Below, piece by piece: positions 1 to 64,000 of a stretch of 64,000 nt of DNA (position 1 is its first letter; each line of letters opens with the position of its first letter). Source of the DNA: Chitinophaga pinensis (GTDB taxonomy: Bacteria; Bacteroidota; Bacteroidia; Palsa-965); the NCBI GenBank assembly GCA_943372645.1, contig CALRZN010000018.1, forward strand, positions 27,771 through 91,770, given 5' to 3'. The translations under genes were made by a program, and so were the position numbers. The notes beneath the pieces were generated by a model. It had not been told where the DNA came from. It saw only the letters and a program-made list of their open reading frames with translations, and ran no database searches.

Positions 1-624
1 GTGGTGCGCGAAGATCCCGTGAATCCCGACCTGCTGTTTGTAGGAACGGATAACGGGGTGTACATCAGCTTCGATCGTGGCAAATCGTTTATGCGCATGA
101 CCGGCAGCCTGCCCGCAGTGGCCGTGCACGACATGGTAATACAGCCCCGCGAACACGACCTGGTAATTGCCACGCACGGGCGCTCTATCTGGATTGCAAA
201 CATCGCTGCGCTGGAAAACATGACACCGGCTATTTTGCAAAGCACATTTGCCGTGCAGGAACCGGAAGTAACCACACGCAAGGCATTTAACATGTTCGGC
301 AACTTTGTGAAAGATCCGTACGCATCAGGAACGTACATTACCAGCACGCCTGGTGTTTGCAGCATACGCCTGCTTTCTGCAAACGGGTTGCTGCTTGCAG
401 AAATGAAAGACACTGCAGAAGTTGGACTCAATTTCATGGAGATGCAGTTGCACATTGACAAAGACCGTTTGGCCGCATACACCGAAAGCCTCGGCGACAA
501 AAAAGAACAGCTGAACATTTCCGATCCGGAATACCTGGTACCGCTGGATGGCACATACGAACTGGAGTTTGTGATGCCGGGGCAGGCGGCGGTGCGGAAG
601 AAGGTGATTATTGGCAGGAAGTAA
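1..624 (+). CDS. C-terminal part of a BNR/Asp-box (sortilin/VPS10-like) beta-propeller protein; the 5' end lies outside the window
   Basis: The ORF is open from the window edge. Motifs DLLFVGTDNGVYISFDRGKSF and QPREHDLVIATHGRSIWIANI match the last propeller blades of Bacteroidota sortilin-type 'glycosyl hydrolase BNR repeat' proteins. Confidence 0.7.
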   Translation: MVREDPVNPDLLFVGTDNGVYISFDRGKSFMRMTGSLPAVAVHDMVIQPREHDLVIATHGRSIWIANIAALENMTPAILQSTFAVQEPEVTTRKAFNMFGNFVKDPYASGTYITSTPGVCSIRLLSANGLLLAEMKDTAEVGLNFMEMQLHIDKDRLAAYTESLGDKKEQLNISDPEYLVPLDGTYELEFVMPGQAAVRKKVIIGRK

Positions 625-634
625 GTTAGGTGTG

Positions 635-2008
635 TTATTCGGTTTTCAGCCAGAGCAATTCACCATTACTGTTGAAGTAAACATCGGGAACAAGTGAATC
701 TGCGGCGCTCTTCCTGTAACAGGCTATCGTGTGGCCATAAACAAGTATTTCGCCAAACTCAAACGGTACGAGGGTTTTTCCTTCAGCCGAAACAACACCC
801 CAGCGTTGCTGCTTGCGTGCCAGTATCAGTCCTTGCCCGCAATCTCTTAGTTCGTCAAAAACAGCAGGTGTTTTATTTTCAAGCGAAAGAGTAAATATGG
901 CCCATCGTTCTTCCCGGGCTGCAAGTAATACATTCGATGTTCCCGGAAGGACATGGCGGTACGAAGTGAATTCAAAATCACTTATTAGTTTTCCTTCAGT
1001 ATTCAATAACGCATACTTCCCGTTTTGTTTTACCCATGCGTACCCGTTTTCAAATGCAGAGGCATCATCGTAAACAGGAGTAATTACAAACCTTCCCGTG
1101 GTATCAATAAAGCCCCACCTGTTATCTTTTTTAGCGGGTATAATCCAGTGATTTTCAGAAAACCCCGGCGAAACAATGGAGTCTAATAAAACAGCTGCTA
1201 TTCGTATGTTTAAACAGGAGTCAATAAATCCCAGTTTAGCATTTCTGGTAAATGGTGCCCAATCGTTATTTTTAACAGGGAAATGAAAAGTGGAAAAACC
1301 TGCTCCGAAGTAGTCTTTTCCTTGAGCATCAATAACAAAAGTCATGTTGTCCCGTCTTACTGAAGCCAGCAACAATTTGTTGTGCAGTCCAAATTCAAGG
1401 GCATTATCGTAAATGGGTGAAATCACAAAAATGCCGTCATTATCGATGAAGCCGTACTTCCCGTTTAATTTAACTGCGGCTAATCCATGTTTAAAAGATC
1501 CGGCATGTTCGTATTGAGCTTTAATTACAATCTCCCCTTTTTTATCCAGGTATCCCCATTTCCTGTTGTTATCAGAAAATGGTGTCGGTAAATCAGAAAC
1601 AGTAAAATCACCTGTTACGAGTTCTATGTTTTTTCCAGGGAAAAGGATAAACTGCCCATCTGCATTTACTTCACCTGCTTTGTGTTTTCGTTCTGCACGT
1701 GTAACAATTCCAGGCTTATGATAATAAATGAAATTGTACCTGAAAGGAAGTACAGTCTTCCCGGCAGAATCAATAACACCCCACCGGTTTTTATTGTTTT
1801 TTACAATAACCTCGTCGGTGGCCGCAGGACTTCCGTAGCGGTACACAGGTTTAATACAGATATGGCCGTTGCTGTCTATATACCCGAATTTTCCGTTTTC
1901 GCTGATGATAAAAAGATTTTGATTTTGTGCCCGCAGGAGTGGCAGCAACTGCCACGTACCTGCGAGCATCAGAATCAATAACAGGATGCGTTTTTCCCGG
2001 CGTTTCAC
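635..2008 (-). CDS. WG (KWG) repeat-containing secreted protein
   Basis: There are many copies of the WG repeat: GKFGYIDSNG, NRWGVIDSAGK, RKWGYLDKKGE, GKYGFIDNDG, NRWGFIDTTGR, QRWGVVSAEGK. Only GTG starts are available (2062 or 2008). GTG at 2008 gives a KRREKR + hydrophobic signal peptide ending RAQ. Confidence 0.8.
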   Translation of the reverse strand: MKRREKRILLLILMLAGTWQLLPLLRAQNQNLFIISENGKFGYIDSNGHICIKPVYRYGSPAATDEVIVKNNKNRWGVIDSAGKTVLPFRYNFIYYHKPGIVTRAERKHKAGEVNADGQFILFPGKNIELVTGDFTVSDLPTPFSDNNRKWGYLDKKGEIVIKAQYEHAGSFKHGLAAVKLNGKYGFIDNDGIFVISPIYDNALEFGLHNKLLLASVRRDNMTFVIDAQGKDYFGAGFSTFHFPVKNNDWAPFTRNAKLGFIDSCLNIRIAAVLLDSIVSPGFSENHWIIPAKKDNRWGFIDTTGRFVITPVYDDASAFENGYAWVKQNGKYALLNTEGKLISDFEFTSYRHVLPGTSNVLLAAREERWAIFTLSLENKTPAVFDELRDCGQGLILARKQQRWGVVSAEGKTLVPFEFGEILVYGHTIACYRKSAADSLVPDVYFNSNGELLWLKTE

Positions 2009-2157
2009 AAAGTGAATATACCGGAAATTAATTATTGTACAACGGGATATTTGTCTTTCCACATACCGTATGATTTTTCAAAATACGAATACAGGTTTGG
2101 ACGTAATGCTGAAAAACGCTAACAAAATCACTTTTCATATCTGTACAACAATATAAA

Positions 2158-2868
2158 CTACTTCAACCCCATTTTTTCTGCTAATACCGAGGTTGCCGAA
2201 TCCAAAGGGGTATAACGATAAATTTCATACCGTTTTTCGGGTTTGCCAGGCTGCTGTTTCAATCCGGTAATTATATACAGGTAACTCTCAAAACTTCCGG
2301 TTTTTTTGGATAATTGAACAGGTTGTTCCCAAAAACGGTATGTAGTTAAAGAATTGCGAATGCTGTAACTGGTCTTCATGTTCATTAACTGTCTGTTTAC
2401 AATGCATGCTGGTTTCCCCCCAATAAGCTGGTACTTTTTATAGGTTAAAATAAGCCGTTCATTTGCAAGTGCAATCCGAATGATTGCATCATTTCGGCCG
2501 CGCATGCCAAAAGTCGGAACCCGGTGAATCCGGATTACCTCGTTCGCCGAATCAATTTCCAGTTTTTCAGGTTCAGCGAGCAATTTATAGGAAGAAGCAA
2601 TAACCATGTCCGCTGCAGAATTATTTTGGCTGATAATGGAAGAATCGATCGATTTCAGATCAATGTAAAGTGTATCAACGTGGACATATTCCGAAGCAGG
2701 TTTTGCCGGATTGTTACAGCCGGATAAATCGAATGTTGAAACAGCAGCAAGAGCCGCAAACATAAAAAAGAAAATGGTTTTATGGAGCGATGTGCCTGTT
2801 GGGGTCTTTAACAGTTTTTTCAAGAGCAGATACAAACAGTTTTGCAATGTCGTTAGAAGCCTGTTCAT
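2158..2868 (-). CDS. hypothetical lipoprotein (last gene of a four-gene operon)
   Basis: Lipobox-like FAALAAVSTFDLSGC is present. ATG at 2868 lies 3 nt after the stop of the upstream gene (2872-2874). I recognise no family. Confidence 0.6.
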   Translation of the reverse strand: MNRLLTTLQNCLYLLLKKLLKTPTGTSLHKTIFFFMFAALAAVSTFDLSGCNNPAKPASEYVHVDTLYIDLKSIDSSIISQNNSAADMVIASSYKLLAEPEKLEIDSANEVIRIHRVPTFGMRGRNDAIIRIALANERLILTYKKYQLIGGKPACIVNRQLMNMKTSYSIRNSLTTYRFWEQPVQLSKKTGSFESYLYIITGLKQQPGKPEKRYEIYRYTPLDSATSVLAEKMGLK

Positions 2869-2871
2869 CAC

Positions 2872-3678
2872 TTAGCGATATTCAAAAAGAACTACTCCCT
2901 GGTTTTTTAAAATCGCCTGGTCAGGTAAACTGGTGTCAATGTAACGATAGTTTACATCGTAATTATAATCCATAAGTAAATCACCGGTTCCGCGGCTCTC
3001 CGTGAGTTTACCGGATTCGTCATAAGACAGTATTCCCGGGTTACCCAGATCATTCATCGCGGTTATTCGGACCAGTTGATTTTGTGAATTGTAGTTGTAT
3101 AAAACAGTTGTTGTATCAGGCTGGCCGGGTGTGTGCACATTTATCTGGCGGATGCGATGCAGCGAGTCGTATTGCAATTCACAAACCAGGAATGGTTTTG
3201 TCTGCACAGTTTTTTTCCTTTTCCGATGCAGTGAATCAAAGGAGCATACTTCGTACGATTGAAGTACTGTTCCGCCCGAATCATAATGAAAAACATAATT
3301 ATACCCGGATGTTTTTTTGGAGGATACCCAGCGCACCAGTTTTTTCTTGATCGGTTTTCCTTTGGAATTGTAGTATGTTACTTCCCGGATACCACCGTAA
3401 ACATTGTATTCCTTTTTCAGAACAGGATTACCACCCGCATCAAAAAAAAACTCAGAATACAGGATACGTTTTAAGCCTGCACCCGCTATTTTCGAGGTGT
3501 CATAATTACGTATAAATGACTGCTGGGGAAGCAGCCAGCCGGTTTGCCGGGTAATGCCAGCTTCCCGGACATGTTCCGGTGTGTAAATCACACAATCGTC
3601 AATATCCGGGAGCTGGGCACAAAGTATTGCCGGGATGAGTTGCAGTAGAAAAGAAACAAGTATAGCTGCTTTTTGCAT
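2872..3678 (-). CDS. hypothetical secreted protein with YD/RHS-like beta-hairpin repeats
   Basis: Signal peptide MQKAAILVSFLLQLIPAILCAQ. Repeated Y-D/Y-N hairpin-like motifs: FHYDSGGTVLQSY, LQYDSLHRIRQI, YNYNSQNQLVRIT, SYDESGKLTES. Its start lies 12 nt after the stop of the upstream gene. Confidence 0.6.
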   Translation of the reverse strand: MQKAAILVSFLLQLIPAILCAQLPDIDDCVIYTPEHVREAGITRQTGWLLPQQSFIRNYDTSKIAGAGLKRILYSEFFFDAGGNPVLKKEYNVYGGIREVTYYNSKGKPIKKKLVRWVSSKKTSGYNYVFHYDSGGTVLQSYEVCSFDSLHRKRKKTVQTKPFLVCELQYDSLHRIRQINVHTPGQPDTTTVLYNYNSQNQLVRITAMNDLGNPGILSYDESGKLTESRGTGDLLMDYNYDVNYRYIDTSLPDQAILKNQGVVLFEYR

Positions 3679-3690
3679 CCCTAAAGTTAC

Positions 3691-4863
3691 TTATTCTAAT
3701 CCATATAACTTGGATACATCCGGTCGTTCTATGATATTGTATAAGCCGGGGGCTTCTCCGCCAACAATATCATTAGCATAAGGATTCGGATATAACGGAT
3801 CCGGATTTTTTTTCAAGTCTTTCTGCATTTTGATTTCATTAACAGCAAGCGGATTTTCATCCAGAAAACGTTTGTATTCTTTAATCAATTCATCAACTAG
3901 TTTTTCAGCCGACATTGGTTCATCAAAGGGATGTCCTCTGAACATGTGTTTTCCGCCAACCTTTCCCATATACAACACGAATTCCGCATTCCAGGCATCA
4001 CCTTTCATGTTGCCAAAATTCATGAAGTGTCCACGATCTCCGGGAATCAGTTCATCGTACGATTCAATTTTCTTTTCTTTTTTATCTGTTGTATCGGCAG
4101 TCAGATCATTCAGGTTAGCATCCCTGTGTTTTTTGGTTCCGTGCTCACTTTGCCTTTTTAACGGCTCAATCAGCAGCTCTTTTGTTTTGTAAAGTTCATT
4201 GAAAGCGGTTTCTCCGAGTTCTCTTTTTACGGTTATAAACTCCAATACTGCAAGTGCCGTAGAGCAGTCAACACGGAGATTGTTCTTTGGGTCAACAAGC
4301 GCCTCTATAGCAAGAGCAGGATTCAGATTTTCATTTGTTGAGAGGTCTTTCTTTAATCTGAACCCAGGGTTTACCTTGTCAGCAATTACCTCCCAGTAAG
4401 CAGTTGCATCTGTACTCCATTGTCCAAAACCGGGAATATCTTTTATTGTGGTTTGCATCAGTTTTACGGTTGTAAGACGGTAACGGATTTCCTTTTTCAT
4501 TGTATCCGCATCTTTATACCGGAACGTGTCATTGCTTTTTTCCATGGCACTGAGTATTTCCAACCCCTGTATTGCATCATAGCCGGCAACCGATAATTCT
4601 TTACGGAAATCCTCTCTGAATGTATCGTCGGGCTCAAATGATTCATATTCATCGGTAGTTCCGGCTTTTTTAATTTCAATGCCGGGGTTTTTGGTGTTTA
4701 CTTCGAGCGTGGTTTTTGCCGATTCCTGCTCATTTACTGAAACCGGATCAGTTTCGTTTTCAAAACCCATCTGCTGCATCCGTTCATCTTCCGAAACAAA
4801 AGTTTCCGTTTCCTGGTTCTCAAATCCGCCGGCCATCGCGCCGCGCTGTTCTTGCTTAAACAT
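3691..4863 (-). CDS. hypothetical cytoplasmic protein: acidic disordered N-terminus plus a globular region with a Cys...His motif layout (possible papain-like/NlpC-P60/transglutaminase-like fold)
   Basis: No signal peptide. The first ~90 aa are E/D/Q-rich. Motifs are RVDCSTALAVLEF (Cys200, codon 4264-4266), IPGDRGHFMNF and EFVLYMGKVGGKHMFRGHP. The fold assignment is only an impression. Confidence 0.65.
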   Translation of the reverse strand: MFKQEQRGAMAGGFENQETETFVSEDERMQQMGFENETDPVSVNEQESAKTTLEVNTKNPGIEIKKAGTTDEYESFEPDDTFREDFRKELSVAGYDAIQGLEILSAMEKSNDTFRYKDADTMKKEIRYRLTTVKLMQTTIKDIPGFGQWSTDATAYWEVIADKVNPGFRLKKDLSTNENLNPALAIEALVDPKNNLRVDCSTALAVLEFITVKRELGETAFNELYKTKELLIEPLKRQSEHGTKKHRDANLNDLTADTTDKKEKKIESYDELIPGDRGHFMNFGNMKGDAWNAEFVLYMGKVGGKHMFRGHPFDEPMSAEKLVDELIKEYKRFLDENPLAVNEIKMQKDLKKNPDPLYPNPYANDIVGGEAPGLYNIIERPDVSKLYGLE

Positions 4864-4888
4864 GTTTTTATTTTTTAGAGGTTAATAC

Positions 4889-5479
4889 TTATTTAATCGG
4901 AAATAATTCCGCAATCACTTCCTGCTGCACACCAATAAGCCCGCTGTAGGCTGGTTCGCCGGCGTTTTCAGGCGCGATGTACAGTTTGCCGTCGCGCAGC
5001 AGCTGCCATTCGTTGGACTGCAGTGCATGAATGAGCGCAAGGCGTTTTTCGAGGTTCGTATCAGCCACCAGCCACAGCCAGGTGAGTCCGGCGGGCAATA
5101 TGTCGCTGTAACGTTGCGTGCGGCTGCCACCCGCCCAGTGCGGTATAAGGCGCTCGCCCCGCGACGAAAAAAACACGGAATATACGCCCGGGTGAAAATG
5201 CGTGCCCAGGCCCAGCGCCAGCAGCAGCCGGGCTTCGGGGCTGGTCATGTTGTTTTGCAGCAGCAGTTTGCCCAGCACCGATTCCGGATCGTGCGCGGGT
5301 GGCAGCAGGTCGGTGAAATCCGTGTAGGTAGGCGAACTGATTTTGCGCGTCAGCGGATCGGTTTCGTAATACGGCGTTCGGATATGCTGGCTGACACGGA
5401 ATTTGATCACGCGTTCGAGCCAGTTCAGTTCATGAATAAGCGGTGCTGCCGCAGCAGGTGCAGATAAGGTGGATGTCAT
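4889..5479 (-). CDS. stand-alone protein resembling the N-terminal (pre-AAA+) region of Afp15/Pvc15-type ATPases; no Walker motifs, so possibly a truncated remnant
   Basis: Motif series: HELNWLERVIKFRV, LLPPAHDP, EARLLLALGLGTHFHPGV, GG..., LPAGLTWLWLVADTNLEKRL, GEPAYSGLIG. As I recall it, this matches the N-domain of Bacteroidota 'ATP-binding protein' genes linked to contractile injection system or DUF4157 loci. The ORF stops after 196 aa, before any P-loop. Confidence 0.5.
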   Translation of the reverse strand: MTSTLSAPAAAAPLIHELNWLERVIKFRVSQHIRTPYYETDPLTRKISSPTYTDFTDLLPPAHDPESVLGKLLLQNNMTSPEARLLLALGLGTHFHPGVYSVFFSSRGERLIPHWAGGSRTQRYSDILPAGLTWLWLVADTNLEKRLALIHALQSNEWQLLRDGKLYIAPENAGEPAYSGLIGVQQEVIAELFPIK

Positions 5480-5690
5480 TACAGGGTTACTTTAAGGGTT
5501 ATTAAAAAGCTAAAAAAGCGGGTTATTTCAAATCGTTACTTACTTACTTACAAATTACACCTCTAAAATACACAAAATCAGCCGCACCCGCAAACAAAAG
5601 TTTCCAACAACCGGCCTTTTTTGAAAATATTTAACCCGGGAATAGGGGGGAAGCCCCGGCCGGTTGTCTTTCTGCTATAAAACAACAATT

Positions 5691-6440
5691 ATGACACATT
5701 TAAACGCCGCTCCCAGCATCCGCCCCTTCCTGTTTATCATCGGGCTTTTGTTCCTTATTGCATCCTTTACTTCGTGCCGCCGCGATAACCTGTTCGGCAT
5801 ACGGGGCAATGGTGCAGCCATTACTGAAACACGTACACTTGCCGCATTCGATGGTGTGGACGTAAGCATTGATGCCGACGTGATACTGCACACCGATTCC
5901 GTTTACCACGTTGAGATTACAGCACAACCGAATGTACTTGATGTGATCAGTACCAAAGTAAAAGGCAATTCCCTCTGCATCGGTTTTTCACGCGAGGTAT
6001 GTAAGCACGATGGTATTACGGTTCATGTGTATGCACCCACGTATGTGCAGGCCGATCTTTCCGGTTCGGGAGCAATCACATCTGCTGACAGCTTAAACGT
6101 AAACGGATTCAAAATCAACGTGAGCGGATCGGGCAACGTTTCGGTAAGCAAACTGCGGGCGGTGCATGTTACTGCCAACATCAGCGGCAGCGGCGATGTG
6201 ATGCTGCATGGCACAGCACAACTGCTCGAAAGCGACATCAGCGGCAGCGGTGAACTGAATGCCTTCGGATTTCCGGTGCTCAACGGTGAAGCAACCATTT
6301 CAGGATCGGGCTACATGGAAATCAATGCGACGCAATCCATTACCGGAAGCATTTCCGGCAGCGGCACCATTTATTACAAAAACAATCCGGCCATTACCGT
6401 TTCTGTTTCCGGAAGCGGGCGCCTGGTGCATGTGCAGTAA
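5691..6440 (+). CDS. DUF2807 / head GIN domain-containing protein (putative auto-transporter adhesin head-like)
   Basis: Repeated beta-helix rungs: LSGSGAITS, VSGSGNVSV, ISGSGDVML, ISGSGELNA, ISGSGYMEI, ISGSGTIYY, VSGSGRLV. There is an N-terminal membrane/signal segment. ATG at 5691; the ORF-track start at 5664 is TTG. Confidence 0.8.
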   Translation: MTHLNAAPSIRPFLFIIGLLFLIASFTSCRRDNLFGIRGNGAAITETRTLAAFDGVDVSIDADVILHTDSVYHVEITAQPNVLDVISTKVKGNSLCIGFSREVCKHDGITVHVYAPTYVQADLSGSGAITSADSLNVNGFKINVSGSGNVSVSKLRAVHVTANISGSGDVMLHGTAQLLESDISGSGELNAFGFPVLNGEATISGSGYMEINATQSITGSISGSGTIYYKNNPAITVSVSGSGRLVHVQ

Positions 6441-6452
6441 ATTATATGAAAC

Positions 6453-7343
6453 TCAGCCGTTGGGGCGGTTGTAGCGGCTGTCTTTTTTATCGCGTTTGTT
6501 GCGGGCATCCACATCTTCCACGTATTCCCATTTGCCTTTGCGGAACCGGTAACCGTCATAACTCATGGAACTCACCAGGAACTGCGGCGGCGGGTTGCGC
6601 ATACCATCAAACTCGGGCTGCAGAAAATCATAAATAATCATGTTGCGTTCCGTATCCCAGCGCAGTGTCATCGTCATCTCCGCTTTGTATTCAAAAATAA
6701 TGCGGTGCTGGTTGCGTTTTCCTTTTTCAAAAATGGGGTCGCCGAACTGCGGTGTGCCATCCTGGCGGAAATAAAGCACATCAATAATTTTTTTCCAGCT
6801 CACGTTGTTGTTGCCGTCCCAGCCCAGCAGCGTGTAGTATTTTTTCTTCTTCCAGCTTGTTTCAATGATTTTGTAATACAACGCACCGTACCATTTTTCA
6901 GGGGTGAGAATGGCGTTTTCTGCACCACGTATTTCTGCACTTTTGTTTTGCAGTTTATAGATTTTGGTGGTGTTTTTCTTTTCGTCTTTCACCTGGATAA
7001 ATCCGAAATAACCGTAGGTGCCGTCTTCCTTCACAATGTTCCAGTTAAAAATGCGGAACCGGTTATCTTCCGCGCGCAGCCGTGCCATAAAGGGCAGTGA
7101 ATCGAAGTTAAATTCGTAGGCATCGGGTGCATTCATCGCTTCTTCCAGCAGGTCGGCATACTGGCGGTTGAGTGCCGCGCGGTCCTTGTCGGCAAGCTGC
7201 TTTTTCGAAAACAGTTTGTTCCCCACCTTCCGCAACGAATCCTGGTAAGCCGGCAGCGAAAGCGTTTTCGCAGGCGAAGCATGGGCCACCGTTGCAACAA
7301 ACAAAAAAACAAACACACTAAAAATCAGTTTCCGGTTCATCAT
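6453..7343 (-). CDS. hypothetical secreted protein
   Basis: ORF of about 300 aa with signal peptide MMNRKLIFSVFVFLFVATVAHA. Several in-frame ATGs lie between 7340 and 7361. I recognise no family. Confidence 0.65.
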   Translation of the reverse strand: MMNRKLIFSVFVFLFVATVAHASPAKTLSLPAYQDSLRKVGNKLFSKKQLADKDRAALNRQYADLLEEAMNAPDAYEFNFDSLPFMARLRAEDNRFRIFNWNIVKEDGTYGYFGFIQVKDEKKNTTKIYKLQNKSAEIRGAENAILTPEKWYGALYYKIIETSWKKKKYYTLLGWDGNNNVSWKKIIDVLYFRQDGTPQFGDPIFEKGKRNQHRIIFEYKAEMTMTLRWDTERNMIIYDFLQPEFDGMRNPPPQFLVSSMSYDGYRFRKGKWEYVEDVDARNKRDKKDSRYNRPNG

Positions 7344-7418
7344 ACACTGCATAAAACGCATCCTCCACGAAATTAGTATAATAAACAGCGTACAACAAAA
7401 GTGCCAGCATATAAAAAA

Positions 7419-7557
7419 GTGGCAGTTGGCAGTGGCAGTTGGCAGTCGCCGTTATACCAAAAAAAAGCCGGGCAAAACCCGGCAAGAATTTTTTAAGCGC
7501 TTTGCGCTTAAAAAAATGATAGGAAAAGGACTGCCAGTGCCAACTGCCCCTGCCACT
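7419..7557. repeat. Imperfect long inverted repeat built from GGCAGT(T) units, enclosing two short perfect hairpins
   Basis: The left arm is agtggcagttggcagtggcagttggcagtc (7419-7447). The right arm is gactgccagtgccaactgcccctgccact (7529-7557). Inside are gccggg/cccggc (7467-7483) and ttaagcgc/gcgcttaa (7493-7511). Confidence 0.6.
7459..7483 (-). terminator. Probable rho-independent terminator of the ferredoxin gene
   Basis: Read on the minus strand: a gccggg-tttt-gcccggc hairpin followed by a T9 run (A-run 7459-7466 on the plus strand). Confidence 0.5.
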
Positions 7558-7593
7558 GGTAAAGGAATAACGCCGAAGGCGTATCACTCGATC

Positions 7594-7941
7594 CTACAAG
7601 TGCAACGACGCTTTTTTCGCCAGCAGTTCTTCCTTGCTTTCGCGGTTGTCTTCATCATCCACGCAGCAATCTACCGGGCATACGGCCGCGCACTGCGGTT
7701 CGTCGTGGAATCCCACACACTCGGTGCATTTATCGGTTACGATGTAGTATACATCCATACTCACCGGGGTTTGCGGGTCTTCCGCATCGGCGTTCATGCC
7801 GCTTTTGGAGGTAAACAGGCCTTTCAGGGCTGTTCCGTCAGAAAAACGCCACTCGGCACCGCCTTCATAAATTGCGTTATTCGGACATTCCGGTTCACAG
7901 GCACCACAATTGATGCATTCGTCTGTTATTTTAATAGCCAT
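7594..7941 (-). CDS. 2x[4Fe-4S] ferredoxin
   Basis: Starts [27 protein letters not shown] and carries a second cluster motif, [25 protein letters not shown] at 7941. Confidence 0.9.
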
Positions 7942-7977
7942 AATGCTGTTGTTCTTATTAGTTTTGCAAACGCGGGG

Positions 7978-7985
7978 CAAAATTA
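7978..7985 (-). promoter_or_regulatory. Candidate Bacteroidota -7 box (TAATTTTG) upstream of the ferredoxin gene
   Basis: The minus strand reads TAATTTTG, matching the TAnnTTTG consensus, 36 nt upstream of the ATG. I found no convincing -33 TTG. Confidence 0.35.
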
Positions 7986-8018
7986 CAAAGAATCAACATC
8001 CCTGCTTCGATTTTGTTT

Positions 8019-9062
8019 ATGAATCTGCACGAACGAATTACCGCACTGGCTGCCCTCGGTCAAAAACTGGGCGAAATCGGCAACGGCCACTTCAATTCAC
8101 CCGCAGCGGCCCGCCTGGGCGCCTGCATCGCCACCGAACACCAGTATAACGGCTGGTTTACCCCGGCAAACGTAAAGGAAGCGCTGGCCTACTGGGCCGG
8201 CAAACTGAACACCACCGATCTTGAAAACTGGTGCGCCGCATATACTTTTCACGACCGCGCCCCGAAACAAGTTGCCGTTATCATGGCCGGCAACATTCCA
8301 CTCGTAGGCATGCACGATTTCCTGGCTGTGCTGCTCAGCGGAAACCGCATCATTGCCAAACTTTCGTCCGACGATCACAACCTGCTGCCCGCCGTGGCGC
8401 TGCTGCTCACGGAAATCGAGCCGCGTTTTGATGATTACATCCGCATTGCCGATGGCAAACTCGAAAAAATGGATGCGATCATCGCTACCGGCAGCAACAA
8501 TTCATCACGCTACTTTGAATATTATTTTTCAAAATACCCACACATCATCCGCAAAAACAGGCATTCCGTGGCCGTGCTTACGGGCAACGAAACACCGGAA
8601 GAAATGAAAGGCCTGGCCGATGATATTTTCCGTTATTTCGGACTCGGATGCCGCAGTGTGTCCAAACTGTTTGTTCCGGCCGGGTATAAATTCGATCCGT
8701 TTTTCGAATCCGTTTACCACTGGGGCGAAGCCGTGCTGGCCTGCAACAAATACATCAACAATTACGATTACAACAAGGCGGTGTACCTGCTCAACAATAT
8801 CAAACTGTTCGACAACAATTTCCTGATGCTGAAAGAAGACATCGGTCTTACTTCGCCCGCATCGGTGCTTTTTTATGAGTTTTATACTGGCGAAGACGAA
8901 CTATTGCTCCGCCTGCGCGCCGATGCCGAAAATCTGCAGTGCGTGGTCAGCAGCCGTCCGTTTCCGAACCTGCCCAATGTAGCGTTCGGCCAAACCCAGC
9001 ATCCCGCACTGGATACGTATGCCGACGGGGTGGATACGCTCGCCTTTTTACTTAACATATAA
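8019..9062 (+). CDS. acyl-CoA reductase (LuxC-like)
   Basis: Length and motifs (VAVIMAGNIPLVGMHDF, IATGSNNSSRYFEYYF, GLGCRSVSKLFVP) fit the Bacteroidota LuxC-type acyl-CoA reductase that typically sits divergent from this ferredoxin. ATG at 8019; 8013 is TTG. Confidence 0.7.
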   Translation: MNLHERITALAALGQKLGEIGNGHFNSPAAARLGACIATEHQYNGWFTPANVKEALAYWAGKLNTTDLENWCAAYTFHDRAPKQVAVIMAGNIPLVGMHDFLAVLLSGNRIIAKLSSDDHNLLPAVALLLTEIEPRFDDYIRIADGKLEKMDAIIATGSNNSSRYFEYYFSKYPHIIRKNRHSVAVLTGNETPEEMKGLADDIFRYFGLGCRSVSKLFVPAGYKFDPFFESVYHWGEAVLACNKYINNYDYNKAVYLLNNIKLFDNNFLMLKEDIGLTSPASVLFYEFYTGEDELLLRLRADAENLQCVVSSRPFPNLPNVAFGQTQHPALDTYADGVDTLAFLLNI

Positions 9063-9127
9063 AAGTTGTAAATAGGATTTCTATAATTTTTTCATTAGTT
9101 TAGTCCCATAAACGGAGGGCGATCCAC

Positions 9128-11749
9128 ATGAAAAAATTAGGGGCAATACTGCTGCTTGTAATTTCCACAGCAGTGCACGCACAGACCACGTTCTGGACAG
9201 AATCATTCAGCAACGGCTGCACGGCAGGCTGTTCAGCAAACGGCTACAACGGTCCGAACGGCACCTGGACACAAACTATTACCGGCGTAGAAGGTGCTGA
9301 TCCCAACGCATGGTTTGTAAGCTGCGCAGAAAACAACACCGGCGTAGGCAACTGCAGTTCCGGCTGCGGAAACAACCAGACATTGCACATCAGCGCAGCC
9401 ATCGGTAACATCGTTTGCCCGAATGATTGCGGCGCTGCATACGATGCCGGCGGGCTCTGCGGTTTCCTCAGCTGCCCGCAAACCGACCGCCGCATCGAAT
9501 CGCCGGTGATCAATTGCACCGGGCAGACCAACATCTCCGTCAGTTTTGAATACATCGCGGCAGGTTCACCGCCCAACGACCAGTGTACACTCTGGTATTT
9601 TGATGGCAGCACCTGGTCGCAGATCGCAACGCTTGCACCGACAAACAATAGCGGTTGCGGCGGACAGGGCAAGTGGGCGGCGTTTGCAGCGGTTGCATTA
9701 CCGGCTTCAGCAAACAACAACCCCAACGTAAAAATCGGTTTCCGCTGGATCAATAATGATGACGGAGTAGGAACTGATCCTTCTGTTGCAATTGACAATG
9801 TTATTCTCACCGTTCCCTCCAGCGGACTTCCGCCGGTGGCTGCTTTTACGGCCAGCGCAACAACTGTTTGTGCAGGGCAGCCGGTAAATTTTACAGACAA
9901 CTCAACGAATACACCAACCAGCTGGAGCTGGACATTTCCTGGCGGCACACCCGCTACCGGCAACACCCAAAACGTTACCGGTGTGGTATGGAATGTTGCG
10001 GGAACATATACCGTAACACTTATCGTTACCAACGGAAACGGAAACGATACAACCACCCAGGTCATTACAGTAGTAGCCAATCCGGTGGTTACCACTTTTG
10101 CATCACCCACCACAATCTGTGTCGGGCAGAGCAGTACACTCACTGCGGCGGGTGCAACTACCTACAACTGGATGCCGGGCAACCTCAGCGGATCTTCGGT
10201 GAATGTTACACCAGCTGTAACTACAACGTACACCGTAACCGGAACGACCGGAAGTTGCACGGACACGGCACAGGTAACCGTGGTGGTGCAGGTATGTGCC
10301 GCGCCAATAGCGGCGTTTACACCAAGTGCTGCCACTACATGCGTAGGATCGCCGGTAAATTTTACCGATAATTCAACCGGCGGACCCACTTCCTGGAGCT
10401 GGACGTTTCCCGGCGCAATACCGGCCACTTCCAATGGACAGAATCCCACCAACGTGGTGTGGGCCGCACCCGGCAGTTATACGGTAACACTCATCGTTTC
10501 AAATATAAACGGCAGCGATACCACTACGCAGGTTATAACGGTAACTGCAGGGCCATCTGTTACAGCATCCGCTTCGTTGCCCGCCATCTGCAACGGTTCA
10601 AGCACAACGCTTACTGCTGTAGGCGCATTAACGTACCTGTGGAATCCCGGCAACCTTACGGGAAATCCGGTTACAGTTAATCCTTCAACTACTACAACAT
10701 ACACGGTAGTGGGTACCGATGCCGGCGGATGTATCGATACCGGGATGGTTACCGTTGCAGTAAATCCTGCTCCGGGTGTTACTGCCACGTCGCTCAACGC
10801 GCAGATTTGTGCGGGTGATTCTGCGACCATCATTGCCGGCGGTGCAGTTACTTACACCTGGCAGCCCGGCGGATTAACCGGTGCTTCACAAACGGTTGCG
10901 CCTGCTACAACCACCACATACACCGTAAACGGAACCGATGCCAACGGCTGTTCTGCAACGGCCATGGTAACCGTGGTAGTACAAGTGTGCAGCCTGCCGG
11001 TAGCCGCAGCAACAACATCAGATAACACGATCTGCGAAGGCACATGTATTGATTTTAACGATGTGAGCACCGGCAACGTAACCGCATGGAACTGGGTATT
11101 CCAGGGCGGAACACCGGCCACCTCCACGCAGCAGAATCCGACTTCCATTTGTTACAGCACCGCAGGTACTTATTCTGTTGTGTTGATTGTAACCAATATT
11201 GCCGGAAACGACACCACGGTACTTACGATTGATGTGGGTGCACCTGCTGCCATTGATGCCGGTCCGTTTGCGCAGATTGCCATCGGAAACAGCACCACGC
11301 TCAATGCCACCGGCGGTTCCGGCAGCTACAGCTGGAGTCCGGGCACCGGCCTGAGCTGCACCGGCTGTGCATCACCGACCGCTTCGCCAACGGTTACTAC
11401 GACGTATACGGTAACAATGACCGACAGTTATGGCTGCCAGTCGTCGGATACGGTAACGGTTGAAGTGATTGAAAAATACGACCTGTTTATTCCCTCCGCA
11501 TTTTCGCCCAACGGCGACGGACACAACGATATGCTTTTTGTGCGTGGGGCAGGCATAAAAGAACTGCAGTTTTTTGTGTTCAGCCGCATCGGTGAAAAGG
11601 TGTTTGAAACCACGGACAAAAACATGGGCTGGGATGGTGTGTATCGCGGACTGCCTATGAATACAGGTGTTTTCACGTATTATGTGAAAGCCACATTCTA
11701 CAACAACACGAGTGAAGTGAAAAAAGGTGACATTACTTTAGTGCGTTAA
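9128..11749 (+). CDS. T9SS type B (gliding motility-associated) C-terminal domain protein with alternating PKD and Ig-like modules
   Basis: Signal peptide present. Three PKD-type modules (FTDNSTN.PTSWSWTFPGGTPAT...GTYTVTLIVTN) are interleaved with Ig-like modules (TYNWMPG, TYLWNPG, TYTWQPG, SYSWSPG). The C-terminus FIPSAFSPNGDGHNDMLFVRG...GWDGVYRG...GVFTYYVKA is the CHU_C/type B sorting domain. Confidence 0.9.
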   Translation: MKKLGAILLLVISTAVHAQTTFWTESFSNGCTAGCSANGYNGPNGTWTQTITGVEGADPNAWFVSCAENNTGVGNCSSGCGNNQTLHISAAIGNIVCPNDCGAAYDAGGLCGFLSCPQTDRRIESPVINCTGQTNISVSFEYIAAGSPPNDQCTLWYFDGSTWSQIATLAPTNNSGCGGQGKWAAFAAVALPASANNNPNVKIGFRWINNDDGVGTDPSVAIDNVILTVPSSGLPPVAAFTASATTVCAGQPVNFTDNSTNTPTSWSWTFPGGTPATGNTQNVTGVVWNVAGTYTVTLIVTNGNGNDTTTQVITVVANPVVTTFASPTTICVGQSSTLTAAGATTYNWMPGNLSGSSVNVTPAVTTTYTVTGTTGSCTDTAQVTVVVQVCAAPIAAFTPSAATTCVGSPVNFTDNSTGGPTSWSWTFPGAIPATSNGQNPTNVVWAAPGSYTVTLIVSNINGSDTTTQVITVTAGPSVTASASLPAICNGSSTTLTAVGALTYLWNPGNLTGNPVTVNPSTTTTYTVVGTDAGGCIDTGMVTVAVNPAPGVTATSLNAQICAGDSATIIAGGAVTYTWQPGGLTGASQTVAPATTTTYTVNGTDANGCSATAMVTVVVQVCSLPVAAATTSDNTICEGTCIDFNDVSTGNVTAWNWVFQGGTPATSTQQNPTSICYSTAGTYSVVLIVTNIAGNDTTVLTIDVGAPAAIDAGPFAQIAIGNSTTLNATGGSGSYSWSPGTGLSCTGCASPTASPTVTTTYTVTMTDSYGCQSSDTVTVEVIEKYDLFIPSAFSPNGDGHNDMLFVRGAGIKELQFFVFSRIGEKVFETTDKNMGWDGVYRGLPMNTGVFTYYVKATFYNNTSEVKKGDITLVR

Positions 11750-11766
11750 AAAGGGAGGAGAAAAAC

Positions 11767-12801
11767 ATGAAAAATAAACTCGTTTTATCGTTCGTATTTG
11801 CGGCGGCAATCAGTATGCCTGCTTTTGCACAGGATTTTCACTACTCGCTGTGGCACATGTCGCCGCTTGCGCTCAATCCGGCCAATACCGGGGCTTACAC
11901 AGGAGATATCCGCGTGGTGAACAACTACCGTATGCAATGGTTTACGGTTGCCACGCCTTATAAAACATTATCGGCCGGGCTGGATGCGCCCATCTTTAAA
12001 AAGAAAATGCAGGGCACTGATTTTTTTGCGGCGGGCTTTGTGTTTAATAACGATAAAATCGGAACCTCGGCGTTGAAAACAAACCGGTACGATTTATCAT
12101 TTGCGTTCCACAAAGACCTGGGCGGCATGCGTGCGAATTACATTTCGCTCGGCTTCCAGACCGGGCTGGGGCAGCAGAGCATCAACCTGGGCGGCATGAG
12201 CTGGGATTCGCAATACGACGGCCTGCAATACAACGCCGCTTTGCCCACGCAGGAAGGCGCTGGCGGTTCGCACATCTGGTTCGATCATTCGGTGGGTATG
12301 CTTTACACCGGCACGGGCAACGAACGGTTTAAAAACATGATCGGTATTTCGTACCTGCACCTTACCCGACCCGATGTCGGTTTTATTATGAGCGATCGCC
12401 TGTACCGGAAGCTGAATGTGCACTGGACCGCGCAGGTAGCGCTGGGGGCCAATTCGAATGCGGTGCTGGTGCCGACTATTTTGTATTCGCGCCAGGGACC
12501 GAGCCAGCTCATCAATACCGGCGCGGGGGTGAAATACCTGCTGCAGCAGCGTTCGCGTTATACCGGTTTTAAAGATGAAAAAGCGATTACGTTTGGTGCG
12601 TCGTACCGCCTCAAAGATGCGGCTTCGGCATACGTGCGTTTTGATTATGCGGGCTGGGGAATCGGCTTCAATTACGATTTTAATATTTCCGATTTAACCG
12701 TGGCCAGCAAAGGCGTGGGCGCGCTCGAATTTATGGCCATTTACACCGGCCTGTTCGGCAGCCAGCAAAATACACGGCGCGATAATGCGAGCTTTTTTTG
12801 A
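11767..12801 (+). CDS. PorP/SprF family type IX secretion system membrane protein
   Basis: N-terminus AQDFHYSLWHMSPLALNPANTGAY..RVVNNYRMQW and the ~340-aa beta-barrel-like length. It lies immediately downstream of a type B cargo gene. Confidence 0.85.
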   Translation: MKNKLVLSFVFAAAISMPAFAQDFHYSLWHMSPLALNPANTGAYTGDIRVVNNYRMQWFTVATPYKTLSAGLDAPIFKKKMQGTDFFAAGFVFNNDKIGTSALKTNRYDLSFAFHKDLGGMRANYISLGFQTGLGQQSINLGGMSWDSQYDGLQYNAALPTQEGAGGSHIWFDHSVGMLYTGTGNERFKNMIGISYLHLTRPDVGFIMSDRLYRKLNVHWTAQVALGANSNAVLVPTILYSRQGPSQLINTGAGVKYLLQQRSRYTGFKDEKAITFGASYRLKDAASAYVRFDYAGWGIGFNYDFNISDLTVASKGVGALEFMAIYTGLFGSQQNTRRDNASFF

Positions 12802-12814
12802 GGGCCGGAAATTT

Positions 12815-12880
12815 TTAACCGCTGATTTACTTTGCGTTACATAGCGATGAACTTTGCGTTCGCGAAGCGATTGCGGTTAA
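12815..12880. repeat. REP-like palindromic element (ttaaccgc ... gcggttaa) with an internal direct repeat actttgcgtt
   Basis: ttaaccgc (12815-12822) pairs with gcggttaa (12873-12880). actttgcgtt occurs at 12829-12838 and 12851-12860. A central ttcgcgaa palindrome is present. Confidence 0.45.
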
Positions 12881-12992
12881 AGCAAGGCAGTACAGTTCCT
12901 CCAACTACAGCCTTCTGTTTCTGAACACCTCCATGTTGTTAATTATCTTGAAAACTTGCCCCTGAACCCCCAACCCGGCCGGGCAAAACCGC

Positions 12993-13000
12993 TATCTTTG
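12993..13000 (+). promoter_or_regulatory. Candidate -7 box TATCTTTG just upstream of the double ddl gene
   Basis: Matches TAnnTTTG and ends 7 nt before the ATG. The nearest TTG is 34 nt upstream, which is too far for a canonical -33. Confidence 0.3.
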
Positions 13001-13007
13001 CGCGTAT

Positions 13008-15701
13008 ATGAAACTACGCATCGGCATTGTATTCGGTGGGCAGTCGAAAGAACGTGAAATTTCGTTTGCCGGCGGCCGTACTGTTTATGACAACCTGAAT
13101 AAATCCCTGTTTGAACCCGTTCCGTTGTTCATTGACAGCTTCGGGAATTTTGTGCTCCTTAACTGGGAGTACGTTTACAAAGGTTCCATCCGCGATTTTT
13201 ATCCGCCCGTGGCCTTCCTTAAACCTTCGCCCGGCGATTTCCAGGTGTATGCAGAAAGCCTGCAGCCCGATGAAACCACCCAACTGCAAATGATTGAAGC
13301 CATCGGCAAACGCATTGCTGCTGATGACCTGAAAAAACACATTGATTTTGCATTTCTCTGCCTCCACGGTCCGTTCGGTGAAGACGGCCGTATCCAGGGT
13401 CTGTTCGAATACCTCGGCATACCGTACAGCGGCTCGGGCATTTTGCCTTCCGCCATCGGCATTGACAAATCAGTACAGAAAAAACTGATGGTGAATGCGG
13501 GCTTCAACAGTCCGAAGTTTTTTACGGTTGACCGTAACGCTTACATCAGCGGTAACTGCAAAGGCCTTTTTGAAAAAGCAAAAAACGAAATCGGTTTACC
13601 GCTCGTGATTAAACCCGCCAACCAGGGTTCGTCCATCGGTGTAACTATACTGCATAATGACAGCGACTATGAATTTATGGCCGCGGTTGAAAAAGCGCTC
13701 TTCACCCGCTGGCTCGATGCCGGTGAATGGAAAGCGATGAATGCCGAACAGCGCAACGAATATGTGCGTGTGCTGTCAGACATACGCGAAGGCATTGGCA
13801 TGCCGCTTACCGTAAACGGCGAACTGGTTTATCATCCCGATGAATTTGTTGCCCTGCTGGATAAAAATTCAGCCACCGAAAAAGAAGGCTGGGTACTCGA
13901 AGCCCGCGACGGCGAAAGCGATGTGCTCATCGAAGGATTTATTGAAGGCAAGGAGTTTTCGTGCATCGTGGTGCAGTCAGGCGAACAGGGCGGGCCACTC
14001 GCTTTGCCACCCACCGAAATACGCAAAGGCAAAGAGTTGTTCGATTACCGCAGCAAATACCTGCCGGGGCTTTCGCGCAAAATTACGCCCATCCAGTTGC
14101 CCGACGAACAGATCGAAGCCATCCGCAGCGAATGTGAACGCCTGTTTGTGGCGCTTGAGTTTGATGTATATGCCCGCATTGACGGATTTATTAACGCCGA
14201 AGGAAAAATTTTCCTGAATGATCCGAACACCACCTCGGGCATGATGCCGTCGTCGTTTTTCTTTCACCAGGCGGCTGAAATCGGGCTTAATCCGTCGCAG
14301 TTTCTTACGTACATCATTCACGTATCGCTGCAGCAGCGCATACGCAACGATAAAAACGCACACCGTTACAACCACCTGCTGGTTACGCTTGACAAAGCCA
14401 TGCACGATGCGCGGCAGCAGGGCGAACAGAAAACGCGGGTGGCTGTTATTCTCGGCGGTTACTCCAGCGAGCGCCACATTTCAGTAGAAAGCGGCCGTAA
14501 CATTTATGAAAAGCTGGCTTCATCGGCCAAATACACGCCCGTACCGGTGTTTCTTACCGGCAACAGCGATGATCACCAGTTGTATGTGATCCCGGTAAAC
14601 GCATTGCTGAAAGACAATGCCGACGACATCAAAGAAAAAGTAGATCACTGGTACGTGCATCCGGTGGTGCAAAAAATCATAAGCCAGGGCGAAGCGCTTA
14701 CACACACGTATTCCTCGCCCGAAAACCTGGCCGCACCGCGCCGCATTTCGTATGATGAACTTGCAACAATGTGCGATGCCGTATTCATTGCGTTGCATGG
14801 TCGTCCCGGCGAAGATGGTGCCGTGCAGGAACGCCTCGAAAAAATCGGGCTGCCGTATAACGGTTCAGGCAAAGCCAGTTCGGAAATTACGATTGATAAG
14901 TATCGCACCAACGAAATACTGATGCAGCATGGTTTACTGGCGGCAGCACATTTCCTGGTAACGGAAGCCGACTGGCAGAACAGCCGCGATGCCGTACTGC
15001 AAACCATTGATGAAAAAATAAAATGGCCGTTCATTGCCAAGCCCGTTGACGACGGCTGCAGTTCGGCTGTGCGTAAAATAAAAACGAAAGCCGAACTCGA
15101 AGCGTTTGCAGAACTCATCTTCCGCAAAACAGACGATCTCGATGCCAAGGCGGCCGAATTGCTGCACATCAAACCGAAGGAAGAATTCCCTTCGAAAAAA
15201 GTATTCCTCATCGAAGAGCTCATCAGCAAACGCGATGCGGTGCATTTCCTGGAAATCACAGGCGGTATGCTCACGCGGTTCAACGCCAAAGGAGAGCGGG
15301 AATACGAAGTGTTTGAAGCATCCGAGGCGCTTTCGGAAGGCGAAGTACTTTCGCTCGAAGAAAAATTCCTGGCAGGGCAGGGACAGAACATCACGCCGGC
15401 GCGTTATTCGGCCGATTCCGCCGAACGCCAGCGTATTTCTGACCAGGTGAAGGCAACGCTTGGCACGGCCGCACGTCTGTTAAATATCGAAGGGTATACC
15501 CGCATTGATGCTTTTGTGCGGATTTTTGCCAACGGTAACGTGGAAACGGTTTTTGTCGAGGTTAATTCACTCCCGGGAATGACACCGGCCACCTGCATTT
15601 TTCACCAGGCAGCCATTAACAACTATAAACCGTACGAATTTATTGACCGTATTCTCGATTTTGCATTCGCACGCCAGAAACAGAACGCGGTTAAAGCCTG
15701 A
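13008..15701 (+). CDS. ddl: Tandem-fused D-alanine--D-alanine ligase family protein (two complete ATP-grasp Ddl-like modules)
   Basis: Module 1 motifs: IVFGGQSKEREISFAGG, LHGPFGEDGRIQGL..GIPYSGSG, LVIKPANQGSSIGV, YARIDGF...NDPNTTSGM. Module 2 starts near nt 14433, with motifs VILGGYSSERHISVESG, LHGRPGEDGAVQERL..GLPYNGSG, FIAKPVDDGCSSAV, YTRIDAF...EVNSLPGMTPAT. Confidence 0.85.
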   Translation: MKLRIGIVFGGQSKEREISFAGGRTVYDNLNKSLFEPVPLFIDSFGNFVLLNWEYVYKGSIRDFYPPVAFLKPSPGDFQVYAESLQPDETTQLQMIEAIGKRIAADDLKKHIDFAFLCLHGPFGEDGRIQGLFEYLGIPYSGSGILPSAIGIDKSVQKKLMVNAGFNSPKFFTVDRNAYISGNCKGLFEKAKNEIGLPLVIKPANQGSSIGVTILHNDSDYEFMAAVEKALFTRWLDAGEWKAMNAEQRNEYVRVLSDIREGIGMPLTVNGELVYHPDEFVALLDKNSATEKEGWVLEARDGESDVLIEGFIEGKEFSCIVVQSGEQGGPLALPPTEIRKGKELFDYRSKYLPGLSRKITPIQLPDEQIEAIRSECERLFVALEFDVYARIDGFINAEGKIFLNDPNTTSGMMPSSFFFHQAAEIGLNPSQFLTYIIHVSLQQRIRNDKNAHRYNHLLVTLDKAMHDARQQGEQKTRVAVILGGYSSERHISVESGRNIYEKLASSAKYTPVPVFLTGNSDDHQLYVIPVNALLKDNADDIKEKVDHWYVHPVVQKIISQGEALTHTYSSPENLAAPRRISYDELATMCDAVFIALHGRPGEDGAVQERLEKIGLPYNGSGKASSEITIDKYRTNEILMQHGLLAAAHFLVTEADWQNSRDAVLQTIDEKIKWPFIAKPVDDGCSSAVRKIKTKAELEAFAELIFRKTDDLDAKAAELLHIKPKEEFPSKKVFLIEELISKRDAVHFLEITGGMLTRFNAKGEREYEVFEASEALSEGEVLSLEEKFLAGQGQNITPARYSADSAERQRISDQVKATLGTAARLLNIEGYTRIDAFVRIFANGNVETVFVEVNSLPGMTPATCIFHQAAINNYKPYEFIDRILDFAFARQKQNAVKA

Positions 15702-15706
15702 GTACT

Positions 15707-16534
15707 ATGAAACGTTTTTTTAGCAATATATGGGGCTTCATCCGGAGCAAAACCTTTCTCAAACACTTTGGGATTGCACTTGTTTCGGTTTCCCTCTTTT
15801 TCTGGCTGGCGTTTAAATCGCTGAGCATTTATACCCGTCATGACGAAACGGTTGATGTGCCTGATTTCACCGGTAAAAAAATCGGGGAACTCGATGGATT
15901 CATCAGCGGGCATCCGCTGAAGTACGAAATTATCGATTCGCTTTACGATCCGAAAAAACCGAAAGGGCAGGTGGTGCGCCAGGATCCGGATCCCGGTATC
16001 AAGGTAAAGGAAGACAGAACCATTTACCTGTACGTAACCACTTCTGTTCCGCCAAAAATTGCCTGTCCGAAATTCATTGACCTCTCTGCCCGTATGGCGT
16101 TGGCCATCGGTGATAGTTACGGACTGATAATGAATACCGAAGTGCGTAAAGCAGACTGCAATGGCTGTGTGATCAAGCAGGTGGATAAAGTTACCGGCAA
16201 AGTGCTGGAACCGGGAACGCCGATTGAAAAGGGAACAAAAATTACCATCATCGTTGGCAAAAACGACGGAGGTGGCGACGGCGATATTTCGGTTCCGAAC
16301 CTCGTGGGGCTCGGTTTCCGGGCAGCTCGCTCGCGCTTACAGGATTTAGGATTGGACTATACGGCCGTTCCCGACGAACCGGGCAAAAAATTTGATACCT
16401 TGTCATCAACGGTTTACCGGCAGCTGCCCGGGCCGGGTTCCGACCGTATGCTTTCTCCCGGAAGCGCGGTTGATTTGTTCCTGACGATGGACAAATCGAA
16501 AGCAAACGACAAGCAGGACACCCTGGATAATTAG
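15707..16534 (+). CDS. PASTA domain-containing membrane protein
   Basis: An N-terminal TM helix is followed by three PASTA-like units (VPDFTGKKIGEL..., CPKFIDLSARMA..., VPNLVGLGFRAARSRL...). It starts 5 nt after the ddl stop. Confidence 0.8.
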   Translation: MKRFFSNIWGFIRSKTFLKHFGIALVSVSLFFWLAFKSLSIYTRHDETVDVPDFTGKKIGELDGFISGHPLKYEIIDSLYDPKKPKGQVVRQDPDPGIKVKEDRTIYLYVTTSVPPKIACPKFIDLSARMALAIGDSYGLIMNTEVRKADCNGCVIKQVDKVTGKVLEPGTPIEKGTKITIIVGKNDGGGDGDISVPNLVGLGFRAARSRLQDLGLDYTAVPDEPGKKFDTLSSTVYRQLPGPGSDRMLSPGSAVDLFLTMDKSKANDKQDTLDN

Positions 16535-16554
16535 ATTTTTAACGCATCGCATAC

Positions 16555-18444
16555 ATGAAACACCTTTCAATCATTCTTGCGCTTTTTGCAGCCACGGCTG
16601 TTTCTGCGCAGGAGCAGTTGTATGACCTCACGTGCAACCCCGTACTTACCACGTATTACCACGATCATCCGGCCGTGCGCCGTCCCCATGCGCCTGCACC
16701 GGGCGATACGCTGCTGCTGCCCTTCCGTGATGATTTTTCATATACCGGTTTTATTCCCGATACCGCACGCTGGGACGATGCGTATGCCTGGGTGTATGTA
16801 AACCGCGGTTTTCCCATTGCCCCGCCCAATGCCGGTGTGGCCACGTTTGATGGTTTAAATGCGATCGGTTACCCGTATAATTTTACCGTAAGTGTCAGCA
16901 GCAGTGGCAAAGCGGATTACCTCACCAGCAAACCGTTTTACCTCAACAATTACCAGGCATCTGATTCTGTATTCCTCAGTTTTTATTACCAGCCCGAAGG
17001 CCGCGGCAATGCGCCCGAAGCGGTTGATTCGCTGATACTCGAATTTTATTCGCCGCTGTGGGGCAATATTGCAAGTGATACCGCCTGGCATTTGCGGTGG
17101 TATGCCGAAGGTTCCAATCCCGCAAGCAGCGACAGCACATTTTATCATGTGATGCTGCGCATGACCGATCCGGATTATTTCCAGGCCGGTTTCCGTTTCC
17201 GGTTCCGTAACAAGGCAACACTCAGCGGAAACCTCGATCACTGGCATGTGGATGAGGTGTACCTGAATGAAAACCGGAACATGAATGATGTAATTACCAA
17301 AGAAGTCCGGTTCACTTATCATCCGCAGTCCATGCTGAAAGAGTGGACCGCAATGCCTCACTGGCTTTACAAACCGACGAAGATGACGGATACGATTCAT
17401 AACTTCATCCGCAATAACGATACGCTTGATCATGCTGTTACAGCATACAGTTATGTGATGCGCGACCGCAACTGGGTTCCCATTGTTCCGTCAAACACCT
17501 ACAGCACCACCGCCGGTCCGCTGATGGATCCGTTTGATACCTCCGGTTATTACACCTACGCACCGATGGCTGATCCGCCGGTTGCAAACATCACCAACTT
17601 CGGGTTGTCGAGTTTTACTGACAGCACGTTTTGCACAGCCACGCATTACCTTACATCCGATATCCCGGGCCAAAGTGATTCGATTGTGTATCAGCAGAAT
17701 TTCTACGATTATTTTGCGTACGACGATGGCTCGGCCGAAGCCGGTTACGGGATAAACCAGCTGTTTGCCAAAGTGGCGCTGCAGTATGTACATCCTTCCG
17801 GCGAAAACGATTCGCTGAAAGCCTTCCAGATTTTTTTCAACCCGGTAGGAACAGATATTCATAATGATTCCATTACGCTGATGGTGTGGAATGACAACAA
17901 CGGGCAGCCGGGAACCATTATTTACCAGGAAGGATTGCTGAACCCGATTTACATGCAGCAGGGCTACAACCGCTTCGCCACGTATGTGCTGGCCAACCCG
18001 CTTAATATTTCAGGAACGTATTACATCGGCTGGCAGCAGACCACCGTTCGCCTGCTCAATGTGGGCCTCGATCTGAATACCGACCGTTCCGACAAACTGT
18101 TCTACAACTTCAACGGCACCTGGTACAACAGCGCTTATGAAGGCGCGCTGATGCTGCGCCCGGTGTTTGATGAACTGTATGGTGTTTCCGGTGTGCATGA
18201 GCATGCTGCAGCAGGGCAGTGGGCAGTGTATCCGAACCCGGCACAGTATGAACTGAACATCAGCGGAAAAGGAACCGTAAAACAGGCCACTATCTTCGAC
18301 ATCGCCGGACGTGAAGTGTTGCAGGTTAGTTCGCTCAACAACGGTACCATCAACATCAGCAGCCTGCAGGCCGGCAGTTATTTTATCCGCATTGCCGATA
18401 CAAACGGCCAGGTGGAAACCGTGCGGTTTGTGGTGGCGCGGTAA
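16555..18444 (+). CDS. T9SS type A sorting domain-containing protein of unknown function
   Basis: Signal peptide present. C-terminus WAVYPNPAQYELNI...ATIFDIAGREVLQ...LQAGSYFIRI...VRFVV is a Por_Secre_tail type domain. Confidence 0.85.
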   Translation: MKHLSIILALFAATAVSAQEQLYDLTCNPVLTTYYHDHPAVRRPHAPAPGDTLLLPFRDDFSYTGFIPDTARWDDAYAWVYVNRGFPIAPPNAGVATFDGLNAIGYPYNFTVSVSSSGKADYLTSKPFYLNNYQASDSVFLSFYYQPEGRGNAPEAVDSLILEFYSPLWGNIASDTAWHLRWYAEGSNPASSDSTFYHVMLRMTDPDYFQAGFRFRFRNKATLSGNLDHWHVDEVYLNENRNMNDVITKEVRFTYHPQSMLKEWTAMPHWLYKPTKMTDTIHNFIRNNDTLDHAVTAYSYVMRDRNWVPIVPSNTYSTTAGPLMDPFDTSGYYTYAPMADPPVANITNFGLSSFTDSTFCTATHYLTSDIPGQSDSIVYQQNFYDYFAYDDGSAEAGYGINQLFAKVALQYVHPSGENDSLKAFQIFFNPVGTDIHNDSITLMVWNDNNGQPGTIIYQEGLLNPIYMQQGYNRFATYVLANPLNISGTYYIGWQQTTVRLLNVGLDLNTDRSDKLFYNFNGTWYNSAYEGALMLRPVFDELYGVSGVHEHAAAGQWAVYPNPAQYELNISGKGTVKQATIFDIAGREVLQVSSLNNGTINISSLQAGSYFIRIADTNGQVETVRFVVAR

Positions 18445-18480
18445 ATACGGTCCGGCTGTTAACAGCATACACTTATTCAA

Positions 18481-20136
18481 TTATGCGGGCTGGATTTCCT
18501 CCGGCAGATATTCTTTTATGGCTAGTAGCAGCGCATTGTTGGAAGCGGAGAGTCCGCGGTTGAAATTAATCACGGTTGTCAGATCCATGCCTTCCAGCGG
18601 TGCCGTTTGTGCATCGGTGTAAAAATCACTTAAAGCACTTTCGTAATTGTGCTGAATTTCGGCCGATGCGGCAAGCAGTTTGTCTGCTCCTGCTGCCACG
18701 CCGGGTTGTTTAAGCAGTTTACTGATCTGCCCGTAAAACACTTCCGTTTGTTGCCTGCGCTCTTCAAACAATTCATACTTGATGTCTTTGGATGAATGCC
18801 GGAGATTCATAATATTATTTTGAATATCGTTCATCTGTTTCGCCGCGTGTATGCCGTTGCGTGCGGCTGCGGCCAGGCGCGTCAGTTCTTCGTATTCATC
18901 ACCGGTAAGGCGGTTACGCAGCGAAAGATAAAACAACTGGATCTCGCCCTGTAACTGTTTCAGGAATTCATATTGTTCGTCTGTTGTTTTCAGCATAAAT
19001 TTTTTGCGGACATTGATCGCTTCATAAGCCGGGTGCTCTTCCAGCGTATCGGTGGGAAGATGGAGCAGCCGCAGGTTAAAAACCATGGTGTTATGCAGAA
19101 ACCAGGCGGTTTCCATCCGGGTTAATTCCAGCGCAGTTTCCGGTTCTTTGATGATTGCATTGCCGATAAAAGCTGCAGCACCGGCATCCGTTTCACGGAA
19201 AAACAATTCGAGCAGCCGCACGAACAGATTGAGTAACGGCAGAAAGAGCAAAATGCTGGCGAGGTTTACAAACGATGAAAAAACAACCAGCCCGATGAGC
19301 GGATCAGTTATTCCGAAATTCACCGTTATGAGTTTCAGTATGGGCCGGAGAAAAATGAACGCAAGAACAGTGAGTACAATATTAAACAGGATGTTGCCCA
19401 GTACCACGCGCTTTTTTGCAGCAGTGCCGCCCACGGCGCTCAGCATAATTTTAATAGTGGTTCCCGTTTCGGAACCCAGCACAATGGCCACCGCAGCCGG
19501 AAACTCCAATGCACCGGTATGCAGTGCGGTAAGTGTAAGCGCCATTGTTACCGAACTCGATTGCACCAGCAATGTGATCACAAACCCGATGCCCAGAAAA
19601 ACAAGCAACGGCATGTGCGCGTAGGCTGAAAAATCAAACGTCTTCACCTGCGATTCCATGGCGGTTTTCATAAAAGAAAGCCCGATGAACAGCAACCCGA
19701 ATCCAAATAAAAAGTAGGAAACATAGGTTACATATTTGCGTTTGCCGAACAGGATGATGAGCATACCCGCAACGAAAACGGCCGGGTAAGCAATTACCTC
19801 GATGTTGGTTTTAAAACCGAGCGTAGCCACCATCCAGCTGTCGAGCGTTGTGCCGAGATTTGCGCCGAGTATAATGGCCAGTGCGTTTTTCATGGTAAAC
19901 ACCCCGGCCCCGACAAATGCAAGCACCATAAGTGAAACCATGGAACTGCTCTGCAGTACCCCGGTAACAAGAGCACCGCCGGCCACCGCACCCAGGTTGT
20001 TTTTAGTTACCCGCTGCAAAAACTGTTTGAATTTCCGTCCTGAAAGATTTTTCAGCGATTCTTCAAGCATGTACATCGCAAAAAGAAACAGGCCGATTCC
20101 TGCACACAATTTTAAAATCTGTAGAAATAGCTCCAT
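18481..20136 (-). CDS. Na/Pi cotransporter family protein
   Basis: Duplicated NaPi-II membrane repeats (GGALVTGVLQSSSMVSLMV; LLVQSSSVTMALT) plus a C-terminal PhoU-like helical region. Confidence 0.85.
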   Translation of the reverse strand: MELFLQILKLCAGIGLFLFAMYMLEESLKNLSGRKFKQFLQRVTKNNLGAVAGGALVTGVLQSSSMVSLMVLAFVGAGVFTMKNALAIILGANLGTTLDSWMVATLGFKTNIEVIAYPAVFVAGMLIILFGKRKYVTYVSYFLFGFGLLFIGLSFMKTAMESQVKTFDFSAYAHMPLLVFLGIGFVITLLVQSSSVTMALTLTALHTGALEFPAAVAIVLGSETGTTIKIMLSAVGGTAAKKRVVLGNILFNIVLTVLAFIFLRPILKLITVNFGITDPLIGLVVFSSFVNLASILLFLPLLNLFVRLLELFFRETDAGAAAFIGNAIIKEPETALELTRMETAWFLHNTMVFNLRLLHLPTDTLEEHPAYEAINVRKKFMLKTTDEQYEFLKQLQGEIQLFYLSLRNRLTGDEYEELTRLAAAARNGIHAAKQMNDIQNNIMNLRHSSKDIKYELFEERRQQTEVFYGQISKLLKQPGVAAGADKLLAASAEIQHNYESALSDFYTDAQTAPLEGMDLTTVINFNRGLSASNNALLLAIKEYLPEEIQPA

Positions 20137-20138
20137 CG

Positions 20139-21215
20139 TTATTTAAACCACCTCCTTATACGTCCATGAATTAACGGACGTTTCTTTGGAAGCACAAGTT
20201 CGCCAATTAAAAATCCATAAGGCTTAAGTGTATCCACATGATCGCAGATGATTTTTATCATAGCCGTTATGGGTATAGCCAGTATAATTCCCGGTATGCC
20301 CCAAACCAGGTCGCCAAGAATAAGGGCAATTACAGTAAACAGCGGATTGATTTTTACCTGGGGCCCCAGGATAAGCGGCTCAAGCACCCAACCCTGGAAA
20401 AACTGAACAGATCCGTAAACAATAACAATGCCGCCCAGCAAAGGAAGACTTGCGCCATGTATAGCCGCCACAAAAACGGTGAGTGCTGTACCGGTAATGT
20501 TACCTATAAACGGAACAATTTCAAGTAACCCGCAGAGGATCGCAAAAAAGATGAAATTTTTCACGCCGATGATTCCGAAACCAATGCCATACATAATCCA
20601 CAGGCACACAATTATTTTTGCAATACCAAGCAGGTATTGTTGTGCAACACGCGTTGTGCTGTTAATGATCTGTTCCATTTCCTTTTGCTGCGCAGATGGC
20701 GTAAGCTTGATGATGAATGCGCGGATATGTCCCCGGTAATAAAGCAACAGGAAAAAGTATGACATCACAAAAATGAAATTGATCGCAATGTATTTGAGCG
20801 ACATAAAAACAAAACCCATCATGCTGCTCAGCGAGGGTTTCTCTGTGTTGAGTATCTGGGTCTGTTTTTCTACCGCAATGCCCAGGTGATTAAATACATA
20901 CAGCTGGGCCTCTGTCCACTTTTCAACCACCGTTTGTTTGATCAGCGCAACGTCATTCAGCAATGCAGCAATCTGCCAGCCCAGCAACAGGCACATGGAT
21001 GCAACAAGCAGAAGCAGCAACAGCATGCTGCATAAAACCGCTATACTTTTCGGTACTTTACGCGCCTCCAGCCATTTGCAGAACGGCAGGAACAGCATGG
21101 CAATAATTCCGCCGATCGCAACCGGCATCAGGAATGCTTTTGCAAAATATAAACCGGAAACCACGAGGAAAAGCAGCAGCAGCTTTTTCAAAAGAACTGC
21201 CGTATCTGTTTTCAT
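20139..21215 (-). CDS. AI-2E family transporter (PerM-like permease)
   Basis: Polytopic membrane protein of ~358 aa. The C-terminal motif LLEIVPFIGNITG...FFQGWVLEPLILG...PLFTVIALILGDLVWGIPGIILAIP is typical of the family. Confidence 0.85.
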   Translation of the reverse strand: MKTDTAVLLKKLLLLFLVVSGLYFAKAFLMPVAIGGIIAMLFLPFCKWLEARKVPKSIAVLCSMLLLLLLVASMCLLLGWQIAALLNDVALIKQTVVEKWTEAQLYVFNHLGIAVEKQTQILNTEKPSLSSMMGFVFMSLKYIAINFIFVMSYFFLLLYYRGHIRAFIIKLTPSAQQKEMEQIINSTTRVAQQYLLGIAKIIVCLWIMYGIGFGIIGVKNFIFFAILCGLLEIVPFIGNITGTALTVFVAAIHGASLPLLGGIVIVYGSVQFFQGWVLEPLILGPQVKINPLFTVIALILGDLVWGIPGIILAIPITAMIKIICDHVDTLKPYGFLIGELVLPKKRPLIHGRIRRWFK

Positions 21216-21365
21216 TTTTGCGCGCTTTTTTATACCTGTGAGTGAAAAGGTAAAAGTGCGCCGGGGCGGCAGCTTTTGTGTTACAGCACAACGTGTATTT
21301 GTTACATAATTTACATGTTACAGCGGAACCACGGGGCGCACACCATAAAATGATGCTGGTTCTGA

Positions 21366-21767
21366 TTACCCGAAAAAGCCAAGGTTGATATTTTCGTCCC
21401 TTATTTTTTCCATGTTTGAATGCACAAGCGCAGCGACCTGTGACTGCAGCTCAGGGCGTGCTGCCCAGAAATTTTGGTTGGCTTTCAAAACAGCTTCGAG
21501 CAGATCGCCGGGATAAAAAGCGCCTTCCGTCAGTACATCCGCGGATAATACTTCAATGGCAAGTGGAATTAAAAATTGCAGGCCGATTTGTTGCCCGATT
21601 AAGGTACGCAGTTGTTCCGGCGTAAGCTGACCTACCTGGATTTTGCGGTATTCGTGGCATCGTTTTACAAGTCCGGAGACGTATTCCTTTTCATCCGGCC
21701 AGAAGCTGTTTTCCAGCACGGCAAGCGATTGCTGTTTCCAGCTGTCAGCTGATTTATCCTTTTTCAT
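21366..21767 (-). CDS. Putative contact-dependent growth inhibition (CDI-type) immunity protein, orphan
   Basis: LTPEQLRTLIGQQIGLQFLIPLAIEVLSADVLTEGAFYPGDLLEAVL...NFW resembles, from memory, the NCBI 'CDI system immunity protein' family. I set the start at ATG 21767 because the upstream ORF extension overlaps the dnaK terminator. Confidence 0.5.
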   Translation of the reverse strand: MKKDKSADSWKQQSLAVLENSFWPDEKEYVSGLVKRCHEYRKIQVGQLTPEQLRTLIGQQIGLQFLIPLAIEVLSADVLTEGAFYPGDLLEAVLKANQNFWAARPELQSQVAALVHSNMEKIRDENINLGFFG

Positions 21768-21775
21768 TGCTCCGC

Positions 21776-21834
21776 AAAAAAAAAACACCCGTCTCTGCAG
21801 CGGCTTTATCGTTAGGCCGGGCGAGACGGGTGTT
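21776..21834 (-). terminator. Rho-independent terminator of dnaK
   Basis: The 12-bp stem aacacccgtctc (21784-21795) pairs with gagacgggtgtt (21823-21834). On the minus strand it is followed by a T10 run (A-run 21776-21785 on the plus strand). Confidence 0.7.
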
Positions 21835-21881
21835 GTTTAGTTTAAACCTAATACAAACTCCAGGGCTTTTATAAAGACCCG

Positions 21882-23786
21882 TTATTTGTTATCCTTCACT
21901 TCTTCAAAGTCAACGTCTGTAACTTCACCGTCTTTTGCATTCGCATTGTTTGCGTTTGCATTCGGATCGGCGTTGGTACCGCCCTGCTGCTGCATGGCTT
22001 CGTACATGCCCTGGAGCGTTTGCTGCAGTGCTGCTGTAGCGGAATCAATTGCAGCGAAATCTTTTGAAGCATGCGCGGTACGTAAAGTGGTAAGCGCATT
22101 TTCAATGTCTGCTTTTTTATCAGCCGGCAGTTTGTCACCGTGTTCGCTGAGTTGCTTTTCGGTCTGGAAAATCAGCGAATCGGCCTGGTTCAGTTTGTCC
22201 ACTTCTTCGCGGGCTTTTTTGTCGGCATCGGCGTTCATTTCCGCTTCTTTTTTCATGCGGTCAATTTCTTCCTTGCTGAGTCCCGAGCTGGCTTCGATGC
22301 GGATGTTCTGCTGTTTGCCGGTGTTTTTATCTTTCGCTGACACGTTCATGATACCGTTCGCGTCAATGTCGAAGGTTACTTCAATCTGCGGAGTTCCGCG
22401 TGGTGCCGAAGGAATTCCGTCGAGCACAAAGCGGCCGATGGAACGGTTCTGCGCAGCCATCGGGCGTTCGCCCTGCAGGATGTGAATTTCTACCGAAGGC
22501 TGGTTATCCGAAGCGGTAGAGAACGTTTCCGATTTTTTCGAAGGAATGGTTGTGTTCGCTTCAATCAGTTTGGTCATTACTCCGCCGTAGGTTTCAATAC
22601 CCAGCGACAGCGGTGTTACGTCAAGCAGCAGCACGTCTTTCACTTCGCCGGTGAGTACACCGCCCTGGATGGCTGCACCGATGGCAACTACTTCGTCCGG
22701 GTTCACACCTTTCGAAGGCGCTTTGCCGAAGAACTTGGTAACTGCTTCCTGGATAGCCGGGATGCGGGTGGAACCACCTACAAGAATTACTTCATTGATA
22801 TCGTTTACGCTCAGTCCGGCGTTGCTCAGTGCGCTCTTGCACGGCTCAATGGTACGGCGGATCAGATCGTCAACAAGCTGTTCAAACTTGGCGCGTGTAA
22901 GTGTGCGTACCAGGTGTTTCGGAATACCGTCAACCGGCATGATGTACGGCAGGTTGATTTCGGTGCTTGCCGAGCTCGATAATTCGATCTTCGCTTTTTC
23001 AGCACCTTCTTTCAGGCGCTGCAGTGCCATCGGATCTTTGGTGAGGTCGAGGTGGTTGCCGTTTTCTGCTTTGAATTCAGCCACCAGCCAGTCGATGATC
23101 TTCTGGTCGAAGTCATCACCACCGAGGTGTGTATCACCGTCAGTTGATTTTACTTCAAACACGCCATCACCAAGTTCGAGTACCGATACGTCGTGTGTAC
23201 CACCACCGCAGTCGAATACCACGATTTTCATCTCCTGGTTCTTCTTGTCGAGGCCGTAAGCCAGTGCGGCTGCAGTCGGTTCGTTGATGATGCGTTTTAC
23301 TTTCAGGCCCGCAATTTCACCGGCTTCTTTTGTAGCCTGACGCTGCGAGTCGTTGAAGTAAGCCGGAACGGTAATTACCGCGTCGGTAACTTCATGGCCG
23401 AGGTAATCTTCGGCAGTTTTCTTCATTTTCTGAAGAATGATGGCCGAAATTTCCTGCGGAGTGTATTTGCGGTCGTCAATAACAACGCGCGGTGTATTGT
23501 TTTCGCCTTTGGCCACCTCGTAAGGTACCCGGCTGATTTCTGTTGCTACTTCGCTGTACGTTTGCCCCATAAAACGTTTGATGGAGTAAACGGTTTTTCT
23601 TGGATTGGTGATGGCCTGGCGTTTGGCCGGATCACCCACTTTGCGTTCCCCGTTTTCTACGAATGCTACAATCGACGGTGTGGTGCGGCGACCTTCGTTG
23701 TTGGGGATAACAACCGGTTCATTGCCCTCCATCACGGCTACGCACGAGTTGGTGGTACCCAGGTCGATTCCTATAATCTTTCCCAT
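21882..23786 (-). CDS. dnaK: molecular chaperone DnaK (Hsp70)
   Basis: Starts [18 protein letters not shown] and carries DLGGGTFD-like [14 protein letters not shown], among other motifs. Full-length Hsp70 of 634 aa. Confidence 0.98.
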
Positions 23787-23943
23787 AATAAATGTTTTAT
23801 GTTTTTAAATTGATTTGCGCCTGAATATGTCAATCCCTATGCCAGCGCCTGTTACGGGTACATATTGTCAGTTTTCCGGCCTTCCGCTTTCTGTTATTAC
23901 TAATACTACAAAACTGAACTGACAGAACGGCAGTTTTTGACAT

Positions 23944-23970
23944 AAAAAAGGCTTCCCGCGGTGGGAAGCC
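23944..23970 (-). terminator. Rho-independent terminator downstream of the 346-aa lipoprotein gene
   Basis: Stem ggcttccc (23950-23957) pairs with gggaagcc (23963-23970). On the minus strand it is followed by a T6 run (A-run 23944-23949). Confidence 0.6.
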
Positions 23971-23996
23971 TGTCTGTTTTGTGTGTCGTAAAAGCC

Positions 23997-25037
23997 TTAC
24001 TGGCAGAAGCCGATATTGCCGTTCCGGTCTTTGAATTTCAGGGCGCAGGTGTTGTTACTCCACGCAAGTGTATCAAAGGTGTTCGGGCTGAGGCTGTAGT
24101 TGCCGCGGATAACACGGTAACGGGCCGAAAACAGGCCTACACCGGGCTGGTCGCCGTCAACAATGTTGGTGAAAATGGGGCGCTCCTGCACAATGGATGT
24201 GGAAGGCGCATTAACGTCCATGTAAGTGCTCAGGTCATCACCGCCGGCATACACTACAAAGTCGGCATGATCGGCCTCGCGCGAAACCACGTTCGGATCT
24301 ACGGCCATGTTGTTTTTCAGGAAGCGGTAAAAGTCGGTCGGATCAATAGATACTTCCAGGTCATCGCTGCCATCGGTATGTGCTGATTTTACAGTGCCGA
24401 GCGGCCATTCCACCATACGTACAACGGTTACGTTGTTCACGTCGGTTTCCTTGTAATAAAAACGCATGGCAGGCTGGTAAATTCTGCCGTAAACGGCACC
24501 GTTCCAGGCGATGGTAATTTTATACGTCGGGTTGATCTTCGTAATGTTTACCGCTGAGCCGGGAGGCGACGAAATGTTGAAGTTGCCTACGAGCGGTGTT
24601 TCGGATGTAACCACGTTGCCGGTCTGGCTGTTGGTTACAATCAGTTTGTAGGTGCGGTTCGCATTCAGCGCCGATGATGTAGAATACAGCACCATGTTGG
24701 GGGCTGCAAATACACCGGTTTCCTTGTTACCAATGGTATCGGGCTGTAGGCTGAATGTATTGGTCAGTGTTGAACCATTATACTCCTGCAGCACCACGTT
24801 CAGTTGGTTGATGTAGTTGATGGAATCGTACACCTGTGCCATCTGCAGTGCATTGCCTTCACCAAGAAATGCTTTCTGGATACGGATATACTGTTTGGGC
24901 TGAGACTGATCGAGCAGGCCATAAACAACAGTGGTTTCTTTCCAGTCATCAAGCAGATCAATGTCTGTTTTGCAGGTACTGAAAAGAAGGACGGCGCCGG
25001 TTGCTGCGAGTAAAAGTGTTTTTTTCATGCGGTTCAT
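23997..25037 (-). CDS. hypothetical lipoprotein (possibly DUF4249-like)
   Basis: Lipoprotein signal MKKTLLLAATGAVLLFSTC. The family call is only an impression. An alternative ATG lies at 25028. Confidence 0.6.
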   Translation of the reverse strand: MNRMKKTLLLAATGAVLLFSTCKTDIDLLDDWKETTVVYGLLDQSQPKQYIRIQKAFLGEGNALQMAQVYDSINYINQLNVVLQEYNGSTLTNTFSLQPDTIGNKETGVFAAPNMVLYSTSSALNANRTYKLIVTNSQTGNVVTSETPLVGNFNISSPPGSAVNITKINPTYKITIAWNGAVYGRIYQPAMRFYYKETDVNNVTVVRMVEWPLGTVKSAHTDGSDDLEVSIDPTDFYRFLKNNMAVDPNVVSREADHADFVVYAGGDDLSTYMDVNAPSTSIVQERPIFTNIVDGDQPGVGLFSARYRVIRGNYSLSPNTFDTLAWSNNTCALKFKDRNGNIGFCQ

Positions 25038-25152
25038 CGGAACACTAAAAAACGGTTCATTGATGTGGAGGCGAAAATACAGAAATAAATTGAGAACCGC
25101 GACCGGTAAAAGGGCTTATAAAGTGCATCGTGCAGAAAAACTTTGTAAGTGG

Positions 25153-25992
25153 TCAGATTTTGGCCATCACGTACATTTCTCCTTCTGGAGCAACTACGCC
25201 GCCGGCCTTTTCGAGGGTTACGGCAAAGGCTTCGGCTTTTGGAATAACCTGCAGCATCTGCAGTTCAGCACCACTGCCCGAATCGAACACCCCGGCACTT
25301 ACCGGTTTGCCGCCCACAATGGCCCACAGCTGGTACTGTTTGCCTTCGGGAACAGCGGGTAAGTTCATCGGGTCAATACAAACCACGTGTGTATCGCTGC
25401 ACCAGTACACCTGTGCATTGGTGGTTGCGGGAAGGTCATTTTTAACCGGCTTCATGGTAATGGTAGCCGGGTTGTGCAGCGAAGCCAGTTTATCTAATGC
25501 ATTGCGTTGTGCGGCAATGCGTGCATCCATTTCGGTTTGTGCCCGGTTGTTTATTTCGGCAATTACCCGTTTTGTTGAATCGCGTTCACGGTCGAGTTTA
25601 TCGCGGGTAGCGGCCAGTTCGCTGCTGTTGCCGGAATTACGCATCAACAGAAACACATTAAATGCGGCGCTGATGATAAAGAGCAGGAGGGAGGCCGCCA
25701 TGGCATAACGCGAAGCCGGCCGGGCCGGGCCGCCTGGTGTTGCGGGCTGTATGGGAATAACCGGTGTTTCTTTTTCAACGGCGGCGGCAATGCGGGTAAA
25801 CATGGCTGCCGGCGGTTCTTTGGCAAACGCGGCCACATAGCCTTCCACATCACCCTGGCATTGTTCCAGGGCCGCTTTCACTTCGGGATGCGTTTTCGCC
25901 AGCTGTTCTACCAGCGCCTGCTCTTCGGGAGTAGCTGCGCCGAGTACATACATCTCCAGGATGCCTGACGAAATAAGTTCCTGTGCGTTCAC
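25153..25992 (-). CDS. anti-sigma factor (RskA-type C-terminal domain)
   Basis: N-terminal zinc-finger-less anti-sigma helix (ELISSGILEMYVLGAATPEE), a central TM segment and C-terminal QYQLWAIVGGKPVSAGVF...AFAVTLEKAGG. The GTG start overlaps the sigma stop (GTGA). Confidence 0.8.
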   Translation of the reverse strand: MNAQELISSGILEMYVLGAATPEEQALVEQLAKTHPEVKAALEQCQGDVEGYVAAFAKEPPAAMFTRIAAAVEKETPVIPIQPATPGGPARPASRYAMAASLLLFIISAAFNVFLLMRNSGNSSELAATRDKLDRERDSTKRVIAEINNRAQTEMDARIAAQRNALDKLASLHNPATITMKPVKNDLPATTNAQVYWCSDTHVVCIDPMNLPAVPEGKQYQLWAIVGGKPVSAGVFDSGSGAELQMLQVIPKAEAFAVTLEKAGGVVAPEGEMYVMAKI

Positions 25993-26543
25993 GGTTCAAG
26001 TTTTACGCCTGCCAGTTCACGCAACTGCTGAATGGCAATTTTTACTCTCGTTTTTACTGTTCCAAGCGGAATTCCCAGTTCTTTTGCAGCTTCTGTCTGT
26101 GTATAGCCGCCAAAATAGAGCAGTTCGATGAGGGTCCGGTGTTCCGGCTTGAGCTGTTCTGTGAATTTTTTAATACCGATCTGATCCACAGCAATGGTGC
26201 TGTTATTCTGGCGGTCAATGCTATATACGGAGTCTTCGATGCGCTGGACTTTACCGGCATCTTTAAAATCTTTCGAACGGGTTTTGTCAATGGCCTGGTT
26301 GCGTGCCACGTTCAGCAGCCATGTAAAGAGGCGGCCTTTCGACGTATCGTAGTTATCGATGTTGTTCCAGATTTTTACGAAAGCTTCCTGGAGCACATCT
26401 TCAGCCGTTTCGTTATCGGTAATAATGCGGCTGATAACCCCGAACAGGGCTGCGGAATAGTTGTCGTACAAAATACGAAGCCCGCGCTGGCTGCGCGCCC
26501 GCAGCAAAGCAATAAGTTCCTGTTCTTCTATTTTGGTTTTCAT
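25989..26543 (-). CDS. ECF (sigma-70 family) RNA polymerase sigma factor
   Basis: Region 2 (AEDVLQEAFVKIWNNIDNYD, LFTWLLNVARNQAIDKTR) and region 4 (LLYFGGYTQTEAAKELGIPLGTVKTR). ATG at 26543 is preferred over the longer ORF. Confidence 0.9.
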   Translation of the reverse strand: MKTKIEEQELIALLRARSQRGLRILYDNYSAALFGVISRIITDNETAEDVLQEAFVKIWNNIDNYDTSKGRLFTWLLNVARNQAIDKTRSKDFKDAGKVQRIEDSVYSIDRQNNSTIAVDQIGIKKFTEQLKPEHRTLIELLYFGGYTQTEAAKELGIPLGTVKTRVKIAIQQLRELAGVKLEP

Positions 26544-26650
26544 CGGCAACTGCGGATTCCGCGATGCTAAGATAGCGGGTTTATCCGATAAAAAAAGAGG
26601 TGTATTTGTTAACCCTTTTTCAAGAAAATCATATTTACAGAGAAGTCTGT

Positions 26651-27373
26651 TTAATCTTTTACACAACGAATGGAATAACCAAACTGTTTGGTTGCACCGT
26701 TTGCAAACGAATCGTCAAAACCGTTATCCAGTTTCAGGTAATCGCCCTGCGTGCTGTTACGCTCACTCGAAGCCCACCAGAAACCTGTATTCCCAAGCGT
26801 ACTGTAGCCTCCCGTTGTGCTGCGGTAACCACCGGGAAGGCCGTTGAAGCCGGAACTGTTTGTAGCTCCCACATTCGGCGCAATCCATACTGTCGAAATA
26901 GATTTCAATTTTCCACCGGCAACCGATGAACCGCCTAACGATTCAACCAACGCACTCCATTCACTGCGGGAAGGGATATGCCAGCCTTTCGGAGCCAGTT
27001 TGCCCGTATTCACCGCATACCAGTTGTATAACTTGCCATACGTTGTATTGTTTGCAGCTTCGCCGTTGTAGATGGCATAAGCACCGGTTGTTGCAGCCGT
27101 CCAGCTTTTGGCATCCAGGTTGGTATTGATCGGGGTGCCATCGTTGTACCGCGTTGTGCGCAGGTTTTCAACCATCCACGTCTTTCCGCCGATTGTTATC
27201 GTCTTATACGAATTGCCGTCAACATCTGTAACCGAATTTACGTCCGCCTGCGGAGCCGGTGCCGTTTTCGTTTCTACCTGCGGCTGCATCGCAATCGTTT
27301 TGGTTTTGCAGGCAGGAACAGCGATTGAAACAGCAAGGATAAAACTACATACAACCGGAAATGTGTTTTTCAT
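26651..27373 (-). CDS. FISUMP (Fibrobacter succinogenes major paralogous) domain lipoprotein
   Basis: GKTWMVENLRTTRYNDGTPI, YGKLYNWYAV, APKGWHIPSRSEW, LPGGYR, GFWWASSE. Lipoprotein signal ...AVPAC. Confidence 0.85.
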   Translation of the reverse strand: MKNTFPVVCSFILAVSIAVPACKTKTIAMQPQVETKTAPAPQADVNSVTDVDGNSYKTITIGGKTWMVENLRTTRYNDGTPINTNLDAKSWTAATTGAYAIYNGEAANNTTYGKLYNWYAVNTGKLAPKGWHIPSRSEWSALVESLGGSSVAGGKLKSISTVWIAPNVGATNSSGFNGLPGGYRSTTGGYSTLGNTGFWWASSERNSTQGDYLKLDNGFDDSFANGATKQFGYSIRCVKD

Positions 27374-27523
27374 AAATAGGTTTTAGAACAGGATTAAATT
27401 GATCCTGCGAAAATACAGGAAATATACTTGTATGGATACCTGATTGTTTTGAAGTTTCCCACAAACCCCAACAACAGGTTTTATAAGAAATGGAAAACGA
27501 TGAAAAATAAGGGAAGCGTTTTA

Positions 27524-30058
27524 TTAGAAACGCGAAATAAGGCGCAACCCGATCTGCCGGTTGGTGAGGTAATTCGGAACACCATACAACCGCGAGGTTA
27601 CATCTTTAATCCAGTAATAGGAAACGGTATTGTTCACCTGCAACAGGTTGTATACTTCCGCGCCCACCCACAGCGATTTCAGTACATGAAACGGATTGGA
27701 TTTACTCAGCGGCTTTTTCTCTTTGATAATTTCATACGAAAAACCAATATCCACACGCCGGTACGAAGGCATGCGGTTGGTGGCTAAGTAACGCTGGTGA
27801 TTCGGCGGTCCGAACGGAAGCCCCGTTCCGAAAATCAGCCCGAGGTTCATCTTGCAGTCGGGAAGCATGGGCAGGTAATCCTGGAAGTACATGGAAAATG
27901 TAACCAGCTGATCGGTCGGGCGCGGAATAAATCCCGGGTAAATGGTGATGCTGTCAACCGGGATGTTGTTTACGGTGTATCCCGGAATAATTGTATCACC
28001 GTCGCTGTTCAGGTAATAATTGTAATAATCATTGTACAGGTTTTCGCGCACCTGCATCACGGACAGGTTCACCCACGATTCGGTGCCTTTTACAAACTCG
28101 CCGTTCAGTTTCAGGTCAATGCCGTAGGTATAACCATACGCCATGTTGTCGCCGAAATAACGCAGGCGCACATCGTTCACTTCATACGGAATAATGTGAT
28201 CGAGGTATTTATAGAATGCTTCCGTAATAAAACGGAATGGACGCCCCCACGCTTTAAAATGCAGATCGCTGCCGAGCACCGCGTGAATCGAAGTCTGTGC
28301 TTTGATATCCGTATTCAGGTTGCCCGCAAAGTCGCGCAGTTCGCGGTAAAACGGGGGCTGCTGATACACACCGCCCGCCAGTTTAAACGAAACATCGCTT
28401 TTCCAGTAGGGTTTCCACACCAGGTTGGCGCGCGGACTGAAAAGCACCTGTCCGTTCATATCCCAGTAATTCACGCGACCGCCGATATTAAACGTAAGCC
28501 GCGACGTATCGCGCATTTCCCACGACCATGTGTGTTGTACAAAGCCCATTACGCGGTTCGAGAATAATTCGGCTTTGCCTTTAACCACTTCCTGCAATGT
28601 GATTTCATCGAGCGGGTAAAATGGCACCAGGTAGCCGGCCGAATCGGTAAGGCTCCATTCGCTCAGCTGATCGTAAATACGTTCGTGCTGGTATTTAATG
28701 CCCCAGCCGAGCACGCCATGTTCATGTATCAGTTTGCCCTGGTGTTCACCATTAAAAACGTAGGCATCCAGGAAATTGCGCGCATGGTTCAGAAAGCCGC
28801 CCACGCCGCGGTTAAAAGCTACCTGTCCGAAAGTAGGTTTACCAAAATCCGTTTCCAGCTGATCAATAAAATACTGGCCTTCCACATCAAACGTTTCGTC
28901 TTCGTGCGTGATGAATGATGAACCCGTAAAACGCAGCGTGAGGTTGCGGTGATTGTCGAACTTCGCAGATAATGCATTAAAACTGGTACGGAAGCGGTTC
29001 AGTTCCTGGCCGTCGAAGAAAACGGTGAATTTATACGCTTCGTTCAGTGTACCGAAATTGGTTTCCCGTGTTTCCGGAACCAGTTCGTACCGGTTCTGCG
29101 CGAGGTTACCGAGGTAATTCAGTTCCCATTCATCTGACATGGAATAGGTGAGCATGGTTTGCACATCGGTAAAAACGGCCGTGTAGTCGCCATCCGTGTC
29201 TAAGTTTTTCAGCAGGTACTGGTTGCTCTTCTGGCGGAAGCCGAGCATCCATGTAAATCGTTTTTCAGGACCCACACCTTCCACTTCAACGCTGCCGCCA
29301 AGAAAACCGGCCGAAACGGTTCCCCGGAATTTGGTCGGGCGCCGGTACGTAATATCAAGTACCGAAGCCAGTTTGTCGCCGTATTTGGCTTCAAAACCGC
29401 CGGCGGAAAAATAGATCCGGTCAATCATATCGCCGTTTACAAAACTCAGCCCCTCCTGCTGGCCCGAGCGGGTGAGGAACGGGCGATACACTTCAATGCC
29501 GTTTACATAAACGAGGTTTTCATCAAAACTGCCGCCGCGCACCGAATACTGCGAACTCAGTTCGTTATTACTCTGCAGCCCGAGTATGGGTTTGAGTGCC
29601 GACAGCGCATCGCCGCCAACTGTGGGTACATAGGGAATAGCGGTTACCGGGATATAAATTCCGGTTTCATAATCGCCGTGAATAACCGCAGTATCTCCGT
29701 TAATGGACGGTTCGAGTTCCAGCAGTTTGTGCCGCGATTCGCCGGGGGCGAGTTTCAGCAGGAAGTCGCGCGATTTGTAGTTCGCAAAACCAATTTTTAT
29801 AATGACCTGTTTATTGGCAGGAATGGTGAGTTTGAAAAATCCGGCACTGTCGGTATAGGTTCCTTTGCTTTTGCCGTTCAGGATGTAGGCCACAGCAGCG
29901 TGTTCAATCGGACTACCGCTGAAATCCACCACGCGCCCGGTTAAGGTTGCAGTACTGTCCCGCTGTGCCATGCCCACCCCGGGAAGGATAATAAAGGCAA
30001 AAAGCAGTACCAGGGCCGGAACAGTAATTTTCCGCAGCACGGGAAATGGAAACGTCAT
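27524..30058 (-). CDS. TonB-dependent receptor with an N-terminal carboxypeptidase-regulatory-like domain
   Basis: LTGRVVDFSGSPIEHAAV (CRD), plug motifs (SVRGGSFDENLVYVNGIEVY) and a long beta-barrel ending ...GLRLISRF. Confidence 0.85.
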   Translation of the reverse strand: MTFPFPVLRKITVPALVLLFAFIILPGVGMAQRDSTATLTGRVVDFSGSPIEHAAVAYILNGKSKGTYTDSAGFFKLTIPANKQVIIKIGFANYKSRDFLLKLAPGESRHKLLELEPSINGDTAVIHGDYETGIYIPVTAIPYVPTVGGDALSALKPILGLQSNNELSSQYSVRGGSFDENLVYVNGIEVYRPFLTRSGQQEGLSFVNGDMIDRIYFSAGGFEAKYGDKLASVLDITYRRPTKFRGTVSAGFLGGSVEVEGVGPEKRFTWMLGFRQKSNQYLLKNLDTDGDYTAVFTDVQTMLTYSMSDEWELNYLGNLAQNRYELVPETRETNFGTLNEAYKFTVFFDGQELNRFRTSFNALSAKFDNHRNLTLRFTGSSFITHEDETFDVEGQYFIDQLETDFGKPTFGQVAFNRGVGGFLNHARNFLDAYVFNGEHQGKLIHEHGVLGWGIKYQHERIYDQLSEWSLTDSAGYLVPFYPLDEITLQEVVKGKAELFSNRVMGFVQHTWSWEMRDTSRLTFNIGGRVNYWDMNGQVLFSPRANLVWKPYWKSDVSFKLAGGVYQQPPFYRELRDFAGNLNTDIKAQTSIHAVLGSDLHFKAWGRPFRFITEAFYKYLDHIIPYEVNDVRLRYFGDNMAYGYTYGIDLKLNGEFVKGTESWVNLSVMQVRENLYNDYYNYYLNSDGDTIIPGYTVNNIPVDSITIYPGFIPRPTDQLVTFSMYFQDYLPMLPDCKMNLGLIFGTGLPFGPPNHQRYLATNRMPSYRRVDIGFSYEIIKEKKPLSKSNPFHVLKSLWVGAEVYNLLQVNNTVSYYWIKDVTSRLYGVPNYLTNRQIGLRLISRF

Positions 30059-30071
30059 AGAATTGAATAAA

Positions 30072-30722
30072 CTATTGTTTTTTTAGTGCCCCGCTGCGCC
30101 AGGCCTGCACAAATCGTGACCATGCAATGGGGTTCAGCAGGTTGTTGGGAGGTAACTGACCTGCGTAATACATTTTCGAGCTTTGCTGCTGCATGGTGGC
30201 TTTGTAGGCCATGCCGGCATCGTTGCCGATAGTGGATGCGGTTTGCACGAGGGCGGCCTGCTGCAGGTTTTTGTTTGCACGGGCAAGGTCGTCGTTAGCC
30301 ACTTCGAGGCGCAGAAATGCGTCTTTAAATTGTTCTTTGCTCGGCCAGGGATAAATAACGGCTTCCTTGAGTTCAAACGTATCGCGTTTGAGGAGTTGAA
30401 TAAGTGAATAGCGGTTGGAGGTAAGTGTATCGGGCAAAATAAACGATGCATTGTGATAGCCCAATGTTATAAACTGGATGGTATCACCTTTCTGCGCCAC
30501 AAACGAAAAGTATCCGGAAGCATCGGCAAACGTGCCGCGGTTTGTGTTTTTAATAATAACTGCAGTGAAAGGAACAGGTTGCAGGCTGTCAGAATCTACC
30601 ACCACACCGGAAAACTGGAGAATGCTGCGTTCCGGAGCAGGAACAGCGTTTACCTGGGCGGCTAACGGTAAGCCGGAGATCAGTACAGCCACGAGGCTTA
30701 AGATGTTGCGTAAGTTGTTCAT
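30072..30722 (-). CDS. carboxypeptidase-like regulatory domain-containing protein
   Basis: Signal peptide, then FSGVVVDSDSLQPVPFTAVIIKNTNRGTFADASGYFSF. It is co-directional with, and 13 nt upstream of, the TonB-dependent receptor. Confidence 0.7.
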   Translation of the reverse strand: MNNLRNILSLVAVLISGLPLAAQVNAVPAPERSILQFSGVVVDSDSLQPVPFTAVIIKNTNRGTFADASGYFSFVAQKGDTIQFITLGYHNASFILPDTLTSNRYSLIQLLKRDTFELKEAVIYPWPSKEQFKDAFLRLEVANDDLARANKNLQQAALVQTASTIGNDAGMAYKATMQQQSSKMYYAGQLPPNNLLNPIAWSRFVQAWRSGALKKQ

Positions 30723-30732
30723 GTATCGTGTT

Positions 30733-30740
30733 CAAAGTTA
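30733..30740 (-). promoter_or_regulatory. Candidate -7 box (TAACTTTG on the minus strand) for the CRD/TonB-dependent receptor operon
   Basis: Matches TAnnTTTG, 10 nt upstream of the ATG at 30722. It overlaps a gttaca-N6-tgtaac inverted repeat (30738-30755). Confidence 0.35.
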
Positions 30741-30879
30741 CAAATAATTGTAACGGAACCTGCTTTTGCCAGTGTAACAACTGTGGTTCCGTCTTTTTAT
30801 TGCCTGTGACGGCAAAAAATACAATTGTTTGCCCCGCCGGCTGTTTTTTTGGCTACTTTTAACACGCTAAAATCAACTG

Positions 30880-31962
30880 ATGAAACACACTTACCTTACC
30901 CTGCTGGTCCTGGGTGCCACACAACTGCTTCATGCCCAGATTACAATATCGAGCAGCGACATGCCTGCACCAAACGATTCGGTGCGGTTCAGCTATACTA
31001 CCGGAATCGGAAATGCCGATCAGCACCTGACCGGTCCGGCTTACCTGTGGGATTATTCATTTCTCACGCCCAACGCACAGGAGCGCGTAACATTTGAAAC
31101 ACCAGCCGCTTTCCCGTTTTCGTTTACGGCAACGGTAGGTGTATTTAATCCATCCCCCGATTCAATTCCCGGAATCGGCGCTATTCCTACCGATTTCTAC
31201 GATTATTTCAAAAACAGTTCATCGGGTTACCGGCAGGTGGGTTCCAGTTTTACATTCAGCTTCCAGTTTCCGATTCCGATTATTTATTCGAGTTCCGATT
31301 ACCTGTACCGTTTTCCGCTGCAGGCCGGTAACATAGACAGTTCTGATGCGGCTTACGGATTCCAGGTTCCGAGCCTGGCCTACATCGGGCAGGAACGCCA
31401 CCGCGTGAACAACTGCGACGGCTGGGGAACACTGATAACGCCGTTCGGTTCATTCCAGACACTGCGTGTGAAATCGGTCGTTGACCAGACCGATACCATT
31501 TCGTTTGATTCAACCGGTGGATTTGCGATTCCCCGCCCCCAGCTTATTGAGTACAAATGGCTGGGACAGAATAGCCTGGTTCCGCTGCTGCAGATTGATG
31601 CACAGGTACTTTTCAATAACGAGGTGATAACCGGCGTAACCTACCAGGACAGCCTCCGCGACAGCGTGTTCCAGGTAACAGTGCCGGAACAGCAGGGTGC
31701 ATTTTATGCAAATGTCTATCCGAATCCGGCCAGCTCCGACGGACAATTCCTTGTGTATTATGAACTGAAAAGTGCTTCCACCGTTGATATTGAAATTTAC
31801 AACGGAAACGGGCAGCGCATTTTAAATCCCGTGAACCAGATGCGCAAACCGGCAGGAATCCAAACCGAGCCGGTAAGCCTGTACGGTTATCCTGCCGGGA
31901 TTTACCTGCTTCGGGTCAGGGCAGGGGCGCATACGATCACGCATCGTATTGTAAAACAGTAA
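30880..31962 (+). CDS. T9SS type A sorting domain-containing protein
   Basis: Signal peptide present. C-terminus VYPNPASSDGQFLVYYEL...IEIYNGNGQRI...PAGIYLLRVRAG...HRIV. Confidence 0.8.
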   Translation: MKHTYLTLLVLGATQLLHAQITISSSDMPAPNDSVRFSYTTGIGNADQHLTGPAYLWDYSFLTPNAQERVTFETPAAFPFSFTATVGVFNPSPDSIPGIGAIPTDFYDYFKNSSSGYRQVGSSFTFSFQFPIPIIYSSSDYLYRFPLQAGNIDSSDAAYGFQVPSLAYIGQERHRVNNCDGWGTLITPFGSFQTLRVKSVVDQTDTISFDSTGGFAIPRPQLIEYKWLGQNSLVPLLQIDAQVLFNNEVITGVTYQDSLRDSVFQVTVPEQQGAFYANVYPNPASSDGQFLVYYELKSASTVDIEIYNGNGQRILNPVNQMRKPAGIQTEPVSLYGYPAGIYLLRVRAGAHTITHRIVKQ

Positions 31963-32217
31963 AAGATCATCCCTGATTTACAGTAAAATGTACTGATTAT
32001 CCGATTCGTTTTATCAGTAAATGCAACCTCTCGTCAGAAATCAACGTATAAGGGATGTCGTACACCATTCAGGCAAACATATGGGCCAAACTTACGATCC
32101 AGAATTAATAAAAAAATCGTTCATCGTTTGTAATAATCCCTCTTCCGGAGCGATTGTTCCTGTGGCTATGCAATCATTTGAGGCTTTACAACAAGTAACA
32201 CTATTTATTTCTCTGCT

Positions 32218-35200
32218 ATGAAAAAATTACTTACGCTGATCCTGCTGGCGTTTTCGGGAATTGTGCTGCGTGCGCAGGACATTTCTGTTATTTCCATACA
32301 GGCTCCTGTTAGCGGCTGTGCGTTAACCGCCACCGAAAACGTGACGATCCGGATATTTAACTATGGTCCCACCTTAACTGCGGGCTCATCGTTTAACGTA
32401 TCCTATACGATTAACGGAGGTCCGCCGGTTACCGAACTGCTCACACTCGGCAGCAACCTGCTTTCCAACTCCACGCTCAACTATACGTTTACCACGCAGG
32501 CCAACCTGTCGGTTCCTGGCTCTTATACGTTTGATGCGACCTGCAACCTCGTGGGCGATATCAATCCGAGCAATAATGCATTCAACGGCTATATTGTAAC
32601 AAATACAGCACCCTCTGTAGGCGGAACCATTGCAGGACCGAGCAGTGTCTGTCTCAGCGGAAACAGCGGAAACCTGACACTCAGCGGGCACACCGGCAAC
32701 GTATTGCGCTGGGAATACTCAACCGACGGCGGTTTTACGTGGATCAACGTTACCAATACATCTACCACACAGCCTTACAATAACCTGACTGTACCGACCC
32801 AATACCGTGCAGTGGTGCAGAGCGGCGGATGTACCCCGGCATTTTCAACACCGATTTCCATTGCCATTGACAATCCGTCGGTTGGCGGAACACTTTCACC
32901 GGGGGCTAATGTGGTTTGTATCACCAGTAACTCCGGTGTGCTTACGCTCAGCGGCCGCACAGGAACAATTATCCGCTGGGAGTTTTCTACTGACGGCGGC
33001 CTAACCTGGACGAATATTGCAAACACACTGGCTACCTATACGTACATCGGGCTTACACAAACCACGCAGTTCCGGGTACTGGTGCAGAATGCATCCTGCT
33101 CGGCAACGTATTCATCAATTGCAACTGTTACTGTTTCACCGGCTTCCGTGGGTGGTTCAATTGCCCCGGCCGTAACATCGGTTTGTGCACCAACCAACAG
33201 CGGCACATTAACACTGAGCGGCCACACGGGTGCTGTAAACCGCTGGGAGTTTTCAATTGACGGCGGACTTACCTGGACTGCAATTGTCAACACTACCACA
33301 ACCTTAAACTTTACAAACCTGACTGTATCACGTTTATACCGTGCACGCATTATCAGCGGAACCTGTTCGCCGGTATTTTCAGCAACAGCCGCAGTAAACG
33401 TAACAGCAGCTTCCATCGGCGGAACAATTGCTCCAGCATCTGCAACCGTTTGCAGCGGGGCAAACAGCGGTACACTCACCCTGGGCGGTAATGTGGGCAA
33501 CGTGGTGCAGTGGGAAAATTCCATTGACGGCGGAGTTACCTGGACTGTGATAGCCAACACCACCAACACAGAGAATTACACCAACCTGATCACAACCACC
33601 CTGTACCGTGCGCTTGTTCAAAGCAGCGGCTGCACGGCAGCATATTCATCAACTACAACCATCACGGTTAGTCCGACTTCTGTTGGCGGAACAACAGCAA
33701 CTCCGATATCGGTATGCAGTGGTTCGAACAGTGGTTCGGTAACCTTATCGGGACAAACCGGTTCTATTACCCGCTGGGAATTTTCGACCGACGGCGGCCT
33801 TACCTGGAGCCCGATTGTAAACACGACTACCACGCAGGCATTTACAAACCTGACACAAACCACGCAGTACCAGGTTATCGTACAGAGCGGTGTATGTCCG
33901 GCCGATACCTCGGGTATCGTAACAATTACAGTTGATCCGGTTACAGTAGGTGGAACGACCTTACCCGCAAACGATACCGTTTGTTCGGGTGCAAACAGCG
34001 GAACAATAACGCTGTCGGGCAACGTAGGCAATGTGATCCGCTGGGAATTATCAACTGATAACGGGCTTACCTGGATTTCAATCGGTAACACAACAACATC
34101 ACAGACGTACAACAACATCAATACGTACACGCTGTACCGTGCTGTGGTACAAAGCGGAACCTGTTCGCAAACGTTTTCATCGGTTGCAGCAGTAACTGTT
34201 GATCAGCCTGCAACCGGCGGAACGCTTTATGGTTCAACCACCGCATGCAGCGGCAGCAACAGCGGAACGATTACACTTATCGGCGCAATCGGAACCATTT
34301 CGAACTGGGAAAGCTCATCGGACAATGGCGTTACCTGGACAGCGATTGCCAACACAACAACGAGCCTTAATTTCCTGAATCTGACGGACACCACCTTGTA
34401 TCGTGTAATCGTTACGAACGGTGTTTGTAATGCGGATACGTCCACTCTGGCTACTATTCTTATTGATGAAGTATCGCTGGGCGGAACAGTAACTGTTGAT
34501 GATACCGTTTGCAGCGGGGCGAACAGCGGATTTGTAACACTGAGCGGACACCGCGGTATTGTGGACGGCTGGGAGTTTTCTACGGACGGCGGTTTTACCT
34601 GGATCAACATTTCGAACAGCACCACCACGCAGAACTTCCTGAACCTTACCGCAACCACCATGTACCGTGCACGTGTGCAGAACGGGGTGTGTTCACCGGT
34701 GAACTCCACATTTGCAACCATTACGGTTGATCCCCCTGCTACGGGCGGAACTGTTACCGGCAGCACAACAGTGTGTGCTTCGGGCAACAGCGGCAGCCTC
34801 GTGCTCACCGGTTATTCCGGCAGTATTGTAAGCTGGGAGACATCGGCTGACGGCACAACCTGGGTACCGAACGGCAATACCACTGCAACTGAAAGTTATA
34901 CCAACCTGGCCGATACAACATGGTACCGTGTAATTGTAAGCAGCGGCGTTTGCGGATCAGATACTTCTTCAATGGGTTCTGTTGTTGTTGATCCCGCTAC
35001 AGTAGCCGGTGCTGTTACGCTTAACGATACGGTTTGTTCCGGTACCAACAGTGGCACCATTTACCTGAACGGACAAAACGGTGCAGTAACCGGCTGGCAA
35101 TATTCTACCGATGGTATGAACTGGATTGCGCTGGCGAACACCGCCGATTCACTGAACTATGCCAACCTGCTGCAGACGACCTATTACCAGGCCGTGGTGC

Positions 35201-36501
35201 AGAGCGGGGTGTGTCCGTCGCAGTTTTCATCAATGGATACTATAACCGTAACAACACCAGCTTCAGCCGGAACAATTACCGGATCAACACCGGGTTGTGA
35301 AGGCACAAATGCGGGAACATTAATTCTCAGCGGCTACAACGGTTCTATTACCGGCTGGCAGGTTTCAACGGACGGCGGAGCAACCTGGACACCGATTGTC
35401 AACACCACCGCTTCACAGACCTACCTGAACCTTACTGATACCACCTGGTACAATGCCATTGTAAGCAATGGCGCCTGCGCTGCAGATACATCTGCACCGA
35501 TTACGGTAGTGGTATATCCGAAACCGGCTGCATCGTTTACAGCATCAAACAGCTGTCTCGGAACAGCCACCGCATTTACTAATACCAGCACTGTTTCAGT
35601 GGGCGGCATCCAGTTTAACAACTGGGATTTTGGAAATGCAACCAATTCCATTTCTGTTAGTCCTTCTTACACGTATGCTTCAGCAGGGAACTATAACGTA
35701 GTTCTTATTGCAACTTCCAACTTCGGTTGCAGTGATACGGTAACCAATGCGGTAACTGTAAATGCATTGCCTTCGGCACAGATAACCTCGGCAGGCGCAT
35801 CTCCGTTCTGTCTTGGTGATACGCTTACACTGAGCGTTCCGATGGATACATTGCATACCTACCTCTGGAATACCGGAAGCACACAGAACAGTATCCAGGC
35901 CGATACCAGCGGAAACTATGTGGTTACGGTTACTGATACAGCTACCGGTTGCACCGCAATGGATTCTGTTGCACTTACACAACTGATGCCACCTGTGGCG
36001 GATGCGGGTCTTGATTCAAGCATCGGTTTCGGTCAGTCTATTGTACTCAATGGCAGCGGCGGAAACGGAGCCAGCTACGACTGGACACCGTACACCGGCC
36101 TGAACGATCACAGCATTGCTGCTCCGACAGCCACACCGGTTTCCACAATAACCTACACGCTGCTGGTAACGGCAGCCAATGGTTGCAGCGATACAGATCA
36201 GGTTACCATAACACTGATACAGGATTACAACCTGCTTATCACCAACCTGGTTACGGCCAATGCTGACGGGCACAACGACACCTGGGTTGTCCAGGGAATA
36301 GAAAACTATCCCAACAACGAAGTACATATTTTCAACCGCAACGGAATGGAAGTATTTACTGCACAGGGTTATCATAACGAGTGGAATGCTACGTACAACG
36401 GGCAGCAGGTTCCGGACGGAACATACATCTATATCATCAAATTCACCGATTCGGATGTAGTGCTTAAAGGAGCAGTAACCGTACTCAGCAGCAAAGACTA
36501 A
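32218..36501 (+). CDS. Giant T9SS type B cargo/adhesin: CARDB-like N-domain, 11 Asp-box-containing repeats, PKD and Ig-like modules, gliding-associated C-terminal domain
   Basis: Signal peptide present. Repeats are described in the separate repeat feature. PKD module FTNTSTVSVGGIQFNNWDFGN...GNYNVVLIATS. C-terminus LITNLVTANADGHNDTWVVQGIENYPNNEVHIFNRNGMEVF...GTYIYIIKF. Confidence 0.9.
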   Translation: MKKLLTLILLAFSGIVLRAQDISVISIQAPVSGCALTATENVTIRIFNYGPTLTAGSSFNVSYTINGGPPVTELLTLGSNLLSNSTLNYTFTTQANLSVPGSYTFDATCNLVGDINPSNNAFNGYIVTNTAPSVGGTIAGPSSVCLSGNSGNLTLSGHTGNVLRWEYSTDGGFTWINVTNTSTTQPYNNLTVPTQYRAVVQSGGCTPAFSTPISIAIDNPSVGGTLSPGANVVCITSNSGVLTLSGRTGTIIRWEFSTDGGLTWTNIANTLATYTYIGLTQTTQFRVLVQNASCSATYSSIATVTVSPASVGGSIAPAVTSVCAPTNSGTLTLSGHTGAVNRWEFSIDGGLTWTAIVNTTTTLNFTNLTVSRLYRARIISGTCSPVFSATAAVNVTAASIGGTIAPASATVCSGANSGTLTLGGNVGNVVQWENSIDGGVTWTVIANTTNTENYTNLITTTLYRALVQSSGCTAAYSSTTTITVSPTSVGGTTATPISVCSGSNSGSVTLSGQTGSITRWEFSTDGGLTWSPIVNTTTTQAFTNLTQTTQYQVIVQSGVCPADTSGIVTITVDPVTVGGTTLPANDTVCSGANSGTITLSGNVGNVIRWELSTDNGLTWISIGNTTTSQTYNNINTYTLYRAVVQSGTCSQTFSSVAAVTVDQPATGGTLYGSTTACSGSNSGTITLIGAIGTISNWESSSDNGVTWTAIANTTTSLNFLNLTDTTLYRVIVTNGVCNADTSTLATILIDEVSLGGTVTVDDTVCSGANSGFVTLSGHRGIVDGWEFSTDGGFTWINISNSTTTQNFLNLTATTMYRARVQNGVCSPVNSTFATITVDPPATGGTVTGSTTVCASGNSGSLVLTGYSGSIVSWETSADGTTWVPNGNTTATESYTNLADTTWYRVIVSSGVCGSDTSSMGSVVVDPATVAGAVTLNDTVCSGTNSGTIYLNGQNGAVTGWQYSTDGMNWIALANTADSLNYANLLQTTYYQAVVQSGVCPSQFSSMDTITVTTPASAGTITGSTPGCEGTNAGTLILSGYNGSITGWQVSTDGGATWTPIVNTTASQTYLNLTDTTWYNAIVSNGACAADTSAPITVVVYPKPAASFTASNSCLGTATAFTNTSTVSVGGIQFNNWDFGNATNSISVSPSYTYASAGNYNVVLIATSNFGCSDTVTNAVTVNALPSAQITSAGASPFCLGDTLTLSVPMDTLHTYLWNTGSTQNSIQADTSGNYVVTVTDTATGCTAMDSVALTQLMPPVADAGLDSSIGFGQSIVLNGSGGNGASYDWTPYTGLNDHSIAAPTATPVSTITYTLLVTAANGCSDTDQVTITLIQDYNLLITNLVTANADGHNDTWVVQGIENYPNNEVHIFNRNGMEVFTAQGYHNEWNATYNGQQVPDGTYIYIIKFTDSDVVLKGAVTVLSSKD
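32608..35517 (+). repeat. Eleven tandem ~264-bp (88-aa) coding repeats
   Basis: Each unit reads ..VGGT....VC.G.NSG.LTLSG..G.I..WE.S.DGG.TW..I.NTT....Y.NLT.TT.YR..VQSG.C........I.V. The Asp-boxes are WEYSTDGGFTW, WEFSTDGGLTW (x2), WEFSIDGGLTW, WENSIDGGVTW, WELSTDNGLTW, WESSSDNGVTW, WEFSTDGGFTW, WETSADGTTW, WQYSTDGMNW and WQVSTDGGATW. Confidence 0.9.
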
Positions 36502-36522
36502 CCGCCCCAAAAAAAGAACGAT

Positions 36523-37467
36523 ATGAAAAAGCTCATATATACCATCAGTGTTTTATGCGGTACCTGGTTTGCAGCCGGTGCGCAGCAACTGCCGCTTTAC
36601 AGCCAGTATTATTTTAATCCGTTCCTGTACAATCCTTCGATGACCGGGATCAGCGATGAAACGAATGTGAACCTCGTTCACCGTTCGCAATGGACAGCCA
36701 TTCCGGGGGCGCCGGTTACCAATGCACTTACATTGGACGGAGCCATCAACGACAAAAAGATGGGACTCGGGTTTACGGTTTTTAATGATGTGCAGGACAT
36801 CAGCGAGCGGATGGGATTATACGCATCGTATGCGTACCGTCTTAAAATCAATGATGACAACCGGGTGCTTTTCGGTTTGTCAGGCGGATTTCTCGACAAC
36901 CGCATTGATTTTGCAAAAGCAGTGGTGATTGATAATACCGATCCGATGCTGTTCTCTTCGCTGCAGCGCAAAAGCACGCTTGATGCGAGTGTAGGTGTTA
37001 CCTACGAATGGACCAAACTACGTGTTGGTATTGCAGTACCGCAACTGGTGGGGCAATTCGTTCCGTTTGCGGATAACAATGATCCACGTTCCTATTACCA
37101 GCTGAACCGCCATTACCTCGGATCGGCACAATATGAATTTACGCTGAGTGAAGCCGCTGAACTTAAACTGGAGCCGCTGGCCATGGTTCGTTTTATGAAA
37201 AACGCCCCGGTGCAGTATGATGTGAATGCCATCCTGAACTGGAAAAACATGGGCTGGTTTGGTGTATCGTATCGCAGCAATTACGCGGTGGGAGCCAATG
37301 TGCGCATTAAGCTGTTCAACAGCCTGAGTGCCGGTTATGCTTACGATTTTATTCTTACACCGTTGCGTACTTCGGGTGGATTCAGTCATGAATTCCAACT
37401 CGGTTACACGTTCGGTCAGCTTTCGGGCGGAAACGCCGTGGGCCGTGTACGTGCCAAATACGATTAA
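36523..37467 (+). CDS. PorP/SprF family type IX secretion system membrane protein
   Basis: AQQLPLYSQYYFNPFLYNPSMTG...VNLVHRSQW and ~314 aa. It follows the type B cargo gene by 21 nt. Confidence 0.85.
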   Translation: MKKLIYTISVLCGTWFAAGAQQLPLYSQYYFNPFLYNPSMTGISDETNVNLVHRSQWTAIPGAPVTNALTLDGAINDKKMGLGFTVFNDVQDISERMGLYASYAYRLKINDDNRVLFGLSGGFLDNRIDFAKAVVIDNTDPMLFSSLQRKSTLDASVGVTYEWTKLRVGIAVPQLVGQFVPFADNNDPRSYYQLNRHYLGSAQYEFTLSEAAELKLEPLAMVRFMKNAPVQYDVNAILNWKNMGWFGVSYRSNYAVGANVRIKLFNSLSAGYAYDFILTPLRTSGGFSHEFQLGYTFGQLSGGNAVGRVRAKYD

Positions 37468-37485
37468 TAAACTGAATCCGAAATT

Positions 37486-39462
37486 ATGCCCGTTTATATA
37501 AAACGCTTTTCATTGATCGTCCTGTTGCTGCTGAATGCAGGCAGCGGCTGGTGTGGTATTTCGGAAGGAGACCTGGTTAAAAAAGCAGATCTTCTTTTCG
37601 GACGCCGCGAGTATGAAATGGCTTATGATTATTACCTGAAGCTGAAAGCACTCTCACCCGATAAACTGCTTTATGAATACCGCGCAGGGGTGTGTGCCAT
37701 TTACAACGGCGACGGACCAACCGCACTGGGTTTTCTGACCAACTGCCTGAGTAAAGACACCAGTCTGACGGACATTAATTTCTTCCTCGGCCGCGCATAT
37801 CTCATTAACGACAAACCGGAAGAAGCACGTGGGTATTTCAAAAAACAGATTACAAAAGAGCCGGATGAAACGCAACGGGTAAGGCTGCAGTTTTATGTGA
37901 ACTACTGCAATAACGCCATTGAACTTTTGAAAAAACCGGTTAACGCTACCGTTGCCAACCTCGGTCGCCCGCTCAACTCGCCCGGTGATGAATATGCGCC
38001 GCTCATTCTGCCCGGAGATGTGGGCATGCTGTTTACCTATAAAGGTGTGCAGAGCAAAGGCGGCAAACAATATGTGCTCGGAAGAAACGACTCGGCCGGT
38101 TTTTTCCTTGAAGATGTGCTGGAAAGCCGCGTTACCAAAAACGGCTGGTCAAACCCGTTGCCGCTGAGCGACAGTGTAAATACCAAAATGCACGATGCAT
38201 CAGCAGCCATTTCGCCTGACGGAAATACACTTTACATTTTCCGCAGCTCGTCAAAAAATGGCGGCGATATTTACGCCTGCAAAAAGCGTGGCATGGATTG
38301 GTCAATGCCCGAAAAACTGAAAGGTGCAATTAACAGCCCGCAGTGGGATGGCAGCATTACATTCAGCGTTGATGGACGTACAGCGTATTTCGCAAGCGAT
38401 CGCCCGGGCGGATACGGTGGAAAAGATTTATACCGTGCAACGCTGCAGGACGATGGTACCTGGGGCAATGTGCAGAACCTTGGCCCGAACATCAATACAC
38501 AATTGGATGATGACGCGCCGGCACTTTTTTCCGACGGCAAAAAAATGGCGTATGCCTCCAAAGGACAAAACAGCATGGGTGGTTATGATATTTTCTTTGC
38601 TGAACTGCTGGCGGATAACAATACCTGGAATGAAGGCAAAAACGCCGGTTACCCGATTAACTCCACCATGGATGATATTTATTATGTGGTGGGTGCTGAC
38701 GGGGTTTCTGCATTATTCAGTTCCAACCGCGCGGGCGGAAACGGGGGCATGGACCTGTACATTGTGGAACCGGGCGAACCGGCGAAAGCCAATGAACTGG
38801 TACTGATCAAAGGCTCCGTTACACTTGATGATATTCCTGCCGCTGCTACTGTTTCCGTTACCACCGGGGCAAAAGATTCGCTGTATGGTGATTACAAAAG
38901 CAACAAAACAAACGGACGTTATGCGGTCTCGCTTCCTCCGGGCAGTGATTATAAAATCACATTCATCATGAGTGGCAATGTGGATTCGATCCGCCAGTTT
39001 AATGCAACGGAAGTGAAAAGTTTTGTGTCGAAAGAATTTGATGTGGCATTTTATACCGATGCCTACAAACGTATTTTTTATGAACGATTTGGTATTAAAG
39101 ACACCAGTGAACTGACCCGCCGGCTGATTTCACTTGCTGCAGACAGTTTGACGATGCCTACCGGGCAGAAAATGGTGATGCGCCGCGATTCCAGCACAAA
39201 CTACCAGAACGAAGACGGGTCGGAAATTGCGAAAGGGCTGTTCATTGTAATCGGTTCATTCCGCAACGTGCCGTATGCGAAGCGCCTCCAGGAAAAGATT
39301 AAACTGGAAGCAAAATATCCTTCGCATGACCTGATTTACAACCGGAAAAACAAATTCACCTACGTTGTGGTTGCGCATCCGAAAGATCCGGTGGAGGCTG
39401 CTGAATGGGTTGCAAAGGCGCGCCTGGAGTATGCTGATGCGTGGGTGCAGAAGCTGGATTAA
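37486..39462 (+). CDS. PorE-like periplasmic protein: TPR + PD40/TolB-type beta-propeller + carboxypeptidase-regulatory-like domain + C-terminal SPOR-like domain
   Basis: TPR-like helices in the first ~150 aa. PD40 motifs: SPDGNTLYIFRSS..GGDIY, SVDGRTAYFASDRPGGYGGKDLY, SDGKKMAYASKG..GGYDIF, FSSNRAGGNGGMDLY. CRD-like IKGSVTLDD...GRYAVSLPPGSDYKITF. C-terminus GLFIVIGSFRNVPYAKRLQEKI...FTYVVVAHPKDPVEAAEWVAKAR..ADAWV resembles SPOR. Confidence 0.7.
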   Translation: MPVYIKRFSLIVLLLLNAGSGWCGISEGDLVKKADLLFGRREYEMAYDYYLKLKALSPDKLLYEYRAGVCAIYNGDGPTALGFLTNCLSKDTSLTDINFFLGRAYLINDKPEEARGYFKKQITKEPDETQRVRLQFYVNYCNNAIELLKKPVNATVANLGRPLNSPGDEYAPLILPGDVGMLFTYKGVQSKGGKQYVLGRNDSAGFFLEDVLESRVTKNGWSNPLPLSDSVNTKMHDASAAISPDGNTLYIFRSSSKNGGDIYACKKRGMDWSMPEKLKGAINSPQWDGSITFSVDGRTAYFASDRPGGYGGKDLYRATLQDDGTWGNVQNLGPNINTQLDDDAPALFSDGKKMAYASKGQNSMGGYDIFFAELLADNNTWNEGKNAGYPINSTMDDIYYVVGADGVSALFSSNRAGGNGGMDLYIVEPGEPAKANELVLIKGSVTLDDIPAAATVSVTTGAKDSLYGDYKSNKTNGRYAVSLPPGSDYKITFIMSGNVDSIRQFNATEVKSFVSKEFDVAFYTDAYKRIFYERFGIKDTSELTRRLISLAADSLTMPTGQKMVMRRDSSTNYQNEDGSEIAKGLFIVIGSFRNVPYAKRLQEKIKLEAKYPSHDLIYNRKNKFTYVVVAHPKDPVEAAEWVAKARLEYADAWVQKLD

Positions 39463-39496
39463 ATCCCTGTAATACACATCCGCGCACTGTTAATGC

Positions 39497-39760
39497 ATGA
39501 AATGCCGGCCGGTATTATTGGGTTCTCTGCTCTTATTCCTCGCAGGGAATATTGCTTCCTGCAAAAATAAACTGCCTGTTGATGGTGCGTTGGAAATAGG
39601 CTTCCCGTTTCGTTTTATTTATTACGTCTATACGAACCGGGATACGGGTTTTTACTTCAATATCGAAACATTAGGTGCAGATATCGCAATTGCATCAGGC
39701 GTTGCATGGTGCGCTGTTTGGGGCTATAATTACCTGCGCAAACGAATCAAGTCCGTTTAA
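39497..39760 (+). CDS. small hypothetical lipoprotein/membrane protein
   Basis: LLFLAGNIASC lipobox plus a C-terminal hydrophobic segment. It overlaps the convergent M23 gene by 14 nt, so coding status is uncertain. Confidence 0.4.
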   Translation: MKCRPVLLGSLLLFLAGNIASCKNKLPVDGALEIGFPFRFIYYVYTNRDTGFYFNIETLGADIAIASGVAWCAVWGYNYLRKRIKSV

Positions 39761-41477
39761 ACGATTTCTTGTACACCACTTCGTTGCCTTTTTTATCCGC
39801 AACAGTCAGCACCAGTTCGTGATCGCCTTTACCCACGTGTTCATCAAACGTATAAAACAGCAGGCGTTTTTTGGGTTCGTATTCCAGCAGCACCCATTTG
39901 CCGTCAATCAGCAGTTTGTATAAACCGATACCGCTGAAATTATCACCGACTGTAAAACCAATGAATTTTAAAGCAGAGAAATCGGTCTGCACTTTTCCTT
40001 TCTGATCGAAATTGGAAGGCGTAACCGTTGGGGCTTTGGTATCGGTTCCGATGGTGTAGCTGCCGAATGCTTTGATGGTGCCGGTTACTTTGCCATCGGC
40101 AAATGTTCCCCCGGAGTAACTGCGCGTGCCTTTGTCGCTGATGCCTACAAGGAACGCTTTTGTTTTCAGTGAATCAGGCAGTAGCGGGGCATAAATGGAA
40201 AGCGTACAGGCATTGTGCAGCGGTATCAGCGGGTTGCCGATGCGCACGTACGGAACTTCTCCTTTGCCTGCAAGATTGCTGATGCCAATGGAATCGCGCT
40301 CGTAAATGGATTTTTCAGGCATGCTGAAATCACATACATCTTTTATCCCGAGCGTGAGTGCAGCAGCGCAGTTGTGTATTTTTTTTGCAGCATCGGCGGC
40401 CGCTTTGGCCTGGGCGTAACCGGATTTGCTTTTCAGGATGAGGCTGCATTCGGCAGCATTGCCAAAACAATCGGCAATGCGGTAGCGCAATGTATCGGTG
40501 CTGTTGCTGTTCAGTTCCAGGCTGCCGTTGTTCTGCACATTGTAAAACACATGCAGGGGCGAACATTCGGCAACATAACTGCATTGGTACAGTTTTTTGC
40601 GTTTTTCCTGTTCGGCATAATCAATAAAACAATTGATGCCGCGCGAATCGGCAAACCCCATGCGTTCGAGGCGATGCCCATAAAGCTGCGTTTTGTTTTT
40701 GAACAGTTCAATACAGTACACCCCGTTTTTTCCGTGCCGCAGGTTTTCGAAATCATGACATTCCACACCAACTTTAAAATGCCCGGAAAGTGTGATGGTT
40801 TCAGCAGCAACCGGCACATATTTTTTTCCTGCTTTTTTTACCGCGATGTATTTTGTTTTATTCACCCCGTTGATGGTGGAATACGCATCGAGCGGAAAAA
40901 TGGCAATGGTTTGAATTACCGGTGCAACCGTATCGCGCACACCGAGGCCGAACAGTTGCGGATTTAATGCTTCTTCGGTTTGCGCATCACGAATTTCAAA
41001 ATGCAGGTGCGGGCCGCCGGAGCTTCCGGTATTTCCGGAATAAGCAACGAGGTCGCCTTTTTTTACCGGCAGATCGCCGGGACGTGGCAGCAGTTCGATT
41101 TCAGAAACTTCGCGGCTGTACTGTTCTTTTTCGAGGTATTCGCTGATGGCTTTGTTGTAATTATTCAGGTGCCCGTAAACGGTAACGTAACCGTTGGAGT
41201 GTGTAATGTAAAGTGCTTTGCCGTAACCATACGGGCCTACCTTTATGCGTGTAACATAACCATCGGCTGCGGCACGCACCGGCAGGTTTTGCTGGTTGCT
41301 TGTTGTGATGTCAATGCCGGCGTGAAAATGATTCGGACGCAGTTCCCCAAAGTTGCCCGACAGTTTCAGCGGGATATCCATGGGTGAACGGAAATAATTT
41401 TTCGGATACTCAACCTGCTGTGCCGCAAGGGTTACCGAAAAAAAACAGGACAGGTATATGGAAATAAGCTTTTTCAT
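39747..41477 (-). CDS. M23 family metallopeptidase
   Basis: Signal peptide MKKLISIYLSCFFSVTLAAQ (ATG at 41477). HxxxD motif HFHAGIDITT and HxH motif GGPHLHFEIRD. The longer ORF to 41741 has no support. Confidence 0.85.
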   Translation of the reverse strand: MKKLISIYLSCFFSVTLAAQQVEYPKNYFRSPMDIPLKLSGNFGELRPNHFHAGIDITTSNQQNLPVRAAADGYVTRIKVGPYGYGKALYITHSNGYVTVYGHLNNYNKAISEYLEKEQYSREVSEIELLPRPGDLPVKKGDLVAYSGNTGSSGGPHLHFEIRDAQTEEALNPQLFGLGVRDTVAPVIQTIAIFPLDAYSTINGVNKTKYIAVKKAGKKYVPVAAETITLSGHFKVGVECHDFENLRHGKNGVYCIELFKNKTQLYGHRLERMGFADSRGINCFIDYAEQEKRKKLYQCSYVAECSPLHVFYNVQNNGSLELNSNSTDTLRYRIADCFGNAAECSLILKSKSGYAQAKAAADAAKKIHNCAAALTLGIKDVCDFSMPEKSIYERDSIGISNLAGKGEVPYVRIGNPLIPLHNACTLSIYAPLLPDSLKTKAFLVGISDKGTRSYSGGTFADGKVTGTIKAFGSYTIGTDTKAPTVTPSNFDQKGKVQTDFSALKFIGFTVGDNFSGIGLYKLLIDGKWVLLEYEPKKRLLFYTFDEHVGKGDHELVLTVADKKGNEVVYKKSFKRT

Positions 41478-41492
41478 GAATCTTGTATGCAG

Positions 41493-41500
41493 CAAAGGTA
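41493..41500 (-). promoter_or_regulatory. Candidate -7 box (TACCTTTG on the minus strand) for the M23 peptidase gene
   Basis: Matches TAnnTTTG, 15 nt upstream of the ATG at 41477. Confidence 0.35.
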
Positions 41501-41524
41501 GTTTTACTGCCTGCCTAAAACTCA

Positions 41525-41532
41525 TATATTTG
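41525..41532 (+). promoter_or_regulatory. Candidate -7 box TATATTTG for the MORN/TonB_C gene array
   Basis: Matches TAnnTTTG, 18 nt upstream of the ATG at 41551, in the 73-nt divergent intergenic region. Confidence 0.4.
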
Positions 41533-41550
41533 ATAAACAACTTTTCAACC

Positions 41551-42537
41551 ATGCGAAGTGTATTGCTTTTTTTAGCCGCCGTTGCATTTACATGCACGTT
41601 ACAGGCACAACCCGAAAACGGACCATTTACCGAACTGCATCCTGCAGGACAGAAAGCCGCATCGGGCATGATGAAAAACGGGAAGAAAGACGGGGAATGG
41701 AAATTCTGGACCGCCAACGGCGTACTCATCGAAGTTTCCAATTTCCGTGAAGGTGAACTCGACGGAAAAAGCAGTGAATACTACGGCGAAAAATGGCTGA
41801 AAAAAGAAACGAACTACCGCAACGGCCAGCGCGACGGACTCACGCGTTTGTTTGATGAAAGCGGCCACCTGTACCAGACGAAAAACTACCGCAACGACGA
41901 ACTCGACGGTGAATACACGGAATACACCTGGTACAACAACCGCGAAATGCCCCTGGTGAAATACAATTTCCGCGACGGCAAAAAAGAAGGCAAATACCAG
42001 GAGTGGCATACCAACGGCACGTTGCGCGCCGAAACCACATTCCGTTCCGATACCTTATTTACAGCTGTGGAAGTAACATACTCCAACGGTTACAAAACAA
42101 AACCAGGCGACAGTTATTATTGCGCCGAACTCCGCAACACACGCATTTTTTCCATGCTCGGTGAAAGCAAATTTGAAGAGGAACTGGAAATGTGCGAGAT
42201 GAATACCTACAACAATGTGCAAACGTATCCCGACGATCAACCCGAATTTATCGGTGGTATTGCAGCCATGCAGAAATTTATCAGCGACAGCACCCGTTAC
42301 CCGAAACGCTGTAAAGACGCACAGCAGGGCGGTACCGCGTATGTGCAGTTTGTAGTGGAAAAAAGCGGTAAAACGAACCTTGTCCGCCTCGTGAAAGGTG
42401 TAAACAATTGCCCCGAACTGAATAACGAAGCCATTCGCATTGTACAGTCCATGCCGAAATGGAAACCCGCCATGATGGACGGGAAAAAAGTGCGCTGTTA
42501 TTACACCATCCCGGTTAAATTCAAACCAGCCGGATGA
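41551..42537 (+). CDS. signal-peptide MORN-variant (YwqK-like) repeat protein with a TonB C-terminal domain
   Basis: Signal peptide MRSVLLFLAAVAFTCTLQAQ. MORN_2-like units (KDGEWKFWTANGVL, GELDGKSSEYY, GQRDGLTRLFDESG, DELDGEYTEY, GKKEGKYQEWHTNG). C-terminus GGTAYVQFVVEKSG...EAIRIVQSMPKWKPAMMDGKKV...IPVKF. Confidence 0.8.
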   Translation: MRSVLLFLAAVAFTCTLQAQPENGPFTELHPAGQKAASGMMKNGKKDGEWKFWTANGVLIEVSNFREGELDGKSSEYYGEKWLKKETNYRNGQRDGLTRLFDESGHLYQTKNYRNDELDGEYTEYTWYNNREMPLVKYNFRDGKKEGKYQEWHTNGTLRAETTFRSDTLFTAVEVTYSNGYKTKPGDSYYCAELRNTRIFSMLGESKFEEELEMCEMNTYNNVQTYPDDQPEFIGGIAAMQKFISDSTRYPKRCKDAQQGGTAYVQFVVEKSGKTNLVRLVKGVNNCPELNNEAIRIVQSMPKWKPAMMDGKKVRCYYTIPVKFKPAG

Positions 42538-44375
42538 TGAAACGCAACCTGCTGACCCTGATTGCAGCGCTGCTGCTGTGTACAACCCTGCATGCACAGG
42601 AAAAAAAGCGCTGGACGGTAACGTTTCATGCCAATGAAACCATTGCTTCGGAAGGTTACCTCGTCAATAAAAAAAAAGCGGGCAAGTGGAAGTACTACGA
42701 CCCCAGCGGAAAACTGACGCATTACATCACCTATAAAAACGACCTGCGCAATGGCTGGGAAATGTATTACCTGCCAGACAATGATACGTTGCGTTTGGTA
42801 TATAACCGCAATGATGTGCCGGACAGCACCTATAAAGAGTGGGATATTGACGGGCGACTGATTACCAGCGGATTTTATAAAAATGGTAAACGCGACAGCA
42901 CCTGGAATTTCTGGAAAGCCATTCCTTCAACCGGGCAGAATTGGGTGTGGATGGTTCCAACATTTACCATTTCTGTTTCACCGGGATCAGGGCAGAAAAA
43001 TAAACCGGCGCCGAAATATGTTGATCCCGGGCGCCTGGTAAAAACAGCCACGTATAAAAATGATGAATTAGACGGACCGTATGCCGAATACGATCTAACC
43101 ACGGCGCAGCAGCTCATCAGCGGCGCGTACAAAGCAGGCAGAAAAAACGGCGCATTTATCGAAATGACCAAAGACCGCAAAGGGTATATGGAATACACCT
43201 GGCGCAACGATACGCTGGTAAAAGAAGCCGAGCTTTGGGATGCCTCCGGGCGGCAGCGGAAAAAAGAATACGAATTGCGTGATGGCGTGAAATACGGTTC
43301 GTACCGCGAGTGGTATGATTATTCAGCGGTAGAAAAACTGACCGGTTCGTACCGGAACGGTTTGCGTGAAGGCCTCTTTACTGAGTTCAATAGTGCCGGA
43401 AAAAAGAAACTCACTTACACCTATGTTGCCGGTGTGCTGCAGGGCGAACGCTGTGATTATGATGCGAATGGAAATATTGAAACACGGGGTTACCTGAAAA
43501 ACAGCATGTACGACAGTACATTCACCGAATTTTATGAAACCGGTGAAAAATACTGGGAAGGCCGTTGCCGAAACGGTTTGTTCGAAGGCGAGTTTACTGC
43601 ATTTTACAAAAGCGGCATTGCGAAAGAAAAAGGATTTTACAGCAACGATGTGCGCGAAGGAACCGTTTACGGTTTTACCACCGATGGCCGCAGGCAGTTC
43701 ACAGCCGGTTACAAAAACGGCATGCTGCACGGGCTGTACCTTGAATATCACGAAAACGGAAACGTGTTTATTTCACAGCAGTTTCTGAACGATACGTTTG
43801 CAGGTACACCCACCTATTTTAATGAAAAAGGAAAACCGATTGTCTACATCGCACAAAATGCAAACAGCAACGGGCCATTGCGTGTGGATGAACCGATAGA
43901 AGTTGTAGTGCGTACGAGCAACATTTCGCGGTATTATAATGGTGGATATACGGCAACTCCGGTTCCGGTAAAACCTGATCTGCCGGCCCTGCTGCGCAAA
44001 AGAGCAAATGAAGTGCTGGAGATGAACCGGCAGCGTGCAACGGCACTGCCCGGTGAAGAATGGGTTGAAGTTTCTGAACGCGCTGAATTTCCGGGTGGAA
44101 TGGAAGCATTCCGGCAATTTGTTCAAAAGAATGCGATGTATCCCCAGGTGGAACGTGAAATGGGCATTCAGGGCAGCCTGTTCATGAAGATTACCATTGA
44201 CAAAACAGGTACGCTCACCGCCATCGAATTACTGAAAGCATTACCCGGAAGTACCTATACCGCCAAAGAAGCGGAACGCGTGCTGAAAAATTCGCCCAAA
44301 TGGAAACCCGCGAAAAAGAACGGCCGCGCTGTTGATGATGAATTCACAATAAGGTTTAAATTTGTGCTTGAATGA
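42534..44375 (+). CDS. signal-peptide MORN-variant repeat protein with a TonB C-terminal domain
   Basis: ATGA overlap with the upstream gene. Signal peptide ...LLCTTLHAQ and more than 10 MORN_2-like units. C-terminus IQGSLFMKITIDKTG...SPKWKPAKKNGRAV...IRFKF. Confidence 0.8.
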   Translation: MMKRNLLTLIAALLLCTTLHAQEKKRWTVTFHANETIASEGYLVNKKKAGKWKYYDPSGKLTHYITYKNDLRNGWEMYYLPDNDTLRLVYNRNDVPDSTYKEWDIDGRLITSGFYKNGKRDSTWNFWKAIPSTGQNWVWMVPTFTISVSPGSGQKNKPAPKYVDPGRLVKTATYKNDELDGPYAEYDLTTAQQLISGAYKAGRKNGAFIEMTKDRKGYMEYTWRNDTLVKEAELWDASGRQRKKEYELRDGVKYGSYREWYDYSAVEKLTGSYRNGLREGLFTEFNSAGKKKLTYTYVAGVLQGERCDYDANGNIETRGYLKNSMYDSTFTEFYETGEKYWEGRCRNGLFEGEFTAFYKSGIAKEKGFYSNDVREGTVYGFTTDGRRQFTAGYKNGMLHGLYLEYHENGNVFISQQFLNDTFAGTPTYFNEKGKPIVYIAQNANSNGPLRVDEPIEVVVRTSNISRYYNGGYTATPVPVKPDLPALLRKRANEVLEMNRQRATALPGEEWVEVSERAEFPGGMEAFRQFVQKNAMYPQVEREMGIQGSLFMKITIDKTGTLTAIELLKALPGSTYTAKEAERVLKNSPKWKPAKKNGRAVDDEFTIRFKFVLE

Positions 44376-46099
44376 ACGCACGAATTACCGCGGCCCTGCT
44401 GCTCCTGTTTTTTTCCTGTACCCTTTTTGCACAGACAGACCTTCCGAAACGCGGGCTGTATGTATCGTTTCATCCGAACCACAAAAAAGCATGGGTGGGT
44501 AAATGCCGCCATTACCAGAAACACGGCAAATGGAAATACTTCGACGAGCAAGGCAATCTGCTGAAAGTAGAACCGTATTCACATGGTAAGCTGAACGGCC
44601 TGAAAAAAGAATTTTTTGCAAACGGCAAAACGGCTTCTGAAGGCGCATACATCAACGACAAACCCGAAGGCGAATGGAAAACCTGGGGGCCGGAAGGGCA
44701 ACTGTTGCTGGCTTTTAATTACAAGGACGGACAACCAGTTGGAACCTGGCAATACTTTTACGGCAACGGAAAAATAAGGCGAACGGAATATTACCTCGCC
44801 GGGAAAAAAGAAGGTGTGCAGCACGAGTTCTGGGAAAACGGAAATCCGAAAACAGATATATCTACTTCTGCCGGCATACGCAACGGGCTGACCATTAATT
44901 ATGACAGCAACGGCAAGCGTACATCACAAACAGAATTTGTAAACGACATCAAGCACGGGCTGGAACAGGAATGGAAAAACGAACAGCTGGTAAAAGCGGC
45001 GGAATACCGCAACGGCCTGCTCAACGGATTTGTCCACCACTGGAACAGCAAAGGCGATACGCTGGAATGGGCTTCGTATGTGAACAACATCCGTGAAGGG
45101 CAAACCATCCGCTGGAAAAACAATAAACGGGTAAGTGAAGAATTTTATGTGAATGACAAACAGCAGGGCCAGTGTAATTATTACGACCGGCAGACCGGCA
45201 ATTTGCTTTACATCCGCTGGATGAATGCGGGAAAACCAGACAGCCTGCAAACTTTTTACGCGAACGGGCAGCGCCAGAACCGCGAATGTTTTAACGATGC
45301 CGGGTTGCGCAACGGCCGTTATTTTGAATGGAGCGAAAACGGCAATGTGCTTGTGACCGGTTATTATTTTAACGGGCAGAAACAGTTTGTGTGGAAAGTG
45401 TTTTACCCGAACGGTAATTTAAAATCCATTGCCACATATCAGCTCGGCAGCCTCAGCGGTGCGTACTCGCGTTATTATGGAAATGGTAAAAAAATGTTCC
45501 TGCAGCAATTTGCAGTAGGGGAGGCCGAAACCAAAGCGGAAGGCAAGCCGCAGATATGGGACGAAAACGGCAAACCGCTGAAACCGGGCAGTACACAATA
45601 CGAAGCCATCAAAGCCAGCGTGTATGTGGAAGAAACATTTGTGAAACCGGTGAATACGGATAAACGGTATCCGCCGGTTGAAACAACAGATGGTGCATCA
45701 ATTGCCACGCCTGTTGAACAGATCGGTACCGATGCATCACCGGTGATGATAACAAAGAATGACCTGGTGATTGAAAAAGAAGAAGCTGTTTTTTCATTTG
45801 CAGAACAAATGCCGGTTTTCCCGGGCGGGGAAGCGGCGTTAAATAAATTCATAACAGAAAATATCCGTAAGCCCGGAGGTTATTCCGATACAGACAGCAG
45901 GGGTGTCGTTTTTTTAAATTTTGTAGTTAATGCAGATGGATCAGTAAGGGATGTCAAAGTAATGAAGGACATGAAAGGCAAACCGGAGTTTTCCGAAGAA
46001 GCCATACGCGTCATCAAAAGCATGCCGAAGTGGGAGCCCGGGAAAATGAATGGCAGGCCCGTTGCTGTAAGCATGACTATTCCGGTGCGGTTTAATTAA
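44372..46099 (+). CDS. signal-peptide MORN-variant repeat protein with a TonB C-terminal domain
   Basis: ATGA overlap with the upstream gene. Signal peptide ...FFSCTLFAQ and many MORN_2-like units (GKLNGLKKEFFANG, DKPEGEWKTWGPEG, ...). C-terminus RGVVFLNFVVNADG...MPKWEPGKMNGRPV...IPVRF. Confidence 0.8.
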   Translation: MNARITAALLLLFFSCTLFAQTDLPKRGLYVSFHPNHKKAWVGKCRHYQKHGKWKYFDEQGNLLKVEPYSHGKLNGLKKEFFANGKTASEGAYINDKPEGEWKTWGPEGQLLLAFNYKDGQPVGTWQYFYGNGKIRRTEYYLAGKKEGVQHEFWENGNPKTDISTSAGIRNGLTINYDSNGKRTSQTEFVNDIKHGLEQEWKNEQLVKAAEYRNGLLNGFVHHWNSKGDTLEWASYVNNIREGQTIRWKNNKRVSEEFYVNDKQQGQCNYYDRQTGNLLYIRWMNAGKPDSLQTFYANGQRQNRECFNDAGLRNGRYFEWSENGNVLVTGYYFNGQKQFVWKVFYPNGNLKSIATYQLGSLSGAYSRYYGNGKKMFLQQFAVGEAETKAEGKPQIWDENGKPLKPGSTQYEAIKASVYVEETFVKPVNTDKRYPPVETTDGASIATPVEQIGTDASPVMITKNDLVIEKEEAVFSFAEQMPVFPGGEAALNKFITENIRKPGGYSDTDSRGVVFLNFVVNADGSVRDVKVMKDMKGKPEFSEEAIRVIKSMPKWEPGKMNGRPVAVSMTIPVRFN

Positions 46100-46168
46100 T
46101 GACTTTTTGCGGTTTGTGAAAAAGCGGTTAAACTTGCGTCTTCAACCCGTAAAATATACTATTCGTTA

Positions 46169-46942
46169 ATGCTGTATAATCTAAAAGCAATTCAGAAATT
46201 ACTGTTTTTGGCTTTACTTTTTTTGCCAACGATTACAGCTAACGCCCAGCCCGCCGATACCACCATCTATACCGTTACCGATTCCATGCCCGTGTTTCCC
46301 GGCGGAACAGATGCACTGAAAAAATACCTTGAAGAACATACGCGTTACCCGGTTTCGGAAATGCAATGGGATACAAGAGTTACCGTTATTGTTCGTTTTG
46401 TGGTAGAAAAAGACGGAACAGTTTCAGGAGTTGTACCTGTTAAGGAAGTAAAAGACGGCCCTGGTTTTACTGCAGAAGCTTTGCGTGTGGCCCGCAGCAT
46501 GCCGTTCTGGTTTCCTGCGTACAATAAGGGGTTACCTGTACGCTGTTATATGTACATCCCGGTGAAATTTGTTCCTGCTCCTAAACCCGCAATCCGTGAT
46601 ACGCTTGCCATTTCGGATAATGCGCCACTTGTAAATCCTGAAGTTCATCCCATGTTTCCCGGCGGTGACAGTGAACTGATGAAATACATTCGTGGGCATA
46701 TTGTTTATCCGCAATTATGCCTCGAAATAGGTGTAACAGGAGTGGTGTGGGTTAACGTAACCGTGGAAACCGATGGCAGCCTTTCGGAGATAACAGCAGC
46801 GAAGGAAGTGAAAGAATGTCCGCCATTAACACAGGAAGCGTTGCGCCTGGTAAAAAACATGCCACGCTGGATACCCGGTACCTATAACGGAACCACTGTT
46901 CGTATGGGAATGCGAATTCCTGTTAGATTTGTATTGAACTAA
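46169..46942 (+). CDS. secreted protein with two tandem TonB C-terminal domains
   Basis: Signal peptide ...TITANAQ. Domain 1: PVFPGG..., RVTVIVRFVVEKDG...MPFWFPAYNKGLPV...IPVKF. Domain 2: PMFPGG..., GVVWVNVTVETDG...MPRWIPGTYNGTTV...IPVRF. Confidence 0.8.
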   Translation: MLYNLKAIQKLLFLALLFLPTITANAQPADTTIYTVTDSMPVFPGGTDALKKYLEEHTRYPVSEMQWDTRVTVIVRFVVEKDGTVSGVVPVKEVKDGPGFTAEALRVARSMPFWFPAYNKGLPVRCYMYIPVKFVPAPKPAIRDTLAISDNAPLVNPEVHPMFPGGDSELMKYIRGHIVYPQLCLEIGVTGVVWVNVTVETDGSLSEITAAKEVKECPPLTQEALRLVKNMPRWIPGTYNGTTVRMGMRIPVRFVLN

Positions 46943-46954
46943 TCCAATCCGCTG

Positions 46955-47362
46955 ATGCGCCTCGTTTTTGTAACCTGCTTTTTGTTCGTGTGTTCATTTG
47001 CGTTTGCGCAAACCGATACGCTTCCGAAAAACGATACCACCATTTACCAGTTCGTGGAACAGCGCGCCGAATACGCCGCCGGTACCGAAGCCATGTACGC
47101 TGACCTGATGATGTCGCTGCATTACCCGGTTTCGTGCAAAGATTCCACCTGCAATGAAAGTATGTTCGTCATCCAGTTTGTGGTTGAAAAAGACGGAAGC
47201 CTTTCGCACCTCCAGCTTACCCGCGGATTTTCATGCTGCAAACAGATGAATGCGCAGGTGCTCGCGTTTTACCGCAAAAGCCCGAAATGGAAACCGGCCA
47301 TGCACAAAGGCCTTGCCGTGCGCAGCAAAATGAGCATGCCGGTGAATGTGGATATACGCTGA
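46955..47362 (+). CDS. small secreted TonB C-terminal domain protein
   Basis: Signal peptide MRLVFVTCFLFVCSFAFAQ. MFVIQFVVEKDGSLS...SPKWKPAMHKGLAV...MPVNV. Confidence 0.75.
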   Translation: MRLVFVTCFLFVCSFAFAQTDTLPKNDTTIYQFVEQRAEYAAGTEAMYADLMMSLHYPVSCKDSTCNESMFVIQFVVEKDGSLSHLQLTRGFSCCKQMNAQVLAFYRKSPKWKPAMHKGLAVRSKMSMPVNVDIR

Positions 47363-47443
47363 TTGTTCATCAAGCCCCAAAACAAGCCCAACACGTTACG
47401 TTAAGCGATTATTACCCCAAAATCATCGGCGAAACCCCATAAT

Positions 47444-47473
47444 TTGTTTTCTGGAAACCTTTTGCTATGTTTG
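47444..47473 (+). promoter_or_regulatory. Candidate Bacteroidota sigma-A promoter (TTG-N19-TATGTTTG) for the coiled-coil/zapA/rny gene group
   Basis: TTG at 47444-47446 and TATGTTTG at 47466-47473. Both spacing and sequence fit the TTG/TAnnTTTG consensus. It lies 34 nt upstream of the ATG at 47508. Confidence 0.45.
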
Positions 47474-47507
47474 TATGCTGTTGTCTTTCAGCAGTTAAGA
47501 CAAGCTT

Positions 47508-47798
47508 ATGCGTAGTATTTCTTCTACTGTGAAGGCCCTCCGGCCCAAAGTCGAAAAATTAGTACATTTGCAGGAGCAGCTGAAACGTGAAAACGGGCAA
47601 CTGCAATCGGCAAATGCCGCGCTACGGGCTGAAATGGATGAACTGCAGGCAGCACGTAACGAATTGGATGACAAGTACAAAGCCCTGAAACTGGCGAAAG
47701 CGGTTTCGGGCACTAACGATAAAAATCTCGAGCTGAAACTCAAGATTAATGAGCTGGTGCGGGAAATAGATAAATGCATCGCGCTCCTCAACCGCTGA
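47508..47798 (+). CDS. small coiled-coil protein (ZapB-like by composition only)
   Basis: Heptad-rich, E/L/K/N-rich 96-aa product immediately upstream of zapA. The antisense ORF 47495-47791 is a low-complexity shadow. Confidence 0.6.
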   Translation: MRSISSTVKALRPKVEKLVHLQEQLKRENGQLQSANAALRAEMDELQAARNELDDKYKALKLAKAVSGTNDKNLELKLKINELVREIDKCIALLNR

Positions 47799-47881
47799 CA
47801 ACGGTTGAATTTTTTGAACCAGAAGAATAACCGCCCGGAGTCGTATCACGGCCGGTATTCGGAAAAAACAAAAGAATCGCC

Positions 47882-48169
47882 ATGGGCGAACGTTCGATAA
47901 AAGTAACCATTGCGGGAAGGTCGTATCCGATCACGGTAAGTGATCGCGAGGAGCCTTTTGTGCACGAAGCGGTGAAAAAGATCAACGACAAGGTGAAACA
48001 CCTCGAGTCGGCTTACTCCGTGAAGGATAAGCAGGATCTGCTGGCCATGGTTGCTCTTCAGTTCGCCACACAATACCTGGAAACCGAATCAAAAGTGATC
48101 GAAGACCAGGACGGACTGCTCGATGAGCTGACCGGTATAGATGCCATACTGACCAAACAACTCGGGTAG
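47882..48169 (+). CDS. zapA: cell division protein ZapA
   Basis: IKVTIAGRSYPITVSDREEPFVHEAVKKINDKV....KDKQDLLAMVALQFA is the typical ZapA core. Size 95 aa. Confidence 0.85.
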   Translation: MGERSIKVTIAGRSYPITVSDREEPFVHEAVKKINDKVKHLESAYSVKDKQDLLAMVALQFATQYLETESKVIEDQDGLLDELTGIDAILTKQLG

Positions 48170-48290
48170 GCACAGCGATTTTTCGTTAAACAGGTTTGAA
48201 AAAAGTTCCCGCATCTGTTCGTTGATTACGAACGGTTTCGTGATTTATTTAACCAGAAGTAATGTTTAACGATCAACTAACAAACCAATT

Positions 48291-49847
48291 ATGCCTGAAT
48301 ATGTGCTGTACATCGTTATCGGTGTAGCTGCTTTACTCATCGGCGGTTTTATCGGTTATTTCATCACGGCAGGGAGTATGCGCAAGAAAGTGCTTGTGCA
48401 GGCCGAAGAAAAACTGAAAAAAGCGGAAGCCGACGGGGAAGCACTGAAAAAAGAAAAAATGCTGCAGGCCAAGGAGAAATTCCTGCAACTGAAATCGGAA
48501 CACGAGAAAGAGGTGAACGAGAAAAACAAAACCATCGCCTCGGCCGAACACCGTATCAAACAGAAAGAACAGAGCCTCAACCAGAAAATGGAAGAGTACA
48601 CGCGGAAGGAAAAGGAAATGGAAAGCCACCGCCGCAACCTCGACAACCAGCTCGAAATCACCAAGAAAAAAGAAGAAGACCTCGATAAGATGCACCGCCG
48701 CCAGGTGGAGCAGCTCGAAACCATTGCCGGTATTTCGGCCGAAGCGGCCAAAACGCAGCTCGTGGAATCGCTTAAAGGCGAAGCACGCACCGAATCGTTG
48801 AGCTACGTGAAAGAGATCATGGACGAGGCCAAGATGAATGCGAACAAGGAAGCGAAGAAAATCGTGATCCAGACCATTCAGCGCGTGGCCACGGAACATG
48901 CCATTGAAAATTCCGTTTCTGTTTTCCATATCGAAAACGACGAAATGAAAGGCCGCATCATCGGCCGCGAAGGCCGTAATATCCGCGCACTCGAAGCGGC
49001 CACCGGCATCGAAATTATTGTGGACGATACGCCGGAAGCCATTATCCTTTCCGGTTTCGACCCGGTACGCCGCGAAATTGCACGCCTTGCGCTGCACCAG
49101 CTGGTTACCGACGGCCGCATTCACCCGGCACGTATCGAAGAAGTGGTTGAAAAAATCAAGAAACAGGTAGATGATGAAATTGCCGAAGTGGGCAAACGCA
49201 CCTGCATCGACCTTGGTATTCACAACCTGCACCCGGAACTGATGCGTATGGTAGGACGGATGAAATACCGTTCGTCGTACGGCCAGAACCTGCTGCAGCA
49301 CTCGCGCGAAGTGGCCAACCTGTGTGCCATTATGGCGGCAGAACTCGGCCTCAACGTAAAAGCTGCAAAACGCGCAGGCCTGCTCCACGACATCGGTAAA
49401 GTGCCGGAAGATGAGCCGGAATTACCGCACGCTATTCTCGGTATGAAACTCGCAGAGAAGTTCAAAGAGAAACCGGATGTGTGTAACGCCATCGGCGCAC
49501 ACCACGATGAAATTGAAATGACCACGATGATTGCGCCGATTATCCAGGTGTGCGACGCCATTTCCGGCGCACGTCCGGGTGCACGCCGCGAAATTGTGGA
49601 GCAGTACATCAAACGCCTGAAAGACCTCGAAGCCCTCGCGCTTTCGTATCCGGGTGTGGATAAAACCTACGCCATCCAGGCCGGCCGTGAGCTGCGTGTT
49701 ATTGTATCCAGCGAAAAAGTAACCGACAAGGACGCAGAAAAACTGGCGATTGATATTTCGAGCCGCATCCAGAATGAGATGACGTACCCGGGCCAGGTGA
49801 AAGTAACGGTGATTCGCGAAACACGTGCTGTGGGTATTGCCAAGTAA
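48291..49847 (+). CDS. rny: ribonuclease Y
   Basis: N-terminal TM helix, long coiled coil, KH domain ([19 protein letters not shown]) and HD domain ([14 protein letters not shown]). Confidence 0.97.
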
Positions 49848-49861
49848 TTTGTAGCCCATTC

Positions 49862-49905
49862 AAAAACAAAACAGGCGCTCCGTTCGGGGCGCCTGTTTTG
49901 TTTTT
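49862..49905. terminator. Bidirectional rho-independent terminator between rny (+) and the yhcG-like gene (-)
   Basis: The 12-bp stem caaaacaggcgc (49867-49878) pairs with gcgcctgttttg (49889-49900). It is flanked by an A-run on the left and a T-run on the right. Confidence 0.8.
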
Positions 49906-51085
49906 AACGTTTCCGCGAGAACTGTGTTATAAGCTGATGCAGTTTTGCTGCCAGCAGATTTTTCGGAATCAGTTTGGTTTCATATTCCGCAATAATTGCC
50001 GGTGACGTATTTCGGGCCAGGGCATATTCAACAACTTCAGAGTCTTTTCCTTTGCAAAGCAAAACCCCGATGCTGTCTTTCTCATGCGGTCGTTTCTCGT
50101 CCCGATCCAGCGACTCCAGGTAAAAGTTCATTTTGCCGATATGGCCGGGATCGAACTCTTCCATTTTTAATTCAAACAGCACGAGGCATTGCAGATCGCG
50201 GTTGTAAAAAAGCAGGTCAGTGCGGTAGTCTTTATTCCCAACCTGTATCCGGAATTGATTGCCGAGATACGTAAACCCTTTCCCGATTTCAAGGATAAAT
50301 TTCTGGATGTTTTTAACCATGGCTTGCTCCAGGTCCTTTTCGTTGTATCCTTCCGGCAGATCAAGAAATTCAAAAACATATGGATCCTTAAAAATATGAT
50401 CAGGTATGATAACCTCTTTTTTTCTGCCGTTTTTCCGGCCAGGAAGCTGCTTCGTTTTCTGTTTTGCACGAATCATTGTTCGTTCGAAGTAACCCGTTTT
50501 AAGCTGCCTGCGCAGGTCGCGCATCGACCACTTTTCCTTGATGCAGTAAAGCAGGTAGAAGAATTTTTCTTCCGGCGTTTTTGTCCTGGAAATGAGCTCC
50601 AGGTGATTGGACCAGGTAACCTTGCAGAGCATAGTAGCAAGCAGTTTTTGCCGCATTACATCAAGCCTGTCAATTTGTGTCGGCAGTGCCGACACTTTTT
50701 TGGTTTTACGCTTTTGGCCTAATTGTGTCGGCACTGCCGACACAATTGTATTTTGCTTATTATCAGAAAAATACGCCTTCAGTGGGGTTGCCAGTGGCTT
50801 GAAAAAATCCGATGATGAATACACCTCATAAAACTGTTTCATCCGGTATAAACCGCGGCGGTTGAAACTCCTGGAACCCGGAAAGCGTTGCTGAATATAA
50901 TCAGCAAGATCACCAACAGTATTATCTCCCCATTTGCCGGTGTTTACTTTTTCTGAAACAATCTTCCCTACACCGTAGTAAAGGAATACCAATTCTTCAT
51001 TGACTTTCCGGAATGTGTGTTCGCGGGCATTTTCGATCATGGAGGCAATTACTGCAAACTCCCTGCGGTTTTGTGGCTTTCTCAT
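49904..51085 (-). CDS. YhcG-family (DUF1016) PDDEXK nuclease-like protein
   Basis: N-domain AREHTFRKVNEELVFLYYGVGKIV...RGLYRMKQFYEVY. Central VTWSNHLELISRTKTPEEKFFYLLYCIKEKWSMRDLRRQL. C-terminal PD-(D/E)XK core YRTDLLFYNRDLQCLVLFELKMEEF..GHIGKMNFYL. Confidence 0.85.
   Translation of the reverse strand: MRKPQNRREFAVIASMIENAREHTFRKVNEELVFLYYGVGKIVSEKVNTGKWGDNTVGDLADYIQQRFPGSRSFNRRGLYRMKQFYEVYSSSDFFKPLATPLKAYFSDNKQNTIVSAVPTQLGQKRKTKKVSALPTQIDRLDVMRQKLLATMLCKVTWSNHLELISRTKTPEEKFFYLLYCIKEKWSMRDLRRQLKTGYFERTMIRAKQKTKQLPGRKNGRKKEVIIPDHIFKDPYVFEFLDLPEGYNEKDLEQAMVKNIQKFILEIGKGFTYLGNQFRIQVGNKDYRTDLLFYNRDLQCLVLFELKMEEFDPGHIGKMNFYLESLDRDEKRPHEKDSIGVLLCKGKDSEVVEYALARNTSPAIIAEYETKLIPKNLLAAKLHQLITQFSRKR
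50677..50747. repeat. Two copies of a hairpin-forming palindrome inside the yhcG-like CDS
   Basis: gtgtcggcagtgccgacac (50677-50695; 9+1+9 palindrome) and aattgtgtcggcactgccgacacaatt (50721-50747; 13+1+13 palindrome). They encode VSAVPT and VSALPT on the minus strand. Confidence 0.85.
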
Positions 51086-51224
51086 TGTATCGTACAGCGT
51101 TAAATCTTGACCTAATATGAAAATACAGCATCATAATGCTTCGCAAATATAATAAAGCGGGAAAATATAAACTGTTTTTTTTGTGATGTTTTTTGTTGTA
51201 ATATATTATATATTACAAACTACA

Positions 51225-51476
51225 TTAGCCGATTAACAAACCGATGGATGTTGCAATAGAAAGCAAAAACAGTAACGTGTAAAAACTCTTCATCCATTCT
51301 TTCCGGAACAGCAGTACGAACATGGAAACCACCAGCCACAAAACATTTAAAAGAAAAAGTGCGCTTGTTATTAAACTGAATAATCCATTATCCACCGGTA
51401 TGCTCAGCAGGAATAACGGCAGGGTCAGGAAAACCCACAGCACAGTCTGAAACCAGTTTTTAAAAGGACCTGCCAT
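51225..51476 (-). CDS. small hypothetical membrane protein (three predicted TM segments)
   Basis: 83-aa, strongly hydrophobic product. I recognise no family. Confidence 0.45.
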   Translation of the reverse strand: MAGPFKNWFQTVLWVFLTLPLFLLSIPVDNGLFSLITSALFLLNVLWLVVSMFVLLFRKEWMKSFYTLLFLLSIATSIGLLIG

Positions 51477-51679
51477 GCTGGTATAAGGAGCTCAATATCT
51501 GCCCGCTTTTGTTCATGTGTTAAAGGTGCTTTTTTTTCGCCAGCCGGCAATGAGTAACGGCCGCAAAAACAAAACCGTTTGAAAAAGCCGCTGTATTTCC
51601 AGGATTGCAGAATCGCTTCCCCAAGCCCCGTAACACGCCCAAGCGCTATAATTCCCTACCTTCGCAGCCAATATTTCGT

Positions 51680-52966
51680 ATGGCGGAAAAAAGAAAACTT
51701 CCGGAGTTTTACAAACACGTTATCACCCTGGTTATGGGTACCGGGCTGGCGCAGGCGGTAAACCTGCTGGCTTCGCCGGTGCTTTCGCGTTTGTTTACGC
51801 CGGAAGAGTTTGCCCTGTTTGCTGTATTCACAGCCATTACGGGCATTGCCGGTGTTGCTGCCACAGGCCGCTACGAAATGGCCATCACCCTGCCCGCCGA
51901 ACCACGCCGCGCCATGCACCTGGCTGGTATTGCGCTGCTGGCCGTTTCAGGAATGACCTTACTTACATTACTCGGCGTAATTATCGGTAACCTGGTTTGG
52001 CTGGTTACAGATCATAAACTGCATTTCCCGTTTTCGTTTTACCTGCTGCCACTGGCCGTAGCCATGACCGGTGCGGGAGCTGTGTTCAATTACTGGTCAA
52101 CGCGGCACAAAACATTCCGCACCAACGCCACCGCGCGCGTGCTGGGCGCATTGCTTACAGTTTCTGTAAGCATACTGTTGGGCTGGCTGGCATTCGGTAC
52201 CAAAGGCCTGATCATCGGGTTTACGTTCGGACAAACACTGACAACACTTTTCCTGTGGTATTACACCTTCCGCACCGTGCGCCGCGCCGATTTTACAAAA
52301 CCGGAACTGCGCGCCGAAGCCCGTGAATACCGACGTTTTCCGTACATCAATATGCCGCATGCCGTGGTTGACAGCCTGCAGGATAACGGCATTATTTTTC
52401 TCATGCAATCGTATTTTCTCGAAGCAGTTACCGGCTGGTATTCGTTTGCATTCCGCATGCTGAAAGCACCGGTGGGGTTAATCGGTGCCGCATTCGGACA
52501 GGTATTTTATCAGCAATTGTCGGTGGCGCGGCAGGAGGGACGCGACATGCGGCCCATGGTGTTAAAAATTTACCTGCGGATGGCGCTCATCGGATTGCCC
52601 GGTTTTGTGATCCTTTACCTGTACACACCGGAACTGTTTGCCTTTGTGTTTGGCGAAAAGTGGCGCGAAGCAGGTAACATCGCACACATCCTCACGCCGT
52701 GGATATTCCTGAATTTTGTGGCATCGCCCGTAGCAGGAATTACACTCGTGTGCGGCAAACAACGCGAAGCATTTATCATCACCATCATTGACAGCTCGAT
52801 CCGTTTTGCAGCCATTATTTATGGCGGTATCACACACGATTACGCTATTGCCATGCACCTCATCACCATTTTCTGCAGTATAATACTGATATTTGCTTTA
52901 GGCTGGTATTATTACCTCGCCGGACAGGGAATCAAGCATGAAAAAACGGATCAGCCAGCTGGCTGA
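51680..52966 (+). CDS. oligosaccharide flippase (Wzx / polysaccharide biosynthesis protein family)
   Basis: ~430-aa polytopic membrane protein starting MAEKRKLPEFYKHVITLVMGTGLAQAVNLLASPVLSRLFTPEEF, typical of Wzx/MOP flippases. ATG at 51680. Confidence 0.75.
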   Translation: MAEKRKLPEFYKHVITLVMGTGLAQAVNLLASPVLSRLFTPEEFALFAVFTAITGIAGVAATGRYEMAITLPAEPRRAMHLAGIALLAVSGMTLLTLLGVIIGNLVWLVTDHKLHFPFSFYLLPLAVAMTGAGAVFNYWSTRHKTFRTNATARVLGALLTVSVSILLGWLAFGTKGLIIGFTFGQTLTTLFLWYYTFRTVRRADFTKPELRAEAREYRRFPYINMPHAVVDSLQDNGIIFLMQSYFLEAVTGWYSFAFRMLKAPVGLIGAAFGQVFYQQLSVARQEGRDMRPMVLKIYLRMALIGLPGFVILYLYTPELFAFVFGEKWREAGNIAHILTPWIFLNFVASPVAGITLVCGKQREAFIITIIDSSIRFAAIIYGGITHDYAIAMHLITIFCSIILIFALGWYYYLAGQGIKHEKTDQPAG

Positions 52967-53639
52967 AATTGTGAAAACGATCCGCAGTTTACCGAAAGCG
53001 GAAATTGTGCTGGGCAGCGACGGTAACGGGCAGCGTTTATACAACGCCTTTACAGCGCGGCATCCGCACTATTTTATTATTGAACGGAAGGAAATGGGTG
53101 TGGCCCTCATTACGCTTGCCGATTTTGAAAACGCTGATTCCTACACGCAATCGGTAAACGGTAAAAACTCGGCTGCTTATTATGCCCGCAAAGCCCGCCG
53201 CGCCGGTTACACGTTCCGCGCATTTGATCCGGCGGTTATGAAAGATGCCATTTATGCGGTTAATACTTCTGCCGGTGAACGCCAGGGCCGAAGCATGGAT
53301 GCCTCATACCTCAATCCCGATTTTCAGTATCCCGCTGACGAAGGCAATGTGTATTACGGTGTTTTTAAAGACAATGAACTGGTGGCGTATCTCTGGATTG
53401 TTTACACCGGCGAACTCACCGTGCTCAACCGCCTGCTCGGTCATGCCGCACACCTCAATGATGGTGTGATGTACCTGCTGGTTACCGCTTATGTGGAAGA
53501 AGTACTGCAACATAAATCGGCTTTGAAATACGTCATGTATGATACGTTTTTCGGGGCATCGGACGGATTGAAATTATTCAAAACACGCTGCGGTTTTAAA
53601 GCGCACCGCGTGAAATGGAAAATAGCTGAGAACGCATGA
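52938..53639 (+). CDS. GNAT/FemAB-like acyltransferase-fold protein (putative)
   Basis: Its position in a glycan locus and C-terminal LVAYLWIVYTGELTV..RLLGH...GVMYLLVTAYVEE...KYVMYDTFFGASDGLKLFKTRCGFK resemble Acetyltransf_6-type proteins. This is an impression only. Confidence 0.45.
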   Translation: MKKRISQLAEIVKTIRSLPKAEIVLGSDGNGQRLYNAFTARHPHYFIIERKEMGVALITLADFENADSYTQSVNGKNSAAYYARKARRAGYTFRAFDPAVMKDAIYAVNTSAGERQGRSMDASYLNPDFQYPADEGNVYYGVFKDNELVAYLWIVYTGELTVLNRLLGHAAHLNDGVMYLLVTAYVEEVLQHKSALKYVMYDTFFGASDGLKLFKTRCGFKAHRVKWKIAENA

Positions 53640-54421
53640 GTATCCGGCACCGCATTTACGGCGATTACCTGATGGCTTCACGCATGAATGCCTACGAGGC
53701 CCTGTTGCAGGCAGCTGCAGAAGCAGGTTACACGCACCTCACGCTTTCGGAATATTATGCTTTACTCGCAGCGGGAACGATTGATCCGGCAAAAAAATAT
53801 TTCCTGCACCGCCACGATATCGATTCAGACATCAGCACCGCACGCCGCTTTTTTGAAGCGGAAAAAAAATACGGGATCAAAACCAGCTATTATTTCCGGC
53901 TGTGTACCTGGGCACCGGGACTGATGGAAGAAATTCACGCGTATGGAAGCGAAGCCACATACCACTACGAAGAACTGGCGCAGTATTGCAAAGACCATGG
54001 CATACGCGATGCAGCAAAAGCAAAAGCGGTTTACCCGGAAGTGCGCGATGTGTTCCGCGCGAATTTTAAACGCCTTGCAGCAACGCTTTCGTATCCGATG
54101 AAAAGCATTGCCTCGCACGGTGATTTTGTGAACCGTAAGCTGGGGCTTTCCAATTATGCGTTTGTTACCCGCGAACTGATGGATGAACTCGGAATCGTTT
54201 TCGAATGTTACGAAGACCGCCTGCTGCAAAGTTTTACCAGCATCCATTCCGATACCATGCCGCCCGCATTTTACCGCCCGGCAAACCCGCACGAGGCCAT
54301 CAAACGGGGCGACCGCGTGGTGTACCTGCTCACACACCCACGCCACTGGCACACGGCGGTGTGGGAAAATACCAAAGACAATGTGTTCCGTTTTTACGAA
54401 GGACTTAAATACCGATTCTGA
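53636..54421 (+). CDS. putative polysaccharide deacetylase-like (CE4-like) protein
   Basis: LHRHDIDSDISTARRFFEAEKKYGIKTSYYFRL resembles the H-x-D-x-D N-terminal motif of deacetylase-like proteins found in glycan clusters. ATGA overlap with the upstream gene. Confidence 0.4.
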   Translation: MSIRHRIYGDYLMASRMNAYEALLQAAAEAGYTHLTLSEYYALLAAGTIDPAKKYFLHRHDIDSDISTARRFFEAEKKYGIKTSYYFRLCTWAPGLMEEIHAYGSEATYHYEELAQYCKDHGIRDAAKAKAVYPEVRDVFRANFKRLAATLSYPMKSIASHGDFVNRKLGLSNYAFVTRELMDELGIVFECYEDRLLQSFTSIHSDTMPPAFYRPANPHEAIKRGDRVVYLLTHPRHWHTAVWENTKDNVFRFYEGLKYRF

Positions 54422-54981
54422 TGTTCAACCGAATCCGCTTTCACCTGTTTAAATGGTTCCGCCCGGCAATGGTCGGACGTTACCGCCGTGCCGACGGCAG
54501 TGTGGCCGCCAACACCCGCGTGAGTAATACCACGCACATCGGAAACCCGGAGCAACTCACCATCGGCGATCATGTGTTCATCGGGCATTTTAATTTCCTG
54601 GATGCGAGTAACGGCTTAACCATCGGCGAAGGCTGCCAGGTTACAAACTACGTGAGCATTCTCACCCATTCGAGCCACATGTCCATTCGCCTGTACGGGC
54701 GCGCTTATGCGGGTACCGACATGAAAGCGTATGTGCGCGGTTCCATTTCCATCGGTGCATTTACGTTTGTCGGTCCGCACAGTGTCATCATGCCCGGAAC
54801 AAAAATCGGAAAGGGCAGCATCGTAAGCGCGTATGCATACGTGAGCGGCGAGTTCCCTGATTTTGCAATCATTTCCGGAAACCCGGCAAAAGCAATCGGT
54901 GATACGCGCCGCATGGACGAACGCATTTTAAAGCAGCATCCGGAACTGCGTGAACATTACAACGCATGGGCGAACAGCTGA
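54421..54981 (+). CDS. hexapeptide-repeat (LbH) O-acetyltransferase
   Basis: Left-handed beta-helix repeats: IGDHVFIGHFNFLDASNGLTIGEGCQVTNYVSI, ISIGAFTFVGPHSVIMPGTKIGKGSIVSAYAYV, IISGNPAK. Confidence 0.8.
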   Translation: MFNRIRFHLFKWFRPAMVGRYRRADGSVAANTRVSNTTHIGNPEQLTIGDHVFIGHFNFLDASNGLTIGEGCQVTNYVSILTHSSHMSIRLYGRAYAGTDMKAYVRGSISIGAFTFVGPHSVIMPGTKIGKGSIVSAYAYVSGEFPDFAIISGNPAKAIGDTRRMDERILKQHPELREHYNAWANS

Positions 54982-56192
54982 ACATAACCACAAACCGGTG
55001 GGTATTACCTGCGCAGCTCGTGTTCATCGCGTTCCTGGCAGGGCTTTTTTTATTGCCTGCAATTGAATTAAGCAGCAGCCTGCCCAAAGTGCAGCCGGAT
55101 GAGTTTTTACTGCCGCTGATTGGCCTGTGCTGTTTCCTTTTGCCCGGAAAACAAACACTGTGGCCCCTGCGCACGTATGGTCTCATCATCGCAGGCATGT
55201 TGCTTTTTATTATGCTTTCTATGCTTGTAAACAGCCGCCTCGGTAACCTGCGTGATGCCTTTGAAATGGTGAAGCTGCTGAAGTATGCACTCGTTATTGC
55301 TTTTGTAGCATTGATTGTTCCCCATGTGCGCATCCGCCTGCTGCTGCAGATTGCACTTGCCGCATCGCTGCTTTTTAACCTGCTGCATTACACCGACTTT
55401 ATGGGTTTCAACCAGGCCGTTGTTTCGCATTACGGTGCCGAAGTGCAGGTAGATACATTTGGTCTCAACTCACTGGGGCAGCCCGATACCAAACGCATCC
55501 TGGGCGTAATCGGCAACCCCAACGGGAATGCGATCCTGTTTCTGTTTTTTGCAACGTTTTTCTTCCCGGCAAAAAATGCAACGTGGAAAGAACAGCTGTG
55601 GTTTTTTCTCGCAGTTTTTGGTGTACTGGCCTGCCAGTCGCGCACCGCATTTATCGCGTTACTTCTCATTGTTCCGCTGGGCGTGTGGCATTACCGTTAT
55701 GGCTGGAAACAGTTGCTGCTGCTGGTGCTGCTGTTTGCAGCGTTGTATGGCTTGCTGTTGCTGCTGGGTAATTTGTACATCAGTTCACTCACCTCCGGCA
55801 AACTGATGCAAACAAACTCGGTGCGCGGACGTTTTGAAGTGTGGGGCATGCTCTGGGAAATGATCAAAGCAAAACCATTGCTCGGTTACGGTCCGTTCAA
55901 AGATTATTTTTACACCAACAACATTTACCCGGAGAATGAGTACATCCTGTACCTCTGGCGTTATGGATTTTTCGGGTTGCCGTTTTATTTCCTGCTGCTT
56001 TGCTGGCCTGCAGTGCGCGGCTGGCAGACACGGATGCACCCTGCAGGAATAAACCTCCTGCTTTTTGCAATTGTAATTGCGGTATCCGCATTGACAAATA
56101 CACCGTTGTCAGAACCGAAAAATATGATGATGTTTGCCCTGTTTATCGGCATCTGGGTGGGCACACACCAGCGCCAACAACCGGCCTTATGA
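54966..56192 (+). CDS. O-antigen ligase/polymerase family (Wzy-like) membrane protein, copy 1
   Basis: ~10 TM segments, a loop containing ACQSRTAFIALLL, and a periplasmic loop with GRFEVWGMLWEMIKAKPLLGYG. Confidence 0.7.
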   Translation: MGEQLNITTNRWVLPAQLVFIAFLAGLFLLPAIELSSSLPKVQPDEFLLPLIGLCCFLLPGKQTLWPLRTYGLIIAGMLLFIMLSMLVNSRLGNLRDAFEMVKLLKYALVIAFVALIVPHVRIRLLLQIALAASLLFNLLHYTDFMGFNQAVVSHYGAEVQVDTFGLNSLGQPDTKRILGVIGNPNGNAILFLFFATFFFPAKNATWKEQLWFFLAVFGVLACQSRTAFIALLLIVPLGVWHYRYGWKQLLLLVLLFAALYGLLLLLGNLYISSLTSGKLMQTNSVRGRFEVWGMLWEMIKAKPLLGYGPFKDYFYTNNIYPENEYILYLWRYGFFGLPFYFLLLCWPAVRGWQTRMHPAGINLLLFAIVIAVSALTNTPLSEPKNMMMFALFIGIWVGTHQRQQPAL

Positions 56193-57223
56193 AGAAGCTG
56201 TTACTCATCGGTACCAATTCCATACACGTGTACAATTACCTGGCACTGGTGCGCGATGCGTTTGATGAAGTATTGCTTATCACCGATTCAAAGCGGGAAG
56301 GGGAGCAGGTGCCGGTGGAAACCGTAAACTTTTCGCTGCGCAGCATCCCTGCGCGATTATTTACTGCAGGAAAAATCCGGAAAATAACGCAACGATTCAA
56401 GCCGGATGTGATCCACATTCACCAGGCCAACTCGGTTGCGTGGTATGCGCTCAATGGTGTGTATGGTATGGGTATTCCTACTGTGCTTACTGCCTGGGGA
56501 AGCGATGTGCTGTTGCTGCCGCAGCGGGGCGGATTTCTGCGCCGCATGGTTTTGCAGAACCTTGAACGCGCCACGCACTGCACAGCCGATGCGCAGCAAC
56601 TGGCCGATGCAATTACCGCACTTGTTCCCGGCAAAAAAGTAACTGTTGCCAATTTTGGCATCAGCATCGAACCGGTTGAATTGCCTAAAGAAAACATCAT
56701 CTACTCCAACCGCCTGCATAAGCCGCTTTACCGCATTGATGCCGTGCTGCGCGGATTCAAACGTTTTACCGCTGGGCACACCGGCCGCCCCTGGAAACTG
56801 GTGATTGCTGCAACCGGCGAAGAAACTGCAAAACTGGAAGAACTTGCCGGAACACTTGGTATTACTTCGCTTGTGCAGTTTGCCGGATGGGTGGACAAAA
56901 AAACGAACGCTGATTTTTATGCCCGCGCGCGCATCTTTGTTTCTCTGCCCGAAAGTGATGCCACGGCCATCAGTCTGCTCGAAGCCATGGCCTGCGGCTG
57001 CATCCCCGTACTGTCAGACCTGCCGGCCAACCGCGAATGGGTTACGCCCGGTAAAAACGGCATCATCGTAACCGATCTTGAAAGCGATTTTTTTGCAGCG
57101 GCATTGCAACTGGATGAACACGCAGTACGTTTGCAGAACGCAGCAATAATAGAAGCACGCGGTACCAAGGCAGCAAACCGCCGCATTTTCCTGGATGTTT
57201 ACAAATCGCTGCTGACCAAATGA
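56189..57223 (+). CDS. glycosyltransferase family 4
   Basis: MKKLLLIGTNSIHVYNY... and an E-x7-E region (SLLEAMACGCIPVLSDLPANREWV). ATGA overlap with the upstream gene. Confidence 0.8.
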   Translation: MKKLLLIGTNSIHVYNYLALVRDAFDEVLLITDSKREGEQVPVETVNFSLRSIPARLFTAGKIRKITQRFKPDVIHIHQANSVAWYALNGVYGMGIPTVLTAWGSDVLLLPQRGGFLRRMVLQNLERATHCTADAQQLADAITALVPGKKVTVANFGISIEPVELPKENIIYSNRLHKPLYRIDAVLRGFKRFTAGHTGRPWKLVIAATGEETAKLEELAGTLGITSLVQFAGWVDKKTNADFYARARIFVSLPESDATAISLLEAMACGCIPVLSDLPANREWVTPGKNGIIVTDLESDFFAAALQLDEHAVRLQNAAIIEARGTKAANRRIFLDVYKSLLTK

Positions 57224-58329
57224 AACACATCTGCCACCTGACATCTGTGCATAAAGCCAATGATGTGCGCATCTACGAAAAAGAGTGCATTTCATTAGTC
57301 AAAGCAGGCTTCCGCGTTTCGCTGGTGGCAGTTAATCCCGATGTGGAATTAACAGAAGGTGTTACGTTGCTGCCGGTTCAGGTAAGTTATTCCGGACGTT
57401 TTTCACGGTTTACAAAAGTGGTAAAAGCAGTGCTCGAAAAAGCAATCGAAGCCGATGCCGATCTGTACCACTTTCACGATCCCGAACTGATGCGTATTGC
57501 ACCGCAGCTGCTGAAACGTGGCAAAAAAGTGGTGTACGATTCACACGAAGACCTGCCCAAGCAGATCATGGAAAAACACTGGATTCCGGGTTTGCTGCGT
57601 TCGTTTATTTCCGGTGTCGTGCGCCGCTATGAACACCGCATCGCTCGTAAACTGTCGGGTGTGGTAACAGCAACACCAATTATTACCGCACGTTTTGCGC
57701 AGCAGAATAAACATACTGCAACCATCTGCAACTATCCGCGCCTCGATGCGCTGCCTGCACCAGCTGATTTTGCTGGAAAAGCAAACGAAGTGTGTTATAT
57801 CGGCGGCATTTTTCATTCGCGCGGGGCGGTTGAAATTGTAAAAGCCATCGGGCTTACCACGTACCGCATGAACCTGGCCGGCAATTATTCGCCCGAGTCG
57901 CTGCGCGATGAACTGGTTCAGCTGCCGGGATGGGAAAACGTGAACGAACTCGGTTTTGTAAACCGCAAAGGCATTGCCGAAGTACTTACCTGTTCCAAAG
58001 TAGGTTTGGTAACGCTGCATCCAACACCGAGTTATGTGGAAGCATTGCCCATCAAAATGTTTGAATATATGGCCGCCGGTATCCCGGTTATCGCTTCCGA
58101 CTTTCCGATGTGGCGCGATATTGTAATCAAAAACGATTGCGGCGTTTGTGTTGACCCGATGAATCCGCAGGCCATTGCCGATGCAATCAATAAGCTGCTC
58201 AGTGATGAAACAACAGCAAAACGCATGGGTGAAAACGGACGCAATGCGGTGCTGAATTTTTACACGTGGGAAACAGAAGCTGCCAAACTGGTTGCTTTTT
58301 ACAATACCTTATTCAACGCAACAGCATGA
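57220..58329 (+). CDS. glycosyltransferase family 4 (WbuB-like)
   Basis: MKHICHLTSVHKANDVRIYEKEC (typical N-terminus), HFHDPEL, and KMFEYMAAGIPVIASDFPMWRDIV. ATGA overlap with the upstream gene. Confidence 0.8.
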   Translation: MKHICHLTSVHKANDVRIYEKECISLVKAGFRVSLVAVNPDVELTEGVTLLPVQVSYSGRFSRFTKVVKAVLEKAIEADADLYHFHDPELMRIAPQLLKRGKKVVYDSHEDLPKQIMEKHWIPGLLRSFISGVVRRYEHRIARKLSGVVTATPIITARFAQQNKHTATICNYPRLDALPAPADFAGKANEVCYIGGIFHSRGAVEIVKAIGLTTYRMNLAGNYSPESLRDELVQLPGWENVNELGFVNRKGIAEVLTCSKVGLVTLHPTPSYVEALPIKMFEYMAAGIPVIASDFPMWRDIVIKNDCGVCVDPMNPQAIADAINKLLSDETTAKRMGENGRNAVLNFYTWETEAAKLVAFYNTLFNATA

Positions 58330-59573
58330 AGCAACGTGCACCGGTATTTCATCTTTACCTGCTGCAGGCGCTCGCGTTTACACTGCCGCTGTTGCCGCAG
58401 GTGGTTCCGCTGTTCATTGTTTTGCTTTTTATCAACTGGTTCTGGCTGCCTAAAAAACGCCCGGAGTTCAGCAGCCACTGGCCGCTTTACCTGCTGCTCC
58501 TGTTGTTCGGCTGGTTTGCGGTTTCACTTGCATGGACTTCACACCTGAAAGATGGTTTTGCCGAACTGGAAACGAAACTTTCGTTAGTTCTTTTACCGCT
58601 TATTTTAATGACTACGGAAATAATGCAACCGGATTCGTTCCGGAAAATTATCCGGTTTTTTGTTTGGGGATGCGCGGCCGCTGCTGTAATGTGTCTGCTC
58701 TATGCAACCGGCTGTGTTATTAATGAGCAAATCGAAATTGCGATGGGCAAACACAATGATAATTTCCGGTACTACTGGTTTTTCCGCGATCGTGTTACGC
58801 CGTTTTTTCACCCTTCGTATCATTCGCTTTATTTCTGTTTCGGACTGGCGGCGATGTGGTATCTGAAACACGTGGCGGCTCAAAAATTATCCCGTCTCGA
58901 AATACTGCAGCTGGCCTTAATGGTTTTGTTGATTATTTTGCTCAGCTCAAAGGCAGGCTGGCTGGGAATGGGCGCTTTACTGCTGGCATTCAGCGTTTAC
59001 CTCGTCCGTGTATTGCGTATGTACAAAGCCGTGCTGCTGATCGGGATTGGAACTATACTCGTATTCGGATCGCTTTATTTCACCGTTCAGGAATTTCAGC
59101 GTCGTATTGATGGCGCATGGTACGCACTCACCGCGCAGGAAGTGGATGCATCCAGCAGCGAAAGCAGTGCCGTGCGCCGCCTCGTCTGGAAAGCAGCAAC
59201 GGAGCGGGCAGAAGAGGCCGGTATGTTTGGTTATGGCATTGGTTCGGCACTGGATACACTGGCAGCGAAATACAAAGCATTCGGGCTCGAAGCCGAGGCA
59301 AAAGATCGCCTCAACGCACACAACCAGGTGCTGCATTCGTCTATTACGGCTGGCTGGATTGCGGGACTGATTACCGCTTTACTGCTGCTGCTGCCCCTCA
59401 TCGCAGCCATACGCTACCGCAATTATCTGCTCATTGCTTTTCTAGGCCTGGTGTTACTCAACTTTTCGGTGGAAGCCATGCTGGAGCGCCAGTGGGGTGT
59501 AACCTTTTATGCGTTTATATTTGCACTGCTTTTTACACAGCCATGGAAAACCGCCGAACGTACGAAACAGTAG
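58326..59573 (+). CDS. O-antigen ligase/polymerase family (Wzy-like) membrane protein, copy 2
   Basis: Polytopic. LSSKAGWLGMGALLLAF and a large loop with VRRLVWKAATERAEEAGMFGYGIGS...NAHNQVLHS. ATGA overlap with the upstream gene. Confidence 0.7.
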   Translation: MKQRAPVFHLYLLQALAFTLPLLPQVVPLFIVLLFINWFWLPKKRPEFSSHWPLYLLLLLFGWFAVSLAWTSHLKDGFAELETKLSLVLLPLILMTTEIMQPDSFRKIIRFFVWGCAAAAVMCLLYATGCVINEQIEIAMGKHNDNFRYYWFFRDRVTPFFHPSYHSLYFCFGLAAMWYLKHVAAQKLSRLEILQLALMVLLIILLSSKAGWLGMGALLLAFSVYLVRVLRMYKAVLLIGIGTILVFGSLYFTVQEFQRRIDGAWYALTAQEVDASSSESSAVRRLVWKAATERAEEAGMFGYGIGSALDTLAAKYKAFGLEAEAKDRLNAHNQVLHSSITAGWIAGLITALLLLLPLIAAIRYRNYLLIAFLGLVLLNFSVEAMLERQWGVTFYAFIFALLFTQPWKTAERTKQ

Positions 59574-60574
59574 CCGTTGTTATTCCCTGCCGGAATGAAA
59601 AGGCGTACATCGGCCTGTGCCTCGATTCGCTGGTGGCCTGTGATTTCGATAAACAAAAACTCGAAGTGTATGTATGCGATGGCCTCAGCGACGACGGAAC
59701 CACTGCAATTGTAAATGATTACAGCGCACGTTATCCGTTTATCCACCTGCTCGAAAACACTGCGCGCACCACGCCGCATGCGCTCAACCTCGGCATCCGC
59801 AGCAGCAAAACGGATGTGGTCATTATCCTCGGCGCACACGCCGCCATTGCCCCCGATTTTATCAGCAGAAATATGGAGGTGCTGAACACGCATGCCGATG
59901 TGGGCTGCGCGGGAGGAATTATTGATAACAAATACGAAAACCGCACATCAGAAAATATCGGCTTGGCCATGTCTTCTGTTTTCGGTGTGGGCAATGCACA
60001 TTTCCGCACCGGCACCAAAGCGGGGTATGTTGATACGGTTGCTTTTGGCGCTTACACGCGGCAGGTATTTGAAAAATGCGGCCTGTTTGATGATGAGCTG
60101 GTGCGCAACCAGGACGATGAGTTTAATTTCCGTATCAGCACACACGGTTTCAAAATCTTTCTCGATCCTTCCATCCGTTCTGATTATTATGTGCGCGGCA
60201 ATTACCGCAAACTGTTCCGGCAGTATTATCAATACGGATACTGGAAGGTTTTTGTAAACCGCAAACACCGGGTAGTTACTTCTGCGCGCCAGCTTATGCC
60301 ACCGGTTTTTGTTGCGGGCCTGTTACTCGGCTGGATTCCTGCACTGTTTGCCTGGTGGTGGATTTTGCTGTGGGCGGGCGGTGTTGTTTTTTACAAGCTG
60401 GCTGCATTGCTGTTTGCCCTGCGGATGAAGCCCCCGCTTTCACAGGTACCTGCCGTGATGTGGAGCTTTTTTATTTTACACAGCAGCTACGGCCTGGGCT
60501 ATATCGAAGGGCTGATTAATTTTATGCTGTTACGCAGAACGCCGCGCAGTTCGGGGAGTAAGTTGACGCGGTAA
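59543..60574 (+). CDS. glycosyltransferase family 2 with C-terminal membrane segments
   Basis: VAVVIPCRNEKAYIGLCLDSL, VCDGLSDDGT and NQDDEFNFR (QxxRW-region-like). ATG at 59543 overlaps the upstream gene by 31 nt. Confidence 0.8.
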   Translation: MENRRTYETVAVVIPCRNEKAYIGLCLDSLVACDFDKQKLEVYVCDGLSDDGTTAIVNDYSARYPFIHLLENTARTTPHALNLGIRSSKTDVVIILGAHAAIAPDFISRNMEVLNTHADVGCAGGIIDNKYENRTSENIGLAMSSVFGVGNAHFRTGTKAGYVDTVAFGAYTRQVFEKCGLFDDELVRNQDDEFNFRISTHGFKIFLDPSIRSDYYVRGNYRKLFRQYYQYGYWKVFVNRKHRVVTSARQLMPPVFVAGLLLGWIPALFAWWWILLWAGGVVFYKLAALLFALRMKPPLSQVPAVMWSFFILHSSYGLGYIEGLINFMLLRRTPRSSGSKLTR

Positions 60575-60643
60575 GTGAATGTCATGTTCAAAGCAGGAAC
60601 TGCTTAATCATTCAATAGTATAAAAATTTACTACCTTTAGGTT

Positions 60644-60883
60644 ATGACTACGAAAGAGGCATTTCATAAACTCATTGATACAATTGCCGATGATAAATTA
60701 CTGGCCGAATATTATTTGCTTGTAAAACAACTGAGCGATAATAAAACCGGTAAACATTGGGATACGCTGCTCGCTGAAGAGCAACAGGAAGTACTGCTGG
60801 CTGCTGACGAAAGCAAAAAAGCGGATAACCTGGTAGATCATGAAGATGTAAAAAAACAGTTCCTGCAATGGCCAGGAAAATAG
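60644..60883 (+). CDS. putative antitoxin of a ParE/RelE-type toxin-antitoxin pair
   Basis: 79-aa acidic protein whose stop overlaps the toxin start by 16 nt. I recognise no family motif. Confidence 0.5.
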   Translation: MTTKEAFHKLIDTIADDKLLAEYYLLVKQLSDNKTGKHWDTLLAEEQQEVLLAADESKKADNLVDHEDVKKQFLQWPGK

Positions 60884-61164
60884 TCTGGACAAAACGCGCC
60901 AATCAAAAACTAACGCTGGTCGCCACTTATTTATCAAAGGAATGGGGTAATGCAGTAGCAACACGCTTTCTTGCCAAAACATTTGATCTTGTTGACCTGC
61001 TGGGAGAATATCCGTTTATTGGTAGTATAGAAGTCCGTGAAAAGAAAATCAGGGGATTACTCATTACGCCTCATAATCGTTTGTTTTATCGCGTTACGCC
61101 TCAAAAAGTTATTGTTTTGAATATTTTTGATACGCGAATGAACAGCAAACAGAAAAAGACCTGA
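60868..61164 (+). CDS. type II toxin-antitoxin system RelE/ParE family toxin
   Basis: 98 aa. IVWTKRANQKL..V..YL...WGN....RFL....D.VDLL.EYPFIG......KIRGLLITPHNRLFYRV....V.VLNIFDTR is the ParE/RelE layout. Confidence 0.75.
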   Translation: MARKIVWTKRANQKLTLVATYLSKEWGNAVATRFLAKTFDLVDLLGEYPFIGSIEVREKKIRGLLITPHNRLFYRVTPQKVIVLNIFDTRMNSKQKKT

Positions 61165-61197
61165 CAGCACCTGTTCATAACGGATTTACTTGGGTAA

Positions 61198-61227
61198 TTG
61201 TTACCCGTCCGGGAATCTGTATTTTTG
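61198..61227 (+). promoter_or_regulatory. Candidate promoter (TTG-N19-TATTTTTG) restarting transcription downstream of the TA pair
   Basis: TTG at 61198-61200 and TATTTTTG at 61220-61227, 28 nt upstream of the ATG at 61256. Confidence 0.45.
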
Positions 61228-61255
61228 CGCTGTAATTATTCTACAAAAACATCGT

Positions 61256-62473
61256 ATGAGCAACCTTATTCCTTTTTCACCGCCGCGCATTGATCAGAAA
61301 ATTATTGATGAAGTAACCGATACTCTTCGTTCAGGCTGGATTACTACAGGCCCAAAAACCAAGCGGTTTGAAAAAGAACTTTCTGCGTATTACGGTGCGC
61401 CGGCCACACTCTGCCTCAACTCGGCCACAGCCGGTCTCGAAATCATCCTCCGCTGGTTCGGTGTAAAAGCAGGCGATGAAGTTATTGTTCCTGCTTATAC
61501 CTATTCGGCTACCGCAAACGTAATTGTGCATTGCGGCGCTACACCCGTGTTTGTGGATGTAAATGCAGATGATTTCAATATTTCTGTTGCTGCCATTGAA
61601 AAGGCAATAACGCCCCGCACCAAGGCCATTATGCCGGTTGATTTCGGCGGCTGGCCCTGCGATTATGATGCGATTAATGCGCTCGTGAAAAAACATGCGG
61701 CTTCATTTACAGCAGAATCCGAAGAGCAAAAACAACTCGGCCGCATACTCGTACTTTCTGATGCGGCACATTCCATCGGTGCTTTTTACAAGGGGAAACG
61801 CACCGGTGCATTAACCGATGTAACCGTTTTTTCGTTCCACGCCGTAAAAAACCTGACCACAGCAGAGGGCGGCGCAGTAGCACTTAACCTGCCGGCCCCG
61901 TTTGACAACGAAGCGATTTACAAATACCTCTGCGTTAAAACACTGCACGGGCAGAATAAAGATGCGCTGGCCAAAATGCAGAAAGGAAACTGGAAATACG
62001 ACATCGTTGAAGCCGGTTACAAATGCAACATGACCGACATAATGGCCGCCATCGGCCTGGTTGAACTGGCACGCTACGATGCAGATACACTGGCTGTACG
62101 CAAAACAGTTTTTGATGCGTACTCTGCTGCCTTTGCAAACGAAGCCTGGGCCGAATTACCGGTGTACGACAAAGACGGTTCTGTTTCATCGTATCACCTG
62201 TACCCGTTGCGTATCAAAGGCATTACGGAAGAACAGCGCGATGCAATTATCCAGGCCATTTTTGATGCAGATGTTTCCGTAAACGTGCATTTTATCCCGG
62301 TACCGATGATGAGTTTTTACAAAGGACTCGGCTACAACATCAGCAACTACCCGGTAACGTACGACAACTTTTCGCGCGAAATTTCCCTGCCCGTTTTCTA
62401 CGACCTGCACCCCGAACTCGTTTCCCGTGTGGTGGAAGCGGTAAAGAATGCAGTGAAAAAAGTACTTGCATAA
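61256..62473 (+). CDS. DegT/DnrJ/EryC1/StrS family sugar aminotransferase (PglE/WbpE-like)
   Basis: MSNLIPFSPPRIDQKIIDEVTDTLRSGWITTGPKT, DAAHSIGA, and FSFHAVKNLTTAEGG (PLP lysine). Confidence 0.88.
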   Translation: MSNLIPFSPPRIDQKIIDEVTDTLRSGWITTGPKTKRFEKELSAYYGAPATLCLNSATAGLEIILRWFGVKAGDEVIVPAYTYSATANVIVHCGATPVFVDVNADDFNISVAAIEKAITPRTKAIMPVDFGGWPCDYDAINALVKKHAASFTAESEEQKQLGRILVLSDAAHSIGAFYKGKRTGALTDVTVFSFHAVKNLTTAEGGAVALNLPAPFDNEAIYKYLCVKTLHGQNKDALAKMQKGNWKYDIVEAGYKCNMTDIMAAIGLVELARYDADTLAVRKTVFDAYSAAFANEAWAELPVYDKDGSVSSYHLYPLRIKGITEEQRDAIIQAIFDADVSVNVHFIPVPMMSFYKGLGYNISNYPVTYDNFSREISLPVFYDLHPELVSRVVEAVKNAVKKVLA

Positions 62474-62479
62474 AATCAG

Positions 62480-63070
62480 ATGCTCAAGCGCCTGTTCGAT
62501 ATTGGATGTTCGTTTATCGGCCTGCTGCTGCTTAGTCCGCTGTTTCTTGTAATTGCCGCCTGGATATTACTCGACAGCCGTGGAGGTGTTTTTTACCGGC
62601 AGGTGCGCGTTGGACAATTTGGCCGTGATTTCCGGCTGTTCAAATTCCGCAGTATGCGCCCCGGCTCCGACAAAAAAGGATTGCTCACCGTAGGCGGAAG
62701 AGATAACCGCATAACGCGTTCCGGTTATTTTCTGCGCCGTTACAAACTGGATGAACTGCCGCAACTGATTAACGTACTCACCGGCGATATGAGCCTTGTA
62801 GGACCACGCCCCGAAGTAAGAAAGTATGTTGAACTATATACGGAAGAACAAAAAAAAGTACTGCAGGTCCGTCCCGGCATTACGGATTATGCGTCCATTG
62901 AATACGCCCGCGAAAACGACCTTCTCGCACAAAGCAACGACCCCGAAAAAACCTACATCGAAGAAATCATGCCCGCCAAACTCCTGCTGAACATGAAATA
63001 CATCAATGAACAGGGATTGGGAACAGATATGAAAATCATCTTCAGAACGTTCGGGAAAATTTTAAGTTAG
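62480..63070 (+). CDS. small bacterial sugar transferase (PglC/WbaP C-domain type, undecaprenyl-phosphate sugar-phosphate transferase)
   Basis: KRLFDIGCSFIGLLLLSPLFLVIA, FKFRSM, LDELPQLINVLTGDMSLVGPRPE. Confidence 0.9.
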   Translation: MLKRLFDIGCSFIGLLLLSPLFLVIAAWILLDSRGGVFYRQVRVGQFGRDFRLFKFRSMRPGSDKKGLLTVGGRDNRITRSGYFLRRYKLDELPQLINVLTGDMSLVGPRPEVRKYVELYTEEQKKVLQVRPGITDYASIEYARENDLLAQSNDPEKTYIEEIMPAKLLLNMKYINEQGLGTDMKIIFRTFGKILS

Positions 63071-63082
63071 TGTATCCATAGG

Positions 63083-63148
63083 GCGCTCACAGATTCCACA
63101 GATTTCCACAGAATTTCTGGGGTAATCTGTGGAAATCCGTGAGAACGC
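63083..63148. repeat. Hairpin-forming REP-like element made of CACAGATTT / AAATCYGTG units
   Basis: ctcacagattccacagattt (63086-63105) pairs imperfectly with aatctgtggaaatccgtgagaa (63124-63145). Confidence 0.6.
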
Positions 63149-63160
63149 TTGAACCACAAA

Positions 63161-63538
63161 CTAATTAATTATACGAACAAGCGTTTCCTTATCCACCAGC
63201 GAAACCGAGTTAAAATTGACCAGTAACCCCAGTTTCTTTTTCGAAATGCGCAGGTAATTCAGCAGCTGTTTTTTGTGAATAGGATGCAAAACCTCCACTG
63301 ATTTTATTTCAATCACCAGCTGATCTTCCACCAGAATATCCATCCGGAAACCAAGATCGAGCGAATGATTTTTGTAAGTAGGGTATAAAGGAACTTCTTC
63401 CACCGCTTTCAACCCCTGCAGCCCCAGCTCAATCATCAAGGCCCTGCTGTAAACACTTTCCAGTAATCCGGGACCCAGTTCTTTGTGTACTTCATAAATC
63501 GCCCCGCGCACTTTGTAACTGATCGCATTAATATCCAT
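63161..63538 (-). CDS. GxxExxY protein (PD-(D/E)XK-like small protein family)
   Basis: KVRGAIYEVHKELGPGLLESVYSRAL contains the eponymous G-LL-E-SV-Y motif. Size 125 aa. Confidence 0.85.
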   Translation of the reverse strand: MDINAISYKVRGAIYEVHKELGPGLLESVYSRALMIELGLQGLKAVEEVPLYPTYKNHSLDLGFRMDILVEDQLVIEIKSVEVLHPIHKKQLLNYLRISKKKLGLLVNFNSVSLVDKETLVRIIN

Positions 63539-63611
63539 CGTAAATACAAATAAAATTAAACGTAAAGTAGCTTATTCAGTGCAAAAATATAGAAAAGTAA
63601 ATAAAAAGCAA

Positions 63612-63653
63612 AAATCCGAGGAATTCCGTGTAAATCCGTGAAATCTGTGAGAA
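63612..63653. repeat. Second block of AAATCYGTG units on the other side of the GxxExxY gene
   Basis: aatccgag-gaattccgtg-taaatccgtg-aaatctgtgagaa. Its last 22 nt are a near-direct repeat of 63124-63145. Confidence 0.6.
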
Positions 63654-63677
63654 AGGGAGGGGGGGAAGTACCACAAT

Positions 63678-64000
63678 CTACAAAGTACCCAACGAAACAA
63701 GCAGCTTGCTCAATTCATCCACCTTATGCGGATACCCGAGTTTTTCATAGCTGTTGATCAGGTTACTCAGCAAACGCCGCATAATCTGCAGGTTCGAACA
63801 GGGCTCGTAATACTCCTGGTGAAACTCCAGCCGCTTCTGTTTCAGAAATGCATCAATTTCTTTTTTGCTCACCACCCAGCCGCGGCTGAACGGATTGATA
63901 TAAAACAACACCCGGTCTCCAAGATCATGGCCGTAGATCGGGTTGCTGTGATCAACATACGCAAGAATAAAATGATCCGGGAAATTCACACCGTAAATCG
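63678..64000 (-). CDS. SirB1-like (transglutaminase-like/TPR) protein, C-terminal part; the N-terminus lies outside the window
   Basis: The reading frame stays open to the window edge; the track 'start' at 63989 is an internal GTG. GVNFPDHFILAY...INPFSRGWVVSKKEI...IMRRLLSNLINSYEKLG resembles the SirB1/YchA family. Confidence 0.5.
   Translation of the reverse strand, partial: IYGVNFPDHFILAYVDHSNPIYGHDLGDRVLFYINPFSRGWVVSKKEIDAFLKQKRLEFHQEYYEPCSNLQIMRRLLSNLINSYEKLGYPHKVDELSKLLVSLGTL

Follow-up and report, generated by a model that had tools for sequence, protein, structure and literature searches.

Extracellular contractile injection systems (eCIS) carry cargo proteins in which a system-specific, disordered N-terminal loading sequence precedes an optional DUF4157 domain and a variable C-terminal domain, and the loading of this cargo requires Alg15 or Pvc15 (10.64898/2026.05.27.728243; PMC11495950; PMC9054023). 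Transglutaminase-like domains are represented by the validated DUF4157-containing eCIS toxin EAT14 (PMC11297309), polymorphic toxins of the PVC route, Tox-TGase and zincin toxins included, have been catalogued (Zhang et al. 2012, PMC3482391), and one Bacteroidota CIS cargo is toxic only if directed to the periplasm (PMC12210884). In published work on Pvc15, all domains were needed for loading and D2 was implicated in the interaction with the signal peptide; we found no paper in which the N-domain of the ATPase, specifically, is credited with recognizing the cargo.

How does the present locus compare? Within a window of 64 kb (the whole stretch of DNA analysed) from a Bacteroidota chromosome, a minus-strand gene array is headed by a gene resembling just this N-domain. 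With a probability of roughly 60%, we read the array as an off-cluster island of polymorphic CIS (eCIS/PVC-type) cargo and immunity genes headed by a standalone loader N-domain. As the window contains no CIS, delivery by such a machine is something that we can only infer.

Results

Layout of the locus

All four minus-strand open reading frames of the initial annotation (g1 to g4; Table 1) were confirmed with the called lengths of 196, 390, 268 and 237 aa, and their coordinates reproduce the first two intergenic gaps, 25 nt between g1 and g2 and 12 nt between g2 and g3. The third gap, 3 nt between g3 and g4, is an artefact that arose because the g4 frame was called too long; its real start is most likely the ATG given in Table 1. 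A fifth gene on the same strand, encoding a WG_beta_rep protein, is part of the array, and what had been described as a tight, uniform four-gene operon is, by comparison with related contigs, a single allele at a hypervariable site for polymorphic toxins. The GC content of the variable cassette region is 0.41-0.43, that of its flanks 0.50-0.57. The statement that no sheath, tube, baseplate or T6SS genes accompany the array holds, as the rest of the 64-kb window is free of CIS and T6SS structural genes. Neither CIS structural genes nor a full-length loader ATPase were found within the +/-10 kb visible in syntenic contigs, and the latter is absent from the window as well.

Table 1. Features of the locus, in window coordinates
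Feature	Coordinates	Strand	Remarks
g1	4889..5479	-	196 aa; constant gene of the locus
g2, whole gene	3691..4863	-	390 aa; leader, linker and TGL-like effector; no signal peptide
g2 leader	4759..4863	-	35 codons, MFKQEQRGAMAGGFENQETETFVSEDERMQQMGFE; proposed cargo-loading sequence
g2 acidic linker, residues 36-95	4579..4758	-	predicted to be disordered, from composition
g2 TGL-like domain, residues 102-332	3868..4560	-	Pfam PF20085
g2 putative catalytic codons	Cys200 4264-4266; Asp199 4267-4269; Glu294 3982-3984	-	
g3	2872..3678	-	268 aa; exported YD-repeat protein
P0008-type toxin 3' relic	2780..2866	-	last 28 codons and stop
g4	2158..2763	-	lipoprotein, 201 aa from ATG at 2763 (most likely start)
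P0005-type zincin toxin 3' relic	2032..2118	-	last 28 codons and stop
WG_beta_rep gene	635..2008	-	exported; start uncertain, GTG 2008 or ATG 1969
Variable cassette region	625..4758		between conserved leader and convergent BNR/Sortilin gene
Conserved BNR/Sortilin gene	1-624	+	convergent to the array

A homologue of an ATPase N-domain encoded on its own

By sequence, g1 is a homologue of the N-terminal ~190 aa of the CIS AAA+ ATPase at the Afp15/Pvc15/Alg15 position, an assignment made through ATPases of ~450 aa that have a single AAA module and occupy the Afp15 position, and not directly through the Pvc15, Afp15 or Alg15 sequences. A phmmer search with g1 gave 101 matches, and about 22 proteins of at least 400 aa share its domain; in all eight proteins of ~430-550 aa that were checked against Pfam it lies N-terminal to an AAA module (PF00004), while in a ninth long protein, P0044 (628 aa), a CIS_TMP fragment lies ahead of it. 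Two of the long ATPases are encoded after a CIS tape-measure gene, next to genes for sheath, tube, gp25 and Pvc16_N/DUF4255, one of them being the best long match, P0014, which follows CIS_TMP in an eCIS cluster with tube, sheath, gp25 and Pvc16_N adjoining. A profile HMM of the standalone family matched the N-terminus of a RefSeq CIS 'ATP-binding protein' from Aureibacter (E 1.8e-48), whose gene lies immediately 3' of the tape-measure gene and whose Walker A motif is at residue 271. Profile match, Pfam architecture and gene neighbourhood thus agree with the initial annotation, which had likened g1 to the region ahead of the AAA+ module in Afp15/Pvc15-type ATPases. The motif series on which it relied (ELNWLERVI, PP, RLLLALGL..H..P, GG, LPAGLTWLWL, GEPAYSG) falls on conserved columns in an alignment of 48 family members, in which W20, R28, R84, L86, L87, L89, H94, P97, P129, G131, T133, R146 and P176 vary little or not at all.

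As had also been observed, g1 ends before any Walker A/B motif; it lacks Walker motifs and matches no AAA family in Pfam. That it stops exactly where the AAA module would start could mark it as the decaying remnant of a full-length ATPase gene, with the four frames being incidental neighbours, but we find this scarcely credible. No AAA-like sequence was found downstream of g1, its 196-aa frame is intact in six strains with a dN/dS of 0.06-0.24, and its AF2 model, computed with an MSA, is confident and compact (pLDDT 90.4). Moreover, 62 of 100 family representatives do not exceed 235 aa, and all seven short members inspected are complete frames followed by another gene. g1 is a complete gene under purifying selection. 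As the model has no solved structural relative (best Foldseek E 0.66), the fold adds no independent functional clue.

Standalone N-domain genes lie beside cargo-like genes on seven further contigs, representing six distinct proteins. One is located inside a Chryseobacterium eCIS cluster (L013), after the tape-measure and GH25 genes, and is followed by a cargo gene, whose product combines a polar low-complexity N-terminus with a PG-binding domain, and by a lipoprotein gene; another (L014) has as neighbours the genes of a DUF4157 effector and of an N-domain+AAA ATPase of full length; those in L007, L008 and L009 stand ahead of genes with long polar N-termini. In L006, from the same sample as our window, a 39%-identical g1 paralogue precedes a DUF4157 (Pfam eCIS_core) effector and a lipoprotein, bearing out the proposed association with DUF4157. 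These neighbourhoods bear on the idea that the module has become detached from CIS in a genome that has none, with lysis, vesicles, an undescribed exporter or intracellular action as its route. The lack of any CIS gene in the 64 kb and in every syntenic contig would fit such a history, as would the absence of DUF4157 from g2, which counts against a CIS cargo, and GTDB genome and JGI metagenome scans for close relatives that gave nothing inspectable. It is nevertheless rather improbable, given that contractile systems normally have effector islands outside their main cluster, that the eCIS marker domain is present in the paralogous module from the same sample, that more distantly related standalone members occur among CIS genes or next to them, and that cytoplasmic toxins with exported partners point to delivery from outside.

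A constant leader and a recombination junction

DNA homology to contigs L001, L003 and L004 spans g1 and ends at window position 4759; the left recombination junction lies at 4759/4758, after effector codon 35, and homology between strains resumes at the Sortilin gene. In five related metagenome contigs this chromosomal site likewise retains g1 and the leader; the other cassettes found after codon 35 encode two zincins and one toxin family without a name, and each toxin is followed by a gene of its own. With five effector/partner alleles at one chromosomal site (seven contigs in all) and downstream genes that co-vary with the toxin domain, everything past leader codon 35 appears to be exchanged by recombination between strains.

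The g1 orthologues at this site are 93-98% identical in L001, L003, L004 and L005. The leader is conserved at the DNA level between strains with otherwise differing effectors. In the four strains whose g1 is 95-96% identical, it is 83-94% identical in P0005, P0006 and P0007, whose C-terminal domains are unrelated, and 66% identical in P0008 (L005); it is only 54% identical where g1 is ~78% identical, though the TGL domain there reaches 83%. From these identities, the leader seems to follow g1 in divergence, not the toxin domain, and we propose that it is a cargo-loading sequence.

The same toxin/immunity island could also employ g1 as a mere cytoplasmic holding chaperone or generic neutralizer that neither selects nor docks CIS cargo. 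[quoted passage not shown] However, a chaperone role leaves unexplained why g1 is paralogous to the loader's own N-domain and why such genes lie in or beside CIS clusters and adjoin a full-length ATPase, so that we consider it unlikely to be the whole account. The chaperone and loading roles are compatible, not exclusive.

A putative transglutaminase-like effector

None of the four proteins had been placed in a nameable family, which is wrong for g2: it matches Pfam TGL at E 8.5e-16 and 58.4 bits, against a cut-off of 23.7 bits. At 31 bits it falls below the 307-bit cut-off of the NCBIfam Tgl equivalog and is thus not a Tgl orthologue, but a putative transglutaminase / NlpC-P60-core enzyme of the Bacillus Tgl type. 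In an hhalign comparison with B. subtilis Tgl (4P8I), Cys200, confirmed within RVDCSTA, falls on Cys116, and in a low-identity pairwise alignment Glu294 falls on Glu187. Set against the catalytic residues of Tgl (PMC6490927), Cys200, Asp199 and Glu294 align as the counterparts of Cys116, Glu115 and Glu187, whereas His279 meets a non-catalytic position, suggesting a Cys-Glu rather than a Cys-His catalytic set. From the initial proposal of an NlpC/P60, Tae-like or transglutaminase fold, the TGL/NlpC-P60 core survives, while the catalytic His gives way to Glu294 with Asp199. The description of an acidic N-terminus lacking a signal peptide was accurate: residues 1-95 are polar, with 23 D/E against 10 K/R (net charge -13, mean hydropathy -1.13) and no hydrophobic stretch, and the linker is predicted to be disordered solely from this composition.

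Partner genes and toxin relics

As initially described, g3 and g4 are exported, and g3 is YD-like: it carries a Sec-type signal peptide, MQKAAILVSFLLQLIPAILCA, and gives a match to the YD-repeat cores of Rhs proteins (PDB 8qja, E 5.6e-5), while g4 has the lipobox FDLSGC. g3 is 74% identical to the gene directly after P0004 in L011, a TGL effector 77% identical to g2, and nothing lies there between the g3 homologue and the conserved flank; g3 is the putative cognate partner, or immunity protein, of the TGL effector. g4, by comparison, is 90% identical to a 203-aa gene after P0008 in L005, within a DNA block (2159-2868) that is 92.6% identical to this contig, and positions 2783-2866, in another frame than the g4 ORF, encode P0008 residues 476-503 at 100% identity (tblastn), then a stop. 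Similarly, the WG-repeat protein (Pfam PF14903, E 9.6e-50) shares 84% identity with the product of the gene that follows P0005 in L004, the DNA leftwards from 2089 is 88.9% identical to L004, and the second relic encodes P0005 residues 637-664 at 82% identity (tblastn). Both are thus best described as orphan partners, putatively immunity proteins, of absent toxins, of the P0008 type for g4 and a P0005-type zincin for the WG-repeat protein.

The export of g3 and g4 and the reality of the NlpC/P60 catalytic core in Tgl-type enzymes (PMC6490927) would favor the initial reading, that of a fixed operon of four genes whose NlpC/P60- or Tae-like amidase, with a Cys-His pair, is neutralized by g3 and g4 in the periplasm. 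We judge this reading very improbable, as the catalytic partner of Tgl aligns with Glu294 and not with His279, g4 follows a P0008 relic and closely resembles the P0008 partner, and in L011 the orthologous TGL cassette comes with g3 alone. Accordingly, of the two partners first proposed for g2, g3 stands and g4 does not, and co-occurrence outside this genome extends to g1, g2 and g3 (L011) but not to all four genes together.

The logic of effectors with exported partners holds, in that g3, g4 and the WG-repeat protein are all exported and the toxins lack signal peptides. Apart from the WG and YD repeats, the partners matched nothing in Pfam, the catalogued Imm families included. The eCIS cargo described so far is mainly eukaryote-directed and is rarely accompanied by exported immunity proteins, and this counts against a CIS-cargo reading.

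Discussion

In the scenario that we favor, that of a CIS cargo-immunity island, the constant parts would be g1, a free-standing copy of the N-domain of a cargo-loading AAA+ ATPase, and the 35-residue leader; the part exchanged here would comprise the acidic linker, the Tgl-like Cys-Glu domain with its papain/NlpC-P60 core, and g3, with the two orphan modules behind them, each a 28-codon toxin relic plus an exported partner, as leftovers of earlier cassettes. In the producer cytoplasm, g1 would bind the leader and hold the cargo until handing it over to a loader ATPase of full length, encoded at another site; alternatively, it would give this ATPase its leader specificity. The ATPase would then thread the unfolded cargo into the CIS tube, and once a neighbouring diderm cell has been injected, the TGL domain might cross-link, deamidate or hydrolyse targets in its envelope or periplasm. 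Periplasmic g3 would shield kin, and g4 and the WG-repeat protein would guard against the toxins of sister strains. The locus offers a simple natural system in which to ask how injection machines choose their cargo.

Type VI secretion provides a parallel in its auxiliary modules, in which an adaptor or chaperone (DUF4123, DUF1795/Eag, DUF2169), an effector and an immunity protein are encoded remote from the main cluster. Here, too, a small accessory gene stands ahead of a putative effector-immunity pair away from any visible machine, and presumably periplasm-acting effectors without signal peptides are matched by exported putative immunity proteins. However, g1 is unrelated to these adaptor families, deriving from the ATPase of the machine rather than binding a spike, and eCIS-type cargo enters the tube lumen instead of being mounted on VgrG/PAAR. 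At the level of the enzyme, g2 shares with B. subtilis Tgl (4P8I; PMC6490927) a score above the Pfam TGL gathering threshold and the aligned Cys/Asp/Glu positions, but differs in a 28-aa charged insertion, the N-terminal leader and a C-terminal extension. Like EAT14 (PMC11297309), it has a transglutaminase-like domain, although that of EAT14 resembles another TGase (5m6q) and is accompanied by DUF4157.

With polymorphic toxins (CDI, Rhs, PVC-metallopeptidase route) the locus shares a constant N-terminus, a variable C-terminal toxin, a sharp junction between them and an immunity gene immediately downstream, and in both, displaced toxin 3' fragments and their immunity genes pile up behind the active module. 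The constant part is, however, a mere 35 residues, in place of a large filament, an Rhs shell or a DUF4157 domain; the locus opens with a further gene, likewise constant, that is related to the loader ATPase; and the putative immunity proteins are exported and fall outside the catalogued Imm families. The closest likeness is to loading by Alg15 (AlgoCIS) and Pvc15 (PVC): g2 is laid out as a short leader, an acidic disordered stretch and an enzyme domain, one leader is common to effectors with unrelated C-terminal domains, as has been reported for cargo pairs belonging to a single system, g1 is a homologue of the N-terminal domain of this ATPase class, and a paralogous module of the locus carries DUF4157. 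What sets the locus apart from these systems is that the cargo-adjacent gene encodes the N-domain alone, without an AAA module, that no CIS cluster is visible in the vicinity of the island, and that its cargo is polymorphic at a fixed site, with cognate and orphan exported partners.

Locus layout and neighbourhood

The island under study comprises four minus-strand ORFs, termed g1 to g4, which are followed on the same strand by the gene of a WG-repeat protein and met by a converging BNR/Sortilin gene. The ORF observations of the initial annotation largely hold, with intergenic gaps of 25 nt between g1 and g2 and 12 nt between g2 and g3. Base composition is uneven across the array: with a GC content of 0.41-0.43, g2-g4 and the WG gene fall below both g1 (0.574) and the flanks (about 0.50).

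Features of the island, in window coordinates
Feature	Position	Strand	Description
g1	4889-5479	-	196-aa ORF
g2	3691-4863	-	390-aa ORF
g3	2872-3678	-	268-aa ORF
g4	2158-2871	-	237 aa as longest ORF
WG gene	635-2062	-	WG_beta_rep protein (Pfam E 9.6e-50); fifth same-strand gene
BNR/Sortilin gene, 3' end	1-624	+	convergent with the array

By Pfam and annotation, neither the 64-kb window nor the syntenic flanks contain sheath, tube, baseplate, spike, tape-measure or terminator genes, and T6SS structural genes are likewise absent from the window. PADLOC and PHROGs gave no meaningful matches, which sets the locus apart from known defence systems and phage families. A GTDB genome scan with close relatives of g1 as queries returned nothing, JGI metagenome scans with g1 and with the first 35 codons of g2 (hereafter the leader) as queries gave no match, and neither did a tblastn search of plasmids with g1. 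A sigma-70 promoter and terminator scan, which is uninformative for Bacteroidota, yielded fewer matches than shuffled sequence.

The remainder of the window is ordinary Bacteroidota chromosome, encoding DnaK, an ECF sigma/anti-sigma pair, TonB paralogues, RNase Y and polysaccharide synthesis, together with T9SS cargo (CHU_C or Por_Secre_tail domains) and PorP/SprF. Two pairs of a large, T9SS-sorted CHU_C surface protein with PKD/Ig domains followed by PorP/SprF (9128-12801 and 32218-37467, +) mark the organism as a gliding or T9SS-bearing member of the phylum. An 897-aa ORF (13008-15701, +) looks like a fused double Ddl, its syntenic orthologue matching Dala_Dala_lig_N/C twice, and four consecutive paralogues (41458-46942, +) carry MORN_2 repeats and a C-terminal TonB_C domain, the fourth TonB_C only. 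The BNR/Sortilin-Vps10 beta-propeller that bounds the cassette, with orthologues of 958 aa in the syntenic metagenome contigs L001-L005, shows faint matches to PF24316 (Tli3, T6SS lipase immunity) and may be unrelated to the island.

g1 is a free-standing relative of the N-domain of CIS loader ATPases

g1 has no match in Pfam or NCBIfam, and sequence comparison with the PDB gave one chance-level match only (E 0.4). Word-indexed homology searches, even with a family profile, returned only near-identical relatives, whereas phmmer, run exhaustively against 1.84 billion cluster representatives, retrieved 101. Among 100 relatives that are not near-identical, 62 are at most 235 aa long and 22 at least 400 aa; in the eight long relatives that were checked (about 430-550 aa), the g1-like N-terminal region is followed by a PF00004 AAA domain. 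One 628-aa relative, P0044, reads through from a fragment of the tape-measure protein of contractile injection systems (CIS; PF19268) into a g1-like region, which is weakly matched by the winged-helix variant PF22977.

The best-scoring long relative, P0014 (phmmer E 9e-12), is encoded directly after CIS_TMP and beside Phage_T4_gp19 (tube), sheath, GPW_gp25 and Pvc16_N genes, and thus occupies the Afp15 position of a canonical extracellular CIS (eCIS). On the RefSeq plasmid pAT3 of Aureibacter tunicatorum (Bacteroidota), an 'ATP-binding protein' follows a 'contractile injection system tape measure protein' in a cluster that also holds VgrG, PAAR, gp25, DUF4255 and sheath genes; a profile built from standalone members only matches its residues 27-211 with E 1.8e-48, ahead of a Walker A motif at 271. 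Over about 190 aa, g1 is therefore a homologue of the N-terminal domain of the ATPases whose genes follow the tape-measure gene in CIS clusters. The phmmer match, the context of P0014 and the pAT3 profile match bear out the initial annotation, which had associated g1 with an Afp15/Pvc15-type N-domain lacking its ATPase; the motif series on which it relied coincides with the conserved columns of the family alignment. As g1 has no PF00004 match and no Walker A motif and ends at residue 196, with the effector gene next, it is not an ATPase and not a member of the loader family, only of its N-domain.

A reading of g1 as a pseudogene remnant was rejected on account of its intact orthologues, 196 aa long in six strains, and of pairwise dN/dS values of 0.06-0.24, which point to a working gene rather than debris. 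With the family alignment, AlphaFold yielded a confident, compact model of g1 (pLDDT 90.4, pTM 0.88; the single-sequence AF2 model, at pLDDT 40, was unusable), for which Foldseek found nothing better than E 2 in the PDB or E 0.66 in BFVD.

g2 encodes a putative TGL-family effector with a polar N-terminus

Residues 102-332 of g2 match Pfam TGL (PF20085) with E 8.5e-16 and 58.4 bits against a threshold of 23.7. This family is that of the Bacillus Tgl-type protein-glutamine gamma-glutamyltransferases. The NCBIfam Tgl equivalog threshold of 307 bits was not reached (31 bits), which places g2 in the TGL family but not among the orthologues of the spore-coat enzyme. By sequence, g2 alone found no match in the PDB, and a joint profile of g2 and its relative P0004 found a single one at chance level (E 0.82).

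Alignment by hhalign to Bacillus subtilis Tgl, for which a sequence identical to PDB 4P8I over 245 residues was used, sets RVDCSTALAVLEF of g2 opposite AFECATAIVIIYY (E 1.4e-4, probability 53%), pairing Cys200 with the catalytic Cys116 and Asp199 with Glu115. In a pairwise alignment, PGDRGHFMN of g2 lies opposite LGDCLYFKN of Tgl and, in this alignment only, WNAEFVLYMG lies opposite WRGENVILLG, which puts Glu294 on Glu187. Tgl has an NlpC/P60 core and works with a dyad of Cys116 and Glu187, Glu115 being a partial substitute (PMC6490927). Given this dyad and the two alignments, the putative catalytic set of g2 is likely Cys-Glu(-Asp) and not the Cys-His pair first proposed, as it is Glu294, rather than a histidine, that aligns at the partner position. 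No NlpC/P60 Pfam match was found in g2.

Over its first 95 residues, g2 is polar and acidic (net charge -13), with 77% disorder-promoting residues and no hydrophobic segment; by composition, the N-terminal region is predicted to be disordered and devoid of a Sec signal. DUF4157 (eCIS_core, PF13699), an optional cargo marker, was not matched in g2. Export of g2 by the T9SS was rejected, since no C-terminal T9SS sorting domain is present.

One chromosomal site carries a series of putative toxin alleles

Homology searches with g2 returned a single full-length relative, P0004, at 77% identity. Four further proteins, P0005-P0008, match g2 over the first 35-45 residues only, MFKQEQRGAMAGGFENQETETFVSEDERMQQMGFE. 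In related metagenome contigs, the gene order is DUF2807, g1 orthologue, effector, partner gene or genes, and BNR/Sortilin, with g1 orthologues at the same site being 93-98% identical. Five effector/partner alleles were seen at this site.

Effector and partner alleles at the g1 site
Contig	Effector	Partner
Window, L011	TGL	YD-repeat protein (g3)
L001	535-aa zincin (HEIGH)	372-aa WG-repeat protein
L004	664-aa zincin (HEVGH)	443-aa WG-repeat protein
L003	499-aa toxin, unnamed family	113-aa protein
L005	503-aa toxin, same unnamed family as L003	203-aa lipoprotein

Between the window and L001, L003 and L004, DNA homology covers the left flank and g1 and ends at position 4759, which is codon 35 of g2; it picks up again only at the Sortilin gene's end. 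The locus is thus one allele of a hypervariable site, with a conserved 5' part, a variable 3' toxin and a sharp junction between them. A housekeeping role of g2 as a Tgl enzyme was rejected, as zincins replace the gene at the same site.

P0005-P0008, which in their C-terminal domains have no relation to TGL, keep the leader at 66-94% identity. In all four of these strains g1 is 95-96% identical; the leader is 83-94% identical in three of them, next to unrelated toxins, and 66% in the fourth (P0008, from L005). In L011, g1 is about 78% identical to that of the window and the leader only 54%, with the TGL domain at 83%. Such tracking of g1 by the leader would fit an interaction between the two, as judged from very few lineages.

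The unnamed toxin domain spans about 350 C-terminal residues in P0006, P0008 and an effector on another contig (L006:10609-12633), at 32-39% mutual identity. It has no Pfam match and features the motifs TRIKTIRGMFYGTEWS, FGHLIIGLEAR, TWLGDLGGGA and NLEGD, and the small protein or lipoprotein that comes next differs among the three effectors. Beside the toxin site lies another small spot of variation: a gene for a 472-aa Fic-domain protein (L001:16564-17982), between BNR/Sortilin and alanine racemase-like genes, is found only in L001 and is absent from L003, L004 and L005.

The array combines one active and two orphan modules

Each partner gene of the window has its counterpart beside a different toxin. 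g3, which carries a signal peptide and matches the YD-repeat cores of Rhs proteins and teneurins (PDB 8qja, E 5.6e-5), is 74% identical to the product of the gene after the TGL effector in L011, where the Sortilin gene comes next and neither g4 nor the WG gene is present. g4, without a sequence match in the PDB, is 90% identical to the lipoprotein that L005 encodes after its P0008 toxin, and the WG protein shares 84% identity with the protein that partners the P0005 zincin in L004. Thus, TGL is the toxin that matches g3, P0008 the one that matches g4, and P0005 the one that matches the WG-repeat protein.

Toxin tips persist ahead of the latter two partners. Positions 2783-2866 encode the last 28 residues of P0008 at 100% identity, followed by a stop, so that the true start of g4 is most likely the ATG at 2763; upstream of the WG gene, positions 2035-2118 hold the last 28 codons of the P0005 zincin gene at 82% identity. 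From the pairings and these relics, we read the array not as the four-gene operon of the initial annotation, but as one active module (leader-TGL and g3) and two orphan modules, each a toxin-tip relic with its partner. C-terminal displacement in polymorphic toxin systems leaves just such a footprint of relic and partner (PMC3482391).

Signal peptides are absent from all toxins, and export signals are present in all three partners (g3, g4 and the WG protein). Such a topology would be expected if a toxin reaches the periplasm of a diderm neighbour from outside. Together with the PF20085 match, it agrees with the transglutaminase-fold effector with exported partners that was among the suggestions for the locus.

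Standalone N-domains accompany CIS and cargo-like genes elsewhere

A paralogue of g1, P0009 (39% identical; from the sample that yielded L001), precedes the 674-aa effector of L006, which carries DUF4157 (Pfam eCIS_core, E 4.7e-25), belongs in its C-terminal part to the unnamed toxin family of P0006 and P0008 (34-39% identity) and is followed by a lipoprotein gene. In an uncultured Chryseobacterium MAG (CAYMZV010000048.1; L013), an eCIS cluster includes a standalone member of 213 aa, encoded behind the tape-measure and GH25 lysozyme genes. It is followed by a 512-aa protein that has a peptidoglycan-binding domain and a long N-terminus, polar and of low complexity, and by a lipoprotein after that; a DUF4157 protein is encoded nearby. 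In this stretch of the cluster (L013:6977-12165), the lysozyme and N-domain-only genes, in that order, thus fill the slot after the tape-measure gene, and the 17 kb available from the contig show no full-length AAA ATPase; either it is encoded elsewhere, or the cluster uses the N-domain alone. Both forms can coexist, as seen in a further contig (L014), in which a standalone member has a DUF4157-phosphatase effector as a neighbour at 150 nt and, at 2.3 kb, an AAA ATPase of 452 aa that the family profile also matches at its N-terminus (E 1.4e-41).

Behind three more standalone genes, at a distance of no more than 20 nt or with an overlap, comes a gene whose product has a long polar N-terminus. 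The effectors at L006:10609, L009:10594 and window position 4863, encoded after three different standalone N-domain paralogues, begin with MF and a polar, Q/E-rich stretch (MFKQEQ, MFTHEQQ, MFHSPVHRKQ), which may be a shared feature of the extreme N-terminal leader.

Discussion

What can be concluded about the function of this locus? With a probability of about 0.6, we take it for a polymorphic cargo/immunity island of the CIS type that includes a loader N-domain in standalone form. The cargo of eCIS combines a system-specific, disordered N-terminal loading sequence, sometimes DUF4157, and a variable effector domain, and an AAA+ protein (Alg15, Pvc15) is required for its loading into the tube (10.64898/2026.05.27.728243; PMC11495950; PMC9054023). 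The 2026 AlgoCIS study calls the loading mechanism unclear for any eCIS and offers recognition of the loading sequence by the cognate AAA+ protein as no more than a hypothesis (10.64898/2026.05.27.728243).

Tentatively, the standalone N-domains might serve as trans-acting specificity adaptors, each with its own co-evolving leader, such that one machine accepts several families of recombining cargo encoded off-cluster. In the reading that we favour, the steps of which we infer from g1-leader binding onward, g1 would recognize the 35-residue leader, and would then either pass the cargo to a loader encoded elsewhere or set the specificity of that loader. If the adaptor reading is true, the pair of g1 and leader would constitute a minimal natural recognition unit for eCIS cargo selection, and such adaptors would support strain-level interbacterial warfare in Bacteroidota, with periplasm-acting toxins and arrays of acquired immunity genes.

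The individual ingredients, that is, eCIS loaders, loading sequences, DUF4157 and PVC-route toxins, are known. Polymorphic toxins of the PVC route, including transglutaminase-fold ones, have been described (PMC3482391), EAT14 is a validated DUF4157-transglutaminase-like eCIS toxin (PMC11297309), and a Bacteroidota CIS cargo active in the periplasm only has been reported (PMC12210884). Toxin-immunity pairs of eCIS are occasional, and immunity genes next to eCIS toxins were mostly not found in earlier surveys (PMC8213781). In the open-access literature searched, we found neither a free-standing loader N-domain family heading cargo cassettes nor, for CIS-type cargo, a series of alleles that occupy a fixed site, are anchored by a leader and come with arrays of orphan partners. 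The allele series and its orphan partners offer sequence-level evidence that CIS-type cargo of environmental Bacteroidota takes part in between-strain antagonism with immunity. They also add candidate effectors, namely a Tgl-type transglutaminase, two zincins and the unnamed toxin family of about 350 aa, with candidate immunity proteins. A free-standing N-domain beside a 35-residue leader that tracks it further provides a two-part system for tests of binding, structure and engineering, such as the retargeting of payloads.

Compared with known systems, g1 shares its N-domain with the loader ATPases, but has no AAA+ module and no CIS structural genes around it in the window or the syntenic flanks. 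With eCIS cargo, g2 has in common the polar N-terminus and a leader shared by different effector domains, but not DUF4157. With polymorphic toxin systems, finally, the locus shares the junction between a conserved 5' and a variable 3' part, the co-varying partners and the orphan modules.
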